Origin: a phage
Reading direction: 5' to 3' (one strand)
Length of the DNA: 64,000 bases
Sequence record: PZ386976.1
How positions within the stretch are numbered: position 1 is the first letter of the stretch; each line of letters starts with the position of its first letter. Shown one piece after another: positions 1 to 64,000 of the stretch. A program made the position numbers and the translations under genes. The notes below the pieces were generated by a model. That model was not told the origin of the DNA. It was given only the letters and a program-made list of their open reading frames with translations, and made no database searches.

Positions 1-335
1 CATTTTTGAAAACAAAGCTTGTGTAGTTGTGACCATCAACATCCAGCCAAACCGCCTGAACATCCACACCATCAAGATTGTGGTAAAGCTCTTTGATGAA
101 GTGGTCTTTCACAACCTGACTACTAGTTGTTTCCAGCTTAATGTTTGAGATTGCTGAACCTACAGCCATATAACCCATGACACGTTTCTTCTCAGTATGC
201 TTAATCTTACCATCTTTGTAAGCCATAATGAGATTGGAAAGAATCTTCACACCATAATACTTTTCAAGGTGAGTAGGTACACCATAAAAACCTAATGCAA
301 AGTTTTCAGAGTGGATAATGTTTTCACGTTTCATA
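1..335 (-). CDS. hypothetical protein, N-terminal part (ORF runs off the window start)
   Basis: ATG at 333-335 on minus strand, open frame to position 1; not in ORF track because no stop inside window; no recognisable motif. Confidence 0.35.
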
Positions 336-635
336 TTAATCTGCCAGCCTTAAATTAAAATTAACACCAAATTTTTCGCATACCTCCAACATATACTCAA
401 GGGATACATTACCAGTGAGGTGGATTATGTTGGATACACGAGCCTGAGAGATACCACAAATTTTAGCAACTTGCTCTTGAGAAAGACCTCTGGATTTAAT
501 CTCTCTCTTAAAACGATGTGCAACGAAATCTCTCATTTCGTCTACATCCATTGGACAAATATAACTCTCCATTTCAGCCTCTCTGTCAGCCTCCCAATCA
601 TCTTGTGGAGCATAAGGGTCAAAAATCTCATTCAT
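336..635 (-). CDS. putative HTH DNA-binding protein (XRE-like)
   Basis: ORF 336..665; C-terminal helix-turn-helix-like segment LSQEQVAKICGISQARVSNI; start probably internal Met (MNEIF). Confidence 0.45.
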   Translation of the reverse strand: MNEIFDPYAPQDDWEADREAEMESYICPMDVDEMRDFVAHRFKREIKSRGLSQEQVAKICGISQARVSNIIHLTGNVSLEYMLEVCEKFGVNFNLRLAD

Positions 636-840
636 CTTTCTTCTTCCGTTTGCGTGAAGTGTCAATCAATGAATCTATGTTTGTAGCCCGAACCTTTTCA
701 CGTTCATCGTTAAGGTAATCATCAAGAGCCTTTTCAATCTGTGAATCGTCTTGACAGATAACTGTAAAGACTGTAAAGCCGTCTGTATCGTCAATTATCT
801 TACCATAACCGCTTCTGGGATGTAACTTTTTAAGAGCCAT
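628..840 (-). CDS. hypothetical protein
   Basis: 70 aa ORF in leftward gene series, basic C-terminus. Confidence 0.35.
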   Translation of the reverse strand: MALKKLHPRSGYGKIIDDTDGFTVFTVICQDDSQIEKALDDYLNDEREKVRATNIDSLIDTSRKRKKKDE

Positions 841-841
841 A

Positions 842-1225
842 TCAAATACCTGTGCAGCTTCTGTTTTCTAAGAAATATTCAACACCGTACATAGCTTTTT
901 GCATCAAATCTTCTTTAAACTGGATACGATGGTTGAGCATAGCCTGTACATCAATATCATCATGGTGCTTCTCTTTAATATTTGCAGATTGCAGGAAATA
1001 CTCTGCAAGAACACGATATTGATAGTCAGTTACCTTATCAGTCATCTCTGTCAAAGACTCTTCAGAGATTGGTTTAAGTAACTCACCATTAGTTAGAGCA
1101 ACACCTTTTACAATCTGGCAAGTGTCTTCTGGAACACCTGATAAGTCCACATTTGGAAGTTCTGTTGCATTGACTGGTAAATTTATTGCCATGACCATTG
1201 CAGCAGCTAATAAAATCTTTTTCAT
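842..1225 (-). CDS. hypothetical secreted protein
   Basis: N-terminal signal-peptide-like MKKILLAAAMVMAINLPVNA. Confidence 0.5.
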   Translation of the reverse strand: MKKILLAAAMVMAINLPVNATELPNVDLSGVPEDTCQIVKGVALTNGELLKPISEESLTEMTDKVTDYQYRVLAEYFLQSANIKEKHHDDIDVQAMLNHRIQFKEDLMQKAMYGVEYFLENRSCTGI

Positions 1226-1775
1226 AATGACCTCAAAGTTATATTAAATTTTGTATTACATTGAGTATAAAAATAAGCTATAACACCTGACTTGTCAACA
1301 GATTTTATAGCTTATTTGGCAGATTTTTTATAAGGCTACTGCCATCCTTCCATACCAAACCCTACCGAACAGAACCATGCTTTGCCATACTGGACAACAC
1401 CTGACCAGACATCACTTAAAAACCCTTTTCAAAGACTCTTAAGTGATGTAATCGAATTTTAATGTAGCTCCGATTAACTACCCATACCTTGCATTACTTC
1501 ACCAAACCGTACATTACTTCACCAAACCATACATTACCAGACCATGCCACACCTGTCCAAACTCAACCTCATTAAAAGACCCTCTTTAAAGACCTTTTAA
1601 TAAGGTAAGTCTCATTTTTATGTAGTTGAGACTAACTACCCATACTTTACCTTACCATACCAGACCTCACCCCGCCTTACCGCACCAGACAGCACAATGC
1701 AGTACAGTACCTTATTAAAAGACCCTGTTTAAAGACCTTTTAAAAAGGAGCCTCCGAAGAGGCTACCTAGTCAAC

Positions 1776-2216
1776 TTAGAAAGGTTTTCTACGTTGCTTG
1801 TTAATGTTAGCTTTCATAGCAGCTAAGTGGTTTTGCTGTTCAATCAGTCGTGAGCGTTCTTGATGGCTAAGTGCCATAGTGTTCACATTCTCAATAGCTT
1901 GAGTGGCTTGCTTTAAAGCTCGACCAATCTTACCAGACATTTTACGTTTTGCAATAGTTGCTTGATGTTTAGGTTCAACCACACGATAACCAACACCCAT
2001 TGAAGCAACCAGATAAATCTTCTCTTCTTTAAGAAGCTTCTCAATAAACTTCTCAAGTCGGTTTAGACGTGTAAGCGCATAAGCCTTCATTTCATCTTCG
2101 TACTTAACAATGTCACCTTGATAAGTTGGCTTCACAATACCTAAGAAGGTATCCATCTCAGAATGTGATACAGTGTCACCGTAACTAAACTTTGCTGCTA
2201 ATGCTTTTGTATTCAT
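1776..2216 (-). CDS. hypothetical protein
   Basis: 146 aa ORF, no recognised motif. Confidence 0.45.
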   Translation of the reverse strand: MNTKALAAKFSYGDTVSHSEMDTFLGIVKPTYQGDIVKYEDEMKAYALTRLNRLEKFIEKLLKEEKIYLVASMGVGYRVVEPKHQATIAKRKMSGKIGRALKQATQAIENVNTMALSHQERSRLIEQQNHLAAMKANINKQRRKPF

Positions 2217-2218
2217 AA

Positions 2219-2824
<606 letters not shown>

Positions 2825-3225
2825 TTAGTTGATTGTTAAGTTGTTTGTAAAGAACCCTCAACAGAAGACTCTTTAGAAACTTGGTAGATTTTTAACGTGG
2901 CTACTACCATCCACCCATACCTCACATCACCATACCATACCATACCTGACCGGACCTAACCAAACTCCACAGCACCATACATCACATCACACAGCCTTAT
3001 TAAAAGACCCTGTTTAAAGACCCTTTAAAAAGGTAAGTCTCATTTTAATGTAGCTGAGACTAACTACCCATACCAAACAGCACCGCACTATGCCTTACCC
3101 CACCTCACCGAGCCTCGCCCCACATCACTTAAAAACCCTTTTCAAAGACTCTTAAGTGATGTTGGTGAGTACCCGTTGGTTTATGCTGCTCAGTATACTC
3201 ACCAAATTTTCTATGTCAACAACTT

Positions 3226-4329
3226 TTACTCATAATCCCTAATAACTAGGCCAACAGGGAACTGTAAAGACCCCTTACGAGTCATCTTCTGGAACTGAAC
3301 CGTTAAAGGCTTCCCGATAAACTCTTCAGGATGCTCAGCCAGATACTGCTTTTTCTCATGAGTGGTTTTCCATGAGACATCTACAAAGACGTTAGGAAGG
3401 GTCTCTACAACGAACTTGCCATGACCACGTTTATCAGTCTTTACACCAGTCACTTTAAACTCTTCAGTGTGCATCTTCTTATGCTTAATCAAGAAGTATG
3501 AACGGTGACCGCACTCATAGAAAGATTCTTCAGAGATTGAACGGTACATTGCACCTTCAAACTTAGCCTCAACCCACTTATCATGAGCTTCATCAAACTC
3601 TTCCCAAGAATTTACACGGCGAGACTTAATAGGAACAACTTTACAGCCGTCTCTAAAGTCATTTAATGGTGAAGTCTCAATAATATCTCTACGCTCAGGC
3701 CACGTTTTAGTACTGTCACAGATATCATACCAGTAGAACTTAAGTAAGTGTCTGTCAGGATTGTCTTCATTTTTAATCATGGAGACAATATCTTCTAAGT
3801 CCCACCCATGAGCATAAATCTCTCCATCAAATTCATCAACATCTTTGTGGAGCCTTAACATTGCCATAATGTCAGGTATTAGTTCAGTAGGGATTTTGTA
3901 AACAGTATTCTCACGAGAATATGCTGTAAATACACTGCCAATACTTAAGTGCCTTGAAATCCTACAACGTACACCATCAAGCTTCGGTTGAGCATCAGCA
4001 GGGAACTTCAGATACTTTGCATGACTAACCTTTGCAGCATCATGAGCAAGCTGTACACCTACCTTTTCAGTATTCTGTGCAGACTCTTTTGTGTAAGCAT
4101 AACCTTTACGGTCAACTTGCTTTTTATACTTAGCAGCAACTTCAAAGAGAGCTTGCTGTTCAGCGTTACGCTCATTCTTTTTACCGATGTTTTTAGGTTC
4201 TGCTGTATACTCTTCAAACATCATCTTGCCATTTTCTTTACCGTAGGTTGTAATAACTTTGTCACCTACAGCAACACATGACCAAACGTTGAAGGAACCA
4301 TCTTTATTTTGTTTGTATAGAATTGTCAT
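3226..4329 (-). CDS. ATP-dependent DNA ligase
   Basis: ORF 3226..4365; adenylation motif I KLDGVRC (KxDGxR) and downstream ligase-like motifs; start set at internal Met (MTILYK) abutting upstream gene. Confidence 0.7.
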   Translation of the reverse strand: MTILYKQNKDGSFNVWSCVAVGDKVITTYGKENGKMMFEEYTAEPKNIGKKNERNAEQQALFEVAAKYKKQVDRKGYAYTKESAQNTEKVGVQLAHDAAKVSHAKYLKFPADAQPKLDGVRCRISRHLSIGSVFTAYSRENTVYKIPTELIPDIMAMLRLHKDVDEFDGEIYAHGWDLEDIVSMIKNEDNPDRHLLKFYWYDICDSTKTWPERRDIIETSPLNDFRDGCKVVPIKSRRVNSWEEFDEAHDKWVEAKFEGAMYRSISEESFYECGHRSYFLIKHKKMHTEEFKVTGVKTDKRGHGKFVVETLPNVFVDVSWKTTHEKKQYLAEHPEEFIGKPLTVQFQKMTRKGSLQFPVGLVIRDYE

Positions 4330-4330
4330 T

Positions 4331-4522
4331 TTATTCCTCTGAGTGATACCAAGTATTGCAAGCATTACATGCGTAAAGCTCTAAGTCATTTTTATCAGGT
4401 TTATGAAAGCAGTTTGCTCCGCAGTGGCAACGAAACGGCTTTCCACCAACTGTCAGGGTGAAGGATTGAACCTTTCCATCAGGAGTTCGTACAGCATTTT
4501 TATGCTTATCTTCTTTGTTCAT
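4331..4522 (-). CDS. small zinc-ribbon protein
   Basis: 63 aa with CHCGANC...CNACN cysteine pairs. Confidence 0.4.
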   Translation of the reverse strand: MNKEDKHKNAVRTPDGKVQSFTLTVGGKPFRCHCGANCFHKPDKNDLELYACNACNTWYHSEE

Positions 4523-4725
4523 TTTCTCTTACCACCAATCTCTACGTCAATCACTTGAACATCACCAGCAACATCAAACTTATGAATGATGCTTTCCACA
4601 GTGTAAGTCCAACTATCAATGCGAACTAACTCACCTTCTCGTGGGACGATTGGATTACGTTGAGCTACAGTTGTAGTGGAGTGAACAACATCATAACAAT
4701 AGATATAGTTTACTAATACTTCCAT
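4519..4725 (-). CDS. hypothetical protein
   Basis: ORF 4519..4824 trimmed to internal Met to avoid overlap with lipoprotein gene. Confidence 0.3.
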   Translation of the reverse strand: MEVLVNYIYCYDVVHSTTTVAQRNPIVPREGELVRIDSWTYTVESIIHKFDVAGDVQVIDVEIGGKRK

Positions 4726-4735
4726 CGTGAAAACC

Positions 4736-4993
4736 TCACTCAATAACCGTGGTATGTGATTGACCATTTTTGCCATAGCTATAAGATGTTGTTGTTTGAG
4801 AGTTTGGACATCTGACAACAACAATATCCCTGCTTATAGCGTCACCATTGAGTTTGTAGATTTTGCAGTCTTGCATCTCTGGAGGTAGGCTGTAAGAAGC
4901 ATCTTTGTTTTCATAAGAAGGGTTGCAGCCAGCCAGAAAAATTACTCCAAGTGCAACCATTACTTTCACACAACTCTTAATCTTATTGTTCAC
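4736..4993 (-). CDS. putative lipoprotein
   Basis: signal peptide plus lipobox LAGC near N-terminus. Confidence 0.5.
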   Translation of the reverse strand: MNNKIKSCVKVMVALGVIFLAGCNPSYENKDASYSLPPEMQDCKIYKLNGDAISRDIVVVRCPNSQTTTSYSYGKNGQSHTTVIE

Positions 4994-5125
4994 GATAGTC
5001 TACCTCTCTGTATGTTTTTAAATAGTGGGTGATGAGTTCTGGTAATTCACTACGTTTAACGTTTGAACGAAGAAGTGTCCAGTCAAAACCTTTACCAACC
5101 CTTCCCCAGAGACTGTACATTTTCT

Positions 5126-5359
5126 TCATAGCAACTCCAGAATATCAATACGTTCACCCTTAAGAACACCTGTACGGTCTCTTGCAATCTTACCATCAAC
5201 GATAAGGATATGCGCGACCTTTAAAGCCTCACCATTAAAACCTTTTACGAACTTGCTAGGCATCACTACAATGGACATCTCCTGAATCAACTCTGGAGTA
5301 TAGCAATTGTCGTGAAGTTGCTGAATAACGTCTGCAAGTGTCATTTTTGATGTCTCCAA
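5126..5359 (-). CDS. hypothetical protein
   Basis: 77 aa ORF. Confidence 0.35.
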   Translation of the reverse strand: METSKMTLADVIQQLHDNCYTPELIQEMSIVVMPSKFVKGFNGEALKVAHILIVDGKIARDRTGVLKGERIDILELL

Positions 5360-5550
5360 TACTCAATGTCAATAAGTTCTTGTGCAATGCTTTTCAGATT
5401 ACCTTTCAAGAAAACCTTCTCAGAACCTGAAAGAGATGAATTGTCAATTAACCTGTTCATTCTCTCAAACAACTTCTGCTTACGGTTCTTGATAGTTTCC
5501 TTTGAAGCACCTTTCATCATCGCTGCATGGGTTCTTCCACGGTGGCTCAT
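5341..5550 (-). CDS. hypothetical protein
   Basis: 69 aa basic ORF. Confidence 0.35.
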   Translation of the reverse strand: MSHRGRTHAAMMKGASKETIKNRKQKLFERMNRLIDNSSLSGSEKVFLKGNLKSIAQELIDIEYWRHQK

Positions 5551-5611
5551 AAGCCCTCCTATACAAGATATAGTATAAGGTACTCTTCCATGAGCACCTT
5601 GTCAATACTAG

Positions 5612-6168
5612 TCAGTGTACTTCAAGCCAATTCTTACCAACTTTACCAGTACCAGTTACAAGCGTTTCCTCCTTAAGCCCTAAGTTTCTTGATGCCTGAC
5701 CATACATCCAGTCAATCACTGCTTTAACATCCTGTGTCATCTCTTCTGGGCACTCCCAACTATTCTCATCGTGGTATGCTAAAAGCAATCTAGCACCAAT
5801 AGCTGGTTTTCGACCATTCAGCTTTGTAAGACCCTCTTCACAAGTCCTTCTACAAGCAAGGTTGATGGCTTCATTCTGAACCTGACTTTCCGAACCCATG
5901 AGCAAGTAATTTAAAAGTTTGTGCGGAGATTTACACCACAACCATGCACCTGCTACCTTTACAAAACCACCCTTAGATATTGCAGCAGTCTTACCAAACA
6001 CCTCTTCAAGAGCCTTCTTAGTGGCTTTGAAGTCTGCTTCTAAATTATCTATCAACTTCTTAATTTTAGGGAGGCGTACAAAGTATGTTTGCTTAGTTAA
6101 AGCACCTTCCTCAGTTGTAGATGCTTTAATCGTCTTAGCAAATTTCTCATCGCCAGCCCCGAACAATA
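5612..6168 (-). CDS. DNA polymerase (family A, T7-like), 3' exon
   Basis: begins ...LFGAGDEKF (second half of motif B YGxxYG) and contains motif-C-like AYHDE; in-frame continuation of upstream exon if an 805 nt intron is removed. Confidence 0.7.
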
Positions 6169-6973
6169 CATCTGGTCAATACACTCGCAAGGTGTACCAG
6201 TTCTCTTATGAACTTCTCCGCATTTCTACGGAGTGTCGGACTATATCACGTAGTAGTAGTAATACTACCGTTGCACTTGGGAATGGTCATTAGCTTACCA
6301 CCCTACTCTACTCAGTTCATACGTTAAGTATGCTTTTCGATAGTCTCTGAACGTTTCTCTGTTAGGAATCTCTATAGTTATGTTATTTGCTTAGGTAGTC
6401 AATTGCCCTTTGCATATTATCAATGCTATCTGCAAGTAACCCCAAAGCTCTATTGCAATTGTGGCACAACATGCCTCTTACTTTTCCGGTTTTGTGGTCA
6501 TGGTCAACGACAAGTTTAGCCTTATGCCGTGAACTATTCATGATAAAACCTTCACCGCCACAAATTTGACATTTGTAATCACAGTTACGAAGTAGGGTCT
6601 CAACCTCTTCTCTTTCTAAACCATATGTTCTCAGGTAGTAATTCTTAACTCTACCTTTCTCTCCACAATGCGAAGAACAATAAACTTGCCTTGCTGTTCT
6701 AGGCATGAACACCTTCTCACAGCTAGGACATTTCTTAGTAAGAACCCTATATTCTGCTCTTCTGTCAAATTTTAATACGCAACTTCTGCACCGTTTTTGA
6801 TTGTATTGGTACGGTTTAAACTCCGTGCCACACTCAGTGCATAATCTCTCTTCGTAACCTGCCATTGTCTCTCTCCTTTGTTTTAGGAGTCCTAACAGAG
6901 ACTTCGCTGCTGATTACCATATCTTTACAGACTTAGGCTTCCAGCAATTCACAACGTTTTACATGCGCCACTG
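6169..6973 (-). mobile_element. putative group I intron interrupting the DNA polymerase gene, carrying an HNH endonuclease ORF
   Basis: polymerase frame breaks inside motif B; exon 1 ends in U and intervening segment ends in G (minus strand); joining restores ...AKNGIYALLFGAGDEKF, which resembles the T7 motif B region. Confidence 0.5.
6383..6865 (-). CDS. HNH homing endonuclease (intron-encoded)
   Basis: Cys-rich zinc-binding N-terminus and HNH motif VDHDHKTGKVRGMLCHNCNRALG. Confidence 0.65.
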   Translation of the reverse strand: MAGYEERLCTECGTEFKPYQYNQKRCRSCVLKFDRRAEYRVLTKKCPSCEKVFMPRTARQVYCSSHCGEKGRVKNYYLRTYGLEREEVETLLRNCDYKCQICGGEGFIMNSSRHKAKLVVDHDHKTGKVRGMLCHNCNRALGLLADSIDNMQRAIDYLSK

Positions 6974-9146
6974 ACGCATAAATGCCATTTTTGGCTTTCT
7001 TACGGCCTTTACTAATTTCCTGAAGAAGATTTGTATCCTGAGTGGCTCGACAGGTCAAGATATCTTCCTCTTTATTAAGGCTGAAGTAGATGCTATTTAA
7101 AGTATGCGCATCAGTTCCTGAGTACACCACGTACAAGTCATTTTCCGAATCATAATGCAAATACTTGTCAATCTCTGGGTTTAGATACTGGTCAAAATGT
7201 TTGCAATAGTATCTGCCATCCTCTTGTTTGACAAACTCAACCTCTTCTTTACCCTCTGTCACTGCTTTAGTGAACTCCTTATCACCCATAAAGTTGCACA
7301 GCAGCACAAGTTGGGCACTATTCATATCTGCTGAAACAATATTAGTTCCTTCCTCACAAGTCCACACCTCCCTCATAGGCGCTCCATAGACAGCAGCACC
7401 AGACGGTACGTTTACAATACCATATTGTGTCATACGTCCAGTTGAAGTACCAAACACCATTGCACCAGCACTAAGGCGACCATCAGGACGAATCTGGTTA
7501 AGCCAACCTTTTTCATCATCCTTTGAGTTCTCAATAGTTCTGCGTCGGTGCATCAAAGTGTAGTATTTCGCAATCTTCTGTCCAAGCTCACCTTCAATCG
7601 TATCATAAGATGATTCAGTAAGTTTTGGTGAAGTACGGATTAAGCAAGGTTCAAGCAAATCTGTGTATTTCTTCACAGACCAGTTATGCTCAATGTACTG
7701 TACACCTTCATGTTCAACATAACTCAAACCACACCGCTCAACCATTTCCTGCCACTTAGGATGTTTTGTAATCATCTTTTTATTGTCTTTGAAACGACAA
7801 ACTTTGACAGGGCGACCATCTGAGTCTTTCTTGTAGTTCCAGTCATCTGGAATCCAACCAACTGATTTCAAGTAGTCTTTAACAACTGCTACCTGAGTCA
7901 TACGAGAAACTTCAAACTCAATTGGTGTATATGGTGCATCAATCAAACCTGTGTAGCGACTTGACTCAAGTTCAAAGTGGTTAACAACGTGGCTGTTATA
8001 GTACTTCACAGTTTTGACTGTTTTTACTGGCTTCCAGTCTTTGCACTTCTTACCAATCTTTGCATTCAACTCATTGCAAATTGCACGAGCATCCTTCATT
8101 GCTACAAAACCTTCCTTGTACTCTTCACCAGTTACAGTGTTGGTTGGTGTATAGCAATTCCTTTTTTCAATGTTAAAAATCTTTGTAGTTGGCTTACCAA
8201 ATGGTTTGATTTCATATGTTTGCATCTCACCGTTACGCACCTGCTGACGATACTTTGTCTTAGGGTACTTGGTAATTCTCTTCAGTCCATCTGCATGACC
8301 AAATGTTTCAACATACTCATTCCAAGCTTTTGCAAACTCTTCTCCAGTGACTTTACCTTTGGTCTTAATAGTTGGAGGTAGATGCGGTTCAACCTCTGAA
8401 GCAAGCTCATTAGTCAATTTGTCAAGTTCCTTCACATGGAACTCCATAAGCTCTTTATCAGCTTTCCAGCCATTAATAGCTTGTTGACTCATCCAGAAAG
8501 ATGTCTCTTTAGCTCGCATGTAAGTCTCATAAGTGTCTATACCACACTTCTTAAGCTTGAGATACTCGTTATCAAGTGCCCGTTTAGTTTTGGCGTTAAT
8601 ACGGATATCTTCTACAACACGAGTGAAGATTTCTGCATTCCACACACCCCAATGTTCAATCTCTGGTTTACGGACACCAACACGAGCACCCCATGCAGCC
8701 AAACCATGAGCACCTTTATAACCCTTTGGAGTTGGTCTATCCATCCACTGAACACGAGACTGGATAAGAGAATCCTGAAAGAAATTACTCCACGGCTTAC
8801 ATTTTGGATTATCAAAGTTCCATAAATCCGGTGCAATGTGATTGAAGACCCACCAGTCATAACCGAGGCCGTTATGGATACAAAGTCGTTTTGCCTTTAA
8901 CGCAAACTCAACACCTTCACGTAAACCACCCTTGATGTACTTAGTGTACTTGTGACCGAGGATAGGCTCATCTGTAAAGACCCATACAGGTGGCTCTTCA
9001 TCGTCAGATTTATAGTCTGCAAAAGCCATTACGTGAACTTTAGTGAACTCAAGGAGTAAACCATCAGTCTCTGTATCACCAACTAAATGTAAGTTTTTAA
9101 AATCTACGTTTTCCATTTTTACTCCCTCTAAAATCATTAACCTCAT
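6974..9146 (-). CDS. DNA polymerase (family A, T7-like), 5' exon with 3'-5' exonuclease domain
   Basis: Exo motif DTETDGL, T7-like FNHIAPD/AWG region, motif A SADMNSAQLVLL, start of motif B RKKAKNGIY; ORF then diverges into intron sequence. Confidence 0.8.
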
Positions 9147-9373
9147 ACATTACTGCAAAAAATTATAAAAAGCAAGTTGACAATGCACTTGACAAGGTGT
9201 TAATCTTTGCGAAGTGGGTTTTTACTTAAAAGGTTACTTAACAGTTTAACTATACAGATACTTTAAAACTCTTAAAAGATTATTTAATAGCTTTTAAAAA
9301 GCTTTAAAGTATAACGTATAGAATACGTTAAGATAAAAGATTAAAACTTAATAGCTACTTAAAAGAGGCTTAC

Positions 9374-9796
9374 ATGCAGAAAATGTTTGTTCACCCAGAC
9401 ATAGCTGACTTTGTTAGAGCTTTGCAGAAGTTGGAAGAACTTGACATTGCTGCTCAACGGGAATATGCTCACCATCACAGGAGAATGGTTGATATACAAC
9501 ATGAAATAGAGTTGTCTGAAGACTATGAAGATGACTTAAAATGCTCTGTATTTGAGCATATGAAAGATGTTGCTACAGCGAGACGTAAAGCTAAAGACAC
9601 AGTTGCTTTACTAGATTCTCTTAAAAAGAGGTTGCAAAGTGGTACAGACCTGTGTAATCTAGCATCACTGATTAACGATGTTGAAACTTCTTGGGATAGG
9701 CACTATTATCCACGTTCTGAAAAGACACTTGACTTTTCTTCATCCGAAAACTTAAAATGTTCTAGAAAGAAACTTAACCAACTGAGAGAGAAATAA
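9374..9796 (+). CDS. hypothetical protein
   Basis: first gene of rightward operon after divergent promoter region. Confidence 0.45.
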   Translation: MQKMFVHPDIADFVRALQKLEELDIAAQREYAHHHRRMVDIQHEIELSEDYEDDLKCSVFEHMKDVATARRKAKDTVALLDSLKKRLQSGTDLCNLASLINDVETSWDRHYYPRSEKTLDFSSSENLKCSRKKLNQLREK

Positions 9797-9797
9797 T

Positions 9798-10598
9798 ATG
9801 AATATCGATGTAGAAAAGATGCTTGAAGAGAAAGGTGTTGATGAAGCATTCTTAATCAACGCCGTAGAAAGCATGGCTATGATTCTTCGTGGTAATAACT
9901 ACACAGAACAGTTTATGCCTGCAAGCTATAACTTGCCTGAAGACAAGTCTGATAACGGTGCTTTTGCAGAACAGGTTAATATGATGTTGTGTGATAAAAC
10001 ACTTGCTTTAGCATCTATCGTTGTAGGTGTTGATGCTCTTGCAGAGTTCATTTTTTATGAGATGCAGAAAAATGACTATATCTCCCTTAACTCTGAAGAA
10101 AAGGACTTGTTACCCTCATTAGGTGATAATGAGTTAGTTTCCATGTTAATTTCATCAACAAGTTCTGTTATGGCTGCTCTTGAGAAGCGAATGGAAGAGA
10201 AGCTGTCACGATATGAAAAACTTGATTGGGGTGTAGAAGAGTTAAATCCACGAATCCAAGAGATTATCCAGCAAACTAAAGACTCTTTAGAAGAAGCTGT
10301 GAAAGATGATTCCGTAGCTGATGTAGAACCACTACAGGTGAAGGTTGCTCTGATGATTCCAGCTATTTCTACAATGATGAATATCGTTGCACTAATCCAA
10401 CTTTCTCAGATGTTGGGAGCAAGCATTGAGTTCATTGAGGAGATGACTGGTGGTGTCAGTATGCAAGCAATCAATGATGTTTTGGTAAACATTGGTGCTT
10501 CAATCATTGAAGAGAAACTACGCATTAACTTCGGTGATGATTTTGTGAAGCAAATCTCAGCTATGGCTGAAAAAGAGTCTGCTGAGCAACTGCACTAA
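9798..10598 (+). CDS. hypothetical protein
   Basis: 266 aa acidic ORF. Confidence 0.45.
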   Translation: MNIDVEKMLEEKGVDEAFLINAVESMAMILRGNNYTEQFMPASYNLPEDKSDNGAFAEQVNMMLCDKTLALASIVVGVDALAEFIFYEMQKNDYISLNSEEKDLLPSLGDNELVSMLISSTSSVMAALEKRMEEKLSRYEKLDWGVEELNPRIQEIIQQTKDSLEEAVKDDSVADVEPLQVKVALMIPAISTMMNIVALIQLSQMLGASIEFIEEMTGGVSMQAINDVLVNIGASIIEEKLRINFGDDFVKQISAMAEKESAEQLH

Positions 10599-10659
10599 GC
10601 CTTTATAAATCTTACAAGCCTCCTTAGTTGGGGGCTTTTTAGTAATTAAGGGAGGAAGA

Positions 10660-11403
10660 ATGAGTAGTATTATAGCATTTACTGGAAAGGCACGTTCTGG
10701 AAAAGACACCTCATGTTCTATTGTGAAGAACATCTTAGAGGATGAGTATGGCTACAGTGTTGAAGTAATGGCCTTTGCAGACAACCTTAAACTATCTGCA
10801 TCAAAGATATTTGACTTGACTTGGAATGACCTGTACGGTGAAACTAAAGAGACTCCACAGGTTTTTGACTTATCATATCCTGAACTGATGTTTAAAGTTA
10901 CGGAAGCTATGGAGTTTACCTTCAGAGATGAACGTTACCATATGGACTTCAAGCTTATGTCAGAGCTAACCGGACGATTAATCATGGAGCTTAAGAAGGT
11001 TGCTAAACCAACTCTATTGACACGTCTGGGGTTTAGCAAAAAGTATAAATTCTCATCAAGACAAATTCAACAGATTTGGGGTACTGAAGTTGTCCGTAAA
11101 GTAATGGGCGACAAGTTCTGGTCTAAAGACCTTGAAAAAAGAATGGTTAGATTCTATGAAATGTGCTCACTTAGAAATCAATATGGTTTTGTCTTAATCA
11201 GTGATTTAAGATTTGACTCTGAAGCTGAATGGCTGAGTAGATTTGCACACCAAACTATTGAAGTAAAAAGAGACAATGTGGACAAAGTTTCATCACATGT
11301 TTCAGAAAATGGGATTTCTACAAAATATGAGCGTGACATTATTCATAATAATGGTACTCTTGCAGACCTTGAGAACAAGCTAAGAGCCATCATTAAAGTT
11401 TAA
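10660..11403 (+). CDS. deoxynucleoside monophosphate kinase-like P-loop kinase
   Basis: N-terminal P-loop AFTGKARSGKDT as in phage dNMP kinases. Confidence 0.55.
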   Translation: MSSIIAFTGKARSGKDTSCSIVKNILEDEYGYSVEVMAFADNLKLSASKIFDLTWNDLYGETKETPQVFDLSYPELMFKVTEAMEFTFRDERYHMDFKLMSELTGRLIMELKKVAKPTLLTRLGFSKKYKFSSRQIQQIWGTEVVRKVMGDKFWSKDLEKRMVRFYEMCSLRNQYGFVLISDLRFDSEAEWLSRFAHQTIEVKRDNVDKVSSHVSENGISTKYERDIIHNNGTLADLENKLRAIIKV

Positions 11404-11411
11404 AAGAGAGA

Positions 11412-11612
11412 ATGAAGATGAGAGTAAAAGACAATTTTAAAGTTATTGACCACCGTTTAGTGGAACTCTCATCTCTTTCCAATGAGGTAATGATTGAACG
11501 CCTTAAGAGAGTTGAATCACGAAGGAAAGAGATTGCAGATGAAATTCATGAACTGGACAAGATTGAAAATGGATTGAAGGCAGAACTACAACGAAGAGGT
11601 GCTAATGTCTAA
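11412..11612 (+). CDS. hypothetical coiled-coil protein
   Basis: 66 aa ORF. Confidence 0.35.
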   Translation: MKMRVKDNFKVIDHRLVELSSLSNEVMIERLKRVESRRKEIADEIHELDKIENGLKAELQRRGANV

Positions 11613-13590
11613 AGGTCGTAAATTGAAAGAGGCTGGTCAGTTTATTGGTCATTGTGCATGTCCACGTTGTGGTTCATCAGATGCTGGTTCAATCTATCAT
11701 CATGACGATGATTCTTATTCGATGACTTGCTTTAGCTGTAACAAAGGTTTCCCAGAGTGGGATTTTGATAAAGGACAAATCGTGAGCACTTATTCTACTG
11801 GTTCAGATAACAAAAACCGTACTTTCCGTGGAATGGATTTAGACGATGTAAAAGAAAACCTAGAAGCAATGGACTTGAAAGACAGGAAGATTCCTGCAAA
11901 AGTCCTTGAACGCTTAGGTATCAAGGTTGACATTGATAGTGATGGTGAAATTGATGCACATTTCTATCCAACTTACAAACGTAATGAGGATGGCAAGCTA
12001 GAACATGTTGGCTACCGTGTTCGTCACCGTTACCCAGAAGACCACCCAAAAGAACATCTACGTGGAAAGTTAAAAGACTTTTCAGGTGGTGTTGGAGACA
12101 TTAAAGGTGAACTGGCAATGTTCGGTTCATGGATTGCTCCAGAAGGTGGTAACCGTCTATTCATCTGGGAAGGTGAGATGGAATGTGCGACAGCAATCTA
12201 TATGACTTCTCTTGCGATTAAGGACAAGTCTCGTCGTAAGAATTACTGTCACGTATCTGTTCCATCAGGTGCAAACATCAAGTCTATCAAAGACAACTAT
12301 CAGTACATTACATCATTTGATGAGATTTACTTGTGCTTTGATAATGATGAAGCAGGTGCTAAAGCTACCAAAGAGGCTGCTGGTATCCTACCTATTGAGA
12401 AGGTTCGTTTATTCCAGTATCCAGAAGGTGTAAAAGACCTTAACGAGTGGTGGACAAAGTTCTATAAAGAGAAAGACACAGTTCTGGAAGGATTTAAGCA
12501 GCGTATCTACAATGCACCTCGTTACTGCCCTGCTGGTATCAAGAACTTCGCAGATGGTTTTGAGGCAATGAAGAACCGTGGTCAGATTCCATTGATTCCT
12601 TTCCCAGAATCTTTCGGAGATTTGAACAGGTTGACTTATGGTGGTTATGGTTTAGGTGAGATTACAACTATTGCAGCACCATCTTCAGTAGGTAAGTCAG
12701 CTTACACTCGTGAGATGATTTATTCAGCTTGGAAAGAAACTGATTATAATATCGGTGTAATTCCTGTAGAAGATACCTATGAAGAGTTGATGGAGATGCT
12801 CTGTGCAATCCACCTGAGCAAACAGATTTCTGAGATTCCTTATGATGAACGAGATTGGGATGAATTAAAAGGAGCACACGCAGAACTATCTAAAGGTCGT
12901 CGTATCCATATCGTTGACCATCAAGGGGCAATTGACCAAGATAACCTGCTGGAATTTGTTGACTATCTTGTTAATAGTTTAGACTGTAAGATTATCATTC
13001 TTGACCCTATTACGTTGGCTCTGTCACGTTCAGATACGGATGAAGAGGAAGTTTTGTCTGAGCTATTGCGTCGTTGCAAACGCTACCAGTATGCACAGGT
13101 GAACGTCTGTCACGTTCGTAAGAGTGCAGGTGGTCAGAAGGCTAATTCTGAAGGTGGGGATATCTCTGAAGAGGATATTAAAGGTTCTGGTGCGTATTTC
13201 CAGATTTCTATGAACAACATCCTGTTAATGCGTAACAAGGTTGACCCAGACCCTGTTAAGAAAAACTTGACAAAAATCAAGCTAACTAAGTGTCGTCGTC
13301 ATGGTAAGTCAACAGGTATTGCTGGTCATACTTGGTACAATCCAGACACAGGACGTCTTATCAAAGCTTCTGGATGTGGTGTTGACATTGATGGTGCAGC
13401 AGAAAATATCCGTCAACAGTTTGGTATTGGTGAAGCTGAAGACCATTATGACGACTCTTTACCTCATTATGAAGATGAAGTGTTTGACCGTGAGACTGGT
13501 GAAGTCTATACTGAAGAACAGCGTCAAAGCTCAACGATTCCACCTGTATTAAGTGAGGATGCAGATGACTGCCCGTTTGAAACTGAGTGA
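11599..13590 (+). CDS. DNA primase-helicase (T7 gp4-like)
   Basis: N-terminal zinc ribbon CxxC...CxxC, central primase-like region, C-terminal Walker A-like APSSVGKS. Confidence 0.75.
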   Translation: MLMSKGRKLKEAGQFIGHCACPRCGSSDAGSIYHHDDDSYSMTCFSCNKGFPEWDFDKGQIVSTYSTGSDNKNRTFRGMDLDDVKENLEAMDLKDRKIPAKVLERLGIKVDIDSDGEIDAHFYPTYKRNEDGKLEHVGYRVRHRYPEDHPKEHLRGKLKDFSGGVGDIKGELAMFGSWIAPEGGNRLFIWEGEMECATAIYMTSLAIKDKSRRKNYCHVSVPSGANIKSIKDNYQYITSFDEIYLCFDNDEAGAKATKEAAGILPIEKVRLFQYPEGVKDLNEWWTKFYKEKDTVLEGFKQRIYNAPRYCPAGIKNFADGFEAMKNRGQIPLIPFPESFGDLNRLTYGGYGLGEITTIAAPSSVGKSAYTREMIYSAWKETDYNIGVIPVEDTYEELMEMLCAIHLSKQISEIPYDERDWDELKGAHAELSKGRRIHIVDHQGAIDQDNLLEFVDYLVNSLDCKIIILDPITLALSRSDTDEEEVLSELLRRCKRYQYAQVNVCHVRKSAGGQKANSEGGDISEEDIKGSGAYFQISMNNILLMRNKVDPDPVKKNLTKIKLTKCRRHGKSTGIAGHTWYNPDTGRLIKASGCGVDIDGAAENIRQQFGIGEAEDHYDDSLPHYEDEVFDRETGEVYTEEQRQSSTIPPVLSEDADDCPFETE

Positions 13591-13846
13591 TAGCTATAAA
13601 AGAGAGGGGTTCATACCCTTCTTTGAAGAAAAAAGTTTAAATGAATTTCAGGAAGAGTGTTTGACAAAGGTTGATAGGTTCTATAGAATGCTCTACATGA
13701 AATGTGATGGAGGCGTTGAGGTAGAAGAAAAGTTCCATCACAGTATGATAACAGTCACTATTACTATACCTCGACATAATATTGGTTGGCTGTTTATAAT
13801 TAAAGAAAATGTGTTTGAATATCAAGTATATCGGAGAATATCATGA
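13553..13846 (+). CDS. hypothetical protein
   Basis: 97 aa ORF overlapping end of primase-helicase. Confidence 0.3.
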   Translation: MRMQMTARLKLSDSYKREGFIPFFEEKSLNEFQEECLTKVDRFYRMLYMKCDGGVEVEEKFHHSMITVTITIPRHNIGWLFIIKENVFEYQVYRRIS

Positions 13847-13999
13847 AACACTCTAAAGCATTTGAACAAGTTTTTGGGGATTCCTTAAAAGCCACTGCTG
13901 GTAAACCAGCAAAATACTATGAAGAGAAGCGTGTAAGAACTGGAAAAACTGCACGTAAAGCAGCTTCTAAAGATAAGCACAACTTCCAGTAATTAATGT

Positions 14000-14028
14000 T
14001 TGACAATAGAGTATCAACAAATTAGAAT
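14000..14028 (+). promoter_or_regulatory. sigma70-like promoter (TTGACA-17-TAGAAT)
   Basis: ttgaca at 14000-14005, 17 nt spacer, tagaat at 14023-14028, upstream of SSB-like gene. Confidence 0.4.
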
Positions 14029-14064
14029 TGGTACTCTTCATAAATTGAGATAGAGGTTTAAATA

Positions 14065-14922
14065 ATGTCTAAAGTTGTTAAAATGAAAGCTCCGGTAGAG
14101 AAGTACAATGGTACTGAACGTCAAACTCTGCGTTACCTTCTGAAAGATGTCTGGTTTTATTACCTGAACACTTCACCACGTCCGGGAAAAGGCAAGTCCA
14201 TTGATAAGAAATTCCCAGGCAAAGACTGTAACTACAGCGTTTCAATTCTGGCAGAAGATGGTAACAAGCTGTTTAAAGAGTTTACTAAGTCTAAGAAAAA
14301 TCCAGAAGGTTGGGATAAAGTTACTACTGAAGCAGTTGATGCAGATGACTTCGAAGAGAAGTTTGGTTGCAAACCACCATTTGAAGCAGATACTTACTAC
14401 ATCTTGAAAGTAAGTCGTGCAGCAGCTTATAAAGATGGTGCTGTGTGGACAGCTAAACAGTCATTCCCTGTTATGCTTATTGAAGAAGTAAATGGTAAGC
14501 GTGTAGCTGTTAAACAGCCGATGAAGAAAATCAAAGCTCAAGCATCTGATAAACATGAAGATGACAAGAACTATGATGTAATTCATCCAGATATTGCAGT
14601 TGGTAACGGTTCTTTTGGTAGTGTGATTCTTTCTACTCACTTCTACACTTTTGAGAACAATGTTCTGACAAAACCTATTCAGGAACAGTTTATCATTGAT
14701 ACTCTTGTACCTTACACTGGTGGTAATGGTGCTAATGGCGAACCTGAACTGGATGAAGACGAACTGGCTATGCTTGGTCTTGATGGTGTTGAAGATAACG
14801 GTGAAATCACTGAAGAAGACGCAACAGACCACAAACCTTCGAATCACTCTGATGATGGCGATGATGAAGACTTGCCAGACCCAGATGACGAAGAAGATGA
14901 AGACTTCGATACAGAAGACTAA
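14065..14922 (+). CDS. putative single-stranded DNA-binding protein (T7 gp2.5-like) with acidic C-terminal tail
   Basis: 285 aa; long Asp/Glu-rich C-terminus; position between primase-helicase and FEN. Confidence 0.45.
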   Translation: MSKVVKMKAPVEKYNGTERQTLRYLLKDVWFYYLNTSPRPGKGKSIDKKFPGKDCNYSVSILAEDGNKLFKEFTKSKKNPEGWDKVTTEAVDADDFEEKFGCKPPFEADTYYILKVSRAAAYKDGAVWTAKQSFPVMLIEEVNGKRVAVKQPMKKIKAQASDKHEDDKNYDVIHPDIAVGNGSFGSVILSTHFYTFENNVLTKPIQEQFIIDTLVPYTGGNGANGEPELDEDELAMLGLDGVEDNGEITEEDATDHKPSNHSDDGDDEDLPDPDDEEDEDFDTED

Positions 14923-14984
14923 TCTCTAAAAGTTACTTTAAAGCCCTGTACTTAGTATGGGGCTTTTTCATATGGAGAGTCACA

Positions 14985-16031
14985 ATGGAGAAGTATACGC
15001 TAACAAAACTTCCCGATTCAGTTACACATGTCTTTATTGACTCTGACAGTATTGCCTATAAAGGTGCTTGTGTAGTTGAGAAAGCAAAATATAAATACGT
15101 CAATAAACTCACAGCAGAAGAATCTGAATCATTTGATAATGCAAAAGATGCTGCAAGATGGTTAACAGACCAGAGAATCTTTGTGGAAGAGCTTGGCCTA
15201 ACATTTGATGAAGATGAATGGGAAAGACAGACTTGGAAAGAAGCTAAGAGTGAAAAAGAAGCTATCATGGCTACTCAGCAGGTTCTTCAGGAATGGCTTA
15301 AGGTTGTTGGTAAAGAAAGAACTTGGGTAGGTTACTTAACAGAGAAGGGTGTACATAAACATAAAGACATTAAAGGTCTTGAGCACCAATATCAAGGTAA
15401 CCGTAAAGAGGCTATCACACCAACACACTTAGTCGCTTGTCGTGAATACCTTCTGTCAAGACCAGAGTTCAAATTGATTCTTGATGGATTTGAAGCTGAC
15501 TCTATCGTGATTGCTAAAGCTGAAAAGATGGGTAAAAAGGCTGCCTTAATGAGCATTGATAAAGACCTTCGCCAAGCTGAAGGCACTTACTGCATTGATA
15601 TGACCTATGAAAAATCACCTTTAATCTTCATTGCTGATAACAACGTTGGTGAAATTTGGGATTGTCCAATAAAATCGACACCAAAAGCTAAGAAGACAGT
15701 TGGGGTAGGTTTTAAATTTCTTTGCTATCAAGCTGTGGCTGGCGACAATGCGGATAATTATTTTGGTTTAAAGGGTGTTGGTAAAGCTACTGTGATGAAG
15801 GCTCTTGAAGGGAAAACAACTTACAAAGAGTGTCTTGATGCTATCTATGAACTTTATGCTAAGAAAGAGTCCTACACTTATGTCTCGTGGGATGGTCAAA
15901 CAGTTACCAGAACACCTTTAGAACTAATGCAGCAACACTTCTTCTTAGCTTATCAGGAAAGAAATAAGAAAGATGATTTTACTTTTGATAAGTATGGGTG
16001 GACACCAAATGTTAACTCAACAAACTCTTAA
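14985..16031 (+). CDS. 5'-3' exonuclease / flap endonuclease
   Basis: acidic metal-binding clusters FIDSDSIAY, GFEADSIV, AVAGDNADNY and helical-arch GLKGVGKAT. Confidence 0.7.
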   Translation: MEKYTLTKLPDSVTHVFIDSDSIAYKGACVVEKAKYKYVNKLTAEESESFDNAKDAARWLTDQRIFVEELGLTFDEDEWERQTWKEAKSEKEAIMATQQVLQEWLKVVGKERTWVGYLTEKGVHKHKDIKGLEHQYQGNRKEAITPTHLVACREYLLSRPEFKLILDGFEADSIVIAKAEKMGKKAALMSIDKDLRQAEGTYCIDMTYEKSPLIFIADNNVGEIWDCPIKSTPKAKKTVGVGFKFLCYQAVAGDNADNYFGLKGVGKATVMKALEGKTTYKECLDAIYELYAKKESYTYVSWDGQTVTRTPLELMQQHFFLAYQERNKKDDFTFDKYGWTPNVNSTNS

Positions 16032-16500
16032 AGAGTACCTACATTATGACCCCGAAACAGGGGTCTTTACTTGGATTAAGAAATCTGCTAGACACACAAA
16101 AATTGGCTCTGTTGCAGGTACAAACTTAAGAGGGTACACCAGAATTTATTTGTTTGGTAAGGGTTATTATGCACATACCCTAGCCGTTCTGTATATGGAT
16201 GGATACCTACCTGAGTGTGTTGACCATAAAAATCATGTAACACTAGACAATCGCTGGGTAAATCTTAGGGCATGTACGTTATCAGAGAACCAATGTAATA
16301 GGTTGCTCAATAAGAACAATAAATCAGGTGTTAAAGGTGTGTACTACAAAAAACAGTATGGTAAGTGGTCTACACAGATAACTTTTAAGAAGAGGGTCTA
16401 CTTCTTCGGCAACTATGACACTATTGATGAAGCAGCAGAGGTTGTAAATAGGGAACGTCAACGTTTACACAAAGAGTTTGCTAATAAAGGTGATGAATGA
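16009..16500 (+). CDS. free-standing HNH homing endonuclease with AP2-like DNA-binding domain
   Basis: HNH_3-like VDHKNHVTLDNRWVNLRACTLSEN and AP2-like SGVKGVYYKK...YFFGNYDTIDEA; ORF 15973.. trimmed to internal Met. Confidence 0.6.
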   Translation: MLTQQTLKEYLHYDPETGVFTWIKKSARHTKIGSVAGTNLRGYTRIYLFGKGYYAHTLAVLYMDGYLPECVDHKNHVTLDNRWVNLRACTLSENQCNRLLNKNNKSGVKGVYYKKQYGKWSTQITFKKRVYFFGNYDTIDEAAEVVNRERQRLHKEFANKGDE

Positions 16501-16997
16501 GAAAAATAAAAGGTTTTGGCAATTGCCCTGAATATGGACATTGGGTTTCACTATGTGGTGAAGTTGACCCAGCAAAGCACTTTGGCTTTGTCTACCTAGT
16601 GTACTGCAAAAAGACTGGACAGTACTATTTGGGTAAGAAACAGCTTAATAGTGTGACCAAAAGGAAAGTTGCTGGGAAGACTCGGAAGAAGGTAGTCACT
16701 AAGGAAAGTGATTGGATGACTTATGAAACTTCTTCTGAGTATATTAAAAAAGATATCGAGAGCTTTGGAAAAGAATTTTTTGACTTTTACATTATCCAAA
16801 CCTACTACACAAAAGGTGGCCTAGTCTATGGTGAAGCAAACCTTCAACATAAATTCGATGTAATGACAAAAAGGATTGACTCGAAGCTCAGACTCTTCTA
16901 CAATGCCAATATTGCAGCAATTAAGTTTATTACTAAAGAAACTTATGAAGATGTTGAAAAAAGAATCCATAAGGTAATGAAAGCAAATTGTGCTTGA
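16497..16997 (+). CDS. putative GIY-YIG-like endonuclease
   Basis: GIY/YIG-like elements FVYLVY...GQYYLGKK; weak. Confidence 0.35.
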   Translation: MRKIKGFGNCPEYGHWVSLCGEVDPAKHFGFVYLVYCKKTGQYYLGKKQLNSVTKRKVAGKTRKKVVTKESDWMTYETSSEYIKKDIESFGKEFFDFYIIQTYYTKGGLVYGEANLQHKFDVMTKRIDSKLRLFYNANIAAIKFITKETYEDVEKRIHKVMKANCA

Positions 16998-17020
16998 TAA
17001 CTATTGAGAGAGAGAATAAA

Positions 17021-17269
17021 ATGTTTAACAAAAGCAAAGCTGTGAGCCATGTAGCAAAAGTTGATAGCAAGATTGAAGAACTTGAGCGCATTCTTGCAAA
17101 TGCCAGAGAGTCAATAATCAAAGAAGTTGAAGCTGTTGAATCTCAAATGCAGCACCTAATGCTTAAACGTCAAGAGCTACGTGAGCATCTAGAATATATT
17201 GAAACACGAGAGCTAAAGGTTAACAAATATTTTAAGGAGTCCGAATGTTTAACTCAAGAGAATCAGTAA
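17021..17269 (+). CDS. hypothetical coiled-coil protein
   Basis: ORF 16988.. trimmed to Met with RBS gagag. Confidence 0.4.
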   Translation: MFNKSKAVSHVAKVDSKIEELERILANARESIIKEVEAVESQMQHLMLKRQELREHLEYIETRELKVNKYFKESECLTQENQ

Positions 17270-18000
17270 AAAACTGGAACCTTCGTTGTGGAAACACTCA
17301 AAAGCAACCTTACAGTAATGAGTATTGGGAATCTTTAAAATCTCAATCTCTGTGTATGCTTGAAGAAGCAAAAGAGCTTGTAAAAGCAATTGAAGAGAAA
17401 GACCCCATTGAGACACTGGATGCTCAGGCAGATTTGCAATATGTTCTTGACGGATTGATTTATCTGTCACAACATGACCATAACGGTGCTATGAAAGCTG
17501 TTTGCCATAATAATGACCTGAAGTACACAGATGACTATGAAGAAGCTTTAAAGCGTCTTGCAGATATTGAGAAGCGTACTGGTCAAGAGTGTATTATCAG
17601 AATGTCAGTAGTTGATGGTAAAGAGTGGTATGCGATTGTTCGTGCAGCCGATGGGAAGATTATGAAGCAATCAAATCTCCCTAAAGTACAGCTTGGTGAA
17701 TACATTGTAGAACTTGAAAGCCAAGAACTTTTTGTGGTAGTATCTGAGACATGCGTTATCTGCAAAGGTATTGTAGGTAGCTTAAAGGATTTGGGTGTAG
17801 ATGGTTTTGTAGAAGTTAATCCAATTACCTCTAAAGCAGATAAAGACTTCTGTAAAGAGAATGGGCTATGGATTGCAGATATTGTCTACTATGATGGTGA
17901 GCAGTTCCATGTAACCTCATACCCGAAACTGAATTATGATGCTAATAACCTGAAGTGCTGGTTAAAAGGGGTTGGTTATAATGGATTCACAGAACATTAA
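17245..18000 (+). CDS. hypothetical protein
   Basis: 251 aa ORF with RBS aaggag. Confidence 0.45.
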   Translation: MFNSRESVKNWNLRCGNTQKQPYSNEYWESLKSQSLCMLEEAKELVKAIEEKDPIETLDAQADLQYVLDGLIYLSQHDHNGAMKAVCHNNDLKYTDDYEEALKRLADIEKRTGQECIIRMSVVDGKEWYAIVRAADGKIMKQSNLPKVQLGEYIVELESQELFVVVSETCVICKGIVGSLKDLGVDGFVEVNPITSKADKDFCKENGLWIADIVYYDGEQFHVTSYPKLNYDANNLKCWLKGVGYNGFTEH

Positions 18001-18304
18001 TAAAGAGGGTGTGGCTCAGAAGAGCCACTTCTCAAACTACAATATTTCTATGACGGTGTTTATGAATGACCCGTTACTTGAAAAGTATGGTGAGACTCCA
18101 GATACACTTCTGGATAATGAACAAGTTTTAAAAGCAGTCCTGTACAAATATGGGATTGATATTGAGAAAGAGTATTCCTTTGAAATCTGCCAACACAGGA
18201 ACACTTTCGGTAAAGTTGTGATGGCTCCACTCTTTATGGGTGTAGAAAGGACTGACTATGGTTGGTTGTATCTAAAAAGAAACTTGGAGAAATACCGTGT
18301 CTAA
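17972..18304 (+). CDS. hypothetical protein
   Basis: 110 aa ORF, start uncertain. Confidence 0.3.
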   Translation: MVIMDSQNINKEGVAQKSHFSNYNISMTVFMNDPLLEKYGETPDTLLDNEQVLKAVLYKYGIDIEKEYSFEICQHRNTFGKVVMAPLFMGVERTDYGWLYLKRNLEKYRV

Positions 18305-18632
18305 AGCAAAAAAGCTATCTTATGATGACATTATATCAGGTGCTAAGTTAGGTGTTGACAGTATCGGACAAGACGTTAAGCACGGAGACACAGTTATGTA
18401 CTGTGATGACCGAAGAGGTAGAAGTGCAATCTTGTTTGGGAGAATTGTTTGCAAGATGCGAGGTAATTACGTTGTTGCAGACATGTATGTGAACGTTACA
18501 CAAAAGCTTGAAACAATTATGGATGCTAATACACCATCATGGTTCCTGAATTGTATGCACACTTCTTCAGTCACAAAGGTAAGTGATAAGTTTTACGATA
18601 TGTGGCAGAATGAGCAAATTTTCAAGATTTAA
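18297..18632 (+). CDS. hypothetical protein
   Basis: GTG start with RBS ggaga. Confidence 0.4.
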   Translation: MSKAKKLSYDDIISGAKLGVDSIGQDVKHGDTVMYCDDRRGRSAILFGRIVCKMRGNYVVADMYVNVTQKLETIMDANTPSWFLNCMHTSSVTKVSDKFYDMWQNEQIFKI

Positions 18633-18636
18633 ACTA

Positions 18637-18660
18637 GGGAGCCTCTTCGGAGGCTCTTTT
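18637..18660 (+). terminator. rho-independent terminator
   Basis: gagcctc-ttcg-gaggctc followed by TTTT. Confidence 0.5.
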
Positions 18661-18678
18661 CATCTGTAGGATTCAAAA

Positions 18679-20913
18679 ATGATTAAGACAATTAAAAAAT
18701 CAAACGGTACAGTAGTAAGCTTTGACCCAGAAAGACCGAATAAGTGGGCATCATGGGCAGATAAGCATGGTATTATCTGGTCAGAAGTCACTATGGAAGC
18801 CTTGAAACGTGTCTATGAGGGTTGCACTACAAAAGAGATGCACCAAGCCATGATTGATGTTTGTGTTGATAAACAAACTCAAGAGCACTCAGATATGGCT
18901 GGACGGCTACTTCTAGGGATTATCTACAAAGAAGCCTTTGGAGGCTTTACTAAGGTTCCTACGCTGGTTACCTTCGTTAAAAATATGGAGAGAGCAGGAC
19001 TTTGGGAGAAGATGGACTATTCTCAGGAAGAGCTTGAATACCTGCAAGGGTACATTGTGCACTCAAAAGATATCTCTTATGGTTATGCAGTCCTGAAACA
19101 GTTCAGAGACAAGTATGGTATCCGTGATATTAAAACGGGAAGACTTTTTGAGTCACCACAATTTATGTTTATGGGTATGGCTATGAAAGCCTTTGAGAAG
19201 CAACCAAAGCACCGTAGACTGCAAGATGTTATCAAGCTGTACACTTACCTATCTGACCTGAAGATTAACGCTCCTACACCTTATTTAAACGGTTTAAGAG
19301 CAACTAAATCAGGCTATGCGTCATGCTGTTTGATTAAGGCAAATGACACTGCCGAATCTCTCGGTATTGCTGCAAAGGTTGCTTATGACATGACTACAAA
19401 GCAAGCTGGTATCGGGATGCTGATGGAGACTCGCACTATTGGTGATGGTATCCGTCAAAACACGATTGAGCACATGGGTAAGCTGCCTTATTATAAGCTT
19501 GTACGTTCATCTGTAGAGGCAAACAAACAGAAGAGTCGTGGTGGTTCAGCTAATAACTTCTACACTGCTCTAGACCCGCAGATTGAAGATTTACTGCGTT
19601 TGAAGCACCCTACAACGGTTCCTTCTAAACGTATTAATGAGATGGACTACTCATTCGGCACAAACGATTATTTCTGGCAGTGTGTTCAGTATGATACGGA
19701 TTGGTTGCTATTCTCTTACAAAGATGCACCAAAACTCTATGACATGTTCTACACAGCATCTGCTGATGAGTTTGCTATGGCAGTTGGTCACGCAGTACAT
19801 TCAGGAGTTAAGCACAGACGAGTAAAGGCTCGTGAAATTGCCAAGCTGTTTATTCAACAGCGTTATGCTACAGGTCGTGTGTATCCATTCTTCACTAACA
19901 ATGCGAACACACATACACCATTTAAAGAACCATTGAAGATGTCAAATCTTTGTATGGAAATTGTGTTGCCAGTGTATGGTTTTGAGAAAGAGACAGACCT
20001 TTACAGAGACGATGCTGTGAAAGAGGATGGTGAGGTGGCTCTTTGCTTCCTAGCTAGTTTGGTTGCAGGGAGAATTTCAGAAGATGAATACGCTGACGTT
20101 GCTTATTATGCTCTTGCAATGGTTGACTCCGTTATTGACCTTATGGATTATCCGTATCCGTCGATGCGTAACCATGTTCAGAAGCGTCGTTCTGTTGGGA
20201 TTGGCCTTACAAATGTGGCTCATTACCTTGCGAAGAACTACGTGAACTACTCTTCACGAGCAGGTAAAACGAAACTTCATGAACTGGCAGAGATGCACTC
20301 TTACTATCTGCATGAAGCCTCTCTGAGACTTGCTAAAGAGCGTGGCGTTCCAGAATACATGAAGTTCACTAAGTATCCTGAAGGCTGGGTTCCTCCAAAG
20401 ACAGCTAACAAGAAGATTGATGAAAAGCATGATGCAAAACTACGATATGATTGGGATGACTTAGCACAACGTATCAAAGAAAATGGTGGAATCCGAAACT
20501 CTGTATTAGAAGCTTACATGCCTAATGAGAGTTCTTCACTGGCAACCAATACGACAAATGGCTTGTATCCAATTCGTGACTTTATTTTAACTAAAAAGTC
20601 TGCAACTGGTAACGTACTGTTTATTGTTCCAGATTATGAAGAGCTAAAGTATGTCTATGAAATTGCTTGGGATATTGACACCTTTGATATGATTGATTGT
20701 TATGCAATTGTTCAAAAGTTCACTGGTCAAGCTATCTCTTCAGACTTCTATGTTGACTATGCAAAGTCTAAGAAGGTATCATTGTCTCAAGCTCTGAAGT
20801 ACATGATTTATGCCAACTCAGTAGGTATGAAAACCATGTACTACCTTAACAGTCGCATTGGTGTAGGTAAATCTGCACTGCAAGATGCTTATTGCGAGGG
20901 TTGTGGTGTTTAG
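18679..20913 (+). CDS. nrdA: ribonucleotide reductase class I large subunit
   Basis: 744 aa; ATP-cone-like N-terminus and catalytic NLCMEIVLP region. Confidence 0.85.
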   Translation: MIKTIKKSNGTVVSFDPERPNKWASWADKHGIIWSEVTMEALKRVYEGCTTKEMHQAMIDVCVDKQTQEHSDMAGRLLLGIIYKEAFGGFTKVPTLVTFVKNMERAGLWEKMDYSQEELEYLQGYIVHSKDISYGYAVLKQFRDKYGIRDIKTGRLFESPQFMFMGMAMKAFEKQPKHRRLQDVIKLYTYLSDLKINAPTPYLNGLRATKSGYASCCLIKANDTAESLGIAAKVAYDMTTKQAGIGMLMETRTIGDGIRQNTIEHMGKLPYYKLVRSSVEANKQKSRGGSANNFYTALDPQIEDLLRLKHPTTVPSKRINEMDYSFGTNDYFWQCVQYDTDWLLFSYKDAPKLYDMFYTASADEFAMAVGHAVHSGVKHRRVKAREIAKLFIQQRYATGRVYPFFTNNANTHTPFKEPLKMSNLCMEIVLPVYGFEKETDLYRDDAVKEDGEVALCFLASLVAGRISEDEYADVAYYALAMVDSVIDLMDYPYPSMRNHVQKRRSVGIGLTNVAHYLAKNYVNYSSRAGKTKLHELAEMHSYYLHEASLRLAKERGVPEYMKFTKYPEGWVPPKTANKKIDEKHDAKLRYDWDDLAQRIKENGGIRNSVLEAYMPNESSSLATNTTNGLYPIRDFILTKKSATGNVLFIVPDYEELKYVYEIAWDIDTFDMIDCYAIVQKFTGQAISSDFYVDYAKSKKVSLSQALKYMIYANSVGMKTMYYLNSRIGVGKSALQDAYCEGCGV

Positions 20914-20968
20914 TTTTAACAACTATGAGGGTCGTAAAAGACCCTCTAAAAATAACTTTGGAGAGACC

Positions 20969-21226
20969 ATGAAAGATTTAATAGAAAAACATGAGCGGCC
21001 TATATACTTGCTCCACAAGCCTCGGAAAACGATGTACTATGTGAGTAGCACAGATATGATGATAAAACAAAATGATGACTCATGGGTTGCTGGTATCTCT
21101 TACATCTCTACAGCAGATGGTAAAATCTACGCAAGACCTTATGAGATGTTTAACAAAGAAAATTGGGAAGTTTTAGACAGAAAACAAGCCTTAGAAATGA
21201 TAAAGAAAGGAGAAATCACGCTATGA
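20969..21226 (+). CDS. hypothetical protein
   Basis: ORF 20885.. trimmed to Met with RBS ggagag. Confidence 0.4.
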   Translation: MKDLIEKHERPIYLLHKPRKTMYYVSSTDMMIKQNDDSWVAGISYISTADGKIYARPYEMFNKENWEVLDRKQALEMIKKGEITL

Positions 21227-22296
21227 TTAACCAGCACCCAATCTTTTTAGGTGGTGAGAGAAAAACTTTTGACTCACTTAATAAGCACTACCCAAAAATC
21301 TTTGAACTTTATAAACAACAAAAAGCACAAGACTGGTCAGAAGATGAGTTCCCTTTTGAACAATCACGTCTTGATTTTGAGAGTGTCCCAGCATCAATGT
21401 CAGGTGTAATGCTTGAGATTCTTAAGTGGCAATGGGAAGCAGATACTCAAGTTGCTAAGAGCTTGGCATTTGCCTTTGCACCATTTATCTCTGATGACAT
21501 TTATGCAACTGCAATTATGAAGCAGTCTGAGATTGAAAACCTACATGCTCTCACTTACTCAGAGATTGTAAGACAATGTATTAAAAACCCTGAAACAATC
21601 TTAGATGAGATTAACCAGAATGTTGCTGTGCAAGACCGATTAAAAACTGTGAATCGTGTTCTTGAAGAATTACTGGATGAAGGGATAAACTACCGACTGA
21701 GTTATGTCCGTGATTCACTTCTGGACAAAGACCCTTTACACTTCCATAAAGTGATTCTGAAAGGTCTATTTGCAGTGACTGCACTGGAAGGTATATCTTT
21801 TATGGCATCCTTTGCATGTACTTTTGCACTTGATGCTCAAGATAAATTTCAGGGTATTGCTCAAGCTGTGCAGAAGATTATGCTTGATGAAATCCTTCAC
21901 ACTAAAATTGATATTGAAGTTTTAAAAGAAACTTTAAGGGATGATGAGTGGCAGAAAGCTTTTCAACAAATTCTTCCAGAGATTAAAGTAATCTTAGATG
22001 AAGTAGTTGAAAGTGAAGAGAAATGGTCGTATTATATCTTCTCCGAAGGACGTGCTGTAGTTGGCTTAAATACAAAGCTTCTTCATGAGTGGGTTTATTA
22101 TAATGCTGCCCCACTGTATGATATGTTTGGCATTCCCAGAGATTTTGTAGCTCCTAAAGAACCACCTTTAAAGTACATGATTAAGAAGATGGAAATTGAT
22201 AAAGAGCAGAATGCTAATCAGGAGCAACAGAACGGTGCGTACCTATTGAATACTGTTGTAGATGATTTGAATAGTGGATTTTTAGAGGTTCCTTAA
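21223..22296 (+). CDS. nrdB: ribonucleotide reductase class I small subunit
   Basis: diiron-ligand-like E/H spacing; start at MINQHP with RBS aaaggag. Confidence 0.8.
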   Translation: MINQHPIFLGGERKTFDSLNKHYPKIFELYKQQKAQDWSEDEFPFEQSRLDFESVPASMSGVMLEILKWQWEADTQVAKSLAFAFAPFISDDIYATAIMKQSEIENLHALTYSEIVRQCIKNPETILDEINQNVAVQDRLKTVNRVLEELLDEGINYRLSYVRDSLLDKDPLHFHKVILKGLFAVTALEGISFMASFACTFALDAQDKFQGIAQAVQKIMLDEILHTKIDIEVLKETLRDDEWQKAFQQILPEIKVILDEVVESEEKWSYYIFSEGRAVVGLNTKLLHEWVYYNAAPLYDMFGIPRDFVAPKEPPLKYMIKKMEIDKEQNANQEQQNGAYLLNTVVDDLNSGFLEVP

Positions 22297-22538
22297 TGAC
22301 TTATGTAATTTACTCCAAAACTGGATGCCCTCAGTGTGAGACTGCAAAGAATTTTGCAAAAGCTCGTGGTATTGACCATGTTGTGAGAATGTTAGGGCAG
22401 GACTATGAGCTATCAGACTTGATGGATATTGCACAGATGCCAGTTCGTCAGATGCCATTCATCATGAAAACCGATGGACAAAACCTAAAACCTGTTGGGA
22501 CGCTACAGAATTTTATGGCAGAGGTGAATAATGCTTAA
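22296..22538 (+). CDS. glutaredoxin-like protein (NrdH-like)
   Basis: 80 aa with CPQC redox motif next to nrdAB. Confidence 0.6.
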   Translation: MTYVIYSKTGCPQCETAKNFAKARGIDHVVRMLGQDYELSDLMDIAQMPVRQMPFIMKTDGQNLKPVGTLQNFMAEVNNA

Positions 22539-22737
22539 ACGCATTTGGGAAGGTTTGGTTGTTGATGCACCAGCTATTGTGATTGGTATGCTTATTGTTA
22601 ACCTATTTACTGACTTTGAACAAGGTTCATTGTTTGGAGCCATGTTACTATGGGTTATCTTCGAAATATTAGAGATACAGTTAGGTATCACTGAAAAACT
22701 AAGAGAACTCTTTGCGAAGTTTTCTAAAAAGATTTAA
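22531..22737 (+). CDS. small membrane protein
   Basis: 68 aa, hydrophobic stretches, RBS gaggtg. Confidence 0.4.
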   Translation: MLKRIWEGLVVDAPAIVIGMLIVNLFTDFEQGSLFGAMLLWVIFEILEIQLGITEKLRELFAKFSKKI

Positions 22738-22745
22738 AATGAAAG

Positions 22746-22766
22746 GGTCTCTTCGGAGACCTTTTT
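22746..22766 (+). terminator. rho-independent terminator
   Basis: ggtctc-ttcg-gagacc followed by TTTTT. Confidence 0.5.
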
Positions 22767-22785
22767 AGCATGTAAAGGGGAAATA

Positions 22786-23982
22786 ATGAACAAAGTACAG
22801 ATTATTAAAAAGAATGGCTCACTCGAAGAACCTGATATCAAAAAAGTTTTAGCAGCAGTCACAAAGTCAGCTAATAGGGTTGGGTATAAAGAACTCCCAC
22901 CAGATGTTACTCAAGCTCTTGAGTCAGCATTTATGAGGATTCTGGTAAAGTCCACTAAGCAGAATAATTTGCTAATTTCTGTAAACGATATTCACAGTAT
23001 TGTTGAGGGTGCTTTGGCAGAAGTCAATCACGAAATTTATGAGTCTTACTCAACATACAGAAATTACCGTAAAGAAGTTGCTCAAAATTGGGATGAACTC
23101 TACCAGAAGACCAAAGATACACTCTTCTTAGGTGACAGAGAGAATGCTAACTTTGACAGCAGTTTAATTTCTACAAAAGGCTCAATTATTCGTGGTTACC
23201 TGACTAAAGAAATCTTTAAACAGTACCATTTAACACCAGAGGAACTTGAAGCCATTGAAAAAGGGTTTATCTATATCCATGATTTAAGAGACCTAATTTT
23301 TGGTGGTATCAACTGTTGCCTGTTTGACATTGGTAAAGTCCTGAAAGGTGGCTTTGAAATGTCTGGCATCGAATATTGTGAACCAAAGTCTGTGCTGTCG
23401 GCCTTACAGGTTATTGGTGACGTAGTTCTTTCAGCAACTGCACAGCAATTTGGTGGCTTTACTTTAGCAGAGATTGATAAGGTACTCGTACCGTATGCTA
23501 AGAAGTCTCTACGCTATCATGCTGAGAAAGCAGCATCTTATGGTATTCCTAAAGAACATTACCACAATTATATCATGGAGCAGCTACAGATTGAACTGAC
23601 TCAAGGTTTCCAGTCACTTGAAATGAAACTCAATACTGTGCCTTGTAGCCGTGGGGATTTTGCATTTACAACTTTGACATTCGGGTTACTTGATTCAGAT
23701 ATGTCTAATGAAGATAACCGACTGCAATACATGATTGCAAGTACTCTCCTAGATGTTCGTATGAATGGACAAGGTAAGAGCAAGAAGCCTGTTGTATTCC
23801 CTAAACTGGTTTATATTTATGACCAGAAGAGACACGATGAGAATATCTGTCAAGGACACCTGTACAGTAAAGCCATTGAGTGTTGCTCTAAAGCAATGTA
23901 TCCAGATTTCTTAAGTGTATCTGGTCATGGTGCTGTAGCAGAGGCTTTTGAGCGTTCTGGTAAGGTTATTTCACCGATGGGT
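22786..23982 (+). CDS. nrdD: anaerobic ribonucleotide reductase, 5' exon
   Basis: ORF ends ...VISPMG then stop; continues in frame at 24725 as CRAFLSPYL... (reconstitutes a PMGCR motif). Confidence 0.75.
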
Positions 23983-24724
23983 TAACAAGCTCTATAGCTC
24001 ATCTAAAACGTGCCTAAACAGGGAAACTCTACAGATGTAGACAATCCTGTGCTAAATGATGTACGATGTAAGAAACTATACAACATAGGAGTCTTACATG
24101 CCAAACTATCACGTCACTGAAGATGGAAAAGTCTTTAGGGAAAATGGTGTAGAGCTTACGCAGTGGAAATCCAACACTGGGTATATGAAAGTGAGGTTTT
24201 ACGGTAAGAAGAATCGTGACATGTATGTCCACAGGTTAGTTGCTGAGAAATATGTACCTAACCCGAATAATCTTCCAATTGTAAAACATAAGGACGATAA
24301 CAAACTAAATAACCACGCATCTAACTTAGAATGGGGTACTCATTCTGAGAATGCTAAAGAAGGTTATGAGAACGGTTGCTACAAGTTCCACAAGCGTTCA
24401 TATGCCGTGAAAGCCACACACAAAGTGACAAGGGAAGTTATTGTTACTAAGTCAATACGAGAGTTATCCAATATACTTGGACACAATCGCAAGACCATCT
24501 CTTCAATATTGAAGGGTGTAAAAGAGCATAATAACTTCGAATATGAGTTTGAATACATCTAAATGCCGAACGACTAACCGTGATGAATGTAGCGGTGTAG
24601 GGTCAAGCGACTCGAAATGGTACGCTACTTAGAAATAAGTAGAAGATATAGTCTGGACTTACTGGCGACAGTAAGCAGCTTGAATAAAGCGGGGTAAGCT
24701 TAGCGAACTTACCTGAACAACAAG
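23983..24724 (+). mobile_element. putative group I intron in nrdD carrying an HNH endonuclease ORF
   Basis: 5' exon ends with T, stop codon immediately after splice site, intron ends with G; G/C-rich structured 3' region 24565-24724. Confidence 0.55.
24098..24562 (+). CDS. HNH homing endonuclease (intron-encoded)
   Basis: 154 aa ORF with His/Asn-rich HNH-like core (HKDDNKLNNHASNLEWGTHSEN). Confidence 0.6.
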   Translation: MPNYHVTEDGKVFRENGVELTQWKSNTGYMKVRFYGKKNRDMYVHRLVAEKYVPNPNNLPIVKHKDDNKLNNHASNLEWGTHSENAKEGYENGCYKFHKRSYAVKATHKVTREVIVTKSIRELSNILGHNRKTISSILKGVKEHNNFEYEFEYI

Positions 24725-25672
24725 TGTAGAGCATTTTTATCACCATATCTTAACGAGAATGGGGAAGAGTTCTATGTAGGTCGTGCTAACATTGGTGCTG
24801 TGTCTTTGAACTTACCAATGATTTACCAGTATTCTAAAGAGAATGAATTAGATTTCTGGAAAGAGCTTGATAAGTACCTAGAAATGATTCGCAGCTTCCA
24901 CAAGAAACGTTACGAAATGATTGCTAATATGCCAGCAAGTTCTAACCCTCTTGCGTTCACACAAGGTGGTCTGTACAAAGGGAATAAGAAACCTACTGAC
25001 AGGGTTGGCTGGGATATCGTGAAGTCCTTCACAGCTTCTTTTGGGGTTACTGCGCTTGATGAGCTATCTGTTCTTGCTGAAGGTAAACGACTTCATGAAG
25101 TTGGAAGCTGTAGTTTTGCATACGATGTTCTGGAATACATCAACATGAAAACTGAAGAGTTTAAAAATGAAGATGGCTTCTTATATGCCGTCTATGGTAC
25201 TCCAGCAGAATCACTTTGTGGAACTCAGCTAAAACAGTTCAGAGATATGTTTGGCGTTATCAAAGGTGTTTCTGATAAGGAATACTTTACAAACAGCTTC
25301 CATATGAATGTTGCAGCAGACATTACACCATTTGAGAAGCAGGACTTAGAAGAACCCTTCTTCCATATCTGTAGAGGCGGTAGAATCCAGTATGTAAGAG
25401 TGGCTAATCCAGAAAACTTATCAGCACTTAAGAGTTGTATTACGAGAGGTATGTTGAAAGGTTTCTATCAGGGACTGAACTTTGACTTAGCAATCTGTGA
25501 ACATTGCGGTAACAGACCAAAGGCTGATGTTGAAGAATGTGAGGTTTGTCATTCACATGATATCTCTGTGATTAACAGGGTGTGCGGGTATCTCGGGTGG
25601 ACTAAGATTAAAGGCGAATCCCGAATGAATGATGCAAAAATCGCTGAGATTCGTGACAGAGTTTCTATGTAA
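24725..25672 (+). CDS. nrdD: anaerobic ribonucleotide reductase, 3' exon
   Basis: C-terminal Cys cluster and glycyl-radical motif RVCGYLG. Confidence 0.75.
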   Translation, partial: CRAFLSPYLNENGEEFYVGRANIGAVSLNLPMIYQYSKENELDFWKELDKYLEMIRSFHKKRYEMIANMPASSNPLAFTQGGLYKGNKKPTDRVGWDIVKSFTASFGVTALDELSVLAEGKRLHEVGSCSFAYDVLEYINMKTEEFKNEDGFLYAVYGTPAESLCGTQLKQFRDMFGVIKGVSDKEYFTNSFHMNVAADITPFEKQDLEEPFFHICRGGRIQYVRVANPENLSALKSCITRGMLKGFYQGLNFDLAICEHCGNRPKADVEECEVCHSHDISVINRVCGYLGWTKIKGESRMNDAKIAEIRDRVSM

Positions 25673-25826
25673 AACTTGACAAGGTGATGTGAGTCTTGAT
25701 AGGCTTACATCACCTTTTTTATTGGATGTTAGATATGGCAGAGAACATCATTGGCCTATTCATAGGTTCTGTCTTACTAGGGTTCTTTTTAGGACTCTCT
25801 TATTGTGAATTAAGAGGCAAGTTAAA

Positions 25827-26027
25827 ATGTTTAAAATATCAAAAACGTTGATATACATACTACACATAGCAATCTTCTTCTTTGGTGTTAGTGTTATGGT
25901 GTGGGGTTTCTCAGACCCACAATGGAGCCTCTCATATCATGGTCAGATGGATTTATGGTCATGCTTCAAACCATTTTTAGGGTTAGCTATAGCATTCAGT
26001 GCATTGCCAACTAAGGTGAAATTATGA
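25827..26027 (+). CDS. small membrane protein
   Basis: 66 aa with two hydrophobic segments. Confidence 0.4.
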   Translation: MFKISKTLIYILHIAIFFFGVSVMVWGFSDPQWSLSYHGQMDLWSCFKPFLGLAIAFSALPTKVKL

Positions 26028-26419
26028 TTAAGTTGAACAAAAAACAGTTAGAGTGGATTAAAGATTATGCCTCAGAGTGTGGCTCTTGCGAAAAGAATCA
26101 CGTAAGATACTCAACATTCCATACGACCTTCACACTGTATATTGGTGACAATGTTCTAAGTGATTCTGTGGAAGATGGTGTAGCATTACCTAATGAATTA
26201 CTTGATAAACTAGCTGTAGTTTCTGGAACTTGGTCTGAAGAAGATGGTCACGAACTCTCTGATGATGTTGTATTCTACACCCTTGAAAACATCATGAATC
26301 CAGAGTACATTATGCTAATGACTTGCGCACAAGATTGTGTACCATTACAAAACTTCATTAAAGAGCACTGTGAAGAATTTATTACTAAACAGGTTCCTTG
26401 TCAGGTGGTGTTTGAATGA
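26024..26419 (+). CDS. hypothetical protein
   Basis: 131 aa ORF. Confidence 0.45.
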   Translation: MIKLNKKQLEWIKDYASECGSCEKNHVRYSTFHTTFTLYIGDNVLSDSVEDGVALPNELLDKLAVVSGTWSEEDGHELSDDVVFYTLENIMNPEYIMLMTCAQDCVPLQNFIKEHCEEFITKQVPCQVVFE

Positions 26420-26715
26420 GTAAAACAATTCGAAGAAAAGGTTTAAAGAACGTTCATGGGCTTTATGAGTGGAGAAATGAGGTACGTAACAGAGAAAACG
26501 CTTCAGATGTCTACTTCCATTCTGATATGATGTCCAGAAAAGGTGGCTCTTATGACTTCACAAGTCAGCCTTGTAGAGAGATTAAGAAGGCTACTAAACG
26601 TCTTACAAGAACACAAATAAGGCAGCTTTCTAAGACATCTTTCTTAGATGAAGACTTTGACATTGACAGCAAGTCTCCAAAGAAAGCTGCTCAGAGCACT
26701 TATATGTATTGGTGA
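26416..26715 (+). CDS. hypothetical protein
   Basis: 99 aa ORF. Confidence 0.4.
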   Translation: MSKTIRRKGLKNVHGLYEWRNEVRNRENASDVYFHSDMMSRKGGSYDFTSQPCREIKKATKRLTRTQIRQLSKTSFLDEDFDIDSKSPKKAAQSTYMYW

Positions 26716-26724
26716 GGTAACTAG

Positions 26725-27210
26725 ATGAATTACATGGAGATTAGACCATTTGACACAGCTAATGGTGAAGGGGTTCGTGTAAGCCTCTTCGTAGCTGGTT
26801 GTAAGCATCACTGTGAAGGCTGCTTTAACAGGGAGTCTTGGAAGTTTAATGCTGGTAAAGAGTTTACCTATGCAAACCTCTACGGCATCATTAAGTTAAT
26901 GGATGATAATGCTATCAGTGGGTTGTCAATACTTGGTGGGGAGCCTCTGGATGACAGAAACATTCAAGAGGTCACCAACATATGCAAGCGTATTAAAACT
27001 GTTTATCCAGAAAAGTCTATATGGCTTTGGACAGGTTTTCAACTGCACGAAAAAATTCACCTAGATGTGATGAAATATGTTGACGTGGTGATTGATGGTA
27101 AGTATGATTCATCTAAACCAACAGTTAAACCATATCGTGGTTCTGATAACCAAAACCTCTGGAGAAAAGAGTATGGGTGGCAAGGTGATTGTCAATGGCG
27201 AGCAGAATGA
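26725..27210 (+). CDS. nrdG: anaerobic ribonucleotide reductase activating protein
   Basis: radical-SAM-like Cys cluster CKHHCEGC near N-terminus; adjacent to nrdD. Confidence 0.7.
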   Translation: MNYMEIRPFDTANGEGVRVSLFVAGCKHHCEGCFNRESWKFNAGKEFTYANLYGIIKLMDDNAISGLSILGGEPLDDRNIQEVTNICKRIKTVYPEKSIWLWTGFQLHEKIHLDVMKYVDVVIDGKYDSSKPTVKPYRGSDNQNLWRKEYGWQGDCQWRAE

Positions 27211-27463
27211 TTATTCTGGCAAGTGGACTTATGACATCAACAAGTTAGATGCCTGGATTATTTATACAAGAGAAAAATTTGGTGTACATTCATTATGTGC
27301 TCTTGCAACGATTGTAAAGAATGTCACCTTTGTCATAAACAAGTCAGATAAATTTGGAGATTTCTACAGGATTCAAAACATCAGAGAAGGTGTAACTCCA
27401 ATAGGAATCACTGAAGAAGAACTTCATAAGTTCTGTATTAAACTTTAATGAGAGAGTCTAAAA

Positions 27464-27730
27464 ATGGGAATTTTAGGTAATATGAAGGCTGGCTTCTTGA
27501 AGGCACTGGCAAAAGCAGCAGCAATCATTTCTATGACTGGAAAGCAGGTTGGTGTAGATGCTTCAGCAGTTGCACAAGTTCTTGCAAGCCAAATTGAACA
27601 GCAGCCTTACATCCACGTAGGACGTGGAAAAGGTGGTAAGAAACAAGCACATCGACCAACTGGTGCAGCAGCTATTAAACGAGCAGCTAAGAAAGCTCGT
27701 AACCGTAAACGCAATAAGAAGGCTAAATAA
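27464..27730 (+). CDS. small basic protein
   Basis: 88 aa with Lys/Arg-rich C-terminus. Confidence 0.4.
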   Translation: MGILGNMKAGFLKALAKAAAIISMTGKQVGVDASAVAQVLASQIEQQPYIHVGRGKGGKKQAHRPTGAAAIKRAAKKARNRKRNKKAK

Positions 27731-27732
27731 TC

Positions 27733-28053
27733 ATGAGCAAAGTTTATAACACTCGCAAATTACAGATTTTCGTACTGTGCCAGTTTATGGCTAAAGAATA
27801 CAACTTCTACTATTGTGGCACAGGTTTTATTAGCGACGATGATGGTTCATACCTACCATTTAAAGAAGCTGTGAAGCTCTTTAATGAAGAGAAAAACTCT
27901 AAGAAAGATATCGAAAAGGTCAAGCTAACCTATAGCAAGAAAGATAAGAAGATTATCTGCCTAGATAACTTTGTAAAAGTTACTGGAGAAGCAAAAGAGT
28001 TTATGGATGAGAGTGAGATTTCATTCACAAGCATCTTGAAAGTAGCTCAGTAA
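27733..28053 (+). CDS. hypothetical protein
   Basis: 106 aa ORF. Confidence 0.4.
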   Translation: MSKVYNTRKLQIFVLCQFMAKEYNFYYCGTGFISDDDGSYLPFKEAVKLFNEEKNSKKDIEKVKLTYSKKDKKIICLDNFVKVTGEAKEFMDESEISFTSILKVAQ

Positions 28054-28104
28054 ACAGATACTATAAGGGAACCTTTACAGTTCCCTTTTTATTTTGGAGA
28101 TAAA

Positions 28105-28620
28105 ATGTATCTGTCAAACCTGAAACGTTCGGCTGCAATGTCAGTTCTAAGACTCAGCTTTGAGGAACGTCAAGAGTTCATTGACTCCCACCAATACGAC
28201 CCTTCTAACTCGAATCACATGGTTCTTTGGAATCGTGATAACTTCCGTGAAAGAGCACTTGTCCGTTATTACCCACACTACACAATAGATAACCTGTATG
28301 AATGGTGTGTTGTGAAGAACACTATTGCAACACTGAACAATCTTTGCAGGTATACAGGTAAGCAAGCATTTACATTAGGTCACCACAAACCTGTTACAAA
28401 GGGTGGTGAGCATCACTGTGCAAACTGGTTTATCCAGACTAAACTTGATAACCAGAAGCAAGGAGATAGCCTTCTAAGCATCCCTAAGATGACCTATGAA
28501 GAGCAAGAGAAATATATCAAAAATAATATGCCAGATGTGCTTGACAACAACTATACAGATTTGGCAATATCTCTCCTGTTGAAGTTCGAGACAGTTTATA
28601 GGGCAACTTACAATGGCTAA
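28105..28620 (+). CDS. putative HNH-family nuclease
   Basis: LGHHKPVTKGGEHHCANWFIQTKLDNQKQ resembles an HNH core. Confidence 0.35.
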   Translation: MYLSNLKRSAAMSVLRLSFEERQEFIDSHQYDPSNSNHMVLWNRDNFRERALVRYYPHYTIDNLYEWCVVKNTIATLNNLCRYTGKQAFTLGHHKPVTKGGEHHCANWFIQTKLDNQKQGDSLLSIPKMTYEEQEKYIKNNMPDVLDNNYTDLAISLLLKFETVYRATYNG

Positions 28621-28891
28621 AGAGAAGTGGGAGCTTTTACCATTAATCAGTGAAGGCGGTAATGGTTGTGAAATGTACATGATACGTGGTCATGTTCCAG
28701 AACCAATTGCACTTGAGATGGTAAACAACTTTACAGATGGCTCTTACAAAGACTTAGAGGAGCCAACTATAAAGCAGCAATGGGTAAAGCCTGTACCAGA
28801 TAGCACAGGTAACTGTAGTGTACTTTATCACGTTGTAGACCCTGCAAAATGCAAATCTGCAATGGCAGTAACAAACGTAACTTTTGATTGA
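28613..28891 (+). CDS. hypothetical protein
   Basis: 92 aa ORF. Confidence 0.4.
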   Translation: MAKEKWELLPLISEGGNGCEMYMIRGHVPEPIALEMVNNFTDGSYKDLEEPTIKQQWVKPVPDSTGNCSVLYHVVDPAKCKSAMAVTNVTFD

Positions 28892-29784
28892 GAGGGAAAA
28901 CTATGAAAACTGTTATTGAAGCCGTCGTCACCGCACAAGAGAAATTCTTCCACACAGAAAAATTTAATATCATTCAATTCCCATCTGGAGAAATTGGTGG
29001 AAACTTCTCTGAAGATTTTGTTAAGTTTACTGAGCGTAATGCTGGTAAGATTGATAATGTTATACTTACTGTACAGGGATATGACAAAGACACACTGTTT
29101 GCATTAGCTTTGGCTAAAGATGCCGTTGACAGTCTTGTTCCCCAGAAATCAGCGATGAAAACCGTTGTTTTCGGGTTCTTACCAAATGCTCGATATGACC
29201 GCCACATGTTCAAAGGTGATGCAGCAGCACTGAAAGTCTTTGCCAACCTCGTTAATGCAATGGGTTTTGATGCAGTATGTGCTCTTGACCCTCACAGTAA
29301 TGTTGCAGAAAACTTATTTAAGTGCTTTCAGAGCATGAAGCAAAAAGATGTTGCAGCACACTTTGCAAGTGACCCACGCATTGATTTCTTGGTAGCCCCA
29401 GATGCAGGTGCAGCTAAGAAGACTGAAAATACCGCTAAAGAAGTGGATAAACCGTATATCACAATGTCTAAGGTACGTAACCTTAAGACTGGTGAAATTA
29501 CTGGTATGCGAATCCTTGATGATGTTGATTTGACAGATAAAACTGTCATGATTCTGGATGATATTTGTGATGGAGGCCGAACCTTCGTAGAGGCAGCGAA
29601 ACACCTACGCGAAGCAGGTGCAAAACGTGTGGAACTATATGTAACACATGGAATTTTCTCTAAAGGTGTTGAAAACTTGCTTGACAACGGAATCGACCAT
29701 ATCTACACTACAAACACTTTAGGTGAAGCTAAAGACCGTGGATTAACACATTATGGTCAAGTTACTGTAGCAAACATTGATTGA
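28888..29784 (+). CDS. ribose-phosphate pyrophosphokinase (Prs)-family protein; candidate ADP-ribose pyrophosphokinase of a phage NAD-reconstitution pathway
   Basis: Prs-like motifs VAPDAGAAKK and MILDDICDGGRTF; immediately upstream of Nampt-like gene. Confidence 0.7.
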   Translation: MRGKTMKTVIEAVVTAQEKFFHTEKFNIIQFPSGEIGGNFSEDFVKFTERNAGKIDNVILTVQGYDKDTLFALALAKDAVDSLVPQKSAMKTVVFGFLPNARYDRHMFKGDAAALKVFANLVNAMGFDAVCALDPHSNVAENLFKCFQSMKQKDVAAHFASDPRIDFLVAPDAGAAKKTENTAKEVDKPYITMSKVRNLKTGEITGMRILDDVDLTDKTVMILDDICDGGRTFVEAAKHLREAGAKRVELYVTHGIFSKGVENLLDNGIDHIYTTNTLGEAKDRGLTHYGQVTVANID

Positions 29785-29794
29785 AACTTTATAG

Positions 29795-29815
29795 GGGGCT
29801 TCAAAGCCCCATTTT
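29795..29815 (+). terminator. stem-loop, terminator-like
   Basis: ggggct-tcaa-agcccc then ATTTT. Confidence 0.4.
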
Positions 29816-29830
29816 GAGAGAGATTAAAAG

Positions 29831-31612
29831 ATGACTAAATCACTTTATGCAGTACCAGCAGGTTTAAATGCGGACGCTTACAAGTCTGGCCATATATACC
29901 AGTACCCCAGTGCAACAGAGTACTTGATGTTCAACCTGACACCACGTAGCGACAAATGGTTTAACAGCCCTTTGGCAATTGACGGTGTAGTGGCTTTTGG
30001 TATTCAACGTTTTGTTAAAGATTACTTGATAGACCACTGGAATGCCACTTTCTTTGAACGTGATAAAAAAGAAGCAATTGACGAAATCTTAGAAGTCATG
30101 AATGGTGTTCTGGGTAAAGATGCTATCGGTCGGGAGCATTGGGAAGCACTTCACGACTTAGGTTATCTACCAGTTGGAGTATACGCTGTAGAAGAAGGCA
30201 CAGTTGTCCCTATGCGTGTTCCGATGATTGTTTTCCAGAACACTGTTTCAGGTTTCCATTGGGTAGCAGGTTATCTAGAAGATGCTTTCTCTGCTGAGAT
30301 TTGGAAGGCTTGTACCATTGCAACTATTGCATTGCACTACAAACGTATCTGTAAGAAGTGGGCTGACCTTACTTGTGATAACGACTTACATTTACCTTAT
30401 CAGTGCCATGACTTTGCTATGCGTGGTATGTCCGGCTTTACTGATGACGCATTTAACGCTGTAGGCCACTTAACCAGCTTTAAAGGGACTGATAGCTTCC
30501 CTGCTGTATATACAGCTAAACGCATCTACGGACAGTCTTACCCAGTCTCTGATATTGGTGGTTCTGTACCAGCCACTGAACACTCTGTAATGTGTGCAAA
30601 CATTGCTTGGGAAGGTGGTAATGAATTGATTGAAGAAGAAAGACGCTTTAAAGGTGAATTACAAACCTTCCGTCGCTTCTTAACAGAAACTTATCCAACT
30701 GGTATTGCAAGTGTTGTTTCAGATACTTATAACTTCTGGAGAACTGTGTCAGAAATCTTACCAGCACTCCGTAAAGAAATTATGGAACGTGATGGTAAAC
30801 TGGTGATTCGTCCTGACTCTGGAGACCCTGTACATATTGTCACAGGCTATAAAGCAATCCACTTAGAGTGTGCTAAGAAGGCTTATTACGAGCACCTGAG
30901 CAAGCTGGAAGCTAGTGACACAATGCTGAATGCTGTTCTGAACATGAAGCTTGAAAACATCAACTATGGTATTGCTGGATGGCTACTGTCAGAAGGCTAC
31001 GAAATGGTTGTTGACAGAGAAGACTTTGAAGTTGCGGATACAGTATTGCTAAAGAACGCTTATATGGTTGGTTCTGCAAACGTTGTAACACGCCCTGTAG
31101 CAGAGATTGATGGAGCTATTAAGACACTGTACAACATCTTTGGAGGGACTATCAACTCTAAAGGGTTTAAGGTACTGGATGAGCACATCGGCCTTATCTA
31201 TGGTGACTCTATCACACTGGAACGTGCAAACGAAATCCTGAAGCGCCTGTATGAAATGGGTTTTGCAAGCTCTAACGTAGTGTTTGGCGTAGGCTCTTAC
31301 ACTTACCAGTACATGACTCGTGACACCTTTGCATTTGCTGTCAAAGCAACTCTTGCAAGCATTGGTGGTAAAGAGGTTATGCTTGCAAAAGACCCTAAAA
31401 CAGATAGTGGTGTTAAGAAGTCTGCTTTTGGTGGTGTAGCACCTATGTGGGATGGTGATAAGTTGAAAGCTGTAGATGGCTATGGATTCCAGAGCTTTGC
31501 AGATGCACTTGAACATCCAGCTTGTGCTTTACGTTTAGTCTTTAGTGACTCTGAGCAGTACGGTTACACATCTCTTGGTGATATTCGAAATAATATTGAC
31601 AAGCAGCTTTAA
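29831..31612 (+). CDS. nadV: nicotinamide phosphoribosyltransferase-like protein
   Basis: 593 aa; NadV/Nampt-like length and N-terminal MTKSLYAVPAGLNADAYKSGH. Confidence 0.75.
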   Translation: MTKSLYAVPAGLNADAYKSGHIYQYPSATEYLMFNLTPRSDKWFNSPLAIDGVVAFGIQRFVKDYLIDHWNATFFERDKKEAIDEILEVMNGVLGKDAIGREHWEALHDLGYLPVGVYAVEEGTVVPMRVPMIVFQNTVSGFHWVAGYLEDAFSAEIWKACTIATIALHYKRICKKWADLTCDNDLHLPYQCHDFAMRGMSGFTDDAFNAVGHLTSFKGTDSFPAVYTAKRIYGQSYPVSDIGGSVPATEHSVMCANIAWEGGNELIEEERRFKGELQTFRRFLTETYPTGIASVVSDTYNFWRTVSEILPALRKEIMERDGKLVIRPDSGDPVHIVTGYKAIHLECAKKAYYEHLSKLEASDTMLNAVLNMKLENINYGIAGWLLSEGYEMVVDREDFEVADTVLLKNAYMVGSANVVTRPVAEIDGAIKTLYNIFGGTINSKGFKVLDEHIGLIYGDSITLERANEILKRLYEMGFASSNVVFGVGSYTYQYMTRDTFAFAVKATLASIGGKEVMLAKDPKTDSGVKKSAFGGVAPMWDGDKLKAVDGYGFQSFADALEHPACALRLVFSDSEQYGYTSLGDIRNNIDKQL

Positions 31613-31627
31613 AAGTATATGATAAGA

Positions 31628-31648
31628 GGCTCCTACGGGAGCCTTTTT
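31628..31648 (+). terminator. rho-independent terminator
   Basis: ggctcc-tacg-ggagcc followed by TTTTT. Confidence 0.5.
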
Positions 31649-31665
31649 AATTTCTGGAGAAAACT

Positions 31666-32001
31666 ATGAAAATCAAAGAGATGAACATCAACGTTGTCTT
31701 AGAAGAACGTTGGGAGAACATTAAGAAGCCTGAAGATGGTAAAAAGTTCCTTAACAAAATTTTAGTAGCAGCTAAAGAAGAACTGACTGGGAAGATTGCA
31801 GCAGCAATCACAATAAAGGTTTGTGTAAAAGGTCTTCCACAACATCACCAGTTTGCTCTTGACGAGTTTAAAGAAAGCTTCTACAATCCAAATAAACAGA
31901 TGCTTGAAAGTAACTTTGCAGTATCTACAAGTATCGTTCATGACAGAAGCTTTATCCTTTACAAAAACATGAGAGGTGAGTCATGCAAGCATATTGGATA
32001 G
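31666..32001 (+). CDS. hypothetical protein
   Basis: 111 aa ORF. Confidence 0.4.
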   Translation: MKIKEMNINVVLEERWENIKKPEDGKKFLNKILVAAKEELTGKIAAAITIKVCVKGLPQHHQFALDEFKESFYNPNKQMLESNFAVSTSIVHDRSFILYKNMRGESCKHIG

Positions 32002-32159
32002 AAATTTTACTGTCACTTGGTAGTGTAGCAGTATTTGTTTACCTTCTTTGCAAGTACTATGCAGAGCACAAGAAGTGTGATTACTGCAACGGGGAAGGGT
32101 ATACAAGAGCAGGCTGTTGCCCTATTTGTGGCGGTTCTGGTAAAATGTTTAATAAGTAA
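31983..32159 (+). CDS. small membrane-anchored zinc-ribbon protein (below ORF-track size cutoff)
   Basis: about 58 codons: N-terminal hydrophobic helix then CDYCNGEGY...CPICGGSGK (CxxCxGxG pairs). Confidence 0.3.
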   Translation: MQAYWIEILLSLGSVAVFVYLLCKYYAEHKKCDYCNGEGYTRAGCCPICGGSGKMFNK

Positions 32160-32187
32160 TTTAACAGTAAACTAAGAGGAAAGTATT

Positions 32188-34554
32188 ATGCGCATGGTAA
32201 ACGACCACGCAGAAGTGATTAAGAGTTCAACTTCTTTGGAGACATCTCAAGCACAGATTACAATGACACCTGAAATGTTCAGCCTTTTAAGTTCAGGTGT
32301 ATACACATTTAAAGAAAGGGCAGTGATTCGTGAACTGTCATGTAACGCAGTAGATGCTCAAAAAGAAGCTGGAAAAGAGAACATCCCATTCCATGTGCAT
32401 TTACCTACTCGATTTGAGCCTTACTTTGAAGTCCGTGACTTTGGAACTGGTTTAACCCATGACAAAGTAATGAGTTTGTATCTGAACTATGGGGCTTCTA
32501 CGAAGAATGACTCCAATGATTACATTGGTGCAATGGGTATCGGCTCAAAATCCCCATTTGCAATTGCTCAGTCATTCACAGTATCTAGCTATGTTGATGG
32601 TGTTGTTAATAAGTACTCTGTTTACCTTGAGAATGGTATCCCTCAAGTAACTAAGCTTACTACCAACCCAACAAATGAACCCAATGGTTTAGCTGTACGT
32701 GTAGCAGTTGCTGACCATCGTATTTCAAAGTTCTTTGAAGAGGCTGGTCACGTATACTCATACTTTGCTGTAAAACCAGAAAGTAACGTTGTATATGATG
32801 ATGTATTAGCAGATATGAATGTCATTGCCCGTGAAGAGGGTGTTTATGATGCTATGATTCATAAGCAAAGCTGGCGTTCTAGTGGCAACAGGACAGAGTT
32901 TAATGTGGTGATGGGTAATATTGCCTACCCAGTGAACATGGAAGCATTACTTGGTGATGATTTCTTCAAAGTCTTGCCAGAGTTTTTCCGTAGGAGCGTA
33001 GACCTTGTAAACATCTACATGCCTATTGGTTCAGTGGCTATTGCAGCTTCTCGTGAAGCATTGCAGATGAATGACACGACAAAAAATGTTATCATTGAGG
33101 CTACTAAAAAGATAACTGAAGCCATTACAAAGGATGTTATCAAGAAAGTTAACAGCCAACCTACACTCATGGATGCTGCACAGGCTTATGCTGAGTTACG
33201 TTTGAACTCACGAGAGATGTTTAATGCTGTGTGTCCAAAGCTAGAGTGGGGAGGCGTTAAGCTTGATTCTCTGGAAGAAGAATTACTAAACATTCGTCGT
33301 GGGATTATCTACGCAGAAGACGGCTCAGTCATTTATGAACGTGACGGTAAAGGTAATATCAAGGTTGATAGGAACGGGAACAATATCCCTAAAGTGGATT
33401 ATCTTTATAATCCAGTTGCTTATGTCAAGTTCAACTCTTTAGAGAGTAAGATTCGTGCAACAGCACTTTCCTACACTCAAGAGGCAAGTATGTTCAATAT
33501 CTTTGGTGCAATGCGTAAAAGCCAAATTGAACAGTTTTTGTTCGTGATTAATGACCGTCGTAATAAAAATGGCACTGAGAAGACTGTAGGCCGCAATCAG
33601 ATTCTGCGTGGTGCATGTCGAGACTACGCTAACGAGTCAAGCCTGTTCCACAGATACAATGGTATTGTGTTTGTATTCTCGACTGAAAAAGAGTTAGATG
33701 ATTTAATCAATCTGCATAAACTTGATAAAAGTTTGTTAAAGATTGTGAAGATGTCTGATAAGGAACACCATTATCAGCGTAAAGAAGCTGTGAGGGGTGT
33801 TGTAAAACTCTGGAAAGCTGTTCCATCAGAAACTAAAGCTTCATACACAGAGGTGTCAGAAGACCTAGATACAATTGAAGAACCCCAGCTTTATATCAAG
33901 GCAGTAGGCGACACAGTTGATGGTGAATGTTTTTGCTCATCCCCAGAAGATGTAGCTAAAACAATTGCTAATGTTATAGGAAAAACAGTCTATGTTTTCC
34001 GAAAAGCAAATTGGAAAAAGATACCAGAAGACTGGATTGAAGTAGATGAGAAGCTATTGAATGACAGCTTAACTGATGTTCACTGGATTAATCATAACAG
34101 GTATATGACACGTATCTATATGAATGGTGTCCTTGACCTTACAAGTAGTTGGATTATTGCCAGAAACTTTACGTTTAATAACAAGAAGATTTCTCGCGGG
34201 TATTGCTATTCACGAGATACAAACAAAACCATCTTCTTAGAAGGTAATGAGAATGCTGTTGAGGCAATGTTTGGTAAGATTCAGTATGTGGCTGCACCGT
34301 TTGCATACACTTACACTATCAGTGTTCTTCAGGATTTGAAGTCATGCCTTGACAATGATACAAAACTGTACAAAAAGATTAAGAAAGCGGGTGACCGCAT
34401 GGTTATCAAACTGACAAACTACCTTTCAAAAAGAAAACAAGAAAACTTCTTGCTTTCCCATTTAGATTGGAATAAAGTGTCACCCATCGAAGTGAGTAAG
34501 TTCTTAGGCTTTGATGTGAAGTGTGTTCCAGAAGGGACTACAATTTACGATTAA
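32188..34554 (+). CDS. rIIA: rIIA protein
   Basis: N-terminal region closely matches T4 rIIA (RAVIRELSCNAVDA, VRDFGTGL, NDYIGAMGIGSKSPFA). Confidence 0.75.
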   Translation: MRMVNDHAEVIKSSTSLETSQAQITMTPEMFSLLSSGVYTFKERAVIRELSCNAVDAQKEAGKENIPFHVHLPTRFEPYFEVRDFGTGLTHDKVMSLYLNYGASTKNDSNDYIGAMGIGSKSPFAIAQSFTVSSYVDGVVNKYSVYLENGIPQVTKLTTNPTNEPNGLAVRVAVADHRISKFFEEAGHVYSYFAVKPESNVVYDDVLADMNVIAREEGVYDAMIHKQSWRSSGNRTEFNVVMGNIAYPVNMEALLGDDFFKVLPEFFRRSVDLVNIYMPIGSVAIAASREALQMNDTTKNVIIEATKKITEAITKDVIKKVNSQPTLMDAAQAYAELRLNSREMFNAVCPKLEWGGVKLDSLEEELLNIRRGIIYAEDGSVIYERDGKGNIKVDRNGNNIPKVDYLYNPVAYVKFNSLESKIRATALSYTQEASMFNIFGAMRKSQIEQFLFVINDRRNKNGTEKTVGRNQILRGACRDYANESSLFHRYNGIVFVFSTEKELDDLINLHKLDKSLLKIVKMSDKEHHYQRKEAVRGVVKLWKAVPSETKASYTEVSEDLDTIEEPQLYIKAVGDTVDGECFCSSPEDVAKTIANVIGKTVYVFRKANWKKIPEDWIEVDEKLLNDSLTDVHWINHNRYMTRIYMNGVLDLTSSWIIARNFTFNNKKISRGYCYSRDTNKTIFLEGNENAVEAMFGKIQYVAAPFAYTYTISVLQDLKSCLDNDTKLYKKIKKAGDRMVIKLTNYLSKRKQENFLLSHLDWNKVSPIEVSKFLGFDVKCVPEGTTIYD

Positions 34555-34569
34555 AGTGTTTGACAAGGG

Positions 34570-34599
34570 GCTTTGAAGCCCCTTAGAATAGCCTTACAA
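34570..34599 (+). promoter_or_regulatory. promoter-like element with stem-loop in spacer
   Basis: ttgaca, then 17 nt containing aggggctttgaagcccc hairpin, then ttagaa/tagaat. Confidence 0.35.
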
Positions 34600-34633
34600 A
34601 ATGATTTATTAACTAACAAGAGAGAGTAATAAG

Positions 34634-35743
34634 ATGACTATTAAAACTAAAGCACAGATTGACGCAGAAATTTACAAACTGGTTAAAGAGGGTAAGCTGA
34701 CTAAAACAGCTATTGCACAGAAATTTAACACCTCAACCCGTTCAGTCGGTCGTGCTGTAGAGCGTCATGAAGCAACCTTAAAAGGTAAGAAAAAGGTAGC
34801 TTCTAAACCAGCTACGAAGACTTTGAAGCAAGTTGCTAAATCAGTTAAAAAGAAAGCTGGAAAACCAGTTGAAAATGTTGTTAAAGAGACTGTACAAAAG
34901 GCTCCGGTAAATAAACTACACGAAGCTATGCAGAATGGTAACCAGATTGAGTATATGATTACTGGCGATTCTGTTATCATGACTTTCGGTGCAGATTCTG
35001 AAATCGTTGAATCTACCCATCCGAACTACAAAGAAATCGTAATGGCTGTTGTATCCGGTGAGTATAAGAAAGCTTTCGAACTGATGAACATTCGTAAATC
35101 TATCGAAAACTTCACTCAGGGTGCTATCACCATCAAAGGTGACAAGTTATTCTACGGTGCTGTTGAGATGCGTTCTACTCTGGTTGACCGTATTCTTCAC
35201 ATGATGAAGACTGGAGATAAAGGTTTTGAACGCCTTGTGATGTTCTTCGAAAAACTGATGGAAAACCCATCTAAAGACTCTGTAGAACAACTTTGGGGCT
35301 TTGTATCTCACCTTGATGTTGAAATTGATGAAGAAGGCTACATCATTGGTTGGAAGAAAGTCTCTACTCGTGAAGGCAAGCTGGTTGACTCCCACACCTA
35401 CAAAGTACCTAATGATTTGGGTAACATTGTAGAAATGCCACGTTGGATGGTTGATAACAACCGTAACGTGACTTGCTCTCAAGGTCTTCATGTTGGTGCT
35501 TGGGACTATGTTCGTTGCTTCTCAGGTGATACAATCCTGAAGGTTCGTGTCCATCCACGAGATGTTGTATCTGTTCCAACTGATTACAACGATATGAAGA
35601 TGCGTTCGTCTCGTTATGAAGTTGCAGCAATCGTTGATAATCAACGTAAAGTGCTGAAAGCATGGGATGGCAAGACTGAAGCTTTGCATGTCATCGTTGG
35701 CACTGCTGGAGAACTTATCTCCCAACGTAAACGTGAAATCTAA
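34634..35743 (+). CDS. rIIB: rIIB protein
   Basis: C-terminal half closely matches T4 rIIB (RSTLVDRIL, CSQGLHV, KVRVHPRDVVSVPTDYNDMKMR). Confidence 0.75.
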   Translation: MTIKTKAQIDAEIYKLVKEGKLTKTAIAQKFNTSTRSVGRAVERHEATLKGKKKVASKPATKTLKQVAKSVKKKAGKPVENVVKETVQKAPVNKLHEAMQNGNQIEYMITGDSVIMTFGADSEIVESTHPNYKEIVMAVVSGEYKKAFELMNIRKSIENFTQGAITIKGDKLFYGAVEMRSTLVDRILHMMKTGDKGFERLVMFFEKLMENPSKDSVEQLWGFVSHLDVEIDEEGYIIGWKKVSTREGKLVDSHTYKVPNDLGNIVEMPRWMVDNNRNVTCSQGLHVGAWDYVRCFSGDTILKVRVHPRDVVSVPTDYNDMKMRSSRYEVAAIVDNQRKVLKAWDGKTEALHVIVGTAGELISQRKREI

Positions 35744-35760
35744 TAAGTAATTTCTTAAAA

Positions 35761-35783
35761 GGCTGCTTCGGCGGCCTTTTTTT
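35761..35783 (+). terminator. rho-independent terminator
   Basis: ggctgc-ttcg-gcggcc followed by T7 run. Confidence 0.5.
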
Positions 35784-35844
35784 ATTTGTATTTTGTGCAG
35801 AGTGCTGTATAATTGTTGTCACGATAAACTAAACAGGAGAACCA

Positions 35845-36393
35845 ATGAAGAAATTGATTCTAGGTTTGTGCTTAATGTTTACAGCACACTTATCTTATGC
35901 AGTTGACTGCCCAGAGCTATCAATTAGCCAAAAAGTAAACATGTTAAAAGCTTACCAGTATGGTGAGAATAACATGGGTAAAGGTTGGGGTATCACTCTA
36001 GCTGCTATAGCCTTACAAGAGTCAGAGTTAGGCCTGAATGTAGAGAATAAAAAGACACATGATTATGGTATCTTCCAGAATCACTTGAAGACTGTTGTAA
36101 AGCGTAACAAAATCAGTCCTAATGTGGCTAAAAAGAAACTCTTAAAAGACTTTGACTATGCTGCGAAGGAAACGCACAAAGAGCTTGAGTTTTGGACAAA
36201 GGTGCATGGTCAGCCAAAGTCAAAGAAGACTTTACAAAAAGTTTTAGCATCTTATAATGCTGGGTATTCGTACAAAATCCCTAAAGCTAAGAAATATTCT
36301 CAAGATGTCTATAACAACATGAAAGCGATTGCTCAATGTGAATTTGCAACAAACATTTCTAAGGTAAATCATGAAAAAATTAAGAAAGTCTGA
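35845..36393 (+). CDS. putative secreted lytic transglycosylase-like protein
   Basis: signal peptide; SLT-like ALQESELG...YGIFQ. Confidence 0.4.
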   Translation: MKKLILGLCLMFTAHLSYAVDCPELSISQKVNMLKAYQYGENNMGKGWGITLAAIALQESELGLNVENKKTHDYGIFQNHLKTVVKRNKISPNVAKKKLLKDFDYAAKETHKELEFWTKVHGQPKSKKTLQKVLASYNAGYSYKIPKAKKYSQDVYNNMKAIAQCEFATNISKVNHEKIKKV

Positions 36394-37066
36394 TGAAGTA
36401 TTGTGCCATGCTTATGACTTACATCCTCATGAGTTAGGTCTTGATTCCTGTGTATGGACTCCAGAACAGTGCAGGGATTTTGAAGACACAGCAAGAGAAG
36501 TTGTATGTTCACTTGAAGAGTTCCACACAACAGAGCCAATTGTGAATGTTGTAGATAAAGAGACTGGACAAGCTATAGGTGTAAGTCGTGACAGCTTATT
36601 CATAGTCAATAAAGACCTTGTAGAAAAAGGTAACCTCATCTTAGCAGATATTGATGGTGTTCTTACAAATTTTAATCACGAAGATTGTTCAACGGAATTG
36701 ACTGATGGTTCATTTTCACAGTACACTAATCTTCTTGACTCTGTAAGAGCAAAACCAACGTATGTTTTCAATATCATTGATGCAATTGCTAATCATGCTG
36801 CCGTTGGACTCTTGACAGCGAGAGGCGAATCTCAGAGAATACCTACTGAGATGTTTTTAAGGCATAACACAGAGCATGATTATATGCTTTTTATGCGTGG
36901 TTTTGGAACTAACTCTATAAGTGCAGAAAGTTTGAAAGTGAGGATGATTCAGTCTTGCATTCTGCCTTACTTTAATATAGTATGTTTTATAGAAGATACA
37001 GAGAAGAATGTGCAGAAGGTGAACAGAATCCTTCCACACATCAAAACCATGTTAGTTAAACATTGA
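36371..37066 (+). CDS. hypothetical protein
   Basis: 231 aa ORF. Confidence 0.45.
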   Translation: MKKLRKSDEVLCHAYDLHPHELGLDSCVWTPEQCRDFEDTAREVVCSLEEFHTTEPIVNVVDKETGQAIGVSRDSLFIVNKDLVEKGNLILADIDGVLTNFNHEDCSTELTDGSFSQYTNLLDSVRAKPTYVFNIIDAIANHAAVGLLTARGESQRIPTEMFLRHNTEHDYMLFMRGFGTNSISAESLKVRMIQSCILPYFNIVCFIEDTEKNVQKVNRILPHIKTMLVKH

Positions 37067-37076
37067 GAGAAAACTT

Positions 37077-37541
37077 ATGAACAATATCATTACGGTAGCA
37101 CTGGACGTTACGGCAAACAAATCTGAAGTAGTTCGTAACATTATCAAGAGCAACTTTGAGGGTAAAATCTTCCGTGCTGTCAATGTAAAAGCAGACGGCA
37201 ACATCCGAGAGTATCGTGCTCTTTTGAATGTTAAGAAACACGTCAAAGGTTCTGGTTCAACGACTGCACACAAAGAAAACCTGATGACTATCTATGATAT
37301 GGGGATGGCCTCAGAATTAGGTGCTGAAGGTATCGTTAAAGAAGGTGCTCCGTACCGCTCTTTCAATCTGGAAACTGCTCTTATGCTTTCCTTTACAAGT
37401 GGTTCTAAAACAACTACTTATCTCTTTACTGATGCTGCAACGGTATCTGCTATCAAGGATGGCACTGTCAAAGCTGGCGTAGTTGCTGCTGCAAAAGCTT
37501 CTTCGATGGCTGCGAATATCCTTGCTAAAGTCCTCAGTTAA
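37077..37541 (+). CDS. hypothetical protein
   Basis: 154 aa ORF. Confidence 0.45.
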   Translation: MNNIITVALDVTANKSEVVRNIIKSNFEGKIFRAVNVKADGNIREYRALLNVKKHVKGSGSTTAHKENLMTIYDMGMASELGAEGIVKEGAPYRSFNLETALMLSFTSGSKTTTYLFTDAATVSAIKDGTVKAGVVAAAKASSMAANILAKVLS

Positions 37542-37553
37542 GGTTAAGATACA

Positions 37554-37574
37554 GGCTCCTTCGGGAGCCTTTTT
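37554..37574 (+). terminator. rho-independent terminator
   Basis: ggctcc-ttcg-ggagcc followed by TTTTT. Confidence 0.5.
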
Positions 37575-37593
37575 CATTTCAGGAGGTTGTTAA

Positions 37594-37941
37594 ATGACAT
37601 TTAAAGAGTTCTGTCAAGCTACTTTCATAATTGTTTTCTTAGTTGGGGCAGGTGTCTGGGGAGGATACTCTTACAGAGACTACCAAGTTGCTGAAACTGA
37701 GCTAAACAATCAAAAGCTCATAAGTGTTGCTAAAGATGCTTATCAGGAAGGATTAGTTACACTGAGCACCAATTACAAAAATGATTTGAAAGATGTGCTT
37801 GCTAAGAATAAGCACACAAAAGAGGTACTAACATATGAAAAAACTAAGCCAGAGTTTTATAATGTTTGTGTTACTGATAATTATGTCAGGGTGTTCAACG
37901 AACAAAGTGAACAGTACATTCAAAAACTCCCAAGTAAGTGA
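37594..37941 (+). CDS. putative i-spanin (Rz-like)
   Basis: N-terminal transmembrane helix then coiled-coil-like domain; overlaps lipoprotein gene in another frame. Confidence 0.5.
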   Translation: MTFKEFCQATFIIVFLVGAGVWGGYSYRDYQVAETELNNQKLISVAKDAYQEGLVTLSTNYKNDLKDVLAKNKHTKEVLTYEKTKPEFYNVCVTDNYVRVFNEQSEQYIQKLPSK

Positions 37942-38104
37942 GAGTGATAAGTACACTCAAGAAGAATCACGGTATATCATCAAAGGCAACACAGGCAGTG
38001 ATGTAGCAGCAGCACTTGAGTTCTACCGTGACGGCTTTTACCAGTGTACAATTAAAGCTAATAACCTTATTGACATGATTTTATTAGGGAATAAGCAGCA
38101 ATGA
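37835..38104 (+). CDS. putative o-spanin (Rz1-like lipoprotein)
   Basis: signal peptide with lipobox IMSGC; starts inside 3' end of Rz-like gene. Confidence 0.5.
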   Translation: MKKLSQSFIMFVLLIIMSGCSTNKVNSTFKNSQVSESDKYTQEESRYIIKGNTGSDVAAALEFYRDGFYQCTIKANNLIDMILLGNKQQ

Positions 38105-38370
38105 CAGAGAATCAAGACACTTTCTATGTAGAAGGTTACTTACTGTTGCCACGACCAAAAGAAACTTATATGCGAATTGATTTCTTACCAACCATTATGG
38201 ATAATGTGATGTACCATATCTTTATGCAAGGTGTCACAGCACAACTTAAACATGTTGGTAAAGAGTGCAAAATAAAGATTGACACTCATCCAGAAATCAA
38301 AGAGAATCACTACACATGGTTCTTACCAGACTCTAAAGAAATCTTAGCAGTTCTTAAAACGAGGAAGTAA
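38101..38370 (+). CDS. hypothetical protein
   Basis: 89 aa ORF. Confidence 0.4.
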   Translation: MTENQDTFYVEGYLLLPRPKETYMRIDFLPTIMDNVMYHIFMQGVTAQLKHVGKECKIKIDTHPEIKENHYTWFLPDSKEILAVLKTRK

Positions 38371-38372
38371 CT

Positions 38373-38699
38373 ATGCAGATTAATGGAAGAGACTTTGTAG
38401 CCGTTTACTACGAGAAAGGTAAAGAAGTTGGCGTAGCACAAGTATCTTATGGCAATGGTAAGTGGCTATATGGAACAATCGCAGTAGTAGGAACAAGAAG
38501 TGATACAAAAACTTTTAAAGATTGTGTTGAACTTCTTGAAGAATCCATCCATAATCATTGGTGTCTGATATGGATGACTGATAACGAAGTGATGGAGCGT
38601 TTCAAAAAGATTGATATCCACATTGACAGTATTGAGCATGTTGATTTATATGAGCTAACTGAGAAGGTAAACTATGAAAGTAATACTAGCCAGAGATAA
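38373..38699 (+). CDS. hypothetical protein
   Basis: 108 aa ORF. Confidence 0.4.
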   Translation: MQINGRDFVAVYYEKGKEVGVAQVSYGNGKWLYGTIAVVGTRSDTKTFKDCVELLEESIHNHWCLIWMTDNEVMERFKKIDIHIDSIEHVDLYELTEKVNYESNTSQR

Positions 38700-38907
38700 A
38701 AAGACCCGCAAGATTGTACGTTCAGCAGTATTCATAGGGAGAGATGAAGTCGTCCCGTTTGCAGGGGAAGATGTGCTAACTTATAAGAAGGGTTTAAAAC
38801 GTAAATTCAGTGACCGTTTACGCGGCTTCATCTCTGAACCATTAGAAGATTTCAAAAGTCGCTGTGGCGAAGGCATCATCATTCAAGAGGCAATTATTCA
38901 TGGCTGA
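38674..38907 (+). CDS. hypothetical protein
   Basis: 77 aa ORF. Confidence 0.35.
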   Translation: MKVILARDKKTRKIVRSAVFIGRDEVVPFAGEDVLTYKKGLKRKFSDRLRGFISEPLEDFKSRCGEGIIIQEAIIHG

Positions 38908-39100
38908 TTTCTGCAAAGATTGTGCTATCGAAATGTTTGGACGTGATACAGGTGACTTAAAAGGTCTCATCACTGAAGATGACTTTAAAGCTGGCTATGC
39001 AATGCCAGTAATCTGTGAAGGTTGTGGGTGCATCTGGGTAGACCACGAAGGGCAACGTGTAAAACCTTCAGAAGATAAAGAATCTTGGGAGAGATGTTAA
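38864..39100 (+). CDS. hypothetical Cys-rich protein
   Basis: 78 aa with CKDC...CEGCGC. Confidence 0.35.
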   Translation: MAKASSFKRQLFMADFCKDCAIEMFGRDTGDLKGLITEDDFKAGYAMPVICEGCGCIWVDHEGQRVKPSEDKESWERC

Positions 39101-39886
39101 ATGGGTATTGTAAAAATCATCAATGGTGATATCTTTGCAGCATTTGATAAAGGTAAGTTTGACGTCATTGGTCACGGTTGCAACTGTATGAATTTAATGG
39201 GTGCAGGTATCGCTGACAAGATTTCTAAACTTTACCCAAAAGCATATGAGACTGATACAGAAGTTTATCTATATGCAGGCGGTATAGGCCACAAACCCTG
39301 TGAAAATTTACTGGGTAATTTCTCCGTAGCACGTTTAAAACAAGGTCGTATAGCTAACCTTTACACTCAGCTTAAGACTGGTAAAGATGCCAGATACAGT
39401 GCTTTAGAGTCATCTTTGAAACAGCTTAACAGATACTGTGAAGTCAACCAGTTGAAGAAGGTTGGTCTACCTATGATTGGTGCAGGTATCGGTGGGCTAG
39501 ACCCTCAAGCCGTCACAGTTATCATTAATCAGGTGATGAAGAGTGTAGATGTGTATCTTTATGTCTACGAAGGAGAGATGTACCACAAGTTACGCTCAGG
39601 TTGGAAGAACTACTGTGAACCAGAATACTTTGCAGGTGTAGTAGTGTTCACTAATGATGCAGTTACCCTCTTCAGACGAAGAAAAGGTAAGATACATCAA
39701 AGTAACCCTCCGGTTGAAAAGATGTCTCTAAGTAACGCTCTAGTTACCCACCTGTCGAAGAGCAGTCACAGGATTGCAGTAACATTTGGCAGTGATGCAG
39801 ATGCTTACATCTATGCAAGAACTGATGAGGATATCGAGACGGTTTTCTCTTCACCAGAGCTTACCTTCTTAGACGCAAAGAACTAA
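39101..39886 (+). CDS. macrodomain protein (putative ADP-ribose binding/hydrolase)
   Basis: macrodomain-like glycine motifs VIGHGCNCMNLMGAGIA and PMIGAGIGGL; extra C-terminal ~100 aa. Confidence 0.55.
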   Translation: MGIVKIINGDIFAAFDKGKFDVIGHGCNCMNLMGAGIADKISKLYPKAYETDTEVYLYAGGIGHKPCENLLGNFSVARLKQGRIANLYTQLKTGKDARYSALESSLKQLNRYCEVNQLKKVGLPMIGAGIGGLDPQAVTVIINQVMKSVDVYLYVYEGEMYHKLRSGWKNYCEPEYFAGVVVFTNDAVTLFRRRKGKIHQSNPPVEKMSLSNALVTHLSKSSHRIAVTFGSDADAYIYARTDEDIETVFSSPELTFLDAKN

Positions 39887-39954
39887 GAAACTTCGTAGTA
39901 TATTCACAATAGACTAAGCCTTTCTTATCTGGTAAATTTTTCAGGTAAGGAGGG

Positions 39955-40140
39955 CTTTTTCATTTCAGAATTGTGCAGGTAGAGTTCTGTAGAGAAATCT
40001 ATAGAGAAAATTTTGAACTCCAAAGAGAAAATTCATTTTCAAACTGTGCAGGTAATCTCCAAAGAGCTTTTCCATTTTCAAAACGTGCAGACCCCACTCA
40101 GGTCGGGCAAGAAAAATCATTTTAGAATTGTGCAGGTAGG
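39955..40140 (+). repeat. four direct repeats of (cattttca)NNNtgtgcaggta, iteron/operator-like
   Basis: tgtgcaggta at 39972, 40045, 40129 and variant cgtgcagacc at 40084, spaced 40-75 bp, in ORF-free region before small-gene array. Confidence 0.4.
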
Positions 40141-40393
40141 TGGGTGTAGGTGGGGCTGTCGCCATTTCTCACAAGGCTACCACATATGAAAATAAAAGTC
40201 AACAGAAAAATTTGTAGCGGATTGAAAAATAATTCTTGATTGTAGTTCTGTTTTGTGGTAGTCATGCGCGCCCGTTTCATTCCATTTTTGCAAAAATATT
40301 TTTAAAATTTTTTATTGACTCTTTGAACGGGTTTTTATAGTATTTGCATCAGACGGGCAATCAAGCCCACTTCCTAAACTGGAGAATCTAAAA

Positions 40394-40600
40394 ATGCTTT
40401 ACAGTCGTGAATTGATGGTTACAACTAACGTTAACACAAAGGTAAAACGTTTTTACATGCAAATTTGTGGCGTATGGTCTAGAATATCAGAGGCTGACTA
40501 TTGCAACTATGTAGGAACAGCTATAGAATCTAATTGCTACCTTACAAGAAACACTAAGAACTTTATAAGACAGACAGCAATTTACTACTACGATAAATAA
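40394..40600 (+). CDS. small hypothetical protein (array ORF 1)
   Basis: 68 aa, RBS ggaga. Confidence 0.4.
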   Translation: MLYSRELMVTTNVNTKVKRFYMQICGVWSRISEADYCNYVGTAIESNCYLTRNTKNFIRQTAIYYYDK

Positions 40601-40690
40601 AAAGTACTTTACAGGGGGCTTATAAGGCTGTACAGTAAGCCCCAGATAAAGAGCTTTACCACATTAACCCTTAAACTAGGAGATTCTAAA

Positions 40691-41074
40691 ATGGCATATC
40701 GCGCACCTAAATTCATCAATAAAGACAACTTTCGCAACGCACTGGAGAAGTCACTTGATGAGAATTTTAAAGGCAACGTTATTGTTGTTCACTCGTTTAA
40801 TTTCAAGTATGATATCAACGGGAATAAAATCAACCATTACACGGCAACCATGATAGATGGTACACTATCAAGTGAAAAAGCCATTTTGCATGCACTTGCT
40901 GGACGTGGTAAAAACCTGATAAAATGTGATAAGAGACGTTATCAGGGTGGCGCATATGGTTATGATGATGCTGTTTATCATCTTGAAAATATGGGCTATC
41001 AAGTAGAAAAAGCTGGAGCGTCTCAAATAATCGGTAGTGATGGTTACGTAACTATCTTCAAAATTAACAAATAA
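40691..41074 (+). CDS. small hypothetical protein (array ORF 2)
   Basis: 127 aa; C-terminal KINK encoded within repeat cassette. Confidence 0.45.
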   Translation: MAYRAPKFINKDNFRNALEKSLDENFKGNVIVVHSFNFKYDINGNKINHYTATMIDGTLSSEKAILHALAGRGKNLIKCDKRRYQGGAYGYDDAVYHLENMGYQVEKAGASQIIGSDGYVTIFKINK

Positions 41075-41159
41075 AGTACTTTACAAGGGGCTTATAGTTC
41101 GATAAAGTAAGCCCCAGATAAAGAGCTTTACCACTCAATCCTAAATTGGAGAACTAAAA

Positions 41160-41453
41160 ATGGCTATTATCAAAAACGTTGTAATTGCTGCAAAAACTCG
41201 TGATGACGCTCGCGTTATGGCTAAAAAGTTATGCGGGAAAGTGGTTGACAACGGAAAACAATCTGCTGTAAGGTGGGGCGTGAAGGCTGATAAACAGTTG
41301 AAGTTAAAAAATTCACCGATAAACCTTTTTACATGTGTAAACACTATCGGGAAGACAACTGTATACACGAAAAAGGCATACATTAGACGCGTAGCATTAA
41401 CATCCCCCATTCGTACAATGAGAAGTTATGCAAAGCTGAAAATTAACAAATAA
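41160..41453 (+). CDS. small hypothetical protein (array ORF 3)
   Basis: 97 aa basic. Confidence 0.4.
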   Translation: MAIIKNVVIAAKTRDDARVMAKKLCGKVVDNGKQSAVRWGVKADKQLKLKNSPINLFTCVNTIGKTTVYTKKAYIRRVALTSPIRTMRSYAKLKINK

Positions 41454-41537
41454 AGTACTTTACAGGGGGCTTAAAAGTTGATATCTTAAGCCCCAGATAA
41501 AGAGCTTTACCACTCAATCCTAAACTGGAGATTCAAA

Positions 41538-42050
41538 ATGAAGACTGTAGACGCTACTTTTGAAGTTGTAAAAGAAAAATTCACTATTATTTATGAAGCG
41601 GTAAATTGCTACGAAGCAAGCCATAATCTTGATAATTGGAAGTTTACAGATGACCATCAAGGCGGCGTGACTGTTAAAAATCCTAACTGTCAGCATAATG
41701 AATTTAAATATGCAATCCCTTTACATTACAGCCTTAAACAGCTTTCTAGTGACTATGCAAAACAAGGCCGGGAAAATCCATCAAAAGAGGCTTACGCAAG
41801 CTTACAGAAAGAACTAGAAAGAGATTTAGAGGCTTCAGAGTACAACCTTGCCGCGAAAGTTGTCGATGCAAACGGTAACACGGTTTTAGAAAGTTTTTAT
41901 CTTGGTTATGCTTTCGATTGGTGCTATCGTGACGGCGATGATTTAGAGGATAGACTAAAAGAAGAGGTGAACAATTCAGACGCAGAAACTGAAGTATTAG
42001 AACGTTTGGAATCGTTGAAAGACTCAGTGATGAATATCTTTAAGAACTAA
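41538..42050 (+). CDS. hypothetical protein (array ORF 4)
   Basis: 170 aa. Confidence 0.45.
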   Translation: MKTVDATFEVVKEKFTIIYEAVNCYEASHNLDNWKFTDDHQGGVTVKNPNCQHNEFKYAIPLHYSLKQLSSDYAKQGRENPSKEAYASLQKELERDLEASEYNLAAKVVDANGNTVLESFYLGYAFDWCYRDGDDLEDRLKEEVNNSDAETEVLERLESLKDSVMNIFKN

Positions 42051-42141
42051 ATAGATTTCTTTACACGGGGTTATCAAGCTGGTAGGATAGCCCCAGATAA
42101 AGAGATTTATCAAATAAAGCCCTTAAACTAGGAGATTCAAA

Positions 42142-42438
42142 ATGAAATTATCAAATAAAGTTCGTGAAAATCTAAGCAAGTTACTAAACAAAATTGATTT
42201 CATTGAAACATCAAGAAATAATCATGATGTTATGGAATGGTTGCACGGCAAAATAAAAGGCCGTCGTGTAGTGATTTGCTTATGGAATAGCTGCAGGGAG
42301 TATAAAAAACCTGTATTGCAAGTCAATATTTATGATGACACCTTTAAAAGTCCTGTAAAGTCTAAAAGCGATTTATTAGAATCCTATGAGATAACTGTAA
42401 ATGGTAAAGTGTCACGTAAAGAGGAAACACCATGCTGA
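42142..42438 (+). CDS. small hypothetical protein (array ORF 5)
   Basis: 98 aa. Confidence 0.4.
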   Translation: MKLSNKVRENLSKLLNKIDFIETSRNNHDVMEWLHGKIKGRRVVICLWNSCREYKKPVLQVNIYDDTFKSPVKSKSDLLESYEITVNGKVSRKEETPC

Positions 42439-42764
42439 TGACTGGTATCACTGCAATCATTGCCATTTTCGCGCTCTATAAGGCATATAAAGCCTATAAT
42501 CTAGCAAATAAGGCAATCACGCAGCAGGTTAGCAATAGCCTTGTAGAGAGCTTTCTAGAGCGCCTCAGTGATGAGCAAATAAAGCGGCTAGAGATGAGCT
42601 TCAGATATAAAGCGAAAACCTATCAGATAAGTGACATCTTCAAAGATGATTTTCAGTTAGTCGATGATTATAATTCACTGATAAATGCTTTAAATATCAG
42701 TGACTTAAAAGACTACTACGCTGTAATTGTTCAAGAATTGAGCAAACGAAAACAAAGTGTTTGA
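42432..42764 (+). CDS. small membrane protein (array ORF 6)
   Basis: 110 aa with N-terminal hydrophobic helix. Confidence 0.4.
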   Translation: MLMTGITAIIAIFALYKAYKAYNLANKAITQQVSNSLVESFLERLSDEQIKRLEMSFRYKAKTYQISDIFKDDFQLVDDYNSLINALNISDLKDYYAVIVQELSKRKQSV

Positions 42765-42854
42765 CACTGGTTTTTAGATAGATTAAATTACACATCAACG
42801 GGGAGGTAATAACCTTCCCCACTAAATAAAGTCCTTAAACTAGGAGAGTCTAAA

Positions 42855-43127
42855 ATGTATACTACTAACAATGGTCGTACTTTAAATGTAACTTTACGTC
42901 ACTATGTAGACGGTGTAATGCACTTTGAGGATTTACGGGCTGAACAACATATCTTAGATTGGCAAGTAGCAGGACTCCAAAAAACTGCTACGGGATATGG
43001 TAAAAAGATTCCAACCAGTTGGAAAGTACACTACGAAGGACGTTTGCGCAGAATTTATCAAGATGTATGTAGTAATAGCGCATCAAGTTACATCATAGTA
43101 AAAGGTAAAAAACTGCACTTAGTATAA
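42855..43127 (+). CDS. small hypothetical protein (array ORF 7)
   Basis: 90 aa. Confidence 0.4.
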   Translation: MYTTNNGRTLNVTLRHYVDGVMHFEDLRAEQHILDWQVAGLQKTATGYGKKIPTSWKVHYEGRLRRIYQDVCSNSASSYIIVKGKKLHLV

Positions 43128-43212
43128 AGTGCTTTACATGGGGCTTAAAAGTCTGTAAAGTAAGCCCCAGATAAAGAGCTTTACCACTAAATCCTAAATT
43201 GGAGATTCTAAA

Positions 43213-43617
43213 ATGGCTATTAACAACCGTGAATTATCAATCTTAAAAGCACGTTTGACCGTTAACCGGATTAATGTTATTACGTCATCAGCACCGGACG
43301 AAACATTACACAACATTATCGGGAAGATTCAAAGCGTTATCTTAGACGTTGAAAATGTAAAAAGCTCATTGGCTGACGTTGCAGCAGGTATCACGCTAGA
43401 CGGCGCACAATATGAAATGGCTGACATGTTAGGCAAATCAAAGATAATGAATAAAGAGCTTGATTTAAAAATGTTTCGATTTGCCGTGAAAGTGTGGCTA
43501 TCCGTCGAGTATGACGCCAATTTTGCAATCGCTGATTTCTTTGCCACTTGGTTACAACGTAATTTGACAAATCACGATTTTCGTGATGTCTGTGATGCAA
43601 TTTATGCAGAACTCTAA
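43213..43617 (+). CDS. hypothetical protein (array ORF 8)
   Basis: 134 aa. Confidence 0.45.
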   Translation: MAINNRELSILKARLTVNRINVITSSAPDETLHNIIGKIQSVILDVENVKSSLADVAAGITLDGAQYEMADMLGKSKIMNKELDLKMFRFAVKVWLSVEYDANFAIADFFATWLQRNLTNHDFRDVCDAIYAEL

Positions 43618-43719
43618 AAATTTTATTGACACTGGTTTTTAGATAGATTAAATTACACATCAACGGGGAGGGAATGACCTTCCCACTAAATAAAGTCCTT
43701 AAACTAGGAGATTCTAAAA

Positions 43720-43923
43720 ATGGCTATTATTAATGGCTTAACCATTGAAACTACACACATCAAAGATATTAAAGTTGGTGATATAGTCCTTTCCCACGGC
43801 GTAGAAAAAACTGTCACTGCAAAGGATATCAAAGAGGATTCTTTCATGGGTAGGACTCTCTTCGGTGATTCTTATTGCTTAGGTTATCTTGCAGTTTTAA
43901 AAGTTGTCAAAAATAACAAATAA
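43720..43923 (+). CDS. small hypothetical protein (array ORF 9)
   Basis: 67 aa; C-terminal NNK in repeat cassette. Confidence 0.4.
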   Translation: MAIINGLTIETTHIKDIKVGDIVLSHGVEKTVTAKDIKEDSFMGRTLFGDSYCLGYLAVLKVVKNNK

Positions 43924-44009
43924 AGTACTTTACAAGGGGCTTATAGTTCGATAAAGTAAGCCCCAGATAAAGAGCTTTACCACTAAATCCTTAAACTAGG
44001 AGATTCAAA

Positions 44010-44576
44010 ATGAAATGCTATCACGGCACTACTCTGAAAAACTTTGTAAACCTGCTTAAAGGTGGCGACAAGCCGGAAGGTATCTGGAACTGCTCTTACA
44101 TGGATGATTGTTTTTACGTTTACCCGATGGATAAGATTATCAAGACGGAATGCCTGGAAGATGAAGAAGCCTCTTACATCCGTGAACGCTGCATTCAAAA
44201 CGCTTTAGAGTCGGGGCTTATTACGGCAGCTTTCCAAATGGAAACGCAGGAAGTGATTGTAATTGAGATGGATATCCCAGAGGAAGAACTTGAGGACGAT
44301 TATTCTTGTGACAACATGAGCGAAATCGCCAGCTTTACCGGTTACTTTGATAAAGATTGGATTATTGGTATTCACTCAACGAAATTTAGTGCAATGTATG
44401 CGCCATTCTTTGTACCTGATACAACTAACCGAAATTTGGGATATATTGACGATGATTTGTTGAGTATTGCAAAAATTGTACAGAATAGCGGGGATACTTC
44501 TTCTTTGTTTTGTGACCTGCTGGATAAAATTACCGAGAATCTCACAGAGCGCAATCTAAGCGACTTTTTAGACTAA
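44010..44576 (+). CDS. hypothetical acidic protein (array ORF 10)
   Basis: 188 aa. Confidence 0.45.
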   Translation: MKCYHGTTLKNFVNLLKGGDKPEGIWNCSYMDDCFYVYPMDKIIKTECLEDEEASYIRERCIQNALESGLITAAFQMETQEVIVIEMDIPEEELEDDYSCDNMSEIASFTGYFDKDWIIGIHSTKFSAMYAPFFVPDTTNRNLGYIDDDLLSIAKIVQNSGDTSSLFCDLLDKITENLTERNLSDFLD

Positions 44577-44639
44577 GCAGTACAAAGACACTAATTTCCA
44601 ACTTAAGGCCCATACAGGGCCATTTAAAGGGCTTAAATC

Positions 44640-44873
44640 ATGCTTACAACCGTTTACCTTATCCTTTCTGTTTGTAATGGCCATTCATGTGACTTTAAAG
44701 GGCTTGAGGAGTTCACAGGAAGTAAAGAAAATACTATTCAAGTTTGCCAGATAGCAAGACAAGACTACCCCGCCAGTGACGACATTCAATGCTACTTTAA
44801 GACAGAAGATGAAGACGGAATCTATTTTGACAGCGTTGACGGTCAATATGAAATTATCATAGAAAAAGATTAG
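44640..44873 (+). CDS. small hypothetical protein (array ORF 11)
   Basis: 77 aa. Confidence 0.4.
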   Translation: MLTTVYLILSVCNGHSCDFKGLEEFTGSKENTIQVCQIARQDYPASDDIQCYFKTEDEDGIYFDSVDGQYEIIIEKD

Positions 44874-44909
44874 ACAAGCCTGATAAAAGTCTGTAAATTG
44901 TCAATCAAC

Positions 44910-44923
44910 GGGGGGGGGGGGGG
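44910..44923 (+). repeat. G14 homopolymer tract inside a cassette hairpin
   Basis: 14 consecutive G where other cassette copies have ggggagg(g). Confidence 0.6.
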
Positions 44924-44970
44924 TAACAACCTCCCACTACATAAAACCCTTAAACTAGGAGATTCAAAAA

Positions 44971-45312
44971 ATGGCTTATGTAACTGTAATTACCAATAAA
45001 CCGGATTCATCTTGGTCAACTCAAGTAAGCGACAAGATGTCACCTATGCAGTGCCTAAAATACTTTGAGCAATGGAATAAAGGCGAGGATGTAAGCCCCT
45101 TTCAAATAATGCAGATTATTCATGTAGACAATGAAGGGAAGAAAACGACTTTGAACAGTGAGTACTATGCAAGCCGCTTCGAAACGAGAAGTAAAGCAAT
45201 GAAGCTTCTACGTGAATCCGGTTATGCTCATATTGCCGCACTAATCTGGGATGACCTGCTAAAAAGTCAACGTATCAGCTATGTAAAGCCTGAAAAAATA
45301 TTCATCAGTTAA
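44971..45312 (+). CDS. small hypothetical protein (array ORF 12)
   Basis: 113 aa. Confidence 0.4.
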   Translation: MAYVTVITNKPDSSWSTQVSDKMSPMQCLKYFEQWNKGEDVSPFQIMQIIHVDNEGKKTTLNSEYYASRFETRSKAMKLLRESGYAHIAALIWDDLLKSQRISYVKPEKIFIS

Positions 45313-45531
45313 TCAATAACTTACAAAAAACTTTTAAAAAAGTGTTGACAATACCCCTTGACATTGGTAACTTTGTTCGAGGGGGTTTATCTAAAAGGGA
45401 TTCACTTAAAAGATTCTTTATAGATAAGCTTAAAAAATTGCTTGCAATCAGCTATCAAAACAAGTAAATTACTAATCAACGGGAGGGATGACCTCCCCAC
45501 TAAATAAAATCCTTAAACTAGGAGAGCCAAA

Positions 45532-46062
45532 ATGAACAAGTTTAAAGCTATCAACTTCATTCGTTCAAATGCTGTAATGTCAAAACCTGTAAAAGACACA
45601 TACGAATTTCGCTGCAATGGGGTACACTTTGCAACCATCACTAAGTCAGAAAACGGGGTTTATTACATTCATCGCCGTAATGTTTCTACTGTTGTAGTCT
45701 CTCACTTTATGCAAGCTGTAGCGGAATTATTACCATTATTCTTAGAGATTTATCTAGATGAGTGTAAAAACATTCGTAACCACGTTAAAAACCTTTTAAA
45801 CGGTTATAAAATGGCTTATGAACGTTCTATCAAGTCCTTAAACAAGTTCTATAAAGCCCCTATGAATACCGTTTCAATGGCTTACAGTGTAAGCGGTGAG
45901 TTGGTTAGCCTCTTCGAAGTGGAAGAAATCGAACTGCATGACTTGCGCCCTAGTGGTTACTCTAAGACACTGGGAGAAGGCTTATCTTTCAATATCAAGA
46001 ACTTAGAAAAAACTTTAAAAGATATTGAAAAAGATATTGACGAAACAATCAAAAATCTGTAA
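45532..46062 (+). CDS. hypothetical protein (array ORF 13)
   Basis: 176 aa. Confidence 0.45.
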   Translation: MNKFKAINFIRSNAVMSKPVKDTYEFRCNGVHFATITKSENGVYYIHRRNVSTVVVSHFMQAVAELLPLFLEIYLDECKNIRNHVKNLLNGYKMAYERSIKSLNKFYKAPMNTVSMAYSVSGELVSLFEVEEIELHDLRPSGYSKTLGEGLSFNIKNLEKTLKDIEKDIDETIKNL

Positions 46063-46141
46063 ATTGTCAATCAACGGGGAGGGAATGACCTTCCCCACTA
46101 AATAAAACCCTTAATCAACTTCCTAAACTGGAGATTCTAAA

Positions 46142-46390
46142 ATGGCTACTATCCGCGCAACCGTTAACGAATTTGGCTTCTACTCTCTGGACGTTAAATT
46201 TGACCTTGTAGGTACTGATAACGCCTTTGAAATGGTGAAAGGCCTTATCAGTCAGACCATCAGTGACTACAACCCCTCTGATGAATTCTGGAAAGAAACA
46301 AAACAGGAAGCTCTCAAAGAGGGTTATTCATACCACTACTGGGGTGAAAAAATTGTCTCCCTATACTACGACAAAGATGGCGCTAACTAA
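46142..46390 (+). CDS. small hypothetical protein (array ORF 14)
   Basis: 82 aa. Confidence 0.4.
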   Translation: MATIRATVNEFGFYSLDVKFDLVGTDNAFEMVKGLISQTISDYNPSDEFWKETKQEALKEGYSYHYWGEKIVSLYYDKDGAN

Positions 46391-48153
46391 TCGACGCAAC
46401 GGGGCTATTTAGCCCCAGATACCTTTACAGCCCCTTAAATGGGGCTTTTTTACGTCTATCAAATTCCTTTCCAGAATCTTAAAACCCACCTAACAAGTCA
46501 GAACTTTACCAATGATTCGATAGAATCTATCTCATACCTTAAAAAGCAATAACTCTATAGTCTACTCTATAGCCTTTTATCAAATCAACTTAAATATAAG
46601 CCCATAACCCGAAAGGGAAGGGCAACCACTAAAACGCTCTATAAAGCTCTATAACAGCCTTATCAACCTAACTTAATGGATTGCATTAACCCACCTTAAA
46701 AAGCTCTTTACAGGGCTTTATAGAGACTTAAAAGAATCTTATAAGGTTATAAGCTTTATTATCTCGTTAGCTATCTTGTGAACTACTAAAAAGGGCTATG
46801 AGATAGGACTCTATGAGGGGTAATTCATTACCTGAATCACTATCAAATCCTATTGTTATTGTCTTAAAAGTATGTTATATGGGTTTGAAAGTAGCTTAAA
46901 AGTTACGTAAATGCTAGCCCCCTTAACATTTTCTTAACAATTTCTTAACAAACCCTACATAGCTATGCTTGTTAGCCCCTTGTTAAATTTCTGTTAAGAC
47001 CACGTAAAAGCCTTGTAAGAGTCTTTGGCATAGCCTTAAAAGCCCCTGTAAAGCCCTATAAAGAGCTATCCATACAGTTGAGGGGTAAATACTAGGAAGA
47101 GGCTTAAAAGAGCCTATAAAGAGTTATAGAGAGCTTTTAAAAGGTATGTTTAAGGAATCACTAAGAAAGGAAAGGGAACGATAAGAGAAGAGAGTTGTGT
47201 TTGTAAACAACCACTGTGACCATGTTAATAGCTTGTTAAAAAGATTAAACACTTGTTAGAAACTTGTTAATTGTCTAACTGGTATTGTTACCAATCCCTA
47301 CAAAATAACTCTTAAAAATTAACTTGTTAGCTCTTGTTAGTCATCTGTTAAGATTCTGTAAAGACTATTCAGCAACTGTTAAGAAACTGTTACAACCTTG
47401 TTAGTTCTGTTAAGAAACTGTTAAGACCTTTGAAGAGTTGTTAAGAAGATGTGAGAATTGTTAAGAGATTGTTAAGGATATTTTAAAATTCTGCAAAGGG
47501 GATGTTACAGGGATGTTAAGGGCTACCAAGCAGATATACATCTTCTACAGATATTTTTGAGTTCCTTCAAAGACCCTAAAAAAAATGACTTGACAGTCCT
47601 ATTTTATAAAAATTTTAAGATTCTGAATAATTACCTATACAGCCTTTTAAAAATACAGGTAATAACAGGCTTATAAGATACCTTGTTAGTACCGTGTTAG
47701 ACCTTGTGAGATAAGGTCTGTAAAGATATTCCTGTTAAGTTTGTTAAAACAGTTTATATAGAGGCTTAGTAATACCTAGTGAACACCTATAGAGAGTGTC
47801 ATAGCTGACATGATGGGTTACTGTTAAGTAACACAGATAACCTAGAGATTAAGAGGTGTATAGGGGCTTCTAAGAGTGTGTAGAGAGATGGTTAAGGTGA
47901 TTGTATAGGTTGTTAAGAAGGCTTGTTAGAAGAGTGTTTAGAAGGGCTATACAGGGGGGCTATTAAGACCACTAGATAGTTACTAAGATACTATATAGTA
48001 CTATATAACTATATATATAGAGAGTAAGCTTAAGAAGGTTATTAAGAAGGATAGATATTTTATTCACATATGATGGTGACCCAGAGGTTGGGACAACCGA
48101 TGAAATTTTATAAAAATTAAAAAGCCCCCAATTAAGGAGGCTCTTAAGATATT
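46391..48153. repeat. ~1.7 kb ORF-free repeat region with dense (C/T)TGTTA(A/G) and CTATAAAGAG motifs
   Basis: no ORF of 60 aa or more on either strand; more than 25 copies of tgttaag/tgttaga/tgttagc, densest 47200-47530, plus ctataaagag-type repeats 46600-47150. Confidence 0.6.
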
Positions 48154-48747
48154 TTAAATCAGTGTTTCCAGAACTGTCTTCAGTGATGAATTGGTTGTCT
48201 GATAAAAATGAGTAAATCCATTGTTGTTATCAAATACCTGCATCATGATATCATCTCCCTTGATTGGGTACACTCGGATATCATAGTGAAACCCATTAAA
48301 GACAGCAGAACCATTACAGAATGCACTAAAGTCATCCACTGAGATATACTCTTCATGTCCTGTGATTTTTATACAAACACCTTTACTCGGTCTCTTAGGG
48401 TTGATATCTTCCATCACAGACATGTTCTGACCACCAAGAGACACCATAGTGACCACTTTACGGTTCTTCTGTCTAAAGTACATTTTAACTTTCTGCAAAG
48501 TATCTTCATAGAACGGATAAGACTTCTCTACAAAGATTCCTTCTAATGGCTCTTTACCGTTTACAATACCTCTGGTATGACGTACTGAGAAGATAAGTTG
48601 CTCTAGTATGTCAAGGCTTTCTTCGGAGAGTGCTTCCCGAATATCATTCCAGTCAAGGACTAGGTAGTTGCCTTCAACTTCTTTTAAGTTATCTTTTTTC
48701 ATATCTATCACACCATTATCGTAAAACTTGGTAATCTGGGACTGCAA
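48154..48747 (-). CDS. hypothetical protein
   Basis: 197 aa ORF, last gene of leftward block. Confidence 0.45.
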   Translation of the reverse strand: MQSQITKFYDNGVIDMKKDNLKEVEGNYLVLDWNDIREALSEESLDILEQLIFSVRHTRGIVNGKEPLEGIFVEKSYPFYEDTLQKVKMYFRQKNRKVVTMVSLGGQNMSVMEDINPKRPSKGVCIKITGHEEYISVDDFSAFCNGSAVFNGFHYDIRVYPIKGDDIMMQVFDNNNGFTHFYQTTNSSLKTVLETLI

Positions 48748-49180
48748 ACTTGTTGTCTTTGTTTTTAATGAGGTCTTCTTTTGTTACAAAGAATGTAAGC
48801 CCACATAAGTGTGTATAGTGGCTATCATACTCAAATACTTTAAGTAAGTATTCTCCATCATCATAAACATGCTCTACTACACCTTTTGCAACAACCTTTC
48901 CAGTCTTGAAATCTTTAAGAGGGTATACATTACCAACTTTAGGGACTGTTTTCATCTCAGGTTCTTTTAGCTTCTCACCAGCATCTACATCACCTAGTAA
49001 GTGAGAACTTTCAAAAGCTACATATTGCATATAAGCCTCTGAGCATTCCCAGATAAAACAATGTACAAGAACCTTAGCTGCATGTCTTGAACAATTCAAC
49101 TTATCACAAATCTCTTTGTACATTTCATCTTTAGTTGAGTTATCAAGCATTGCTTTTTGAACGACCTCTTTAATTTTCAT
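48716..49180 (-). CDS. hypothetical protein
   Basis: 154 aa ORF. Confidence 0.45.
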   Translation of the reverse strand: MKIKEVVQKAMLDNSTKDEMYKEICDKLNCSRHAAKVLVHCFIWECSEAYMQYVAFESSHLLGDVDAGEKLKEPEMKTVPKVGNVYPLKDFKTGKVVAKGVVEHVYDDGEYLLKVFEYDSHYTHLCGLTFFVTKEDLIKNKDNKFAVPDYQVLR

Positions 49181-49212
49181 AAACTCTCCCTACCTATATG
49201 CTCTTTCGTTTC

Positions 49213-49485
49213 TTAAACCCTATCAATTTGAAATTCTTCAGGTAACTCAGCAACCACTTTTAAATAGTAAGCATCAGAGATTGTATGCTCTGTCTCATAG
49301 CTACCATTCTTAATCCAGTTATAATTTTCTGGTACTCCATCATCATTACAGAAACCTGAGTACATAATTGCTCTGTGGATTATATTTTTATTAGAATATG
49401 CCACATCTACAATATAGTATGTTTTTTCTTTCCAACCACCTTCGGGTTTACAAATACCTGAGATACCTTCTAATTCTGGTGTCAT
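49213..49485 (-). CDS. hypothetical protein
   Basis: 90 aa ORF. Confidence 0.4.
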   Translation of the reverse strand: MTPELEGISGICKPEGGWKEKTYYIVDVAYSNKNIIHRAIMYSGFCNDDGVPENYNWIKNGSYETEHTISDAYYLKVVAELPEEFQIDRV

Positions 49486-49538
49486 TTCGCTACCTTCTAA
49501 GTTCCTATAAAGGGGCTATCAAGTAACCCCTCAAGTTA

Positions 49539-49763
49539 TTACTCAGACTTTTCAGTCTTCTTGTCGGACTTCTTACTAGTCTTCTTCTCAGCTTTCTGCT
49601 CAGGTTCCTTCTCAGAAGTTTCCTTGATAATCATATCAAGAAGCTCTGATAAGTCACTCTTCAGCAAAGTAACAGGCTGCTCATTGTAGAAGTTTTTGTC
49701 AAGATAAACTTTGAACTCTTCAATAGAAGGAAATCCAAAAATTGGTACAGGTGTCTTAATCAT
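49539..49763 (-). CDS. hypothetical protein
   Basis: 74 aa, Lys/Glu-rich C-terminus. Confidence 0.35.
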   Translation of the reverse strand: MIKTPVPIFGFPSIEEFKVYLDKNFYNEQPVTLLKSDLSELLDMIIKETSEKEPEQKAEKKTSKKSDKKTEKSE

Positions 49764-49839
49764 TACTTAGTTTCTCCATAAGCATCTTTTAAGATTGCCT
49801 TGTTAATCATTTCAGCGATTGCAAAACGAACACATACAG

Positions 49840-50373
49840 CTATAATTGTAGGTTGCATTCTTTACTTACCTCTTCAAGTTTAACCTCAGAGTCCTTGAGT
49901 CGTTTCTTATGAACTCTGAATCTCATTAGTGAGATGATGATACCAGCTAAAGGAACAGCATACAAGTACCAAACATCATACACCTTTGCAGTAATCTGTG
50001 TAATGGTCAAATCTTGAGCTATGTAACTAATTGCTGATACAGCTAGTAATGTTGCTAAGAAGAAAACCAGTATCATAGCAATACTCAGACAACCTCTGGC
50101 ATGGTATTCATGCTTAATGCACTTATTCTTTTCGTCAACAACCCTGTTGTAGTCATTTGTAAAGTCTCTGTAGAAAGCTTTCAAGTATTCTTGACTGTAG
50201 CCTTCAAAGCAACCTGTACCGTACCAATAATCACCACCAAAATGAGCTATAATACCGGTATCTCCATTTGGTTTGGTTACTCTCAAAGAAGTGTGATGAC
50301 GAGTATCCTGATAATCTATCTTGTATCTTTCTTCGTAAATCATTTTCCAACCTCTCTCAATCGTTTGTTCCAC
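49840..50373 (-). CDS. membrane protein
   Basis: 177 aa with two predicted transmembrane helices in C-terminal half. Confidence 0.45.
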   Translation of the reverse strand: MEQTIERGWKMIYEERYKIDYQDTRHHTSLRVTKPNGDTGIIAHFGGDYWYGTGCFEGYSQEYLKAFYRDFTNDYNRVVDEKNKCIKHEYHARGCLSIAMILVFFLATLLAVSAISYIAQDLTITQITAKVYDVWYLYAVPLAGIIISLMRFRVHKKRLKDSEVKLEEVSKECNLQL

Positions 50374-50558
50374 TCAAGGTCAACAAGTCTTTGCAGGACT
50401 TTCCCTCTAGGTGTTACACCTTTTAAATCTGCATCGTAGCAACGGTAAAAGTCACCTTCAGCATGTTTACCGTGGCATTTTCTGATATTCTGACTTCTAC
50501 GATATTGTTCTAATAGAGATAGCTTGTAGTAATCTTCAACTGTAGTTAGTTTTTTCAT
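50340..50558 (-). CDS. hypothetical protein
   Basis: 72 aa ORF. Confidence 0.35.
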   Translation of the reverse strand: MKKLTTVEDYYKLSLLEQYRRSQNIRKCHGKHAEGDFYRCYDADLKGVTPRGKVLQRLVDLEWNKRLREVGK

Positions 50559-51100
50559 TCTTTCACCATAGCATTTCTGAACTGACGTTGAGTTTCTCTT
50601 GTAATTTCGTTTGGAGTAAATCCTGCTTTCAGCATATCTCTGAAAAGAACTTCTAAGTGGTTCCTTTCAATGATGTAAACAGCATTCTGAACAGATGTTT
50701 TAAGTTCCTTCAGGTCACTACTAATCTCTTCGCACTTACTTGTAAGTTCTGTGTCAGCCTTCTTAAATACTGGCATGAGATGTGTATGTCCACCTTTAGC
50801 AGCATCCATGAAAAATTTAAAAGATTCTTCAGAGTCCTTTAAAGCAATCCCGATAAAGTTCTTGTAAGCACCTGTGAAAGCTAAAGACTCAATCTCAGCA
50901 GTTGAGTATACAGTCCCTGCGCACAGTCTTGCAGAGGTACTAAATGTGTGGTTTGGTGTTATGTCAAAGTCTAAGTTCTTCAGTGGTCGAAAATAAACTG
51001 TGCCAGTATGTGAGACATGTGTTACAACAGCCTCCACACTCTTTGAAGGGTTCTGTTTCACATACAAAATAATTTTATCGTGTTCTTTTACTTTAGGCAT
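50555..51100 (-). CDS. hypothetical protein
   Basis: 181 aa ORF. Confidence 0.45.
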   Translation of the reverse strand: MPKVKEHDKIILYVKQNPSKSVEAVVTHVSHTGTVYFRPLKNLDFDITPNHTFSTSARLCAGTVYSTAEIESLAFTGAYKNFIGIALKDSEESFKFFMDAAKGGHTHLMPVFKKADTELTSKCEEISSDLKELKTSVQNAVYIIERNHLEVLFRDMLKAGFTPNEITRETQRQFRNAMVKE

Positions 51101-51172
51101 ATCTATTCTCCAGAAACTAAAAAGGGAACTACCTGTCGATAGCTCCCATCATAGTTAACATTGTATATTTGG

Positions 51173-51754
51173 TCAAGAGTATTTTTTAGGCAGTAATGCG
51201 CTACGTTTGTTACTCTCTTCACTCAACAGTGCGATGAAGTCGTCACCTTTGCCTTTCCACGGGCTGAATGAAGGTATATGTTCACGAATAGCTTCAATCA
51301 CTGTCTTCAGTGCTGTATTCTTCATCCACCAGTCAGAATCTGCTGATGCCACCACATAGTACCCACCATCATCGGTCAGAATTGGCTCTGGGATACATGG
51401 TGAAATCATAGTGGTTATAATTGAACCATTGTTCATGTAGTATGTGCGCTTAATAACCTTTTCAAGAAGCTTGTGTAGGTCACCAAATAGTGTTACAAGT
51501 TCTTTATGGTCAATATCTTTTTCGAGACTAGCCCGATACTTCAAAAGTGCAGCATCAACTTCTCTGTCATTAAACTTGAAGTACTGGACTTCATCAACAA
51601 GGCAGACACTGATGTTGTTGACATTCATAGTCAACTTGCAAACTTTTGCAGGGGAGTTGATGCTTGGTTGAAAAAGTGCAACACACCCTTCAATGTTCCC
51701 AAAATGTTGGACTAGTGTTACTTGTGGGATAATATCCTGTTGCTCTTCGGACAT
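51173..51754 (-). CDS. hypothetical protein
   Basis: 193 aa ORF. Confidence 0.45.
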   Translation of the reverse strand: MSEEQQDIIPQVTLVQHFGNIEGCVALFQPSINSPAKVCKLTMNVNNISVCLVDEVQYFKFNDREVDAALLKYRASLEKDIDHKELVTLFGDLHKLLEKVIKRTYYMNNGSIITTMISPCIPEPILTDDGGYYVVASADSDWWMKNTALKTVIEAIREHIPSFSPWKGKGDDFIALLSEESNKRSALLPKKYS

Positions 51755-52191
51755 TACAGTTTCCTCATTAAATACTTTTTAAGTTGTGTGTTAGGTTTCT
51801 CAAAAACTTCTATAGAAGATATCTTGACAGATTCACCACGCATACCTGTATGTTTGAATATATAGTACTCTAACATCCCTATATACTTTGCTGGTAAGTC
51901 ATGTTTGACATACACCGTTACAGAGTCTTCAAATTCAACAACCTTTGTACCATCTTTGTAGTTAAACTCTTTAGGATGGTTATAGTTGTCAATATCGTAC
52001 ATTAAAAAGAGTCTTTTCCGTTGCATATCAAGCTTATTGGTTAAAGACTCTTTGATGTCTGAGAAGTTTTTGTACACTGTGACATGGAGCTTACTCATCG
52101 TTAAACTCTCTGACGAAGAAATAGTTGACTTTATTATTACATACCATAAGGTCAAAGCAGGTATTCTCAAAAGGCTTGTTGTAGGCATCAT
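51754..52191 (-). CDS. hypothetical protein
   Basis: 145 aa ORF. Confidence 0.45.
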   Translation of the reverse strand: MMPTTSLLRIPALTLWYVIIKSTISSSESLTMSKLHVTVYKNFSDIKESLTNKLDMQRKRLFLMYDIDNYNHPKEFNYKDGTKVVEFEDSVTVYVKHDLPAKYIGMLEYYIFKHTGMRGESVKISSIEVFEKPNTQLKKYLMRKL

Positions 52192-52384
52192 ATGAAGTGT
52201 ACGTATCAGCTACTTGTTTAGTATTGAGCTTTTTACTTGATGGATTTAAAAGGCCACCATACAACTTCTTGATAGCCTCTTCTACAACAGACCAGATGAT
52301 TTCGTCAGTAATTTCTTCGTACAGGTCAAGTTCACGCTCTAGTGAGAAGTCACAAATTGGGAAAATAACCTGTACTTTACTCAT
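52091..52384 (-). CDS. hypothetical protein
   Basis: 97 aa ORF, start uncertain. Confidence 0.35.
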   Translation of the reverse strand: MSKVQVIFPICDFSLERELDLYEEITDEIIWSVVEEAIKKLYGGLLNPSSKKLNTKQVADTYTSYDAYNKPFENTCFDLMVCNNKVNYFFVREFNDE

Positions 52385-52773
52385 TAACGAATAACCTGTG
52401 TGACTTGAATTGCTTCAGTTACTGATAAGTCACCAACCTTCTCTTCTTTGATAAAAGTGAAGGTGAGTTCAACAGGCTCTTGCTCTTCTTGCTCAACCGG
52501 AACACCGTTAAGCTCATCAAAGATTGATTGAGTTGTCCAGTCTTCTCCACCATCTGGGTAGTGGATGGCATAAAGAGGAAACTCCATGTCATACCAGCCA
52601 AATACAGGACAACCATCTTCATCGTCACGTACACGGCGAAGAGTGTTCTCAGACTCTGTAAAACGAAGGCTAAGATTACCATTACACTCAAAAATTACTG
52701 CATCAGCAAGACCAATATCTTCACGACCATCATGACCAAAGGTGTCAACTTTTACTTGAATCTCTTTATTCAT
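52384..52773 (-). CDS. hypothetical protein
   Basis: 129 aa acidic ORF. Confidence 0.45.
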   Translation of the reverse strand: MNKEIQVKVDTFGHDGREDIGLADAVIFECNGNLSLRFTESENTLRRVRDDEDGCPVFGWYDMEFPLYAIHYPDGGEDWTTQSIFDELNGVPVEQEEQEPVELTFTFIKEEKVGDLSVTEAIQVTQVIR

Positions 52774-53164
52774 AAAAACCTCTCTCTGCTTGTTCTATTT
52801 TTGCTCTTAAAGTTTCGCAATGCTGCAAATGGTAGTTAGCTTCTTGTTCATGTGTTGCTAACTGCCTTTCCAGAACAGTTTTATAGTAACCTGTAAGTTG
52901 CTCTTTTGTCAATGGGTGCTCTGAAATAATATCAAGTCCACTTTCACCAAGAGGGTTGAATTGTCCATGTTCATTGACATTATAAGTCTCAAACTTGAAC
53001 AGACCATTGTTCACAGACTCAATAGGTGACAGTTCAACAAGCTCTACAGTAAACCGTGTATACACCTTGTCGCCTCTTGAAACCACATTGTTTCCGACAA
53101 TGCGCACAAGCGAACCATTACGAGTGTACTTAAAAGTCCCAAAGTCACTAGCCCAAAGTTTCAT
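52766..53164 (-). CDS. hypothetical protein
   Basis: 132 aa ORF. Confidence 0.45.
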   Translation of the reverse strand: MKLWASDFGTFKYTRNGSLVRIVGNNVVSRGDKVYTRFTVELVELSPIESVNNGLFKFETYNVNEHGQFNPLGESGLDIISEHPLTKEQLTGYYKTVLERQLATHEQEANYHLQHCETLRAKIEQAERGFYE

Positions 53165-53214
53165 AATTTTCTCCTTAGAAAATAAAAAGGCTCCCGAAGG
53201 AGCCTATGAAGATA

Positions 53215-53679
53215 CTACTTTGGATATACACTGTCAAGATAAATGTCAGCTTCCATTCTACGTCTGTTTTTCAGACCGTTTGAAGTGACCTTCTTACCTT
53301 TGACTGTAACCTTGTTCCACCACTGCATAGCTTCTGCACAACCTACCTTGTTACCAGCATTGTGGCGCTTGATAAATGTAGAATCCTGCATAGCTGTGAT
53401 ACCGATGTTGTATGTTTCACTTACAAGTGCATCGAACTCATTCTGAGAGGTTGGAACCTTGATAGCTTTATTCACTGCTGCAACGAACTTCTCAACATCT
53501 GCAAGAAGATACTGTTCAGCCTGTTCAGCAGTAATTTTCATACCCATCTTAACAGGTTTTCCGTCAATACGGATTGTACCATATCCAATTGTTGGTATTC
53601 CGGCAGAGTCTTCGTAAGCCTCTAACTTCAGACCTTCAAAGAACTTAATAGCTTCTAAACCTTTTCTTGAGAGTTGCAT
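53215..53679 (-). CDS. endolysin, T4-lysozyme-like (GH24)
   Basis: catalytic-region motif GLKLEAYEDSAGIPTIGYGT. Confidence 0.75.
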   Translation of the reverse strand: MQLSRKGLEAIKFFEGLKLEAYEDSAGIPTIGYGTIRIDGKPVKMGMKITAEQAEQYLLADVEKFVAAVNKAIKVPTSQNEFDALVSETYNIGITAMQDSTFIKRHNAGNKVGCAEAMQWWNKVTVKGKKVTSNGLKNRRRMEADIYLDSVYPK

Positions 53680-54563
53680 TATGCCTCCCCTGTTGGGTTA
53701 ACTGTAACTGTTGCCGCATTAGATGTTACAGAGCCACCTGCACCAGTAACTACACAGGTGTAGCTTCCTGCGTCAGCAGTGGTTGCACCTTCTTTGGTGT
53801 AAGTTGCAGTAGTTGCATTGAGGATATCTTCCTCACCATTCTTCCACTGGTAACCTGTTGCACCTGTTGCAGTAACTGATAAGTTGATGTTTCCACCTTC
53901 ATTAATGGTCTGGCTAGAAGGTTGCTGAGTAATCACTGGCAAGGCGTTCACAGTCACTGTTGCTGCATCTGAGGTGACATTTGTTCCACCATCTCCAGAT
54001 ACAACACAAGTGTATAAACCAGCGTCAGCAGGTACTACAGATTGTTTTGTATAAGTTGCAGAAGTGGCACTAGAGATATTCTCACCATCCTTCTTCCATT
54101 GATAACCAGTGGCATTAGTTGCGAGAATGCTTAGGTTAAGTGTGCCACCCTCATTAACTGTTTGGTTTGTTGGTTGCTGAGTAATTGCTGGTGGCTTAAT
54201 AGCATCCTTCAGCTTAGCATTCAACATTGAGAACGGCTTAACTCTTGCCAACCATTCACAATACACTGTTTCAACGTCTTTACCATTGATGATTGCATAC
54301 TGTAAATCCATGAAGAAATCAGCAGTTCTCATCTGTGCGCCAACACTGTAAAGAAGTTCATCACTAAAAGGAACTTTGTAGTCTGGTTTGTAGTCAAACT
54401 TCTTAACCTCTGCAATATCAGCTTCAGGCCAATATGAGCTATAGGTAAGCGGTAAAATTGCTTCTTGATATGTTCTAAAATCATATCTCTTACCAGCCTT
54501 TACATTTGCAATGAAACCTTTTACAAATTCTTTGAAGTCTGGGTAAGTCTTTGCTTTAATCAT
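53679..54563 (-). CDS. protein with N-terminal conserved domain and two Ig-like repeats
   Basis: two tandem ~90 aa repeats (ITQQP...NEGG...YQWKK/NG...YTCVV); N-terminal domain paralogous to upstream 123 aa ORF. Confidence 0.5.
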   Translation of the reverse strand: MIKAKTYPDFKEFVKGFIANVKAGKRYDFRTYQEAILPLTYSSYWPEADIAEVKKFDYKPDYKVPFSDELLYSVGAQMRTADFFMDLQYAIINGKDVETVYCEWLARVKPFSMLNAKLKDAIKPPAITQQPTNQTVNEGGTLNLSILATNATGYQWKKDGENISSATSATYTKQSVVPADAGLYTCVVSGDGGTNVTSDAATVTVNALPVITQQPSSQTINEGGNINLSVTATGATGYQWKNGEEDILNATTATYTKEGATTADAGSYTCVVTGAGGSVTSNAATVTVNPTGEA

Positions 54564-54931
54564 TTCTTTTTAGCCTCTAAACGTGCGTTTAATCTAAAAT
54601 AGCCTTTATGTTGTGGAGACACATCACTAACGACAATACCTTCAACCTTATAACCCTTACCAATTACATACTGGATATCCATAAGAAATGTACCAAGCCC
54701 AACAATGTGGAACATTGGGTACAATAACTTATCTGAATCTGGGAGATTAATATCTGGGATGTAGGTAGGTTGTTTACTAGTGGGTGTGATATCTTCTTCA
54801 GGCCATTTGCTAAGTCTCCATGTTAAAGGTGATGCAATAACATCTTTAAGATTATATCTATCACCTTTCTCCACGGAATTGATATAGGATTGTAGGAAGC
54901 AATAAAAGTCTTTTGCACTCTTAGCCTTCAT
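54560..54931 (-). CDS. hypothetical protein, paralog of N-terminal domain of downstream Ig-like protein
   Basis: shares KxxDFxxF...GxRY...F(F/L)MD(L/I)QY with 53679..54563. Confidence 0.45.
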   Translation of the reverse strand: MKAKSAKDFYCFLQSYINSVEKGDRYNLKDVIASPLTWRLSKWPEEDITPTSKQPTYIPDINLPDSDKLLYPMFHIVGLGTFLMDIQYVIGKGYKVEGIVVSDVSPQHKGYFRLNARLEAKKK

Positions 54932-54978
54932 TAAATATCCTTATAAATAGATAAAGGGGCATTAGCCCCTGTTTATAC

Positions 54979-55569
54979 TTAAGCTTTGGTCTTAAGTAGG
55001 TTCTTAAGTTTTTTGAGATTCATGTTCTCGTCAAACTTAAAACCAAATCCATTGACATAATCAATGAACTCGGATTTCTTACTAAGTGATAGCGCGTAAC
55101 TCATATCAAAGTTATTACTTGTTTCTGCGTCTGGACTAGAGTTCACATCAAATGAAATTTCTGTTGGTTCTTGTTTGCTACTTCTCATATTATCAATCAA
55201 TAGACAGGTGTAGTTCGCTGGATAGAAGTTAACACTCCCATCAACATACCCATACTTATTATTATGGATAAGGTTTGAAAATACCTTAAGAAATGTTTCT
55301 GAGTCGTGGCATACAAGTTTGAATTGACTACATTCTCCAAGAGCCACTAAAGAATAAGGACTTTCACTATCAATGTCATAGTTTGGATTTGATGTTGTAA
55401 CCGTCACACGCATCAAGTTATTAGCAATAGTCTTCTGCTTGAAAGAATTTGGGACATAGTGAAGACCTCTATCACACTGATTAACTAACTCTTTAAGTAG
55501 GTCGTTTGCATATGGTGAATTAATTGATACAGAACCATCACTATTATAATTAAAACTTACTGTTAACAT
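54979..55569 (-). CDS. hypothetical protein
   Basis: 196 aa ORF. Confidence 0.45.
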   Translation of the reverse strand: MLTVSFNYNSDGSVSINSPYANDLLKELVNQCDRGLHYVPNSFKQKTIANNLMRVTVTTSNPNYDIDSESPYSLVALGECSQFKLVCHDSETFLKVFSNLIHNNKYGYVDGSVNFYPANYTCLLIDNMRSSKQEPTEISFDVNSSPDAETSNNFDMSYALSLSKKSEFIDYVNGFGFKFDENMNLKKLKNLLKTKA

Positions 55570-55796
55570 TTTTCAGTTCTCCTGCGATTTATGATTTTGC
55601 TGCAATAGAGAAACGAAGTAAACTCACTGGAAGAAACCATTAAGTGTTGTTCACTAGATTGAGCCATTGCCCTGAAATACATTCCAGTCAAAGCATCATA
55701 GTGACTATTCTTTCCAATTGAGGTTATATAGCCATGACTCTTTGCAGTTTTATATAAATCTATAATATCTGCGATTTCTAATTGGGAACTACACAT
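55563..55796 (-). CDS. hypothetical protein
   Basis: 77 aa ORF. Confidence 0.3.
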   Translation of the reverse strand: MCSSQLEIADIIDLYKTAKSHGYITSIGKNSHYDALTGMYFRAMAQSSEQHLMVSSSEFTSFLYCSKIINRRRTEKC

Positions 55797-55939
55797 AGAT
55801 AATCCTCTTGTCTTCTGTAATTTTGAAAGAACAGGTACAGACCAATTTCAGAGGATGAATAGTAGATTAATTCTACCCTTTTTGATTCCTTACAGTGATT
55901 GGTATTCTTACCTTTCTTCGGTTTATTTGATTTTCTCAT
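55778..55939 (-). CDS. small basic hypothetical protein
   Basis: Met with RBS aaggag 5 nt upstream. Confidence 0.3.
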   Translation of the reverse strand: MRKSNKPKKGKNTNHCKESKRVELIYYSSSEIGLYLFFQNYRRQEDYLCVVPN

Positions 55940-56050
55940 TAAGTCTCCTTTGTAGAACAAGGCAGACCTACAGCTTTAAGTAAGATGGTACAGTAATCCA
56001 TACAACAAGTCAAGAACTATTGCAAGTTAAAAAAGTCGTTGACAAAGTAC

Positions 56051-56079
56051 TTGACAAGGTGTAGGCTTATAAATACTTA
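56051..56079 (+). promoter_or_regulatory. sigma70-like promoter within conserved divergent-promoter module
   Basis: ttgacaaagtacTTGACAaggtg...; second TTGACA, 17 nt, TACTTA; same module at 9177-9215. Confidence 0.35.
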
Positions 56080-56188
56080 GAAGATAACTTAAAAGGTTCC
56101 TCTAAAAAGGCTATTTAAACAGATATCTTTCTGGATATCTATCTTTTATCTTAAAAGCCTTTTAAGAGGTCTTATAAGAGGCATACCA

Positions 56189-56560
56189 ATGAAAAACAGA
56201 ACAAACAAAGGCCAGTTTAAAAAAGGCCAGTCTGGAAACCCATCTGGAAGACCAAAAGGCTCTCGTAACAAAAGCTCACTCGTAAAAGCTCAACTGACCA
56301 TTGATAATTCTGCTGAGTTTGCTGCAAAGCTGTTTGAGGCGATTGTTACAAGGGATGCTGCTAAGCTTGCAGAGTTCGGGTTAAACACAGACGATGTAAC
56401 CATCAAGAGTATGATTGAGGTCGGTAAAACTATCATGACTCACTCAGCAGGTGAGATGAAAGCAATTGCAGCAGACACTAAGAAGACTCCTGATAATGGT
56501 GGTCAAACCCAGACAGATAACAAACCAACGTTCTCTGCTGTAGCGACTCTCAAAAAATAA
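56189..56560 (+). CDS. hypothetical protein with N-terminal Gly/Pro-rich basic motif
   Basis: FKKGQSGNPSGRPKG motif. Confidence 0.45.
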   Translation: MKNRTNKGQFKKGQSGNPSGRPKGSRNKSSLVKAQLTIDNSAEFAAKLFEAIVTRDAAKLAEFGLNTDDVTIKSMIEVGKTIMTHSAGEMKAIAADTKKTPDNGGQTQTDNKPTFSAVATLKK

Positions 56561-56641
56561 TTTTAAAAGGTGTTGACAGACTCTACAAAGTTGCTCTAAA
56601 GTCTGTCACATCAAACAACAAATGAGAGAAGAGAGTAAAAT

Positions 56642-58057
56642 ATGAGCGAGTTATTTAAACATGCGCACCTTCATGCAGGTCGAACTGAAAATGGTGCTGT
56701 AAACCATACTTCATCAATGTCTGCTCTGGTAGACTTCTACAAAGCCGCTGGCTCAAGCCGTAGCAATGTAGAAATCTTACCAGACCTGTTCTACAAAGCT
56801 TTGCGTGAGGATGTTGATGTTGCAGTTCGTATTTTACTGCATATGCGAGATGTGCGAGAAGGTATGGGTGAGCGTAAAGCTTTCCGAACTGTTTTACTTC
56901 AAGCAATTGAAGACAAAGTTTTAGAGCCTACACAGGTTCTTCGCATTATGGATAAGATTGCAGAACTTGGTCGTTTTGATGACTTCAAAATCTTCGTAGG
57001 TACTCGTTTTGAGACAGATGCCTTCAAACATTTAGAAGCAGCATTACTAGACCCTGCAACAGCAGGTTTAGCAGCTAAGTGGTTACCACGAGTAAAACCA
57101 CGCCACAAACAGTTTGTAAAACGTTTCTGCAAGTTTGCAAACTTAAGTGAGAAGGAGTATCGCACACTGTTGTCTGCACTATCTGATACGGTTGAGCAAA
57201 AAATCTCTGCTAATGAGTTTGGTAAGATTGACTACAGCAAGATTCCTTCACTCGCTGCTGCACGTTACCAAAAACTCTTTAACCGTAAAGATGGAGAACG
57301 TTACAAAGCTTACATCGAATCACTCTCAAAGGGTGAGGCTAAGATTAACGCTGGTGCTGTTTACCCATACGATGTGATTAAGTCTATCAAGCATGGTAAT
57401 GCAGATGTTGCCAATGAGCAGTGGAAAGCACTACCAAACTGGATGGCAGAAGGTGAGAACATTCTGTGTATGACCGATGTTTCAAGCTCAATGTCTTGGG
57501 TGAATCTTGGTTCAATCACTGCCCTTGATATTGGTGTATCACTTGCCTTGTATGTAGCAGAACGCAATACTGGTTGTTTTAAGAATGAGTTAATGGTTTA
57601 CTCAACAAACCCTCACTTCATCGAACTGAGTGGTGATTTACGAAACCGTCATCGTCAGGTGATGCGTCATGTTGAATATGGCTCAACTAACTTACAAGCA
57701 GCTTTTGACCGTATTCTTGAGATAGGTAAAAGAAACAACTTGACTCAGAAAGATATGCCAAGTAAGCTTATCATCTTCTCCGATATGGAGTTCAATCAGG
57801 TTGATGGTGCTAACGGTCGTACAAACTTTGAAGCAATTCAGAGTAAGTACAAAAAAGCTGGATATGAGATGCCACAACTGGTATTCTGGTACTTAGCAAA
57901 CCGTAATGGCACTTGCGAAGTATCTGTTAAGGATAACGGTGTAGCAATGGTATCTGGTTTCTCTCCAGCCACTTTAAAAGCTCTGCTTGGTGGTGAGAAG
58001 TTTGACCCAATCAGCGTAATGCTCAAAGCAGTAATGATTGACCGTTATATCTGGTAA
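56642..58057 (+). CDS. vWA-domain protein with Ro60-like features (N-terminal helical domain + C-terminal vWA with MIDAS)
   Basis: MIDAS-like DVSSSM followed by LGSI..., G-S-T-N and FSDMEF elements in order expected of Ro60 vWA domain; N-terminal ~300 aa helical; a DUF2828-type assignment cannot be excluded. Confidence 0.5.
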   Translation: MSELFKHAHLHAGRTENGAVNHTSSMSALVDFYKAAGSSRSNVEILPDLFYKALREDVDVAVRILLHMRDVREGMGERKAFRTVLLQAIEDKVLEPTQVLRIMDKIAELGRFDDFKIFVGTRFETDAFKHLEAALLDPATAGLAAKWLPRVKPRHKQFVKRFCKFANLSEKEYRTLLSALSDTVEQKISANEFGKIDYSKIPSLAAARYQKLFNRKDGERYKAYIESLSKGEAKINAGAVYPYDVIKSIKHGNADVANEQWKALPNWMAEGENILCMTDVSSSMSWVNLGSITALDIGVSLALYVAERNTGCFKNELMVYSTNPHFIELSGDLRNRHRQVMRHVEYGSTNLQAAFDRILEIGKRNNLTQKDMPSKLIIFSDMEFNQVDGANGRTNFEAIQSKYKKAGYEMPQLVFWYLANRNGTCEVSVKDNGVAMVSGFSPATLKALLGGEKFDPISVMLKAVMIDRYIW

Positions 58058-58075
58058 AAAGTTTTAAAAAGGGTA

Positions 58076-58104
58076 TTGACAATGTGTTTGATACCCTTTA
58101 ATAT
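58076..58104 (+). promoter_or_regulatory. sigma70-like promoter upstream of tRNA cluster
   Basis: TTGACA, 17 nt, TAATAT. Confidence 0.5.
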
Positions 58105-58166
58105 GTTCTACATAGAAACGAAATGAGAGCTTTTCTAAGATACTGAAAAATATTTTAAAAAAGTTC

Positions 58167-58196
58167 TTGACAACCACTAAAAAATAATGTTAAAGT
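58167..58196 (+). promoter_or_regulatory. second sigma70-like promoter upstream of tRNA cluster
   Basis: TTGACA, 17-18 nt, TAAAGT. Confidence 0.4.
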
Positions 58197-58222
58197 GGTT
58201 ACATAGAGTTTGAAAAGTTTAT

Positions 58223-58299
58223 CTCTGTTTAGCTCAGCTTGGTAGAGCGTTCCGTTTGGGGCGGTAAGGCCGGAGGTTCAAGTCCTCCAACAGAGACCA
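58223..58299 (+). tRNA. tRNA-Pro: tRNA-Pro (anticodon TGG)
   Basis: manual cloverleaf: acceptor ctctgtt/aacagag, anticodon loop ttTGGgg, T-arm ggagg-ttcaagt-cctcc, CCA encoded. Confidence 0.6.
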
Positions 58300-58316
58300 A
58301 ATTTAAAGGGGTTACT

Positions 58317-58673
58317 ATGAGATTTTTAAAAGAATGTCCAGTTCATGGTTTAACTGAACATAGCATTCATAAGAATGGTAACGCCGGTAATAGAGTAAAT
58401 TGTCTAAAATGTTGTGCATTAAGGACAAAACTTAGAGAGGATGCCAATAGGGAGAAAGCATACAAGTTTTATGGCGATAGTTGCAAAATTTGTGGCTATA
58501 ATAAATGTAAAAATGCTTTAGAATGGCATCACCTTAACCCAAACGAAAAAGAGAATACACCATCAAAAATTATGGGTGCATCTTGGGAAAAGGTTAAAAA
58601 AGAACTTGATAAATGTGTTTTGCTCTGTGCTAATTGCCACAGAGAGGTTCATAGTGGAATTACAACGGTTTAA
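58317..58673 (+). CDS. HNH homing endonuclease within tRNA cluster
   Basis: Cys-rich zinc-binding elements and HNH motif EWHHLNP...LLCANCHREVH; ORF 58239.. trimmed to MRFLKE because upstream part overlaps tRNA-Pro. Confidence 0.6.
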   Translation: MRFLKECPVHGLTEHSIHKNGNAGNRVNCLKCCALRTKLREDANREKAYKFYGDSCKICGYNKCKNALEWHHLNPNEKENTPSKIMGASWEKVKKELDKCVLLCANCHREVHSGITTV

Positions 58674-58674
58674 T

Positions 58675-58749
58675 GTCGTAGAAGGCAAATGGTTAGCCAC
58701 CTGACCTTCAATCAGTTGCTCGCAGGTTCGAATCCTGTCTACGACACCA
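58675..58749 (+). tRNA. tRNA, anticodon tentative (TTC, Glu?)
   Basis: acceptor gtcgtag/ctacgac, T-arm gcagg-ttcgaat-cctgt, CCA encoded; anticodon loop ccTTCaa has atypical C33. Confidence 0.45.
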
Positions 58750-58753
58750 GTTT

Positions 58754-58832
58754 TGACAGAAGACCAATTACAGCAAACTTAATCTTATTCATCTGAAGGT
58801 AAATCGGACAAAGAAGAGATTTGGTCTGGTCA
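58754..58832 (+). ncRNA. conserved bulged-helix module 1 (outer stem tgac/gtca, 5' AGA bulge, inner stem agaccaa/ttggtct, 3' G bulge)
   Basis: one of four copies with covarying outer stems; encloses AT-rich loop. Confidence 0.35.
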
Positions 58833-58840
58833 TTAAGAAT

Positions 58841-58917
58841 TGCGGGTATAGAGAAAGGGCGTCTCACATGTCTCATTAGCATGGTATCGGCAGGTTCGAC
58901 TCCTGCACCCGCCTCCA
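58841..58917 (+). tRNA. tRNA-Met/Ile2 (anticodon CAT), initiator-like unpaired 1:72
   Basis: acceptor (t)gcgggt/acccgc(c), anticodon loop ctCATta, T-arm gcagg-ttcgact-cctgc, CCA encoded. Confidence 0.5.
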
Positions 58918-58920
58918 ATT

Positions 58921-58986
58921 TTGCAGAAGACCGTATTCAGCAACAAACTACTTTTTGCGGATAAAAGAAAAAACACGGTCTGGCAA
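58921..58986 (+). ncRNA. conserved bulged-helix module 2 (outer ttgc/gcaa, inner agaccgt/acggtct)
   Basis: same architecture as module 1 with compensatory base changes. Confidence 0.35.
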
Positions 58987-58994
58987 TGTATTAA

Positions 58995-59071
58995 GGTTAG
59001 GAAGCACATAAGGTATGTGCGGTCGCCTGTTAAGCGAATGGCACAGGGTTCGAATCCCTGACTAACCGCCA
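58995..59071 (+). tRNA. tRNA-Asn: tRNA-Asn (anticodon GTT)
   Basis: acceptor ggttagg/actaacc, D-arm gcac-ataaggtat-gtgc, anticodon arm gtcgc-ctGTTaa-gcgaa, T-arm caggg-ttcgaat-ccctg, CCA. Confidence 0.7.
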
Positions 59072-59140
59072 AATTTAGGAGAGAAGCGATTGCTCACCGA
59101 TTTGTAAGGTGCAAGTCCTTAGCCTGAATAGAAATTAAAT

Positions 59141-59228
59141 GTGTCGTTATCCCGTAGATGGTAGCGGTGGGGACTGTAAATCCCTTGTCATTGAGACTCG
59201 GTAGGTTCGACTCCTACACGGCACACCA
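59141..59228 (+). tRNA. tRNA-Tyr: tRNA-Tyr (anticodon GTA), long variable arm
   Basis: acceptor gtgtcgt/acggcac, anticodon arm gggga-ctGTAaa-tccct, long variable arm, T-arm gtagg-ttcgact-cctac, CCA. Confidence 0.65.
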
Positions 59229-59233
59229 ATAAA

Positions 59234-59311
59234 GGTTATGTAGTTTAATTTGGTTAAAATACTCCCCTGTCACGGGAGATGATGAGGGTTCAAATCCCTT
59301 CGTAACCGCCA
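59234..59311 (+). tRNA. tRNA-Asp: tRNA-Asp (anticodon GTC)
   Basis: acceptor ggttatg/cgtaacc, anticodon arm ctccc-ctGTCac-gggag, T-arm gaggg-ttcaaat-ccctt, CCA. Confidence 0.7.
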
Positions 59312-59369
59312 ATTTTGAGAGGGCTATTTAGCCCCTCCCTTAAAGGGTTCTTACGAGTATCCTTTAAAG

Positions 59370-59451
59370 GAGCAGAAGACCAAATACAGCAAGAACGTAT
59401 GAAAATTTCAAGCCAATTTAATTTTGAAAAATTTAAAACTTGGTCTGGCTC
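59370..59451 (+). ncRNA. conserved bulged-helix module 3 (outer gagc/gctc, inner agaccaa/ttggtct)
   Basis: same architecture, compensatory outer-stem change. Confidence 0.35.
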
Positions 59452-59458
59452 AACAAAT

Positions 59459-59595
59459 TTACAGAAGACCGTTTACAGCAAAACTTAAACAATCTATTTC
59501 TCGGTAAAGAAAAGGCGAAGGTTCGATTCCTTCACTCGGCAGATGTCGAGTTGGTGTAATGGTAGCACTTAAGATGATAAACAACGGTCTGGTAA
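59459..59595 (+). ncRNA. conserved bulged-helix module 4 enclosing a circularly permuted tRNA-like domain; candidate Y-RNA-like RNA
   Basis: outer ttac/gtaa, inner agaccgt/acggtct; enclosed 59517-59568 has T-arm gaagg-ttcgatt-ccttc, 7-bp hairpin actcggc-agat-gtcgagt (acceptor-like) and D-arm-like gtg-taatggtag-cac in permuted order. Confidence 0.35.
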
Positions 59596-59736
59596 TTATC
59601 TTTGTAGATAAGTTATTAAGCTTACCTGTGAGTATGCGACCACAAAGGGTGAAAGGGTAAATTCTAGATTTAAACCCAAAAAGGCACATCGCTACAGACC
59701 TTAAGCAAGTCTGGGTAGCTTATCTACAAAGATAAT
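59595..59736 (+). ncRNA. long hairpin with perfect 18-bp stem enclosing ~106 nt
   Basis: attatctttgtagataag (59595-59612) is the exact reverse complement of cttatctacaaagataat (59719-59736); no ORF. Confidence 0.3.
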
Positions 59737-59741
59737 TTAAT

Positions 59742-59817
59742 GGAAGTGTAGCAGAATGGTGATGCGGCAGACTTTTAATCTGACAGGCGATGGGTTCGAA
59801 TCCCTCCACTTCTACCA
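59742..59817 (+). tRNA. tRNA-Lys: tRNA-Lys (anticodon TTT)
   Basis: acceptor ggaagtg/cacttct, D-arm gca-gaatggtga-tgc, anticodon loop ctTTTaa, T-loop ttcgaat, CCA. Confidence 0.6.
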
Positions 59818-59821
59818 AAAT

Positions 59822-59898
59822 GGTTCAGTCGCAGATAAGGTAATTCAAGGGTCTCATAAGACCTATGAATGTGGGTTCGATTCCCATCTGAACCTCCA
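59822..59898 (+). tRNA. tRNA-Met/Ile2 (anticodon CAT), tentative
   Basis: acceptor ggttcag/ctgaacc perfect, anticodon loop ctCATaa, T-arm gtggg-ttcgatt-cccat, CCA; D-arm irregular. Confidence 0.45.
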
Positions 59899-59900
59899 AT

Positions 59901-59975
59901 TGTGGGTTAGCATAAATGGTAATGCAAACGGCTGATAACCGTTAGAAGAGGGTTCGATACCCTCACCTACAACCA
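59901..59975 (+). tRNA. tRNA-Ile: tRNA-Ile (anticodon GAT)
   Basis: acceptor tgtgggt/acctaca, D-arm gcat-aaatggta-atgc, anticodon arm aacgg-ctGATaa-ccgtt, T-arm gaggg-ttcgata-ccctc, CCA. Confidence 0.7.
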
Positions 59976-59990
59976 ATTTCAATAAAGTTG

Positions 59991-60019
59991 TTGACATTGA
60001 GATGTGACTACTTTATAGT
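59991..60019 (+). promoter_or_regulatory. sigma70-like promoter inside tRNA cluster
   Basis: TTGACA, 17 nt, TATAGT; followed by ~200 nt ORF-free region before next tRNA. Confidence 0.5.
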
Positions 60020-60222
60020 AACCTTAGTTTTCGTTGCGTAGCGTCTATTTTGCAAATTTAAAATAAATGCAAACGACAATGTTTTTCTGGCAGTAGCTTG
60101 ATAGGCTAAACACCAGTGAGGTCTTCCAATCCCTCATCAAAGAATTTGGCGTACTAGCCCACGGTATGATTAATAAGGTGGGCATCTTTAAGTGCTTTCT
60201 GAGAGAGTCTTTAAAGATTAAT

Positions 60223-60299
60223 GCACCCTTAGTTCAATTGGATAGAGCAACGGTCTTCTAAATCGTTAGTTACAGGTTCGAATCCTGTAGGGTGTACCA
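60223..60299 (+). tRNA. tRNA-Arg: tRNA-Arg (anticodon TCT)
   Basis: acceptor gcaccct/agggtgt, D-arm gttc-aattggata-gagc, anticodon arm acggt-ctTCTaa-atcgt, T-arm acagg-ttcgaat-cctgt, CCA. Confidence 0.7.
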
Positions 60300-60441
60300 A
60301 ATAGTTAGCAGATTGCTTAGACGACCTTATCGGGTCTCCGTGTAAGGAGGTGGTCTGTATCTCATGTTTTCCAGAACATGTAAATAATCTGAGAAGGGGC
60401 TTTACAGTGTTGCGAAAATACGGTAAGCTTCGAATTATAGT

Positions 60442-60524
60442 ATGGGACGATGTTAAGACTCTAAGGCATGAGCAACGGCCTCCAAAACCGTTTCAAAGGG
60501 GTTCAACTCCTCCGTCCCATGCCA
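60442..60524 (+). tRNA. tRNA-like gene with oversized D region (possible anticodon CCA, Trp?)
   Basis: acceptor atgggac/gtcccat perfect, T-arm agggg-ttcaact-cctcc, CCA; candidate anticodon loop ctCCAaa; D region ~7 nt too long. Confidence 0.35.
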
Positions 60525-60537
60525 AAGTCTTATTAGG

Positions 60538-60625
60538 GGTAGGTAGCGGCTAATGGCAGCCAAACAGTCTTGAAAACTGTTGCCACTGTAGAGATACGGT
60601 GAGGGTTCGACTCCTTTACTTACCG
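60538..60625 (+). tRNA. tRNA-Ser: tRNA-Ser (anticodon TGA), long variable arm
   Basis: acceptor ggtaggt/acttacc, anticodon arm acagt-ctTGAaa-actgt perfect, long variable arm, T-loop ttcgact. Confidence 0.6.
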
Positions 60626-60882
60626 CCTAATAAGATTTAAAGCCAAGCTTCATTCGGATGTTGCTTTGGTATCCCTCGTGTATTGTCGTACACACTGATA
60701 AAGCACCTAGTAGGTGTCACGGAGAAGAGATAATATCAAGCTCTCCAAAGGTTCTAGTCACCGGATTAAACAAGGCTATGCAAAGACCTGTTTAGGTCTT
60801 TTTAGAGGGCTTCTAAGGTTATTACAGCTTGTTGTGGAACCTTGTTGCTTAGGTTCTTAGAAGTTCTCTAAAAAGATTTAAT

Positions 60883-60960
60883 GGGAGATTGACGGTAATT
60901 GGTAAACCTACCATCCTTAGAAGTTGGTGTTTGAGGGTTCGAATCCCTTGTCTCCTACCA
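60883..60960 (+). tRNA. tRNA, anticodon tentative (TAG, Leu?) with short variable arm
   Basis: acceptor gggagat/gtctcct, anticodon arm ccatc-ctTAGaa-gttgg, T-arm gaggg-ttcgaat-ccctt, discriminator A, CCA. Confidence 0.45.
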
Positions 60961-60967
60961 AATTAAT

Positions 60968-61043
60968 GCAGGTGTAGCAAAATGGTTATGCGGCTGACTC
61001 TTAATCAGTAAGACGATGGGTTCAATTCCCTCCACCTGTACCA
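60968..61043 (+). tRNA. tRNA-Lys: tRNA-Lys (anticodon CTT)
   Basis: paralog of Lys-TTT gene; anticodon arm gctga-ctCTTaa-tcagt, T-loop ttcaatt, CCA. Confidence 0.55.
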
Positions 61044-61049
61044 AATATT

Positions 61050-61125
61050 GGGGTCATAGTTTATATGGTTAAAATTCGAGTTTTGCAAACTTGGGAACTG
61101 AGTTCAATTCTCAGTGACTCCACCA
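61050..61125 (+). tRNA. tRNA-Ala: tRNA-Ala (anticodon TGC)
   Basis: acceptor ggggtca/tgactcc, anticodon arm cgagt-ttTGCaa-acttg, T-arm ctgag-ttcaatt-ctcag, CCA. Confidence 0.6.
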
Positions 61126-61131
61126 ATTAGT

Positions 61132-61206
61132 GCATCCATAGTTTAAACGGGAAAATTACAGTCTTCCAAACTGAGGTTGAGGGTTCGATTCCCTCTGGAT
61201 GCTCCA
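61132..61206 (+). tRNA. tRNA-Gly: tRNA-Gly (anticodon TCC)
   Basis: acceptor gcatcca/tggatgc perfect, anticodon loop ctTCCaa, T-arm gaggg-ttcgatt-ccctc, CCA. Confidence 0.6.
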
Positions 61207-61212
61207 AACAAT

Positions 61213-61289
61213 GCTGCTTTCGTATAATTGGCTATTACACATCCCTTGTAAGGATGGAAATGCAGGTTCGAGTCCTGTGAGCAGCACCA
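61213..61289 (+). tRNA. tRNA-Thr: tRNA-Thr (anticodon TGT)
   Basis: acceptor gctgctt/gagcagc, anticodon arm catcc-ctTGTaa-ggatg perfect, T-arm gcagg-ttcgagt-cctgt, CCA. Confidence 0.7.
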
Positions 61290-61380
61290 ATTCAGAGGTC
61301 AAGTGAAAGACCGCTGGTGTCAACTGAAGACCGTAACAAATTCCACGGAGTTGAGTTAGCGGCACAACTTCAGACCTCTT
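61290..61380 (+). ncRNA. structured element with terminal inverted repeat and a variant of the conserved gaagaccgt box
   Basis: cagaggtc pairs with gacctct ~70 nt downstream; contains ctgaagaccgtaacaaa. Confidence 0.25.
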
Positions 61381-61384
61381 TCAT

Positions 61385-61459
61385 ACTCGCTTAGTTTATA
61401 TGGTAAAACATCACCCTTACAAGATGAAGAAGAAGGTTCAAGTCCTTTAGTGAGTACCA
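61385..61459 (+). tRNA. tRNA-Val: tRNA-Val (anticodon TAC), tentative
   Basis: acceptor actcgct/agtgagt, anticodon arm tcacc-ctTACaa-gatga (one mismatch), T-arm gaagg-ttcaagt-ccttt, CCA. Confidence 0.5.
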
Positions 61460-61460
61460 T

Positions 61461-61538
61461 GTTCCAGTATCCCAATTGGCAGAGGATGCAAGCTCAAACC
61501 TTGTACTAGTGACGGTTCGAATCCGTCTTGGAACACCA
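61461..61538 (+). tRNA. tRNA-Leu: tRNA-Leu (anticodon CAA) with short variable arm
   Basis: acceptor gttccag/ttggaac, D-arm tcc-caattggcaga-gga, anticodon arm gcaag-ctCAAac-cttgt, T-arm gacgg-ttcgaat-ccgtc, discriminator A, CCA. Confidence 0.5.
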
Positions 61539-61543
61539 ATTTT

Positions 61544-61619
61544 GCAGGATTAGTTCAAATGGATAGAGCAACAGTCTACGAAGCTGTTAATAGGGGTTCG
61601 AATCCCTTATCCTGCACCA
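61544..61619 (+). tRNA. tRNA-Arg: tRNA-Arg (anticodon ACG)
   Basis: acceptor gcaggat/atcctgc perfect, D-arm gttc-aaatggata-gagc, anticodon arm acagt-ctACGaa-gctgt, T-loop ttcgaat, CCA. Confidence 0.65.
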
Positions 61620-61638
61620 ATTTAAAGAGGCTATTTAA

Positions 61639-62196
61639 ATGAGATATTTGAAGTATGCTTCATGGATTTTCCTAGCTTTGTTAGACCCATTGGCAGCAAC
61701 CTTAGCAGTTATCTTAGCACCTTTTGTAGTTCCATTCTATAGTGAGAAGAAAGGACATCTACCTTTTGGATTCAGATGGATGGAGACATATGACAACCCT
61801 ATTGATGGTGATGAAGGTCACATTAAACGATGGGCTAAGATTAGAAAGATTGGTAAGCTTGGTGTCTATTTGCAGAGAGTTGGATGGCTCTGGAGAAACA
61901 AAGCTTATAACTTCTCTTACCATGTGTTAGGAAGAGATATAAAAGATGTTACTAAGTGGAAAGGTAATATCAACGTAAGCTCTGACCCTGAAGATAATCA
62001 GACAGGTTATCTCCTAATGTGGAACAGTAATGCTTGGGGATTATTCGCTTTTATCCCATCAATTAAAATCTTTGGTAAACAATTCTACTGGAGAATTTAT
62101 GTTGGGTGGAAACTAAAAAGTGTTGTCCCAGAAGAAAGAGCATTCTCAAGGGAAAGAGTTATGTTGGCATTCTTTATTCATCCACTGAGAAAGTAA
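61639..62196 (+). CDS. membrane protein embedded in tRNA cluster
   Basis: 185 aa with N-terminal hydrophobic helix. Confidence 0.45.
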   Translation: MRYLKYASWIFLALLDPLAATLAVILAPFVVPFYSEKKGHLPFGFRWMETYDNPIDGDEGHIKRWAKIRKIGKLGVYLQRVGWLWRNKAYNFSYHVLGRDIKDVTKWKGNINVSSDPEDNQTGYLLMWNSNAWGLFAFIPSIKIFGKQFYWRIYVGWKLKSVVPEERAFSRERVMLAFFIHPLRK

Positions 62197-62204
62197 AGAT
62201 TTAA

Positions 62205-62280
62205 AGGGGATTAGTTTACAAGGTTGAAACCTCGGTCTTTGAAATCGAAGAAGTTGGTTCAATTCCAACATCCCCCGCCA
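62205..62280 (+). tRNA. tRNA-Gln: tRNA-Gln (anticodon TTG)
   Basis: acceptor (a)ggggat/atccccc with unpaired 1:72, D-arm gttt-acaaggttg-aaac, anticodon arm tcggt-ctTTGaa-atcga, T-arm gttgg-ttcaatt-ccaac, CCA. Confidence 0.55.
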
Positions 62281-62282
62281 AT

Positions 62283-62361
62283 GCTCCATTACTCCAATTG
62301 GCAGAGAGGCCAGACTTAAAATCTGTGTTATGTATCGGTTCGAATCCGATATGGAGTACCA
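62283..62361 (+). tRNA. tRNA-Leu: tRNA-Leu (anticodon TAA) with short variable arm
   Basis: acceptor gctccat/atggagt, D-arm ctc-caattggcaga-gag, anticodon arm ccaga-ctTAAaa-tctgt, T-arm atcgg-ttcgaat-ccgat, discriminator A, CCA. Confidence 0.5.
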
Positions 62362-62366
62362 AATTT

Positions 62367-62442
62367 AGCGGTATAGCATAACTGGCAATGCAGCAGTCTC
62401 TGAAGCTGTCCTATTAAGGTTCAAATCCTTATGCCGCTGCCA
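62367..62442 (+). tRNA. tRNA-Gln (anticodon CTG), tentative
   Basis: acceptor agcggta/tgccgct, anticodon arm gcagt-ctCTGaa-gctgt, T-arm taagg-ttcaaat-cctta, CCA. Confidence 0.5.
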
Positions 62443-62473
62443 CTTCTAAGGATTCTTACGAGAGTCCTTAAAT

Positions 62474-62549
62474 GTGGCCTTATCATAAATGGTAATGACC
62501 CATGCTGTGAACATGGTCTATACGGGTTCAAATCCCGTAGGTCACCCCA
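62474..62549 (+). tRNA. tRNA-His: tRNA-His (anticodon GTG)
   Basis: acceptor gtggcct/aggtcac, anticodon arm ccatg-ctGTGaa-catgg perfect, T-arm acggg-ttcaaat-cccgt, CCA. Confidence 0.65.
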
Positions 62550-62554
62550 ATTTA

Positions 62555-62631
62555 TAGTCCAAGTAGCTTATATGGTTAAAGCGCGTGTCTGAAAAACATG
62601 AGAAGAGGGTTCAAATCCCACTGGACTACCA
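62555..62631 (+). tRNA. tRNA-Phe: tRNA-Phe (anticodon GAA), 3' end ambiguous
   Basis: acceptor tagtcca/tggacta, anticodon arm cgtgt-ctGAAaa-acatg, T-arm gaggg-ttcaaat-cccac. Confidence 0.5.
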
Positions 62632-62648
62632 ATTTCAAAGGTGCTTAA

Positions 62649-63382
62649 TGAAAGAGATGACAGAACAAGGTAAGGAGATTTTTAATCTCTTAAAAACCGG
62701 TAGAGGGTTTTCTAATCCCCTTATTACTGGTGCAGCAGTTCTAGGTGGAACCGTAGCTGCCTCTACATCACTTGTAAGCTCTATTAGTTCTGTAACAGAC
62801 CCTACAATGAAGGATAAACTCATTGCTGCTGGACTTACAACAGTTCTGCTTAATAGCTTTACAACGAGTCTGACAAGCACTACAGCAACTACTAAGACAT
62901 TGACAGATTATGGTCAAAAATCTATTGATGAGTTTTCCTCACGTATGCAGGTAGCAAAAGGCTACTCCAATGTTATGGGTGCAGCAGGAGAGCAAGTTGG
63001 TTGTACACCATTTAGTGGTATTATGGGTGTTGCTACAGAGTATGGTCAAAAAGCTATGGATACAATTAACAGCACACTAGATGATGTTAATGCCGTGTTA
63101 AGTGACTTACAGGATGCTATTGATAAAGGTCTTGATACTATTTCTGATTTAGCTAACCAAGCCGTTAGCAAGATTAATGAAGGTATCTCGAAGATTACAG
63201 CTTATGCAGATGAAGTTGTGCAGATGATTGAAGAAGAAGCTGCCCTTGTTGCAGATTACCTTAAAACGAATATTAATGGGTTCTTAGCAGGTGTCTTACC
63301 AGACTGGTTTGATGATGCTTGTAAAACTGGTGTGATTGACACTATTGCAACACCAGAAATGAAGAACGCATTACAGAAATAA
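62649..63382 (+). CDS. hypothetical protein, Ser/Thr-rich N-terminal half and helical C-terminal half
   Basis: ORF 62585.. trimmed to MKEMTEQ because upstream part overlaps tRNA-Phe. Confidence 0.45.
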
Positions 63383-63383
63383 T

Positions 63384-63476
63384 GGAAGATTAACCCTAAA
63401 AGGTAAGGGAGCAGTTTGCTAAACTGCCAGTAGCTGAGAAATCGGTGTACCAGTTCAAGTCTGGTATCTTCCTCCA
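63384..63476 (+). tRNA. tRNA-Ser: tRNA-Ser (anticodon GCT), long variable arm
   Basis: acceptor ggaagat/atcttcc perfect, anticodon arm gcagt-ttGCTaa-actgc perfect, long variable arm, T-arm accag-ttcaagt-ctggt, CCA. Confidence 0.7.
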
Positions 63477-63480
63477 ATTT

Positions 63481-63556
63481 GAATCCGTGACAGAAATGGA
63501 TATGTGCCTGTCTGCAAAACAGGTTTATAAGGGTTCGAGTCCCTTCGGATTCTCCA
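63481..63556 (+). tRNA. tRNA-Cys: tRNA-Cys (anticodon GCA)
   Basis: acceptor gaatccg/cggattc perfect, anticodon arm cctgt-ctGCAaa-acagg perfect, T-arm aaggg-ttcgagt-ccctt, CCA. Confidence 0.7.
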
Positions 63557-63593
63557 AGTTATTTTACTCTCTCTCAATTAAAATAATAATAAT

Positions 63594-63653
63594 GCCCTGC
63601 TATAAGTATTCTTCCTTTCGCTACCGAAGAGTATTTTTAGACAGGGCTTTTTT
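63594..63653 (+). terminator. terminator-like long hairpin plus T-run at end of tRNA cluster
   Basis: gccctg...cagggc then TTTTTT. Confidence 0.45.
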
Positions 63654-63778
63654 ACAGAGTTATACTTTATAAGAAGGCTTATACAGTATGTCTCTGACGT
63701 ACATTGTGGTTTCTCCTTGACGGTCTCTGTGCCGTCTTTTTTAAGGGGAAACATGGTTAATTATTTGGAGAAAACATA

Positions 63779-63979
63779 ATGAGTGAGACCGTTTATAAAG
63801 AACTTTATGAAGCTAATAAAAAGCTAGAATTTATGCAGAACACTATCATGGCAATTGCAGATAGATTATCTGTAGCAACAGGTATTGGTATTAAAGAAGC
63901 ATCTATGGATGCACTTCTGGATGCTGTTGATGCAAAGTTCGAAGTTAAGAAAGAAGATACTGCTACAGACTCTGAATAA
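63779..63979 (+). CDS. hypothetical protein
   Basis: 66 aa ORF with RBS ggaga. Confidence 0.35.
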   Translation: MSETVYKELYEANKKLEFMQNTIMAIADRLSVATGIGIKEASMDALLDAVDAKFEVKKEDTATDSE

Positions 63980-64000
63980 TTCTATTTGCGGAGGCGCTTA

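What the first reader, a model, noticed from the sequence alone, without database searches (positions are those of the whole stretch)
40603..46390. Fourteen small ORFs each behind a repeated promoter/stem-loop/RBS cassette
Each gene is preceded by one of two ~90 bp cassette types. Type A has TTTACA, 17 nt, TAnnnT overlapping a conserved 8-bp hairpin stem whose loop varies; type B has TTGACA, 17 nt, TAAATT followed by a G/C hairpin. Both end in the same RBS, and the cassette start overlaps the last codons of the preceding gene (shared KINK/NNK C-termini). This resembles the promoter-early-stem-loop cassettes that shuffle small accessory genes in T4-type phages, so the region is a likely hyperplastic early island.
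Basis: partly seen in the sequence, partly recalled or inferred. Interest (0 to 1): 0.7.

Follow-up and report, generated by a model that had tools for sequence, protein, structure and literature searches.

The report
Promoter-hairpin gene cassettes in Felix O1-like phage
A 6-kb block of small unknown-function genes in a Felix O1-type phage is built from repeated promoter/hairpin/ribosome-site cassettes, and related phages have gained and lost whole genes exactly at these cassettes, the same gene-shuffling design first described in T4-type phages.

Summary
The window is a Felixounavirus (Felix O1-like myovirus). There are 13 credible ORFs inside 40603-46390, plus one just upstream. Eleven repeated cassettes (6 type A, 5 type B) and a separate lead promoter serve them; two ORFs (42432-42764, 44640-44873) have no cassette. 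Type A is more than an 8-bp hairpin. About 58 nt fold into a two-part hairpin (-21 to -25 kcal/mol) whose lower stem holds the upstream stop codon and the -35 box, with the -10 box in the loop. Across 144 distinct copies, TTTACA-N17/18-TAnnnT is kept in 143 and several stem pairs show compensatory changes. In type B a G/C hairpin starts exactly 10 nt after a TAnnnT box in 79/79 copies. Only 16/254 related genomes cover at least 80% of this locus, against 224/261 and 211/277 for equal-length control regions. Five deletions in relatives each leave a single hybrid cassette. The cassettes occur throughout Ounavirinae and nowhere else I searched. They meet every sequence-level criterion of the PeSL cassettes of T4-type phages. 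Promoter activity, hairpin function and mini-circle formation are untested. The Felix O1 genome paper listed the repeats without interpreting them. Verdict: a new member of a known kind, moderately interesting.

The parts
39916..39957 (+). Intrinsic terminator closing the upstream transcription unit; left boundary of the island
   Evidence: 17-bp stem followed by a T run. The homologous site is annotated as a terminator in AYO145A and listed as t13 in the Felix O1 paper.
40315..40393 (+). Lead promoter TTGACT-N17-TAGTAT (40315-40343) behind an A/T-rich tract, followed by a short GGGC...GCCC hairpin and the common RBS
40394..40600 (+). ORF W2, 68 aa, unknown function (phrog_5293)
40601..40690 (+). 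Type A cassette 1: promoter 40608-40636 (TTTACA-N17-TACAGT), two-part hairpin about 40601-40657, RBS
   Evidence: (-21.7 kcal/mol, z -3.4)
40691..41074 (+). ORF W3, 127 aa, unknown function
41075..41159 (+). Type A cassette 2: promoter 41080-41108 (TTTACA-N17-TAAAGT), two-part hairpin 41072-41130, RBS
   Evidence: (-21.6 kcal/mol, z -5.2)
41160..41453 (+). ORF W4, 97 aa, unknown function
41454..41537 (+). Type A cassette 3: promoter 41459-41487 (TTTACA-N17-TATCTT, with TG before the -10 box), hairpin 41451-41509, RBS
   Evidence: (-21.9 kcal/mol, z -4.1)
41538..42050 (+). ORF W5, 170 aa, unknown function
42051..42141 (+). Type A cassette 4, a variant with stem GGGGTTAT/ATAGCCCC and a 13-bp lower stem: promoter 42060-42088 (TTTACA-N17-TAGGAT), hairpin 42051-42110, RBS
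   Evidence: (-25.1 kcal/mol, z -6.4; minus strand -17.4)
42142..42764 (+). Two-gene unit W6 (42142-42438, 98 aa) and W7 (42432-42764, 110 aa), overlapping at ATGCTGA with no cassette between them
   Evidence: (the two genes always occur together)
42761..42854 (+). Type B cassette 1: promoter 42761-42789 (TTGACA-N17-TAAATT; the -35 box overlaps the W7 stop codon), hairpin 42800-42819, RBS
   Evidence: (-13 kcal/mol, z -3.6)
42855..43127 (+). ORF W8, 90 aa, unknown function
43128..43212 (+). Type A cassette 5: promoter 43133-43161 (TTTACA-N17-TAAAGT), hairpin 43125-43183, RBS
   Evidence: (-24.1 kcal/mol, z -3.2)
43213..43617 (+). ORF W9, 134 aa, unknown function
43618..43719 (+). Type B cassette 2: promoter 43626-43654 (TTGACA-N17-TAAATT), hairpin 43665-43684, RBS
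   Evidence: (-13.4 kcal/mol, z -4.3)
43720..43923 (+). ORF W10, 67 aa, unknown function
43924..44009 (+). Type A cassette 6: promoter 43929-43957, hairpin 43921-43979, RBS. It is identical to cassette 2 over 71 nt.
   Evidence: (-21.6 kcal/mol, z -6.3)
44010..44873 (+). Two-gene unit W11 (44010-44576, 188 aa, predicted ADP-ribosyltransferase fold) and W12 (44640-44873, 77 aa). The 63-nt spacer has a small GGCCC hairpin and no promoter.
44871..44970 (+). Type B cassette 3: promoter 44871-44899 (TAGACA-N17-TAAATT; the TAG is the W12 stop codon), hairpin 44910-44935 whose 5' arm is a run of 14 G, RBS
44971..45312 (+). ORF W13, 113 aa, unknown function
45313..45464 (+). Extra non-coding leader: TTGACA (45345-45350)-N17-TAACTT lying inside a CCCCTTGA...TCGAGGGG hairpin, followed by a second hairpin. 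A 41-aa GTG ORF called here is doubtful.
   Evidence: promoter annotated at this site in AYO145A; z -4.2
45442..45531 (+). Type B cassette 4: TTGCAA (45442-45447)-N17-TAAATT (45465-45470), hairpin 45481-45497, RBS
   Evidence: -12.3 kcal/mol, z -3.4
45532..46062 (+). ORF W15, 176 aa, unknown function
46037..46141 (+). Type B cassette 5: promoter 46037-46065 (TTGACG-N17-TAAATT; the -35 box lies inside W15 and the TAA of the -10 box is its stop codon), hairpin 46076-46096, RBS
   Evidence: (-15.2 kcal/mol, z -3.3)
46142..46390 (+). ORF W16, 82 aa, unknown function; last gene of the island
46401..46452 (+). A degenerate type-A-like hairpin (GGGGCTATTTAGCCCC followed by AGATAC), then the intrinsic terminator 46429-46446 with its T run; right boundary of the island
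   Evidence: (-26.7 kcal/mol, z -4.9)

Best explanation
The locus is a hyperplastic early-gene island of a Felix O1-like phage (Ounavirinae). It is built from modular units, each consisting of a regulatory cassette plus one or two genes of unknown function.

Each cassette is a composite of four parts:
1. An A/T-rich 5' end that supplies the stop codon of the gene in front.
2. A host sigma70-type promoter.
3. A G/C-rich hairpin at a fixed position relative to the predicted start site.
4. A common ribosome-binding module.

In type A the whole promoter lies inside a roughly 58-nt two-part hairpin. The -35 box is in the lower stem and the -10 box is in the loop. The predicted start, at about the A of CCCC|AGATAAAG, falls just beyond the 3' foot of the upper stem. 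The hairpin therefore exists only in RNA reading through from upstream. In type B the hairpin begins 2-3 nt after the predicted start, so it would also cap the 5' end of the cassette's own mRNA.

Inferred working:
- Every unit can be transcribed on its own by host RNA polymerase early in infection.
- The hairpins act on read-through RNA as attenuators, processing sites or stability elements. In type B they also act as 5' stabilisers.
- Because the cassettes are 60-100-nt direct repeats, up to 71 nt identical within one genome, homologous recombination between them deletes, inserts and swaps whole units without breaking genes or their expression signals.

What is shown and what is inferred:
- Shown on sequence: the anatomy, its conservation and covariation, the plasticity of the locus, and the cassette-bounded junctions.
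- Inferred: promoter activity, early timing, what the hairpins do, and whether recombination here is anything more than a passive consequence of the repeats.
For: Identity of the phage: the best matches are Felixounavirus genomes at 88-93% identity.

Repeats well beyond chance.

Type A promoter pattern in 144 distinct copies from 66 sequence sources (the window plus 65 fetched loci):
- TTTACA in 143 copies.
- Spacer of 17 nt in 132 copies and 18 nt in 11.
- TAnnnT in 143 copies. Positions 3-5 take all four bases, which is the sigma70 pattern sitting inside an otherwise variable loop.
- TG at -15/-14 in 82 copies.

Type B promoter pattern:
- TAnnnT lies exactly 10 nt before the hairpin in 79/79 copies.
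- The boxes at -35 are TTGACA, TAGACA, TTGATT, TTGACT or TTGCAA, all at N17.

Hairpins:
- Type A folds at -21.6 to -25.1 kcal/mol, z -3.2 to -6.4.
- 97.5% of alignment cells pair, against 32-57% when the partners are slid.
- Compensatory pairs in the upper stem: position 3 GC 133 / UA 10; position 5 CG 83 / UG 57 / UA 1; position 7 UA 116 / AU 27; position 8 AU 111 / UA 22.
- Compensatory pair in the lower stem: position 8 GC 116 / UA 17.
- Erwinia phage phiEa21-4 has GGTG...CACC.
- Type B hairpins fold at -12 to -15 kcal/mol, z -3.3 to -4.3.

The RBS mini-hairpin has only two alleles. They differ by a co-inserted T...A pair. There are 107 and 78 copies and no mixed forms, and both alleles occur in types A and B.

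Plasticity: 16/254 genomes cover at least 80% of the locus, against 224/261 and 211/277 for controls.

Gene content map of 18 genomes: the cassette type stays with the downstream gene, and whole units are present or absent.

Junctions:
- LF110P4 lacks W4-W10 and keeps one hybrid type A cassette.
- VpaE1 lacks W5.
- Felix O1 lacks W3-W4.
- Si3 lacks W10-W12.
- LF110P4 lacks W13 and W15.
Each junction is a single chimeric cassette.

The same loop allele sits in front of up to four different genes.

Expression: Felix O1 RT-PCR found ORFs 16, 20, 21 and 22 of this island maximal at 5 min.

The island has canonical terminators only at its two ends.
Against: - There are no transcription-start or RNA-end data for any Ounavirinae phage in the searchable literature.
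- The -10 boxes match TATAAT poorly (TAAAGT, TATCTT, TAAATT).
- In this A/T-rich DNA the generic promoter scan is barely enriched overall: 28 hits against 18.8 +/- 3.9 in shuffles.
- Felix O1 RT-PCR placed three island genes (ORFs 17, 19, 23) at 25 min.
- The hairpins lack a U tract, so they are not canonical terminators.
- Strand asymmetry of folding is weak: mean -22.1 kcal/mol on the plus strand against -21.2 on the minus strand, with 88 copies favouring plus and 56 favouring minus. An RNA role is therefore not proven over a DNA role.
- The covarying positions are inherited together within cassette alleles, so the number of independent compensatory events is small.
- The gene order is largely syntenic. 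The plasticity seen is mainly loss, retention and replacement of units along a common backbone rather than free shuffling.
Confidence: 0.72

Rival explanations
1. There is one polycistronic early transcript, and the cassettes are RNA-processing or stability sites. Transcription starts mainly at the lead promoter (40315-40343) and runs to the terminator at 46429-46446. The type A two-part hairpins (a lower stem of about 12 bp, a 3x3 internal loop, and an upper stem of 8-9 bp) are cut by a host double-strand-specific or 5'-end-dependent RNase. This would resemble the RNase III sites between T7 early genes (my own knowledge, not tested here). Cutting would yield monocistronic mRNAs with protective 3' hairpins. 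The embedded promoter-like boxes would be weak or secondary.
For: - About 20 paired positions with an internal loop, strongly more stable than shuffled sequence.
- Pairing is conserved, with compensatory changes.
- There are no internal canonical terminators, and terminators sit at both ends of the island.
- AGATAAAGAG just 3' of the upper stem is invariant.
- The predicted cut region and the predicted start site coincide.
- The -10 boxes are weak.
Against: - It does not explain why T, A and T of a TAnnnT hexamer are the only invariant loop positions, nor why they sit exactly 17 nt from TTTACA in 132/144 distinct copies.
- It does not explain why type B keeps TAnnnT exactly 10 nt before its hairpin in 79/79 copies.
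- The type B hairpin (6-8 bp) is far too short for RNase III.
- This reading is not exclusive of the best explanation: both could hold.
Confidence: 0.15
2. The cassettes are operator sites for a DNA-binding regulator. The inverted repeats (GGGGCTTA...TAAGCCCC, and the near-palindromic 12-mers TAAAGnnCTTTA on either side) are bound as double-stranded DNA by a phage or host protein. That protein shuts off, or switches on, all these promoters together.
For: - The stem arms are highly conserved while the loop varies, as in half-sites separated by a spacer.
- TAAAGTACTTTA is a perfect palindrome, and the exact motif is almost confined to the cassettes: 10 of 11 exact hits in the window.
- The repeats overlap -35, -10 and +1, where repressors usually bind.
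- Folding shows only weak strand asymmetry.
Against: - Compensatory changes keep pairing rather than sequence: UA/AU swaps at stem positions 7 and 8, GC to UA at position 3 in Erwinia phages, and CG/UG/UA at position 5.
- In the W6-type cassette the two outer elements are complementary to each other over 13 bp, but neither is a palindrome and they are not direct copies of one another.
- Outer half-sites about 45 bp apart would be an odd operator.
- No candidate regulator was identified.
Confidence: 0.07
3. The cassettes are integron-like, site-specific recombination sites. The roughly 58-nt imperfect palindromes at every gene boundary fold in single-stranded DNA and are recognised by a dedicated recombinase, as attC sites are, so that gene units move by an active mechanism rather than by general homologous recombination.
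For: - There is one imperfect palindrome per gene boundary, with a conserved unpaired 3x3 loop and one conserved mismatch.
- Unit-wise gain and loss occurs.
- The authors of the PeSL paper themselves drew the integron analogy and speculated about a stem-binding protein.
Against: - The inferred crossover intervals differ between events. They range from the hairpin region to the RBS/ATG, as expected for homology-driven exchange and not for a fixed cleavage point.
- Up to 71 nt of perfect identity between cassettes is enough for phage recombination systems.
- No integrase-like gene is annotated in the related loci I fetched; I did not search the window's own proteins for one.
Confidence: 0.03

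Closest known systems
PeSL (promoter-early stem-loop) cassettes of T4-type phages: RB49/phi1 (Arbiol et al. 2010, PMC2839356); PST/T4 and nt-1/KVP40 (Comeau et al. 2014, PMC4122927)
   Same: - A sigma70-like promoter with a 17-nt spacer.
- A GGGG...CCCC stem-loop that lies between or over the promoter boxes, or just downstream of -10.
- An A/T-rich 5' part that holds the upstream stop codon, and an SD at the 3' end.
- Total length of about 60-100 nt, in many copies concentrated in a hyperplastic region in front of ORFans.
- Indels between relatives that leave one chimeric cassette.
- The T4/PST promoter consensus TTTACW-N17-TAYWAT is close to type A here.
   Different: - The host phage belongs to a different subfamily (Ounavirinae), and I saw no sequence resemblance beyond the generic promoter boxes and G/C stem (by eye; no alignment was run).
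- Only two sharply defined cassette types occur here, with nearly fixed geometry.
- Type A is a two-part hairpin of about 20 bp that encloses the entire promoter.
- Both types share an RBS mini-hairpin.
- All copies sit in one co-oriented array bounded by terminators, rather than being scattered over several regions.
- Promoter, terminator and mini-circle activities were shown experimentally for RB49/phi1. None has been tested here.
RNase III processing hairpins between the early genes of phage T7 (own knowledge; not retrieved here)
   Same: - Intercistronic hairpins of about 20 bp, interrupted by an internal loop, in a co-oriented early operon transcribed by host polymerase.
- They would leave 3' hairpins on the upstream mRNAs.
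   Different: - The T7 sites do not contain promoters.
- Cleavage here is untested.
- Type B hairpins are too short for RNase III.
Integron attC gene cassettes
   Same: - One imperfect palindrome per gene boundary.
- Units of one or two promoter-proximal small genes are gained and lost as modules.
   Different: - Each unit here carries its own promoter.
- No integrase is evident.
- Crossover points vary, consistent with general homologous recombination.
Morons of lambdoid phages
   Same: Autonomous accessory-gene units with their own promoter.
   Different: - Morons have no conserved flanking repeat and usually carry a true terminator.
- They are thought to insert by illegitimate recombination, as discussed in PMC2839356.
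5'-terminal stabilising stem-loops of E. coli mRNAs such as the ompA leader (own knowledge)
   Same: The type B hairpin is predicted to begin 2-3 nt from the 5' end of its own transcript, the position at which such hairpins protect mRNA.
   Different: This is pure inference from promoter geometry. No half-life data exist.

Membership tests
PeSL cassettes (architecture-defined) | A sigma70-like -35 / about 17 nt / -10 promoter in the intergenic space | tested here: met
   - Type A: TTTACA-N17/18-TAnnnT in 143/144 distinct copies.
- Type B: TAnnnT in 79/79 copies, with TTGACA-like boxes at N17.
- All cassettes except 45442-45531 (TTGCAA-N17-TAAATT, read by eye) are picked up by the consensus scan.
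PeSL cassettes (architecture-defined) | A stable stem-loop, typically GGGG...CCCC, overlapping or adjacent to the promoter boxes | tested here: met
   - Folding energies and z-scores.
- Pairing conserved in 97.5% of alignment cells, with compensatory changes.
PeSL cassettes (architecture-defined) | The cassette spans from the stop codon of the upstream gene, in an A/T-rich stretch, to the SD and ATG of the downstream gene | tested here: met
   the stop codon lies within ...AAATAAAGTAC or within the promoter boxes themselves, and GGAG sits 7-9 nt before the ATG in 165/171 copies.
PeSL cassettes (architecture-defined) | Many copies concentrated in a hyperplastic region, in front of ORFans | tested here: met
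   - 11 copies within 5.8 kb and none elsewhere in the 64-kb window.
- Locus coverage 16/254 against 224/261 and 211/277 for controls.
- All proteins are of unknown function.
PeSL cassettes (architecture-defined) | Insertions, deletions and replacements between related phages are bounded by cassettes and leave a chimeric cassette | tested here: met
   Five junctions analysed, gene maps of 18 genomes, and loop alleles shared between non-orthologous positions.
PeSL cassettes (architecture-defined) | Strong promoter activity in vivo | not testable with these tools
   The only data are Felix O1 RT-PCR timing: ORFs 16, 20, 21 and 22 maximal at 5 min; ORFs 17, 19 and 23 at 25 min.
PeSL cassettes (architecture-defined) | The stem-loop terminates or attenuates upstream transcription | not testable with these tools
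   No U tract follows either hairpin, and no cassette scores as an intrinsic terminator. Function is open.
PeSL cassettes (architecture-defined) | Formation of excised mini-circles by recombination between neighbouring cassettes | not testable with these tools
   This needs inverse PCR or long-read sequencing of infected cells.
PeSL cassettes (architecture-defined) | Found in T4-type myoviruses (the group in which they were described) | tested here: not met
   The host phage is a Felixounavirus. The cassette occurs in Felixounavirus, Mooglevirus, Suspvirus and Kolesnikvirus only. This is a taxonomic limit of the original description, not an architectural criterion.
RNase III processing site (T7 early type) | About two helical turns of mostly double-stranded RNA, often with an internal loop | tested here: inconclusive
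   Type A has 19-22 predicted pairs with a 3x3 internal loop. Type B has only 6-8 bp. Rfam gives no match.
RNase III processing site (T7 early type) | Cleavage by RNase III in vivo or in vitro | not testable with these tools
   No data exist.
Intrinsic (rho-independent) terminator | A G/C-rich hairpin followed immediately by a U tract | tested here: not met
   The hairpins are followed by AGATAAAGAG (type A) or ACTAAATAAAG (type B). The scan finds plus-strand terminators only at 39916-39957 and 46429-46446, plus a weak 5-pair site at 44389-44403 inside ORF W11; none is at a cassette.
Integron attC cassette | A site-specific tyrosine recombinase acting at a fixed point of the folded site | tested here: not met
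   The inferred crossover intervals differ between junctions. No integrase is annotated in any related locus I fetched. The window's own proteins were not systematically searched for one.

The most novel reading that the evidence does not exclude
The type A element is a dual-coded signal: a host promoter written inside its own RNA-processing hairpin. In read-through RNA the roughly 20-bp two-part hairpin would be cut at the internal loop, next to the 3' foot of the upper stem. That is the same place where the embedded promoter initiates. Primary and processed mRNAs of each gene would then carry the same leader, and each upstream mRNA would end in a protective hairpin. This would make every gene unit transcriptionally and post-transcriptionally autonomous, and so freely exchangeable.
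Probability: 0.15. Interest if true: 0.65.

Novelty: new member of a known kind. Interest (0 to 1): 0.5.

Why it matters
PeSL-mediated modular shuffling has so far been documented only in T4-type phages. Finding the same design, built from unrelated sequence, across a second myovirus subfamily suggests a convergent and general answer to one problem: how lytic phages keep a fast-turnover pool of accessory early genes without breaking expression.

The Ounavirinae offer an unusually good test bed:
- More than 250 sequenced genomes carry natural cassette-bounded variants.
- The cassettes fall into two sharply defined types.
- Bas63 is a tractable K-12 phage with a genome-wide knockout map.

These phages (Felix O1 and its relatives) are also used for Salmonella and E. 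coli typing and biocontrol. It is therefore of practical use to know that 60-100-nt direct repeats make this block prone to deletion and exchange. It is also useful to know that at least one cargo gene looks like an ADP-ribosyltransferase.

Tried and rejected
- Rfam search of the island at E <= 1: the only hit was a chance sRNA match at the upstream terminator.
- Intrinsic-terminator reading of the hairpins: rejected, because there is no U tract and no scan hit.
- Generic promoter scan as evidence on its own: rejected as weak (28 hits against 18.8 +/- 3.9). The argument rests instead on position-specific conservation.
- Pfam, PHROGs, PADLOC and PDB sequence searches of the cargo proteins gave nothing usable.
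- Strand asymmetry of folding as proof of an RNA role turned out weak. I had expected it to be strong from the W6-type copy.
- Operator-site reading of the TAAAGnnCTTTA palindromes: considered and judged less likely, from the W6-type copies and the compensatory changes.
- Paralogous expansion of one gene: rejected, because every ORF falls into its own family.
- Literature: no Ounavirinae transcriptome or TSS map was found (one search was badly framed and wasted). The phiEa21-4 genome paper could not be read. The wV8 paper says nothing on promoters or repeats.
- The first IMG/VR pattern had the wrong spacing and found nothing. The corrected pattern found only contigs of Ounavirinae-like size.

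Full report
**What the window is.** A megablast of 40300-46500 finds 254 phage records. Nearly all are Felixounavirus or allied Ounavirinae, and the best matches are 88-93% identical: KEP2, bumzen, Mushroom, AYO145A and Bas63/JohannRWettstein. The window is therefore part of a Felix O1-like myovirus genome of about 87 kb. The finding lies downstream of rIIA/rIIB, pnk, the spanins and a macro-domain "phosphatase" gene (39101-39886). It is followed by a long non-coding stretch and a tRNA array.

**Checking the observation.** The repeats are real and far beyond chance.
- GCCCCAGATAAAGAG occurs six times exactly, only between 40.6 and 44.0 kb. With up to three mismatches allowed, 1.25 matches are expected by chance.
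- The RBS motif CTTAAACTAGGAGATTC gives 7 matches against 0.29 expected.
- The repeat finder recovers the cassette families (D1, D3, D7, D10, D14, D19).

Reading every intergenic space gives this order:
- lead promoter, then W2 (68 aa)
- A, then W3 (127 aa)
- A, then W4 (97 aa)
- A, then W5 (170 aa)
- A, then W6 (98 aa) overlapping W7 (110 aa)
- B, then W8 (90 aa)
- A, then W9 (134 aa)
- B, then W10 (67 aa)
- A, then W11 (188 aa), a 63-nt spacer, then W12 (77 aa)
- B, then W13 (113 aa)
- an extra leader plus B, then W15 (176 aa)
- B, then W16 (82 aa), then the terminator.

So there are eleven cassettes (six A, five B), not fourteen. Two genes have none. The "fourteenth" ORF is either W2, which starts before the stated coordinates, or a doubtful 41-aa GTG ORF. 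All six type A copies have TTTACA-N17-TAnnnT. All five type B copies have TAAATT preceded at 17 nt by TTGACA (two copies), TAGACA, TTGCAA or TTGACG. The shared KINK/NNK C-termini are real and reflect shared nucleotides (AAAAWTAACAAATAA).

The type A stem-loop is only the top of a larger structure. About 58 nt fold as follows:
- a lower stem of 11-13 bp, TAAAGTACTTTA pairing with TAAAGAGCTTTA;
- a 3x3 internal loop, CAN opposite AGA;
- an upper stem of 8-9 bp;
- a loop of 10-13 nt.

The energies are -21.6 to -25.1 kcal/mol, with z-scores of -3.2 to -6.4 against dinucleotide shuffles. The 5' strand of the lower stem contains the upstream stop codon and the -35 box. The loop contains the -10 box. 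The invariant AGATAAAGAG forms the 3' side of the internal loop plus the start of the lower stem's 3' strand.

The -10 box ends 6-7 nt before the 3' foot of the upper stem. The predicted start is therefore about the A of CCCC|AGA, and a transcript from this promoter would not contain the hairpin. Only read-through RNA would.

In type B the geometry is the other way round. A 6-8-bp G/C hairpin (-12 to -15 kcal/mol) begins exactly 10 nt after the -10 box, so it would sit 2-3 nt from the 5' end of its own mRNA.

Both types end in a small RBS hairpin (UCCU-N6-AGGA). It has only two alleles, CCTAAAYTGGAG (107 copies) and CCTTAAACTAGGAG (78 copies). They differ by a co-inserted T...A pair, and no mixed form occurs among 185 copies. 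Both alleles are found in both cassette types. The cassette is therefore itself modular.

**Conservation and covariation.** I fetched the locus from 17 relatives: 14 Felixounavirus, Suspvirus SUSP2, and Mooglevirus Mijalis and Sf13. I added Erwinia phage phiEa21-4 and 47 IMG/VR stretches.

Type A, 144 distinct copies:
- TTTACA is present in 143.
- The spacer is 17 nt in 132 and 18 nt in 11.
- The hexamer is TAnnnT in 143. Its three middle positions take all four bases, exactly the sigma70 pattern, inside a loop that otherwise varies freely.
- TG precedes the -10 box in 82.

Type B: TAnnnT sits 10 nt before the hairpin in 79/79 copies.

Pairing:
- On a MAFFT alignment of 66 distinct copies, 97.5% of cells form standard pairs, against 32-57% when partners are slid by 1-3 columns.
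- Structure-aware counts show compensatory changes in the upper stem at position 3 (GC 133 / UA 10, the latter including the Erwinia phage phiEa21-4 copies), position 5 (CG 83 / UG 57 / UA 1), position 7 (UA 116 / AU 27) and position 8 (AU 111 / UA 22).
- In the lower stem, position 8 shows GC 116 / UA 17.

Two caveats apply. These changes travel with cassette alleles, so independent events are few. The plus strand folds only slightly better than the minus strand (-22.1 against -21.2 kcal/mol on average; 88 copies against 56). I therefore treat "selected hairpin" as well supported, and "RNA hairpin on the plus-strand transcript" as the parsimonious reading that is not yet proven.

**Is the locus hyperplastic, and are the changes cassette-bounded?** Yes to both.
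- Only 16 of 254 matching genomes cover at least 80% of this 6.2-kb query in one piece, and none exceeds 95% identity. The matches break into 1172 places.
- Two control queries of identical length from the same window give 224/261 and 211/277 genomes at that coverage, in about 1.1 places per record.
- The gene map of 18 genomes shows a common backbone in which whole units are present or absent. Felix O1 lacks W3, W4, W10, W11 and W12. VpaE1 lacks W5 and has three extra genes. Si3 lacks W10-W12 and W15. Sf13 carries extra units. LF110P4 keeps only W3, W11, W12, x1 and W16.
- The cassette type stays with the downstream gene. W6-W7 and W11-W12 always travel as pairs.
- Five deletion junctions were compared with the nearest full-length relatives. 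Each consists of exactly one cassette whose left part matches the cassette of the left parent and whose right part matches that of the right parent. The inferred crossover intervals differ between junctions, from inside the hairpin region to the RBS/ATG.
- In the window itself the cassettes before W4 and W11 are identical over 71 nt. The LF110P4 genome looks like the product of recombination between precisely this pair.
- Identical loop alleles stand in front of up to four different genes, while orthologous positions in different phages carry different alleles. This is the signature of exchange between cassettes.

**Distribution.** The type A cassette is found in 289 phage records (1360 places), at about 79% identity in the Erwinia phages. 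A degenerate pattern scan of IMG/VR found it only on contigs of 54-94 kb, most of them 81-94 kb, consistent with the same phage group. One genome has up to 10 copies. phiEa21-4 also has a third cassette class, GGGGTTAT...ATAACCCC followed by GTCGAAAC.

**Cargo.** None of the 14 proteins has a Pfam match above threshold. All fall into PHROG families of unknown function. Nothing useful came from PADLOC or from PDB sequence searches.

**What it most likely does.** Every sequence-level criterion in the original description is met.

I infer three things:
1. Each unit has its own host-polymerase promoter. The position-specific conservation is hard to explain otherwise.
2. The hairpins act on RNA that reads through from upstream units, as attenuators, processing sites or 3'-end protectors. 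In type B they also act as 5'-terminal stabilisers.
3. The cassettes, being long direct repeats that carry a stop codon at one end and an RBS at the other, let homologous recombination remove, add or swap units cleanly.

The island has canonical terminators only at its ends (39916-39957 and 46429-46446). The internal hairpins lack U tracts, so "terminator" in the strict sense is not supported. Felix O1 RT-PCR placed ORFs 16, 20, 21 and 22 (W5, W9, W13 and W15) at 5 min and ORFs 17, 19 and 23 at 25 min. That is weak, partial support for early expression.

**Rivals.**
- A single polycistronic transcript processed at the type A hairpins is attractive. Their size and internal loop recall T7 RNase III sites (from my own knowledge). 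It may be true in addition to the best explanation, but it does not explain the promoter-specific conservation.
- Double-stranded operator sites are disfavoured by the compensatory changes. They are also disfavoured by the W6-type copy, whose outer elements are complementary to each other but are neither palindromes nor direct copies.
- An integron-like site-specific mechanism is disfavoured by the variable crossover points.

**Known or new.** The Felix O1 genome paper listed the 57-bp and 39-bp direct repeats that correspond to types A and B. It gave them no function and stated that temporal control of transcription was unknown. The AYO145A record annotates just two promoters in the island. 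The two PeSL papers treat only T4-type phages. In the searchable literature I found no paper linking the two. I could not read the phiEa21-4 genome paper.

I therefore file this as a new member of a known kind. It has the same architecture and the same apparent evolutionary role as PeSLs, in a different phage subfamily. Its particular features are the promoter-enclosing two-part hairpin, the two fixed geometries and the shared RBS mini-hairpin.

Noticed in passing
[not shown]
   Followed up: partly
window 39960-40139: Four direct repeats of about 23 nt (TCATTTYnRAAyTGTGCAGGTAR) lie between the upstream terminator and the lead promoter of the island. They look like binding sites or iterons; their function is unknown.
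   Followed up: partly
window 44910-44923: A run of 14 G forms the 5' arm of the type B hairpin before W13. Relatives have GGGGAGGG here. It may be a slippage-prone tract or a sequencing or assembly artefact.
   Followed up: no
window 45313-45464: The spacer between W13 and W15 holds an additional TTGACA-N17-TAACTT promoter enclosed in its own CCCCTTGA...TCGAGGGG hairpin, followed by a second stable hairpin (z -4.2). Some records call a 36-50-aa ORF here, which I doubt.
   Followed up: partly
window 46401-46422: GGGGCTATTTAGCCCC followed by AGATAC looks like a decayed type A hairpin. It sits directly before the true terminator, as if a former cassette had lost its gene.
   Followed up: no
window 46470-48150 and 1350-3160: These are long non-coding stretches rich in repeats. 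The first has CTCTATA / TAAAGCTCT-like motifs downstream of the island, annotated as repeat_region in several relatives. The second has 95-196-nt repeats near the window start. Several database genomes are opened in or near the first stretch.
   Followed up: no
window 58200-63600: There appears to be a large tRNA gene array, inferred from about a dozen repeated T-arm/acceptor-like sequences ending in CCAA. I did not run a tRNA scan.
   Followed up: no
L018 (Erwinia phage phiEa21-4) 4650-7620: The Erwinia relative has, besides a diverged type A (GGTG...CACC), a third cassette class with GGGGTTAT...ATAACCCC followed by GTCGAAAC, and a different RBS (AAAGGAAT). It also has a largely different gene set at the same locus.
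   Followed up: partly

Follow-up and report, generated by a model that had tools for sequence, protein, structure and literature searches.

A conserved, helically phased TGTTA array at the predicted genome-end junction of a Felix O1-like phage

Introduction

What is the function of 1.7 kb of phage DNA that holds no recognizable gene and is crowded with copies of a single short word? The question is raised by positions 46391–48153 of record PZ386976.1, of which a window of 64,000 nt (the whole stretch of DNA analyzed here) was available. A first-pass annotation, made from the sequence alone, proposed an iteron array, a platform bound by some phage or host factor, or a long non-coding transcript. 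The binding platform agrees with the results presented here and the other two proposals gain no specific support; the annotation overlooked that the region is, by homology, a junction of genome ends with a direct terminal repeat (DTR). Felix O1-like phages are a widely used therapeutic and diagnostic group, and the recognition and duplication of exact terminal repeats are poorly understood outside T7.

Results and Discussion

Phage Identity and Coding Potential

A total of 257 phage records, essentially all within the Ounavirinae, matched the region, and the rII region of the window is 95–97% identical to that of felixounaviruses; on these matches the window is assigned to a Felixounavirus (Felix O1-like) genome. 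The absence of ORFs of at least 60 aa, as claimed by the first-pass annotation, was borne out, the longest ORFs fully within the region being 42, 39, 37, and 31 aa (30-aa minimum). The annotation had named a well-supported gene across the region in related phages as evidence against its reading. A conservation profile of nine genomes from three genera contains no common ORF of at least 40 aa and no codon periodicity (variable sites per codon phase 204/205/205, vs. 43/39/73 and 134/54/96 in the flanking genes), which rules out a protein-coding gene. Variable columns make up 35% of the region and 52–62% of the neighboring genes. Tiny CDSs are annotated inside the region in the records of some relatives and are mutually inconsistent. 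Searches of PHROGs, Pfam and PDB sequences returned no function for the flanking genes, and a single-sequence AlphaFold model of the 176-aa neighbor on the right-end side (pLDDT 52.5) was too poor to serve as a search query.

Predicted Genome Termini

The termini of PZ386976.1 were placed by homology to the record ends of relatives. Four relatives, deposited as linear sequences, carry exact repeats at both ends of their records (NBSal004, 694 bp; ZX4221, 591 bp; Ro111lw, 613 bp; SeKF_63, 613 bp), all of which start with GCCCCCTTAACATTTTCTTAACA and finish with TGTTAAGGGCTACC. The same letters are found at 46917 and 47527 in the window, these two positions are the homologues of the first and last bases of the four records, and further records agree. 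By homology, the same sequence of 591–694 bp is thus present at both virion ends, and the ends are non-permuted and lie at conserved sequences that are identical among records from four independent laboratories. The physical left end is placed at ~46917 and the right end at ~47527 (plus or minus ~3 nt). The word TAGCCC(CC)TTAACA occurs at both boundaries in mutually inverted orientation, such that the right-boundary end read on the opposite strand (GGTAGCCCTTAACA) mirrors the left boundary (TA, then GCCCCCTTAACA). Both words are conserved in Felixounavirus and the right one also in Mooglevirus and Suspvirus. Judged from these records, the boundaries are fixed, conserved sequences.

Published reports give DTRs of 613 bp for Ro111lw (PhageTerm; PMC6454146), 581 bp for Pr103Blw (PhageTerm; PMC8303462), and 608 bp for UAB_Phi87 (Bal31 digestion and run-off sequencing; PMC4837284), the last compared with 614 bp between the boundary words in its sequence. 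These repeats and the 611-bp repeat of the window share identical boundary sequences and are the same element. Furthermore, the large terminase of Felixounavirus, whose gene (TerL) lies just outside the window, groups with the terminases of terminal-repeat phages (PMC4837284). The sequence comparisons identify positions 46391–48153 as the collapsed junction of two physical genome ends, consisting of the right-arm terminator, a 526-bp right-end spacer (46391–46916), one 611-bp DTR, a 626-bp left-end spacer (47528–48153) and the terminator of the leftward operon, with the terminators counted into the spacer extents (table 1). The gene-free "mystery" stretch is explained as a genome terminus. Database entries for Felix O1-like genomes frequently begin at an arbitrary point of the permutation, hold a collapsed repeat and carry spurious tiny gene calls within it. 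The terminal-repeat anatomy itself is ordinary, repeats of this kind having already been published for Felixounavirus. The available portions of the published repeat reports give existence and length; neither the phased TGTTA array and its resemblance to ArcA sites nor the mirrored words at the boundaries and the conservation of the spacers is described there.

Table 1. Features of the predicted genome-end junction (window positions).
Feature	Position	Strand	Basis or remark
Terminator of right-arm operon: hairpin GGGGCTATTTAGCCCC, then AGCCCCTTAAATGGGGCT and T-run	46398–46452	+	Terminator scan
Right-end unique spacer, non-coding, last gene to DTR	46453–46916	.	Conservation profile, alignment
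Predicted DTR, 611 bp, single collapsed copy	46917–47527	+	Homology to record ends of relatives
Three inverted TGTTAAG units, 11-bp period, abutting predicted left cut	46922–46951	−	Same sequence in every Felixounavirus relative compared
Three direct TGTTA(G/A) units, 11-bp period	46969–46997	+	Repeat and spacing analysis
Two copies of ~41-nt repeat, 68 bp apart; CTTAAAAG / CTGTAAAG / CTATAAAGAG words	47027–47141	+	Repeat search
Five TGTTA units, spacings 11, 20, 11, 21 bp	47223–47290	+	Spacing analysis; two ArcA-type boxes (17.7 and 17.2 bits)
Main array: eleven TGTTA units and one TGTAA	47325–47475	+	31-bp super-period
Right boundary element GGGATGTTACAGGGATGTTAAGGGCTACC	47499–47527	+	Kept in Felixounavirus, Mooglevirus, Suspvirus
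Left-end unique spacer, starts AAGCAGATATACA	47528–48119	.	Alignment, coordinates
Terminator of left-arm operon, 10-bp stem and T-run	48120–48145	−	Terminator scan

A Phased and Selectively Conserved TGTTA Array

The first-pass annotation counted more than 25 copies of (C/T)TGTTA(A/G). The strict count is exactly 25 (22 on the plus and 3 on the minus strand), so that the number was slightly overstated, and the strong enrichment stands: 14.2 copies per kb, against 56 copies (0.9 per kb) in the other 62.2 kb of the window. The TGTTA core occurs 37 times (30 on the plus and 7 on the minus strand) where ~2.35 per strand are expected from the rest of the window, as the proposed test against expectation required. 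Its density is 9–16 per 500 bp in the region compared with a maximum of 5 elsewhere; a second cluster is absent from the 64-kb window, which fits a cis site that is used once per genome. The tandem spacing of 10–12 bp that had been suggested was confirmed and sharpened to mostly 11 bp. Neighbors on the same strand are exactly 11 bp apart in 11 out of 29 cases, the others clustering at 20–22 and 31–33 bp; Tandem Repeats Finder reports periods of 11 and 31 bp, and 13 of the 14 TGTTA-N6-TGTTA dimers in the window fall within the region. A spacing of 11 bp corresponds to about one helical turn.

The DTR contains 24 of the 37 cores. Next to the left cut, the inverted trio and the direct trio form a 3+3 imperfect palindrome centered near 46960 (folding as DNA −7.7 kcal/mol, z = −2.7; as RNA z = −3.5), and two direct units abut the right cut. 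The direct units between the cut-adjacent sets number 16–19 and comprise the three inside the inverted trio, the five at 47223–47290 and the eleven of the main array, in which the spacings are 10, 11, 31, 11, 11, 9, 11, 20, 20, and 11 bp. In the alignment of three genera, 20% of TGTTA core positions in the main array are variable compared with 50% of spacer positions, and inside the DTR the difference is 16% vs. 50% (Fisher p = 2e-12). The TGTTA cores are selectively conserved. The architecture of the array recurs in four genera of the subfamily. In Erwinia phage M7 (Kolesnikvirus), a 444-bp repeat holds 20 TGTTA cores, most inverted units lie toward the left end and direct units toward the right end, the spacing pattern resembles that of the main array, and AGATATACA is found just past the right cut as in the window.

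The second motif noted by the first-pass annotation corresponds to the repeat pair at 47027–47141 (conservation 0.81–0.91). Several CTATAAAGAG-type repeats had been claimed, and what is found is an enriched but loose word family: the degenerate word CT[AG]TA[AT]AG occurs 13 times (16-fold enriched) and CTTAAAAG five times (8-fold enriched), whereas a sharp repeat is limited to two exact copies of TATAAAGAG (47057 and 47115).

Spacers and Terminators

The two operons that flank the region are convergent and have terminators at both region borders. The segment 46398–46452 shows the strongest folding z-scores in the region, is conserved in relatives and has a homologue annotated as a terminator in Citrobacter phage Maleficent; the homologue of 48120–48145 is annotated as a terminator in wV8 and Maleficent. 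Transcription is accordingly predicted to stop at both borders. The right-end spacer contains a conserved block (46531–46770) with an invariant GAAA-loop hairpin (GCCCATAACCCGAAAGGGAAGGGC, 46600–46623), and no conserved ORF or codon periodicity was detected in it. Conservation in the left-end spacer is 0.83–0.99 except at 47791–47850. This spacer includes an AT-rich tract (47550–47700, 25–26% GC), seven TGTTA units (47684, 47695, 47733, 47742, 47822, 47911, and 47924), and three copies of ACTATATA together with a (TA)n tract (47990–48020). Conserved non-coding DNA reaches ~500–600 bp beyond the DTR on both sides, which exceeds a minimal packaging signal and makes additional functions likely.

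A Candidate Scaffold for Cutting and Packaging

The reading that we favor, with a probability of roughly 70% for its two parts taken together, is that the region is the genome terminal region as it would occur in a replicating concatemer or a circularized assembly, and that its phased units would serve as a scaffold for protein binding by which the concatemer junction is marked out to be cut and packaged. The TGTTA units would be candidate sites for a protein that polymerizes along one face of the DNA. The resulting nucleoprotein complex would mark the junction and both position and orient two sequence-specific terminase cuts, and packaging would then duplicate the DTR, as happens in T7-type phages. 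Candidate binders are an unrecognized packaging or end-binding protein of the phage and host ArcA-P, whose site the units match. The earlier suggestion of a platform bound by a factor of phage or host gains strength from the helical phasing of the cores, their conservation above the spacers and their recurrence across four genera of the subfamily. No small terminase subunit is recognized in the Felix O1 group (Felix O1 paper), which leaves a packaging binder hypothetical; Pfam and PHROG assign no function to the small ORF that precedes TerL in a relative.

The general mechanism of T7-type direct terminal repeats has been described (PMC10438801). In common with these systems, the genome is predicted to be linear and non-permuted with a repeat of a few hundred bp that is present in a single copy per concatemer junction, site-specific cuts at both repeat borders and duplication in packaging would occur, and dense arrays of short words lie in and beside the repeat. 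Felix O1-like phages differ in being myoviruses with an unrelated terminase lineage and no known TerS, and here both operons run toward the ends and terminate before them, with no transcription across the junction evident. In T7, arrays of reiterated heptamers (SRL and SRR) flank the terminal repeat, as reportedly described by Dunn and Studier in 1983. The T7 words are CCTAAAG-like and irregularly spaced, whereas the TGTTA(A/G) units follow a strict 11-bp period.

Lambda cosB consists of R sites and IHF, and P1 pac of hexamers on both sides of the cut. There, too, repeated short sites lie around the position of cleavage and architectural proteins of the host can participate, and in the region the sites abut both cuts in mirrored orientation. 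These systems differ in their cohesive ends or headful packaging, in having far fewer sites, and in that their binding proteins are known, while a small terminase subunit is not recognizable in the Felix O1 group. The conserved array, with its phased units set between mirrored words at the cut sites, offers a concrete and testable cis element.

ArcA-P as a Candidate Binder

Host ArcA-P (OmpR/PhoB family) may coat the DTR cooperatively via the TGTTA units, a possibility that is put forward tentatively. ArcA-P could have an architectural role in the processing of the ends or in replication, or it could be titrated from host promoters by hundreds of genome copies, and either variant would link phage development to the respiratory state of the host. 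The proposal bears on which protein binds and can stand alongside the packaging scaffold. We consider it unlikely, on present site predictions, that the DTR is a super-array of ~24 ArcA-P elements stronger than any natural chromosomal site, functioning as an architectural factor or a sponge. If it were, a sponge would strip ArcA from host promoters and de-repress respiratory metabolism; with either function, the oxygen and respiratory state of the gut host would come to bear on packaging, replication or host metabolism, and phage performance would be affected in the anaerobic gut as compared with aerated laboratory culture. As far as known, it would also be a case of a lytic phage that employs a global redox regulator of its host at the ends of its genome.

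The ArcA site is built from 10-bp direct-repeat elements with TGTTA as the most conserved core, of which natural sites contain 2–5, spaced 11 bp (also 22 bp) center to center, and additional consensus elements lead to higher affinity and oxygen-independent binding (PMC4173790, PMC3798270). The region shares the core, the direct orientation and the spacing, with 13 direct dimers at 11 bp against one elsewhere in the window. An ArcA matrix (18-bp box) was rebuilt from 115 out of 128 published ChIP-seq boxes, and 15 bits was used as threshold, the genome-scan cutoff of the original paper. The region contains eight boxes of at least 15 bits (500 dinucleotide shuffles: mean 0.15, maximum 2) and six of at least 17 bits, and phage scores equal or exceed those of natural sites: the two best boxes (22.7 and 22.5 bits), which overlap in the inverted trio at 46922–46951, score higher than all of the natural ChIP-seq boxes tabulated. 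Elsewhere in the window (62 kb), two boxes reach 15 bits and none reaches 17 bits. In each of nine relatives, which represent four genera, the terminal non-coding DNA contains 7–9 boxes at or above 15 bits, and the flanks contain none. Consensus dimers of PhoP, CpxR, PhoB, and OmpR are absent from the region. To our knowledge, all known hosts of the Ounavirinae have ArcA.

Several observations speak against ArcA. With regard to the flank (ATGTTAAAAA, A/T-rich), A at +1 is equally frequent (54% here and 53% in ArcA boxes), but the phage units carry a conserved extension TGTTA-A-G-A that is not A/T-rich: G at +2 is found in 43% of units in the window, 47% in M7, and 8% of ArcA boxes, and G at +1 in 24% of phage units and 3% of ArcA boxes. 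The conserved G-containing extension suggests a different or additional specificity and argues against ArcA alone. Natural sites overlap promoters, whereas the 24 predicted units in 611 bp lie at a promoterless genome end. An indirect hint in favor of ArcA, arcB disruptions that confer Felix O1 resistance in a Salmonella RB-TnSeq screen, is confounded by RpoS: the phenotype was also seen with a T5-like phage and was ascribed by the authors to RpoS. In that study arcA itself is unmentioned, and the phages were grown in ordinary aerated broth (PMC8744999). In addition, 11-bp phasing is common to many DNA-binding proteins. ArcA-P is presumably low in aerated culture.

A tblastn search with an approximate ArcA query for a phage-encoded ArcA-like protein gave a best E of 0.85. 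In a relative, the one regulator annotated is an HTH protein of the Cro/C1 type, for which binding to direct repeats would be unexpected. Scans of IMG/VR for TGTTA arrays returned, among the matches listed, mainly single chance matches, known relatives and unrelated iteron-like arrays, and these matches do not discriminate between a host and a phage binder.

Replication, DNA Entry and Transcription

An improbable alternative is that the TGTTA units are iterons for a phage initiator or DnaA-like host factors beside an AT-rich unwinding element, with replication of the linear genome or concatemer starting in or near the DTR. Many phased short direct repeats, which are also typical of replication origins, are present, AT-rich tracts adjoin the arrays (47550–47700 and the (TA)n tract), oriC is among the reported targets of ArcA-P (cited in PMC3798270), and unrelated viral contigs with iteron-like arrays occur among the IMG/VR matches listed. 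Consensus DnaA boxes number only three in the whole window; one is located at 48060, but it is lost through a 1-nt deletion in Mooglevirus and Suspvirus. The iterons of known origins such as lambda ori, P1, and plasmid oriR are typically 17–22 bp, occur in 3–7 copies and lie beside or inside the initiator gene. These origins share phased direct repeats next to AT-rich DNA with the region and differ in iteron size, copy number and initiator-gene position: the phage unit is a 5–8-bp core with an 11-bp period, and no initiator gene is adjacent, all flanking genes being of unknown function. No IHF consensus was found in the region. The proposed search for an origin signature in GC skew revealed a switch that falls where the genes converge and matches the uneven distribution of the motif itself between the strands, and is therefore not independent evidence. 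Finally, the two cut sites enclose the arrays exactly, an arrangement that speaks for end processing. The iteron proposal of the first-pass annotation is left without specific support.

By analogy with the injection stop signal of T5, the region might be an element that acts during or just after DNA ejection, or one at which a bound protein protects the ends against RecBCD or favors their recombination end to end to give concatemers, which we regard as very improbable. A helping role of terminal repeats in the formation of concatemers has been proposed (PMC10438801). In T5 (NC_005859), the injection stop signal (9140–10149) is a largely ORF-free segment dense in direct and inverted repeat families beside the inner boundary of the terminal repeat (10219), an anatomy comparable to that of the region. 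However, the T5 element has no sequence similarity to the region and uses unrelated words, the T5 repeat is long (10.2 kb) and gene-bearing, and its function is tied to a two-step DNA transfer that is not known for Felix O1-like myoviruses. No end-binding protein was found. The T5 terminus contains no TGTTA array, only two isolated strong ArcA-type boxes.

A long non-coding transcript or small RNAs, the former as also suggested by the first-pass annotation, are highly improbable: the strong conservation without coding signal and the locally stable folds (47660–47759, z ~ −3.4, and the GAAA-loop hairpin) would suit an RNA, but the flanking operons terminate at the borders, sigma-70 promoter-like sites in the region are at chance level (9 vs. 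9.5 expected from shuffles), and in single-sequence folding the terminators stand out most, along with the inverted DNA repeat beside the left cut. No known RNA family was found, Rfam giving no match with E < 0.1 (best E = 0.18). In an RNAalifold column-shuffle analysis the control collapsed to near-zero energies, and the resulting z-scores were meaningless and were discarded. Conservation is centered on 5-bp cores in helical phase, a signature of DNA binding and not of pairing.

Location of the Genome Ends

The gene-free region at positions 46391–48153 is where the two genome ends meet, with the terminal repeat collapsed into a single copy. This placement is by homology: the repeats at the ends of related records, the published repeat lengths, and the match of the boundary sequences in the window together establish the location of the terminus. 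Several related records start or stop within the region and four relatives were deposited as linear molecules with an exact repeat at both ends (NBSal004, 694 bp; ZX4221, 591 bp; Ro111lw and SeKF_63, 613 bp each). All four repeats begin with GCCCCCTTAACATTTTCTTAACAATTTCTTAACAA and finish with TGTTAAGGGCTACC, the unique DNA beyond the repeat end is AAGCAGATATACA, and identical boundary sequences are found in the window at 46917 and 47527. Further records carry the same end repeats, among them I14.1 (581 bp) and ECP2307 (592 bp). Published accounts report terminal repeats of 613 bp for Ro111lw (PMC6454146) and 581 bp for Pr103Blw (PMC8303462), both by PhageTerm, and of 608 bp for UAB_Phi87 by Bal31 digestion and run-off sequencing (PMC4837284). 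The two boundary words in the UAB_Phi87 genome are 614 bp apart, which compared with the published 608 bp indicates that the cut positions are accurate to ~3 nt. Among relatives the repeat measures between 569 and 694 bp, and a 49-bp tandem duplication inside the NBSal004 repeat (364–492) accounts for part of its extra length. The terminal repeat of this genus was known before, and the finding is essentially that of the genome ends.

Sequence similarity identifies the window as the genome of a Felix O1-like myovirus. The region is matched by 257 phage records, nearly all Ounavirinae (80–93% identity), and the rII region is 95–97% identical to that of felixounaviruses. The linear map of a relative starts at the left end with a leftward operon that includes endolysin and tail protein genes; behind it lie the tRNA genes, then TerL, then the structural genes. 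Genes for replication and nucleotide metabolism are located on the right arm, as are the rII genes. In the window, the gene blocks on either side converge on the region, and an intrinsic terminator closes each of them (table).

Features of the region and of other loci in the window
Feature	Position	Strand	Context
Right-end spacer	46391–46916
Intrinsic terminator	46429–46446	+	End of one flanking gene block
Hairpin GCCCATAACCCGAAAGGGAAGGGC, GAAA loop	46600–46623		Right-end spacer
Direct terminal repeat, 611 bp	46917–47527
Three inverted TGTTAAG units, 11-bp period	46922–46951		Begin 6 nt inside left end
Three direct units	46969–46997		After inverted trio
Five TGTTA units	47223–47290
Eleven TGTTA units	47325–47475
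Two TGTTA units in GGGATGTTACAGGGATGTTAAGGGCTACC			Terminal stretch of repeat
Left-end spacer	47528–48153
Three ACTATATA and length-polymorphic (TA)n tract, AT-rich	47990–48020
TAGATATTTTATTCACA, contains consensus DnaA box	48053–48068		3' of (TA)n tract
Intrinsic terminator	48145–48120	-	End of other flanking gene block
TTGACA-N6-CTTGACAAGGTGT	9178–9205; 56040–56066		Two divergent strand-switch regions
tRNA gene block (n = 25)	58223–63556	+	3' of Ro60-like RNA-binding protein gene in relatives

A Noncoding but Conserved Region

The first-pass annotation described the region as free of ORFs and densely packed with (C/T)TGTTA(A/G), and this description is correct: the longest ORF on either strand is 42 aa, and YTGTTAR has 25 matches compared with 56 across the remaining 62 kb, a ~16-fold excess. 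Its second repeat motif is looser, with only two exact TATAAAGAG copies next to 13 copies of CT[AG]TA[AT]AG and five copies of CTTAAAAG; most of these lie within two copies of a ~41-nt repeat (47027–47141).

The nine genomes aligned, which represent the genera Felixounavirus, Mooglevirus, and Suspvirus, share no ORF of at least 40 aa in the region. The variable sites are spread evenly over the three codon phases (204/205/205) compared with a strong third-position bias in the flanking genes (43/39/73 and 134/54/96). In the curated annotations of wV8, FO1a, Maleficent and SUSP1 this stretch is likewise a gap of 1.6–1.7 kb, and several records annotate mutually inconsistent “hypothetical proteins” of 25–49 aa inside the terminal repeat. 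Overall, 35% of the alignment columns are variable compared with 62% and 52% in the neighboring small genes, and the repeat is 82–89% identical to its closest relatives compared with 95–97% for core genes; the region thus evolves faster than core genes and slower than adjacent accessory genes. The variation is gathered in patches (46471–46530, 46771–46860, 47191–47220, 47281–47310, and 47791–47850).

Phased TGTTA Units within the Terminal Repeat

The YTGTTAR copies are split 22 to 3 between the plus and minus strands and the TGTTA cores 30 to 7 (2.35 expected per strand), and the 64-kb window holds no other TGTTA cluster. Same-strand neighbors are exactly 11 bp apart in 11 cases and the remaining distances cluster at 20–22 and 31–33 bp; Tandem Repeats Finder returns periods of 11 and 31 bp. 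The repeat contains 24 of the 37 cores, and its inverted and direct trios form a 3+3 imperfect palindrome. Both borders carry one fixed cut-site word in mirror orientation (left, TA followed across the border by GCCCCCTTAACA; right, GGTAGCCCTTAACA on the opposite strand). Within the repeat, 16% of TGTTA positions are variable compared with 50% of spacer positions (Fisher P = 2e-12). This selective conservation of phased units is, at the sequence level, a phylogenetic footprint of 5-bp contacts made once per helical turn.

Only ~84 nt of the repeat can be aligned to Erwinia phage M7 (Kolesnikvirus). The M7 repeat (444 bp) similarly carries 20 TGTTA cores, with the inverted units mostly on the left side and the direct units on the right side, a comparable spacing run (11, 11, 9, 20, 20, 20, 11), and AGATATACA immediately beyond the right cut. 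The terminal noncoding region of M7 (1.44 kb) contains 30 cores; its flanking genes, over 3.1 kb, contain 8.

The spacers outside the repeat are conserved as well, which suggests that they serve further functions; examples are the hairpin, the AGATAT words, and the AT-rich tract of ACTATATA and (TA)n. Of the nine aligned genomes, which span three genera, only EP1 departs from the hairpin sequence, by one base; the other eight agree fully.

Potential Function of the Array

The TGTTA units would be bound by a protein that polymerizes along one helix face, and the resulting nucleoprotein complex would mark the concatemer junction and set the orientation of both terminase cuts. Duplication of the repeat would then follow, in the manner of T7-type phages (PMC10438801 for the general mechanism). 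A candidate binder is phosphorylated ArcA (ArcA-P), an enterobacterial response regulator, to which we assign a chance of about one in four. ArcA-P elements have a TGTTA core and are arranged as direct repeats with a center-to-center distance of 11 bp, also 22 bp; natural sites contain two to five elements, and added consensus elements give higher affinity and oxygen-independent binding (PMC4173790; PMC3798270). The phage unit coincides with this element. An 18-bp ArcA matrix rebuilt from 115 of 128 ChIP-seq boxes (Table S3) identifies eight boxes in the region that score 15 bits or higher, six of them at least 17 bits, compared with means of 0.15 (maximum 2) and 0.02 (maximum 1) in 500 dinucleotide shuffles and with two and zero in the remaining 62 kb. 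Two left-end boxes (22.7 and 22.5 bits) score higher than any natural box in the table, where the highest value is 21.5. In each of nine relatives from four genera, M7 among them, the terminal noncoding DNA holds 7–9 boxes that reach 15 bits and the flanks hold none. Dimer consensuses of PhoP, CpxR, PhoB, and OmpR are absent. Disruption of arcB confers Felix O1 resistance in a Salmonella RB-TnSeq screen, as do disruptions of himA/himD, crp, rpoN, and lon (PMC8744999). However, a T5-like phage shows the same arcB effect, which the authors ascribe to RpoS, natural ArcA sites are short and located at promoters, and the conserved extension TGTTA-A-G-A has G at +2 in 43–47% of units compared with 8% of ArcA boxes. 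Phased 11–12-bp arrays with other flanks also occur in unrelated viral contigs among the matches listed. The ArcA match is one unusual lead that is open to testing.

The same matrix finds two isolated ArcA-type boxes in the left terminal repeat of T5 (NC_005859): TTGTTAAATATTTGTTAA (5316–5333, 23.6 bits), located between genes close to the pre-early promoters, and a second (6578–6595, 21.0 bits) inside CDS T5.011.

A role in stopping injection or protecting the ends would be anatomically comparable to T5, where a repeat-dense ORF-free region is annotated at the inner border of its own repeat, but nothing beyond this anatomy speaks in its favor. An iteron-type replication origin is less probable: the array has no adjacent initiator, no conserved DnaA or IHF sites within the region, and no independent skew evidence. 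Mooglevirus and Suspvirus have lost the DnaA box in TAGATATTTTATTCACA, one of only three consensus boxes in the window, through a deletion of 1 nt. Transcription terminates on both sides of the region, and a noncoding RNA produced from it is unlikely.

The region belongs with the repeat-dense terminal regions of direct-terminal-repeat phages and is better resolved here. The searchable literature yielded no description of the array of phased units inside the repeat, of boundary words in mirror orientation, of conservation across the subfamily, or of the quantitative match to ArcA sites.

Additional Observations

In the close relative SeKF_63, the stretch 15724–23513, homologous to the right arm of the window, encodes ribonucleotide reductases of both the aerobic (NrdAB) and the anaerobic (NrdDG) type together with NAD salvage genes, so that this phage group is equipped for oxic and anoxic hosts. 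A Felix O1-like copy of the region (85.6% identity) is present in GenBank GU169904, “Staphylococcus phage SA1”, which suggests that this record is chimeric or mislabeled. Finally, the divergent strand-switch regions 9150–9373 and 55950–56190 share a tandem -35-like element, TTGACA-N6-CTTGACAAGGTGT; CTTAAAAG words abound in the leader that comes after it in each case. The two regions are probably phage early promoter regions.

What the first reader, a model, noticed from the sequence alone, without database searches (positions are those of the whole stretch)
56642..59736. Ro60-like vWA protein encoded beside tRNA-like and Y-RNA-like structured elements
The 471 aa product of 56642..58057 has a C-terminal vWA domain with a MIDAS motif (DVSSSM) and flanking residues that follow the pattern I recall for Ro60, behind a ~300 aa helical N-terminal domain. 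In bacteria and some phages, Ro60 orthologs are encoded next to Y-RNA-like RNAs that carry tRNA-like domains. Here the gene sits directly upstream of a promoter pair and an RNA cluster that holds canonical tRNAs plus conserved non-tRNA structured modules, so the locus could encode a phage Ro60 RNP. The N-terminal domain assignment is the weak point.
Basis: partly seen in the sequence, partly recalled or inferred. Interest (0 to 1): 0.85.

Follow-up and report, generated by a model that had tools for sequence, protein, structure and literature searches.

The report
Phage Ro60-like protein with partner RNAs
A Felix O1-type phage encodes a ring-shaped Ro60-like protein next to four small structured RNAs, one a scrambled tRNA look-alike, and the same protein-plus-RNA pairing recurs in very different phages, which points to an undescribed family of partner RNAs for a protein already shown to defeat a bacterial defence.

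Summary

What appears new is the RNA. Four modules lie between tRNAs at 58754-58832, 58921-58986, 59370-59451 and 59459-59595. They share an outer stem, an AGA bulge, an inner stem (AGACCnn/nnGGUCU), a bulged G and a UNCAGCAA loop start.

Module 4 encloses a V hairpin, a T arm, a closed acceptor hairpin and a D arm. This is the permuted order seen in bacterial YrlA.

The generalised motif (AGR stem, ACAGCAA, YCU-G) sits beside DUF2828 genes, always on the gene strand. I found it in phages of enterobacteria, Campylobacter, Listeria and Mycobacterium, with extensive compensatory changes. It is absent from a related phage that lacks the gene, and no Rfam 15 family matched any module in the loci I scanned.

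RNP formation is inferred, not shown. gp130 alone suffices against Ppl.

The parts
56573..56602 (+). sigma-70-like promoter (TTGACA-18-TAAAGT) upstream of the Ro60-like gene
   Evidence: consensus match only
56642..58057 (+). Ro60-like ring protein gene (DUF2828 + DUF7788/vWA with MIDAS D279-S281-S283...T349...D381). It is the ortholog of Bas63 gp130.
58068..58099 (+). terminator-like hairpin just after the gene's stop codon; it overlaps the first promoter of the RNA array
58076..58196 (+). two promoter-like sites (58076-58104 and 58167-58196) that would drive the tRNA/module array
58223..58746 (+). tRNA-Pro (58223-58299), an inserted HNH endonuclease ORF (58314-58673), and tRNA-Glu(UUC) (58675-58746, found by Rfam only)
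58754..58832 (+). Module 1 (short Y-like RNA): UGAC / AGA bulge / AGACCAA / UUACAGCAA ... UUGGUCU / G bulge / GUCA. It lies between tRNA-Glu and tRNA-Met.
58921..58986 (+). Module 2 (short): UUGC / AGA / AGACCGU / AUUCAGCAA ... ACGGUCU / G / GCAA. It lies between tRNA-Met and tRNA-Asn.
59370..59451 (+). Module 3 (short): GAGC / AGA / AGACCAA / AUACAGCAA ... UUGGUCU / G / GCUC
59459..59595 (+). Module 4 (YrlA-like). The basal stem UUAC/AGA/AGACCGU ... ACGGUCU/G/GUAA encloses a V hairpin, a T arm (59517-59533), a closed acceptor-like hairpin (59534-59551) and a D arm (59552-59569).
59596..59741 (+). Highly structured element of unknown role: a 22-bp closing stem around a multi-branch core. One arm (59696-59713) is a minimal AGAC-CUUAAGCAA-GUCU-G hairpin that resembles the module motif. 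It is conserved only within Felixounavirus.
   Evidence: (z = -5.5)

Best explanation
The locus encodes a phage version of the Ro60/Y-RNA system. The 471-aa protein is a Ro60-type ring (a helical-repeat toroid closed by a vWA/MIDAS domain) from the divergent DUF2828/DUF7788 family. The four modules in the first part of the tRNA array are its cognate Y-RNA-like partners.

Shown:
- The fold of the protein.
- The conserved architecture of the RNAs, with compensatory base changes.
- A strict same-strand, adjacent linkage between this RNA motif and DUF2828 genes across phages of several bacterial phyla.
- Through the 98%-identical Bas63 gp130, experimental evidence that the protein counters the Ppl defence (taken from the literature).

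Inferred:
- The array is transcribed from the promoters at 58076 and 58167.
- RNase P and 3'-end tRNA processing of the flanking tRNAs would release each module as a discrete RNA of about 65-140 nt, with its 5' and 3' ends paired. The modules begin 4-8 nt after a tRNA or another module, and modules 1 and 2 end 9 nt before the next tRNA.
- The protein recognises the conserved basal element: unpaired A's, the AGR/YCU base pairs, the bulged G, and the single-stranded ACAGCAA that starts the loop.
- The variable upper part, a tRNA-like domain in module 4, acts as an effector or tether module as in YrlA. It might recruit tRNA-binding enzymes or an exoribonuclease such as PNPase.

Whether the RNAs take part in anti-Ppl activity is open. 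The protein alone is sufficient in T7.
For: Protein:
- The AF2 model has pLDDT 88 and pTM 0.88.
- The Foldseek top 12 PDB hits are all Ro60/TROVE over the full length.
- The MIDAS residues are invariant.
- The protein is 98% identical to Bas63 gp130, described as Ro60-like and as a Ppl counter in PMC11482910.
- Full-length mycobacteriophage homologs (about 34% identity) are annotated 'Ro-like RNA binding protein'.

RNA in the window:
- The 5' motif occurs 4 times against 0.16 expected.
- All four copies share one fold, and the outer stems covary: UGAC/GUCA, UUGC/GCAA, GAGC/GCUC, UUAC/GUAA.
- Covariance model R1 finds exactly these four.

RNA across phages:
- Relatives with 51-63% protein identity carry compensatory inner stems, e.g. 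GGACUGU/ACAGUCC, AGUAUC/GAUACU, AGAAGCU/AGCUUCU.
- In 65 loci with 40-47% protein identity there are 70 strict modules on the gene strand and 0 on the other strand.
- A looser scan gives 74 hits within 1 kb of the gene on the gene strand and 3 on the opposite strand.
- R1 gives 52 hits at E<=0.01, all on the gene strand, in 39 of 65 loci.
- In a non-circular test, 62% of sequence-only 5' motifs find their own 7-bp partner plus G, against 7.7% for foreign stems. The paired modules use 40 distinct stems.
- Pair counts: 6 of 7 pairs show double changes, and the covariation score is 0.84 against 0.22 shuffled and 0.09-0.16 slid.
- Modules sit next to the gene in Mycobacterium phage Kingsolomon, Listeria phage LP-064 and Campylobacter phage F365.
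- Reverse association: 12 of 35 complete modules found by DNA pattern in IMG/VR have the gene within 150-640 nt on the same strand, against 1 of 85 incomplete motifs.
- Erwinia phage phiEa104 has a tRNA array in the same genomic position but lacks both the gene and the modules.

tRNA-like domain:
- The T arm, closed acceptor hairpin and D arm occur in that order only on the gene strand (46 hits against 0).
- The RNAalifold consensus has 24 pairs, 20 of them with compensatory changes.
- The long modules align collinearly with the S. Typhimurium YrlA effector module (YrlA sequence from bioRxiv 10.1101/312249; topology from PMC4201824).
Against: - There are no expression, processing or binding data for these RNAs. 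RNP formation rests on gene-RNA linkage and on analogy.
- gp130 expressed alone from a plasmid or from T7 restores growth on Ppl hosts (PMC11482910). So the phage RNAs are not needed for that phenotype.
- The canonical Ro60-binding motifs (GGUCCGA; GNCGAAN0-1G) are absent from the basal stems, and no Rfam Y_RNA match appears even at E<=10.
- Sequence and profile searches do not link the protein to TROVE/Ro60.
- Only about 39-45 of 65 distant loci show a module with my detectors.
- 23 of 35 complete modules from the IMG/VR pattern scan had no homolog within the fetched stretch. Some of these lie at contig ends, and some are dispersed copies in genomes that do carry the gene elsewhere.
- In several phages the modules lie immediately upstream of the start codon, which also fits a cis-regulatory leader.
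Confidence: 0.7

Rival explanations
1. The modules are cis-acting elements: autoregulatory leaders or trailers of the DUF2828 mRNA, or processing and stability signals of the tRNA precursor. On this view they are not trans-acting Y-like RNAs.
For: In many distant phages a module ends 15-60 nt before the start codon of the gene (L022, L024, L025, L030, L039, L080) or lies in its 3' UTR ahead of a terminator (Kingsolomon). In the window the modules are embedded in a polycistronic tRNA array.
Against: The position flips between 5' and 3' of the gene. In Felix-type phages the modules are separated from the gene by a terminator-like hairpin and two promoters. Two to five copies occur per locus. Some carry a complete tRNA-like domain with a conserved T arm, closed acceptor hairpin and D arm, which a leader would not need. 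A related phage with a tRNA array but without the gene lacks them. The bacterial rsr-yrlBA operon shows the same co-transcription of protein and Y RNAs (PMC4201824).
Confidence: 0.15
2. The protein works purely as a protein-level inhibitor, for example a vWA/MIDAS-mediated blocker of Ppl. The nearby RNAs are unrelated passengers, such as degenerate or rearranged tRNA genes.
For: gp130 alone rescues T7 on Ppl hosts (PMC11482910). Some annotations call parts of this region 'tRNA-pseudo/OTHER'.
Against: The non-tRNA motif (AGR stem, ACAGCAA, YCU-G) is conserved with compensatory changes. It tracks the gene across phages of Proteobacteria, Campylobacterota, Firmicutes and Actinobacteria, including loci with no tRNA genes at all (L021). 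It is always on the gene strand. Decaying pseudogenes would not do this.
Confidence: 0.1
3. Module 4 is the acceptor piece of a permuted, two-piece tmRNA whose coding part is the tag-like frame at 60069.
For: ARAGORN calls a permuted tmRNA in Moogle by joining the module 4 tRNA-like domain to the tag ANDNVFLAVA**. Sub-threshold Rfam tmRNA_permuted and tmRNA matches cover 59918-60222. The tag frame is conserved.
Against: The tRNA-like domain of module 4 is closed by its own covarying basal stem, which carries the same motif as the three short modules. Three canonical tRNAs and a promoter-like site lie between it and the tag. The acceptor-like stem has C3-G70, not the G3-U70 alanine identity pair (read from the sequence). 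The tag frame is also present in Erwinia phiEa104, which has no modules.
Confidence: 0.03

Closest known systems
Bas63 (Escherichia phage JohannRWettstein) gp130, from the PhageMaP preprint PMC11482910
   Same: It is the ortholog: 471 aa, 98% identical, in the same position directly upstream of tRNA-Pro. The authors describe it as structurally similar to Ro60 and show that it counters the Ppl defence.
   Different: The preprint only speculates that some annotated tRNA genes might be Y RNAs. The candidate RNAs defined here are not the annotated tRNAs. They are unannotated modules between the tRNAs, and in Bas63 they partly overlap small minus-strand 'hypothetical' ORFs (bas63_0137 and bas63_0138).
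Bacterial Rsr(Ro60)-YrlA/YrlB system (S. Typhimurium, M. smegmatis; Chen et al. 2014, PMC4201824; YrlA structure in bioRxiv 10.1101/312249)
   Same: A ring protein gene lies next to several small RNAs on the same strand. The RNAs have a stem formed by their 5' and 3' ends. One class carries a tRNA-like domain in the permuted order V, T, closed acceptor, D, and another is shorter (YrlB). A YUAY-like element (UUAC) starts the V region.
   Different: The protein belongs to DUF2828/DUF7788, not to TROVE, by sequence. The basal-stem motif is AGR...ACAGCAA...YCU-G instead of GNCGAAN0-1G. In Felix-type phages the RNAs are interleaved with genuine tRNAs. No RtcBA genes lie alongside in this window.
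Thermus phage phiLo phiRo60 with Yrl1/Yrl2 (PMC12135203; PDB 9KOP, 9L5Y)
   Different: phiRo60 is annotated as TROVE, and its Yrls were picked out by the CGAA motif. There is no tRNA-like domain or tRNA array context.
Vertebrate Ro60-Y RNA RNP (PDB 1YVP, 2I91)
   Different: Sequence identity is about 13%. The phage protein is about 60 residues shorter. The conserved RNA helix sequence is different.
Mycobacteriophage 'Ro-like RNA-binding protein' (e.g. LeBron gp53, Kingsolomon gp54)
   Same: It belongs to the same DUF2828 family (34% identity over the full length). Kingsolomon has three modules with the same motif right after the gene, the middle one tRNA-like.
   Different: The host is GC-rich and the stems begin UGGAC. 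The only functional datum is toxicity on overexpression (PMC13148394).

Membership tests
Ro60 / TROVE ring proteins | Helical-repeat toroid closed by a C-terminal vWA domain (overall fold) | tested here: met
Ro60 / TROVE ring proteins | MIDAS motif (DxSxS...T...D) in the vWA domain | tested here: met
   D279, S281, S283, T349 and D381 are invariant in 40 homologs.
Ro60 / TROVE ring proteins | Sequence match to the TROVE domain model or to Ro60 sequences | tested here: not met
   There is no TROVE hit in Pfam at E<=0.1. Neither the single sequence nor a 40-sequence profile hits any Ro60 chain in the PDB.
Ro60 / TROVE ring proteins | Binds Y RNA on the outer ring surface and misfolded RNA ends in the central hole | not testable with these tools
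   This needs EMSA, CLIP or a structure.
DUF2828/DUF7788 phage 'RNA-binding protein' (PHROG 850) | Full-length match to the family models | tested here: met
   PF11443 at 1e-29, PF25043 at 2e-43, phrog_850 at 1e-183 covering residues 1-471.
Anti-Ppl counter-defence protein (Bas63 gp130) | Orthology to the experimentally tested protein | tested here: met
   98% identity over 471 aa with the same synteny. The function itself is taken from PMC11482910 and was not tested here.
Y RNA / YrlA family | Encoded next to the Ro60-type gene on the same strand | tested here: met
   The window modules begin 700 nt downstream of the gene. In 65 distant loci all 52 covariance-model hits and all 70 strict modules are on the gene strand.
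Y RNA / YrlA family | Terminal stem formed by the 5' and 3' ends, with bulges and conserved bases | tested here: met
   Folds. Covariation.
Y RNA / YrlA family | tRNA-like effector domain in the order V, T arm, closed acceptor stem, D arm (YrlA) | tested here: met
   This holds for module 4 and for long modules in other phages. They align collinearly with S. Typhimurium YrlA nt 15-93.
Y RNA / YrlA family | Canonical Ro-binding sequence (GGUCCGA in animals; GNCGAAN0-1G in bacteria) in the terminal stem | tested here: not met
   The basal stems read AGA-AGACCnn / nnGGUCU-G. The only GGCGAAGG, in module 4, is the 5' strand of the T stem.
Y RNA / YrlA family | Match to the Rfam Y_RNA covariance model | tested here: not met
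   No Y_RNA hit in 55900-64000 at E<=10. No Rfam family matches the modules in 12 distant loci.
Y RNA / YrlA family | Stable RNA bound by the Ro60-type protein in vivo | not testable with these tools
   This needs Northern blots and RIP.
Canonical tRNA | Cloverleaf recognised by ARAGORN or the Rfam tRNA model | tested here: not met
   None of the four modules is called a tRNA by either tool.

The most novel reading that the evidence does not exclude
DUF2828 proteins and the AGR-stem/ACAGCAA RNAs form a widespread, phage-specific branch of the Ro60/Y-RNA system with its own RNA recognition code. Its RNAs are matured by the host tRNA-processing machinery. As an RNP, it acts in counter-defence or in quality control of phage tRNA, for example by tethering a host exoribonuclease or by decoying tRNA-directed immunity, with anti-Ppl activity as one read-out.
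Probability: 0.35. Interest if true: 0.85.

Novelty: new variant of a known kind. Interest (0 to 1): 0.68.

Why it matters
Ro60/Y-RNA particles are conserved from bacteria to humans, yet what they do in phages is largely unknown. This protein family already has a clean phenotype: Bas63 gp130 defeats the Ppl defence. This analysis adds a defined set of candidate partner RNAs and a simple, mutable recognition motif. The motif is shared by Felix O1-type, Listeria, Campylobacter and mycobacterial phages, among others.

Three questions become directly testable. Does a phage Ro60-like protein need its RNAs? What does the tRNA-like module recruit? How does an RNA-binding ring neutralise a PHP/ATPase defence protein?

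The work also supplies a candidate new RNA family, with a covariance model, that annotation pipelines currently miss or mislabel as pseudo-tRNAs or as small ORFs.

Tried and rejected
1. Sequence-level links to Ro60 all failed: phmmer and a profile hmmsearch against PDB sequences, Pfam TROVE and NCBIfam. The relationship is visible only at fold level.
2. Rfam found nothing on the modules, either at gathering thresholds or at E<=10.
3. PADLOC models gave no meaningful hit for the protein or for the DUF5681 neighbour.
4. My first scanner required an A-N-A bulge, a 4-bp outer stem and the exact Felix-type motif. It found nothing systematic in distant loci. Relaxing it to the AGR stem plus C[AC]GCAA revealed the general motif.
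5. I considered a permuted tmRNA, as suggested by ARAGORN on Moogle, and rejected it for module 4 (see the rival explanations).
6. I considered that GGCGAAGG in module 4 might be the YrlA Ro-binding motif. I rejected this because it is the T-stem strand and has no counterpart in the other modules.
7. A guessed accession for Bas63 (MZ501111) turned out to be another phage. The correct one, MZ501086, came from the paper.
8. Supplementary tables of Chen et al. 2014 are not held. So I could not check whether any DUF2828 phage was in their YrlA survey.


Full report
**Identity of the window.** The region is from a Felix O1-type myovirus (genus Felixounavirus). Bases 56000-60500 match 348 phage records. 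The best matches are Salmonella phage Meda and Escherichia phage nataliec at about 95% identity.

**The observation.**
- ORF 56642..58057 (+) encodes 471 aa.
- Pfam assigns DUF2828 to the N-terminal part and DUF7788 to the C-terminal part, with a sub-threshold VWA_2 match. PHROG 850, labelled 'RNA-binding protein', matches end to end at 1e-183.
- The DVSSSM segment is a DxSxS MIDAS start. D279, S281, S283, T349 and D381 are invariant across 40 homologs down to 43% identity.
- Downstream lie promoter-like TTGACA sites at 58076 and 58167.
- The tRNA array has 25 ARAGORN calls plus a tRNA-Glu at 58675-58746 that only Rfam detects.
- So the described features are there, at the stated coordinates.

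**Is the protein Ro60-like?**
- By sequence it is not. There is no TROVE hit in Pfam. Neither the single sequence nor a 40-sequence profile hits any Ro60 chain in the PDB.
- By fold it is. An AlphaFold2 model built on the 40-sequence alignment has pLDDT 88 and pTM 0.88.
- The 12 best Foldseek matches in the PDB are all Ro60/TROVE structures aligned over the whole length. They include Xenopus Ro60, Deinococcus Rsr and Thermus phage phiLo Ro60 (E 2e-8 to 1e-6, TM up to 0.66). After them come only isolated vWA domains.

**Prior knowledge of the protein.**
- It is 98% identical to bas63_0130 of Escherichia phage JohannRWettstein (Bas63), which sits in the same position upstream of tRNA-Pro.
- The PhageMaP preprint (PMC11482910) makes four relevant statements:
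  - deleting it cripples Bas63 on hosts carrying the Ppl defence;
  - gp130 expressed alone, from a plasmid or from the T7 genome, rescues T7 on Ppl hosts;
- Full-length mycobacteriophage homologs (34% identity) are annotated 'Ro-like RNA binding protein'. LeBron gp53 is toxic when overexpressed (PMC13148394).
- Genuine phage Ro60/Y-RNA particles are documented for Thermus phage phiLo (PMC12135203). They were predicted for other phages by Chen et al. 2014 (PMC4201824).
- The protein-level interpretation is therefore correct but already published.

**The RNA modules in the window.**
- Reading 58000-60320 shows a repeated pair of motifs. The pattern AGAAGACCNNNTNCAGCAA occurs four times in 64 kb, all between 58758 and 59481 on the + strand, against 0.16 expected.
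- Each copy is followed 40-115 nt later by nnGGTCTGG.
- All four fold the same way:
  - a 4-bp outer stem that differs between copies but stays complementary (UGAC/GUCA, UUGC/GCAA, GAGC/GCUC, UUAC/GUAA);
  - a 3-nt AGA bulge on the 5' side;
  - a 7-bp inner stem (AGACCAA/UUGGUCU or AGACCGU/ACGGUCU);
  - a single bulged G on the 3' side;
  - a loop that starts (U/A)U(A/U)CAGCAA.
- The modules span 58754-58832, 58921-58986, 59370-59451 and 59459-59595.
- Modules 1 and 2 start 4-8 nt after the preceding tRNA and end 9 nt before the next one. Module 4 starts 8 nt after module 3. Ordinary tRNA end-processing would therefore release them as separate RNAs. This step is an inference.

**Module 4 is a tRNA mimic in permuted order.**
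- Inside its basal stem the minimum-free-energy fold gives four elements:
  - a small hairpin;
  - a canonical T arm (GAAGGUUCGAUUCCUUC, 59517-59533);
  - a 7-bp hairpin immediately after it (ACUCGGC-AGAU-GUCGAGU);
  - a D arm (GUGUAAUGGUAGCAC).
- This order (V, T, closed acceptor stem, D, all enclosed by a stem that replaces the anticodon arm) is the one described for bacterial YrlA (PMC4201824, section 6).
- Long modules from eleven phages give an RNAalifold consensus of basal stem, T arm, acceptor-like stem and D arm. It has 24 pairs, 20 of them with compensatory changes.
- The modules align collinearly with S. Typhimurium YrlA nt 15-93 (sequence from bioRxiv 10.1101/312249). The alignment includes the conserved UA before the D arm and a YUAY-like UUAC at the start of the V region.

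**Comparative evidence in the subfamily.**
- All Ounavirinae loci that carry the gene have the modules. This includes Moogle, SUSP-type phages and Bas63.
- Relatives at 51-63% protein identity keep the architecture with different inner stems:
  - Yersinia phage P778: GGACUGU/ACAGUCC, GGAUUC/GAAUCC, GGACUC/GAGUCC;
  - metagenomic relatives: AGUAUC/GAUACU, AGACUAU/GUAGUCU, AGUGUCU/GGACACU, AGAAUC/GAUUCU, AGAAGCU/AGCUUCU.
- A 143-kb phage (L089) has at least five modules directly after the gene, three of them with tRNA-like domains.
- Erwinia phage phiEa104 (Kolesnikvirus) has the DUF5681 gene followed directly by its tRNA array. It lacks the Ro60-like gene, it has no module, and not a single C[AC]GCAA occurs in its array.

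**Generalisation to distant phages.** The common core is (A)AA, then AGR-N4, then (U/A)(U/A)(A/U)C-AGCAA (variant CCGCAA), the variable loop, N4-YCU, and G.
- I examined 65 IMG/VR loci encoding homologs of 40-47% identity.
- A strict detector finds 70 modules on the gene strand and none on the opposite strand.
- A looser detector finds 74 hits within 1 kb of the gene on the gene strand (127 kb searched) and 3 on the other strand. The far flanks (468 kb) give 23 and 16.
- In a test that does not select on pairing, 105 of 170 sequence-only 5' motifs have their own perfect 7-bp partner plus G within 300 nt. Stems borrowed from other modules find a partner in 7.7% of cases. The paired modules use 40 different stems.
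- On an alignment of 40 short modules, 6 of 7 pairs show changes on both sides (95 cells against 27 +/- 5 in shuffles). The covariation score is 0.84, against 0.22 shuffled and 0.09-0.16 with slid partners. These sequences had been selected for pairing, which is why the test matters.
- A covariance model built from that alignment (R1) finds exactly the four modules in the window with filters off (E 1e-7 to 3e-4; next best hit E 0.16). Modules 3 and 4 were not in the training set.
- R1 gives 52 hits at E<=0.01 in the 65 loci, all on the gene strand, in 39 loci.
- R1 also detects modules in loci not used for training: three in Listeria phage LP-064, and others in Yersinia P778, Mycobacterium phage Kingsolomon and KVP40-type Vibrio phages.
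- By eye, Kingsolomon has three modules immediately after the gene, the middle one with T, acceptor and D arms, followed by a terminator. Listeria LP-064 has three modules and Campylobacter F365 has two immediately before the gene.
- In L021, L024 and L080 the tRNA-like modules sit directly upstream of the gene, in stretches with few or no tRNA genes.
- In the reverse direction, I scanned IMG/VR for AAGGATNNTTACAGCAA and obtained 120 matches. Of these, 35 have the complementary partner plus G. Twelve of the 35 have a DUF2828 homolog 150-640 nt away on the same strand, against 1 of the 85 incomplete matches.
- No Rfam 15 family matches any module. I found no paper in the searchable library that describes them.

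**Interpretation.** The best-supported reading is a Ro60/Y-RNA-type system in which a divergent ring protein family (DUF2828/DUF7788) has its own family of partner RNAs.
- The conserved part of the RNA is the terminal stem with its flanking unpaired purines and the ACAGCAA strand. This is where Ro60 binds in known Y RNAs.
- The variable part is the loop, sometimes a tRNA mimic. This is where effectors bind in known Y RNAs.
- The linkage, strand bias and covariation are shown. Binding, processing and function of the RNAs are inferred.
- The main evidence against a functional requirement is that gp130 alone counters Ppl in T7.
- The canonical Ro-binding motifs are absent, so these RNAs should not be filed as YrlA or Y_RNA members. 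They work like them in architecture and genomic logic.
- Rival readings fit the data less well, for the reasons listed under each rival: cis-regulatory leaders, tRNA-array processing signals or pseudogenes, and a permuted tmRNA acceptor piece.

**Other features of the region.**
- Between module 4 and tRNA-Lys lies a 146-nt element (59596-59741) with a 22-bp closing stem and z = -5.5. It is conserved only within Felixounavirus. One arm is a minimal AGAC-CUUAAGCAA-GUCU-G hairpin. Its role is unknown.
- An HNH endonuclease ORF (58314-58673) is inserted between tRNA-Pro and tRNA-Glu in this phage and a few relatives, but it is absent from most.
- A tmRNA-like tag frame at 60069 is described under the passing observations.

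**Verdict.** The protein part is already known. The RNA family and its recognition motif appear to be new, which makes this a new variant of the Ro60/Y-RNA kind. Confidence that the RNAs are real, structured and genetically tied to the protein is high, about 0.95. Confidence that they form an RNP with it is moderate, about 0.7.

Noticed in passing
window 60026-60222 (+), tag frame at 60069-60104: A tmRNA-like message lies between tRNA-Ile and tRNA-Arg. After a strong promoter-like site (59991-60019), an A-rich stretch precedes GCAAACGACAATGTTTTTCTGGCAGTAGCTTGATAG. This reads ANDNVFLAVA** (E. coli ssrA tag: ANDENYALAA). The frame is conserved with coding-type variation in Moogle (the same peptide with synonymous changes), SUSP-type phages (ANDNAFLAVA**) and Erwinia phiEa104 (ANDAQFLAVA**). 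Rfam tmRNA_permuted and tmRNA hits are sub-threshold (32.5 and 14 bits). ARAGORN calls a permuted tmRNA in Moogle. No convincing tRNA-like partner was identified.
   Followed up: partly
window 59596-59741 (+): A 146-nt element has a 22-bp closing stem and a multi-branch core (MFE -46.4 kcal/mol, z = -5.5). It is conserved at 94-100% only within Felixounavirus. It contains a mini hairpin, AGAC-CUUAAGCAA-GUCU-G, that resembles the module motif. Its function is unknown.
   Followed up: partly
window 58314-58673 (+): An HNH endonuclease ORF (PHROG 2255, 9e-29) is inserted between tRNA-Pro and tRNA-Glu. Most relatives lack it (91% query coverage in most records), so it is probably a mobile homing endonuclease. 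ARAGORN misses the tRNA-Glu(UUC) that begins right after it, at 58675-58746, whereas Rfam finds it.
   Followed up: no
L085 (Bas63) 8749-8901 and 8913-9023, minus strand; window ORF 59459..59689 (-): Small 'hypothetical protein' ORFs annotated on the minus strand (bas63_0137 and bas63_0138) overlap modules 3 and 4 and the 146-nt element. They are probably spurious calls over structured RNA genes. Knock-out data for them in PhageMaP would in fact report on the RNAs.
   Followed up: no
L211 (Listeria phage LP-064) 4813-5458; LeBron (literature): In Listeria phage LP-064 an RtcB-like RNA ligase gene lies 1.3 kb downstream of the DUF2828 gene. Mycobacteriophage LeBron combines the Ro-like gene with an RNA ligase and a polynucleotide kinase. 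Both recall the bacterial rsr-yrlBA-rtcBA RNA-repair operon.
   Followed up: no
L002 (Yersinia phage P778) 6470-7160 and 7640-8010: Several orphan T-arm-like sequences (GGGTTCGATTCCC and similar) sit in long stretches that ARAGORN does not call as tRNAs. They could be interrupted, intron-containing or otherwise unusual tRNA-like genes.
   Followed up: no
window 56189-56560 (+): A DUF5681 gene (PHROG 4114) always sits immediately upstream of the Ro60-like gene in Ounavirinae. Erwinia phiEa104, which has lost or never had the Ro60-like gene, still carries it.
   Followed up: no
window 61639-62196 (+): A DUF7338 protein gene (185 aa, 7e-62) is embedded inside the tRNA array between tRNA-Arg and tRNA-Gln. 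Bas63 has it too.
   Followed up: no
L078 8710-9201 (+): A distant DUF2828-encoding phage carries a full-length tmRNA gene (87 bits) 2.3 kb downstream of the Ro60-like gene and its modules.
   Followed up: no
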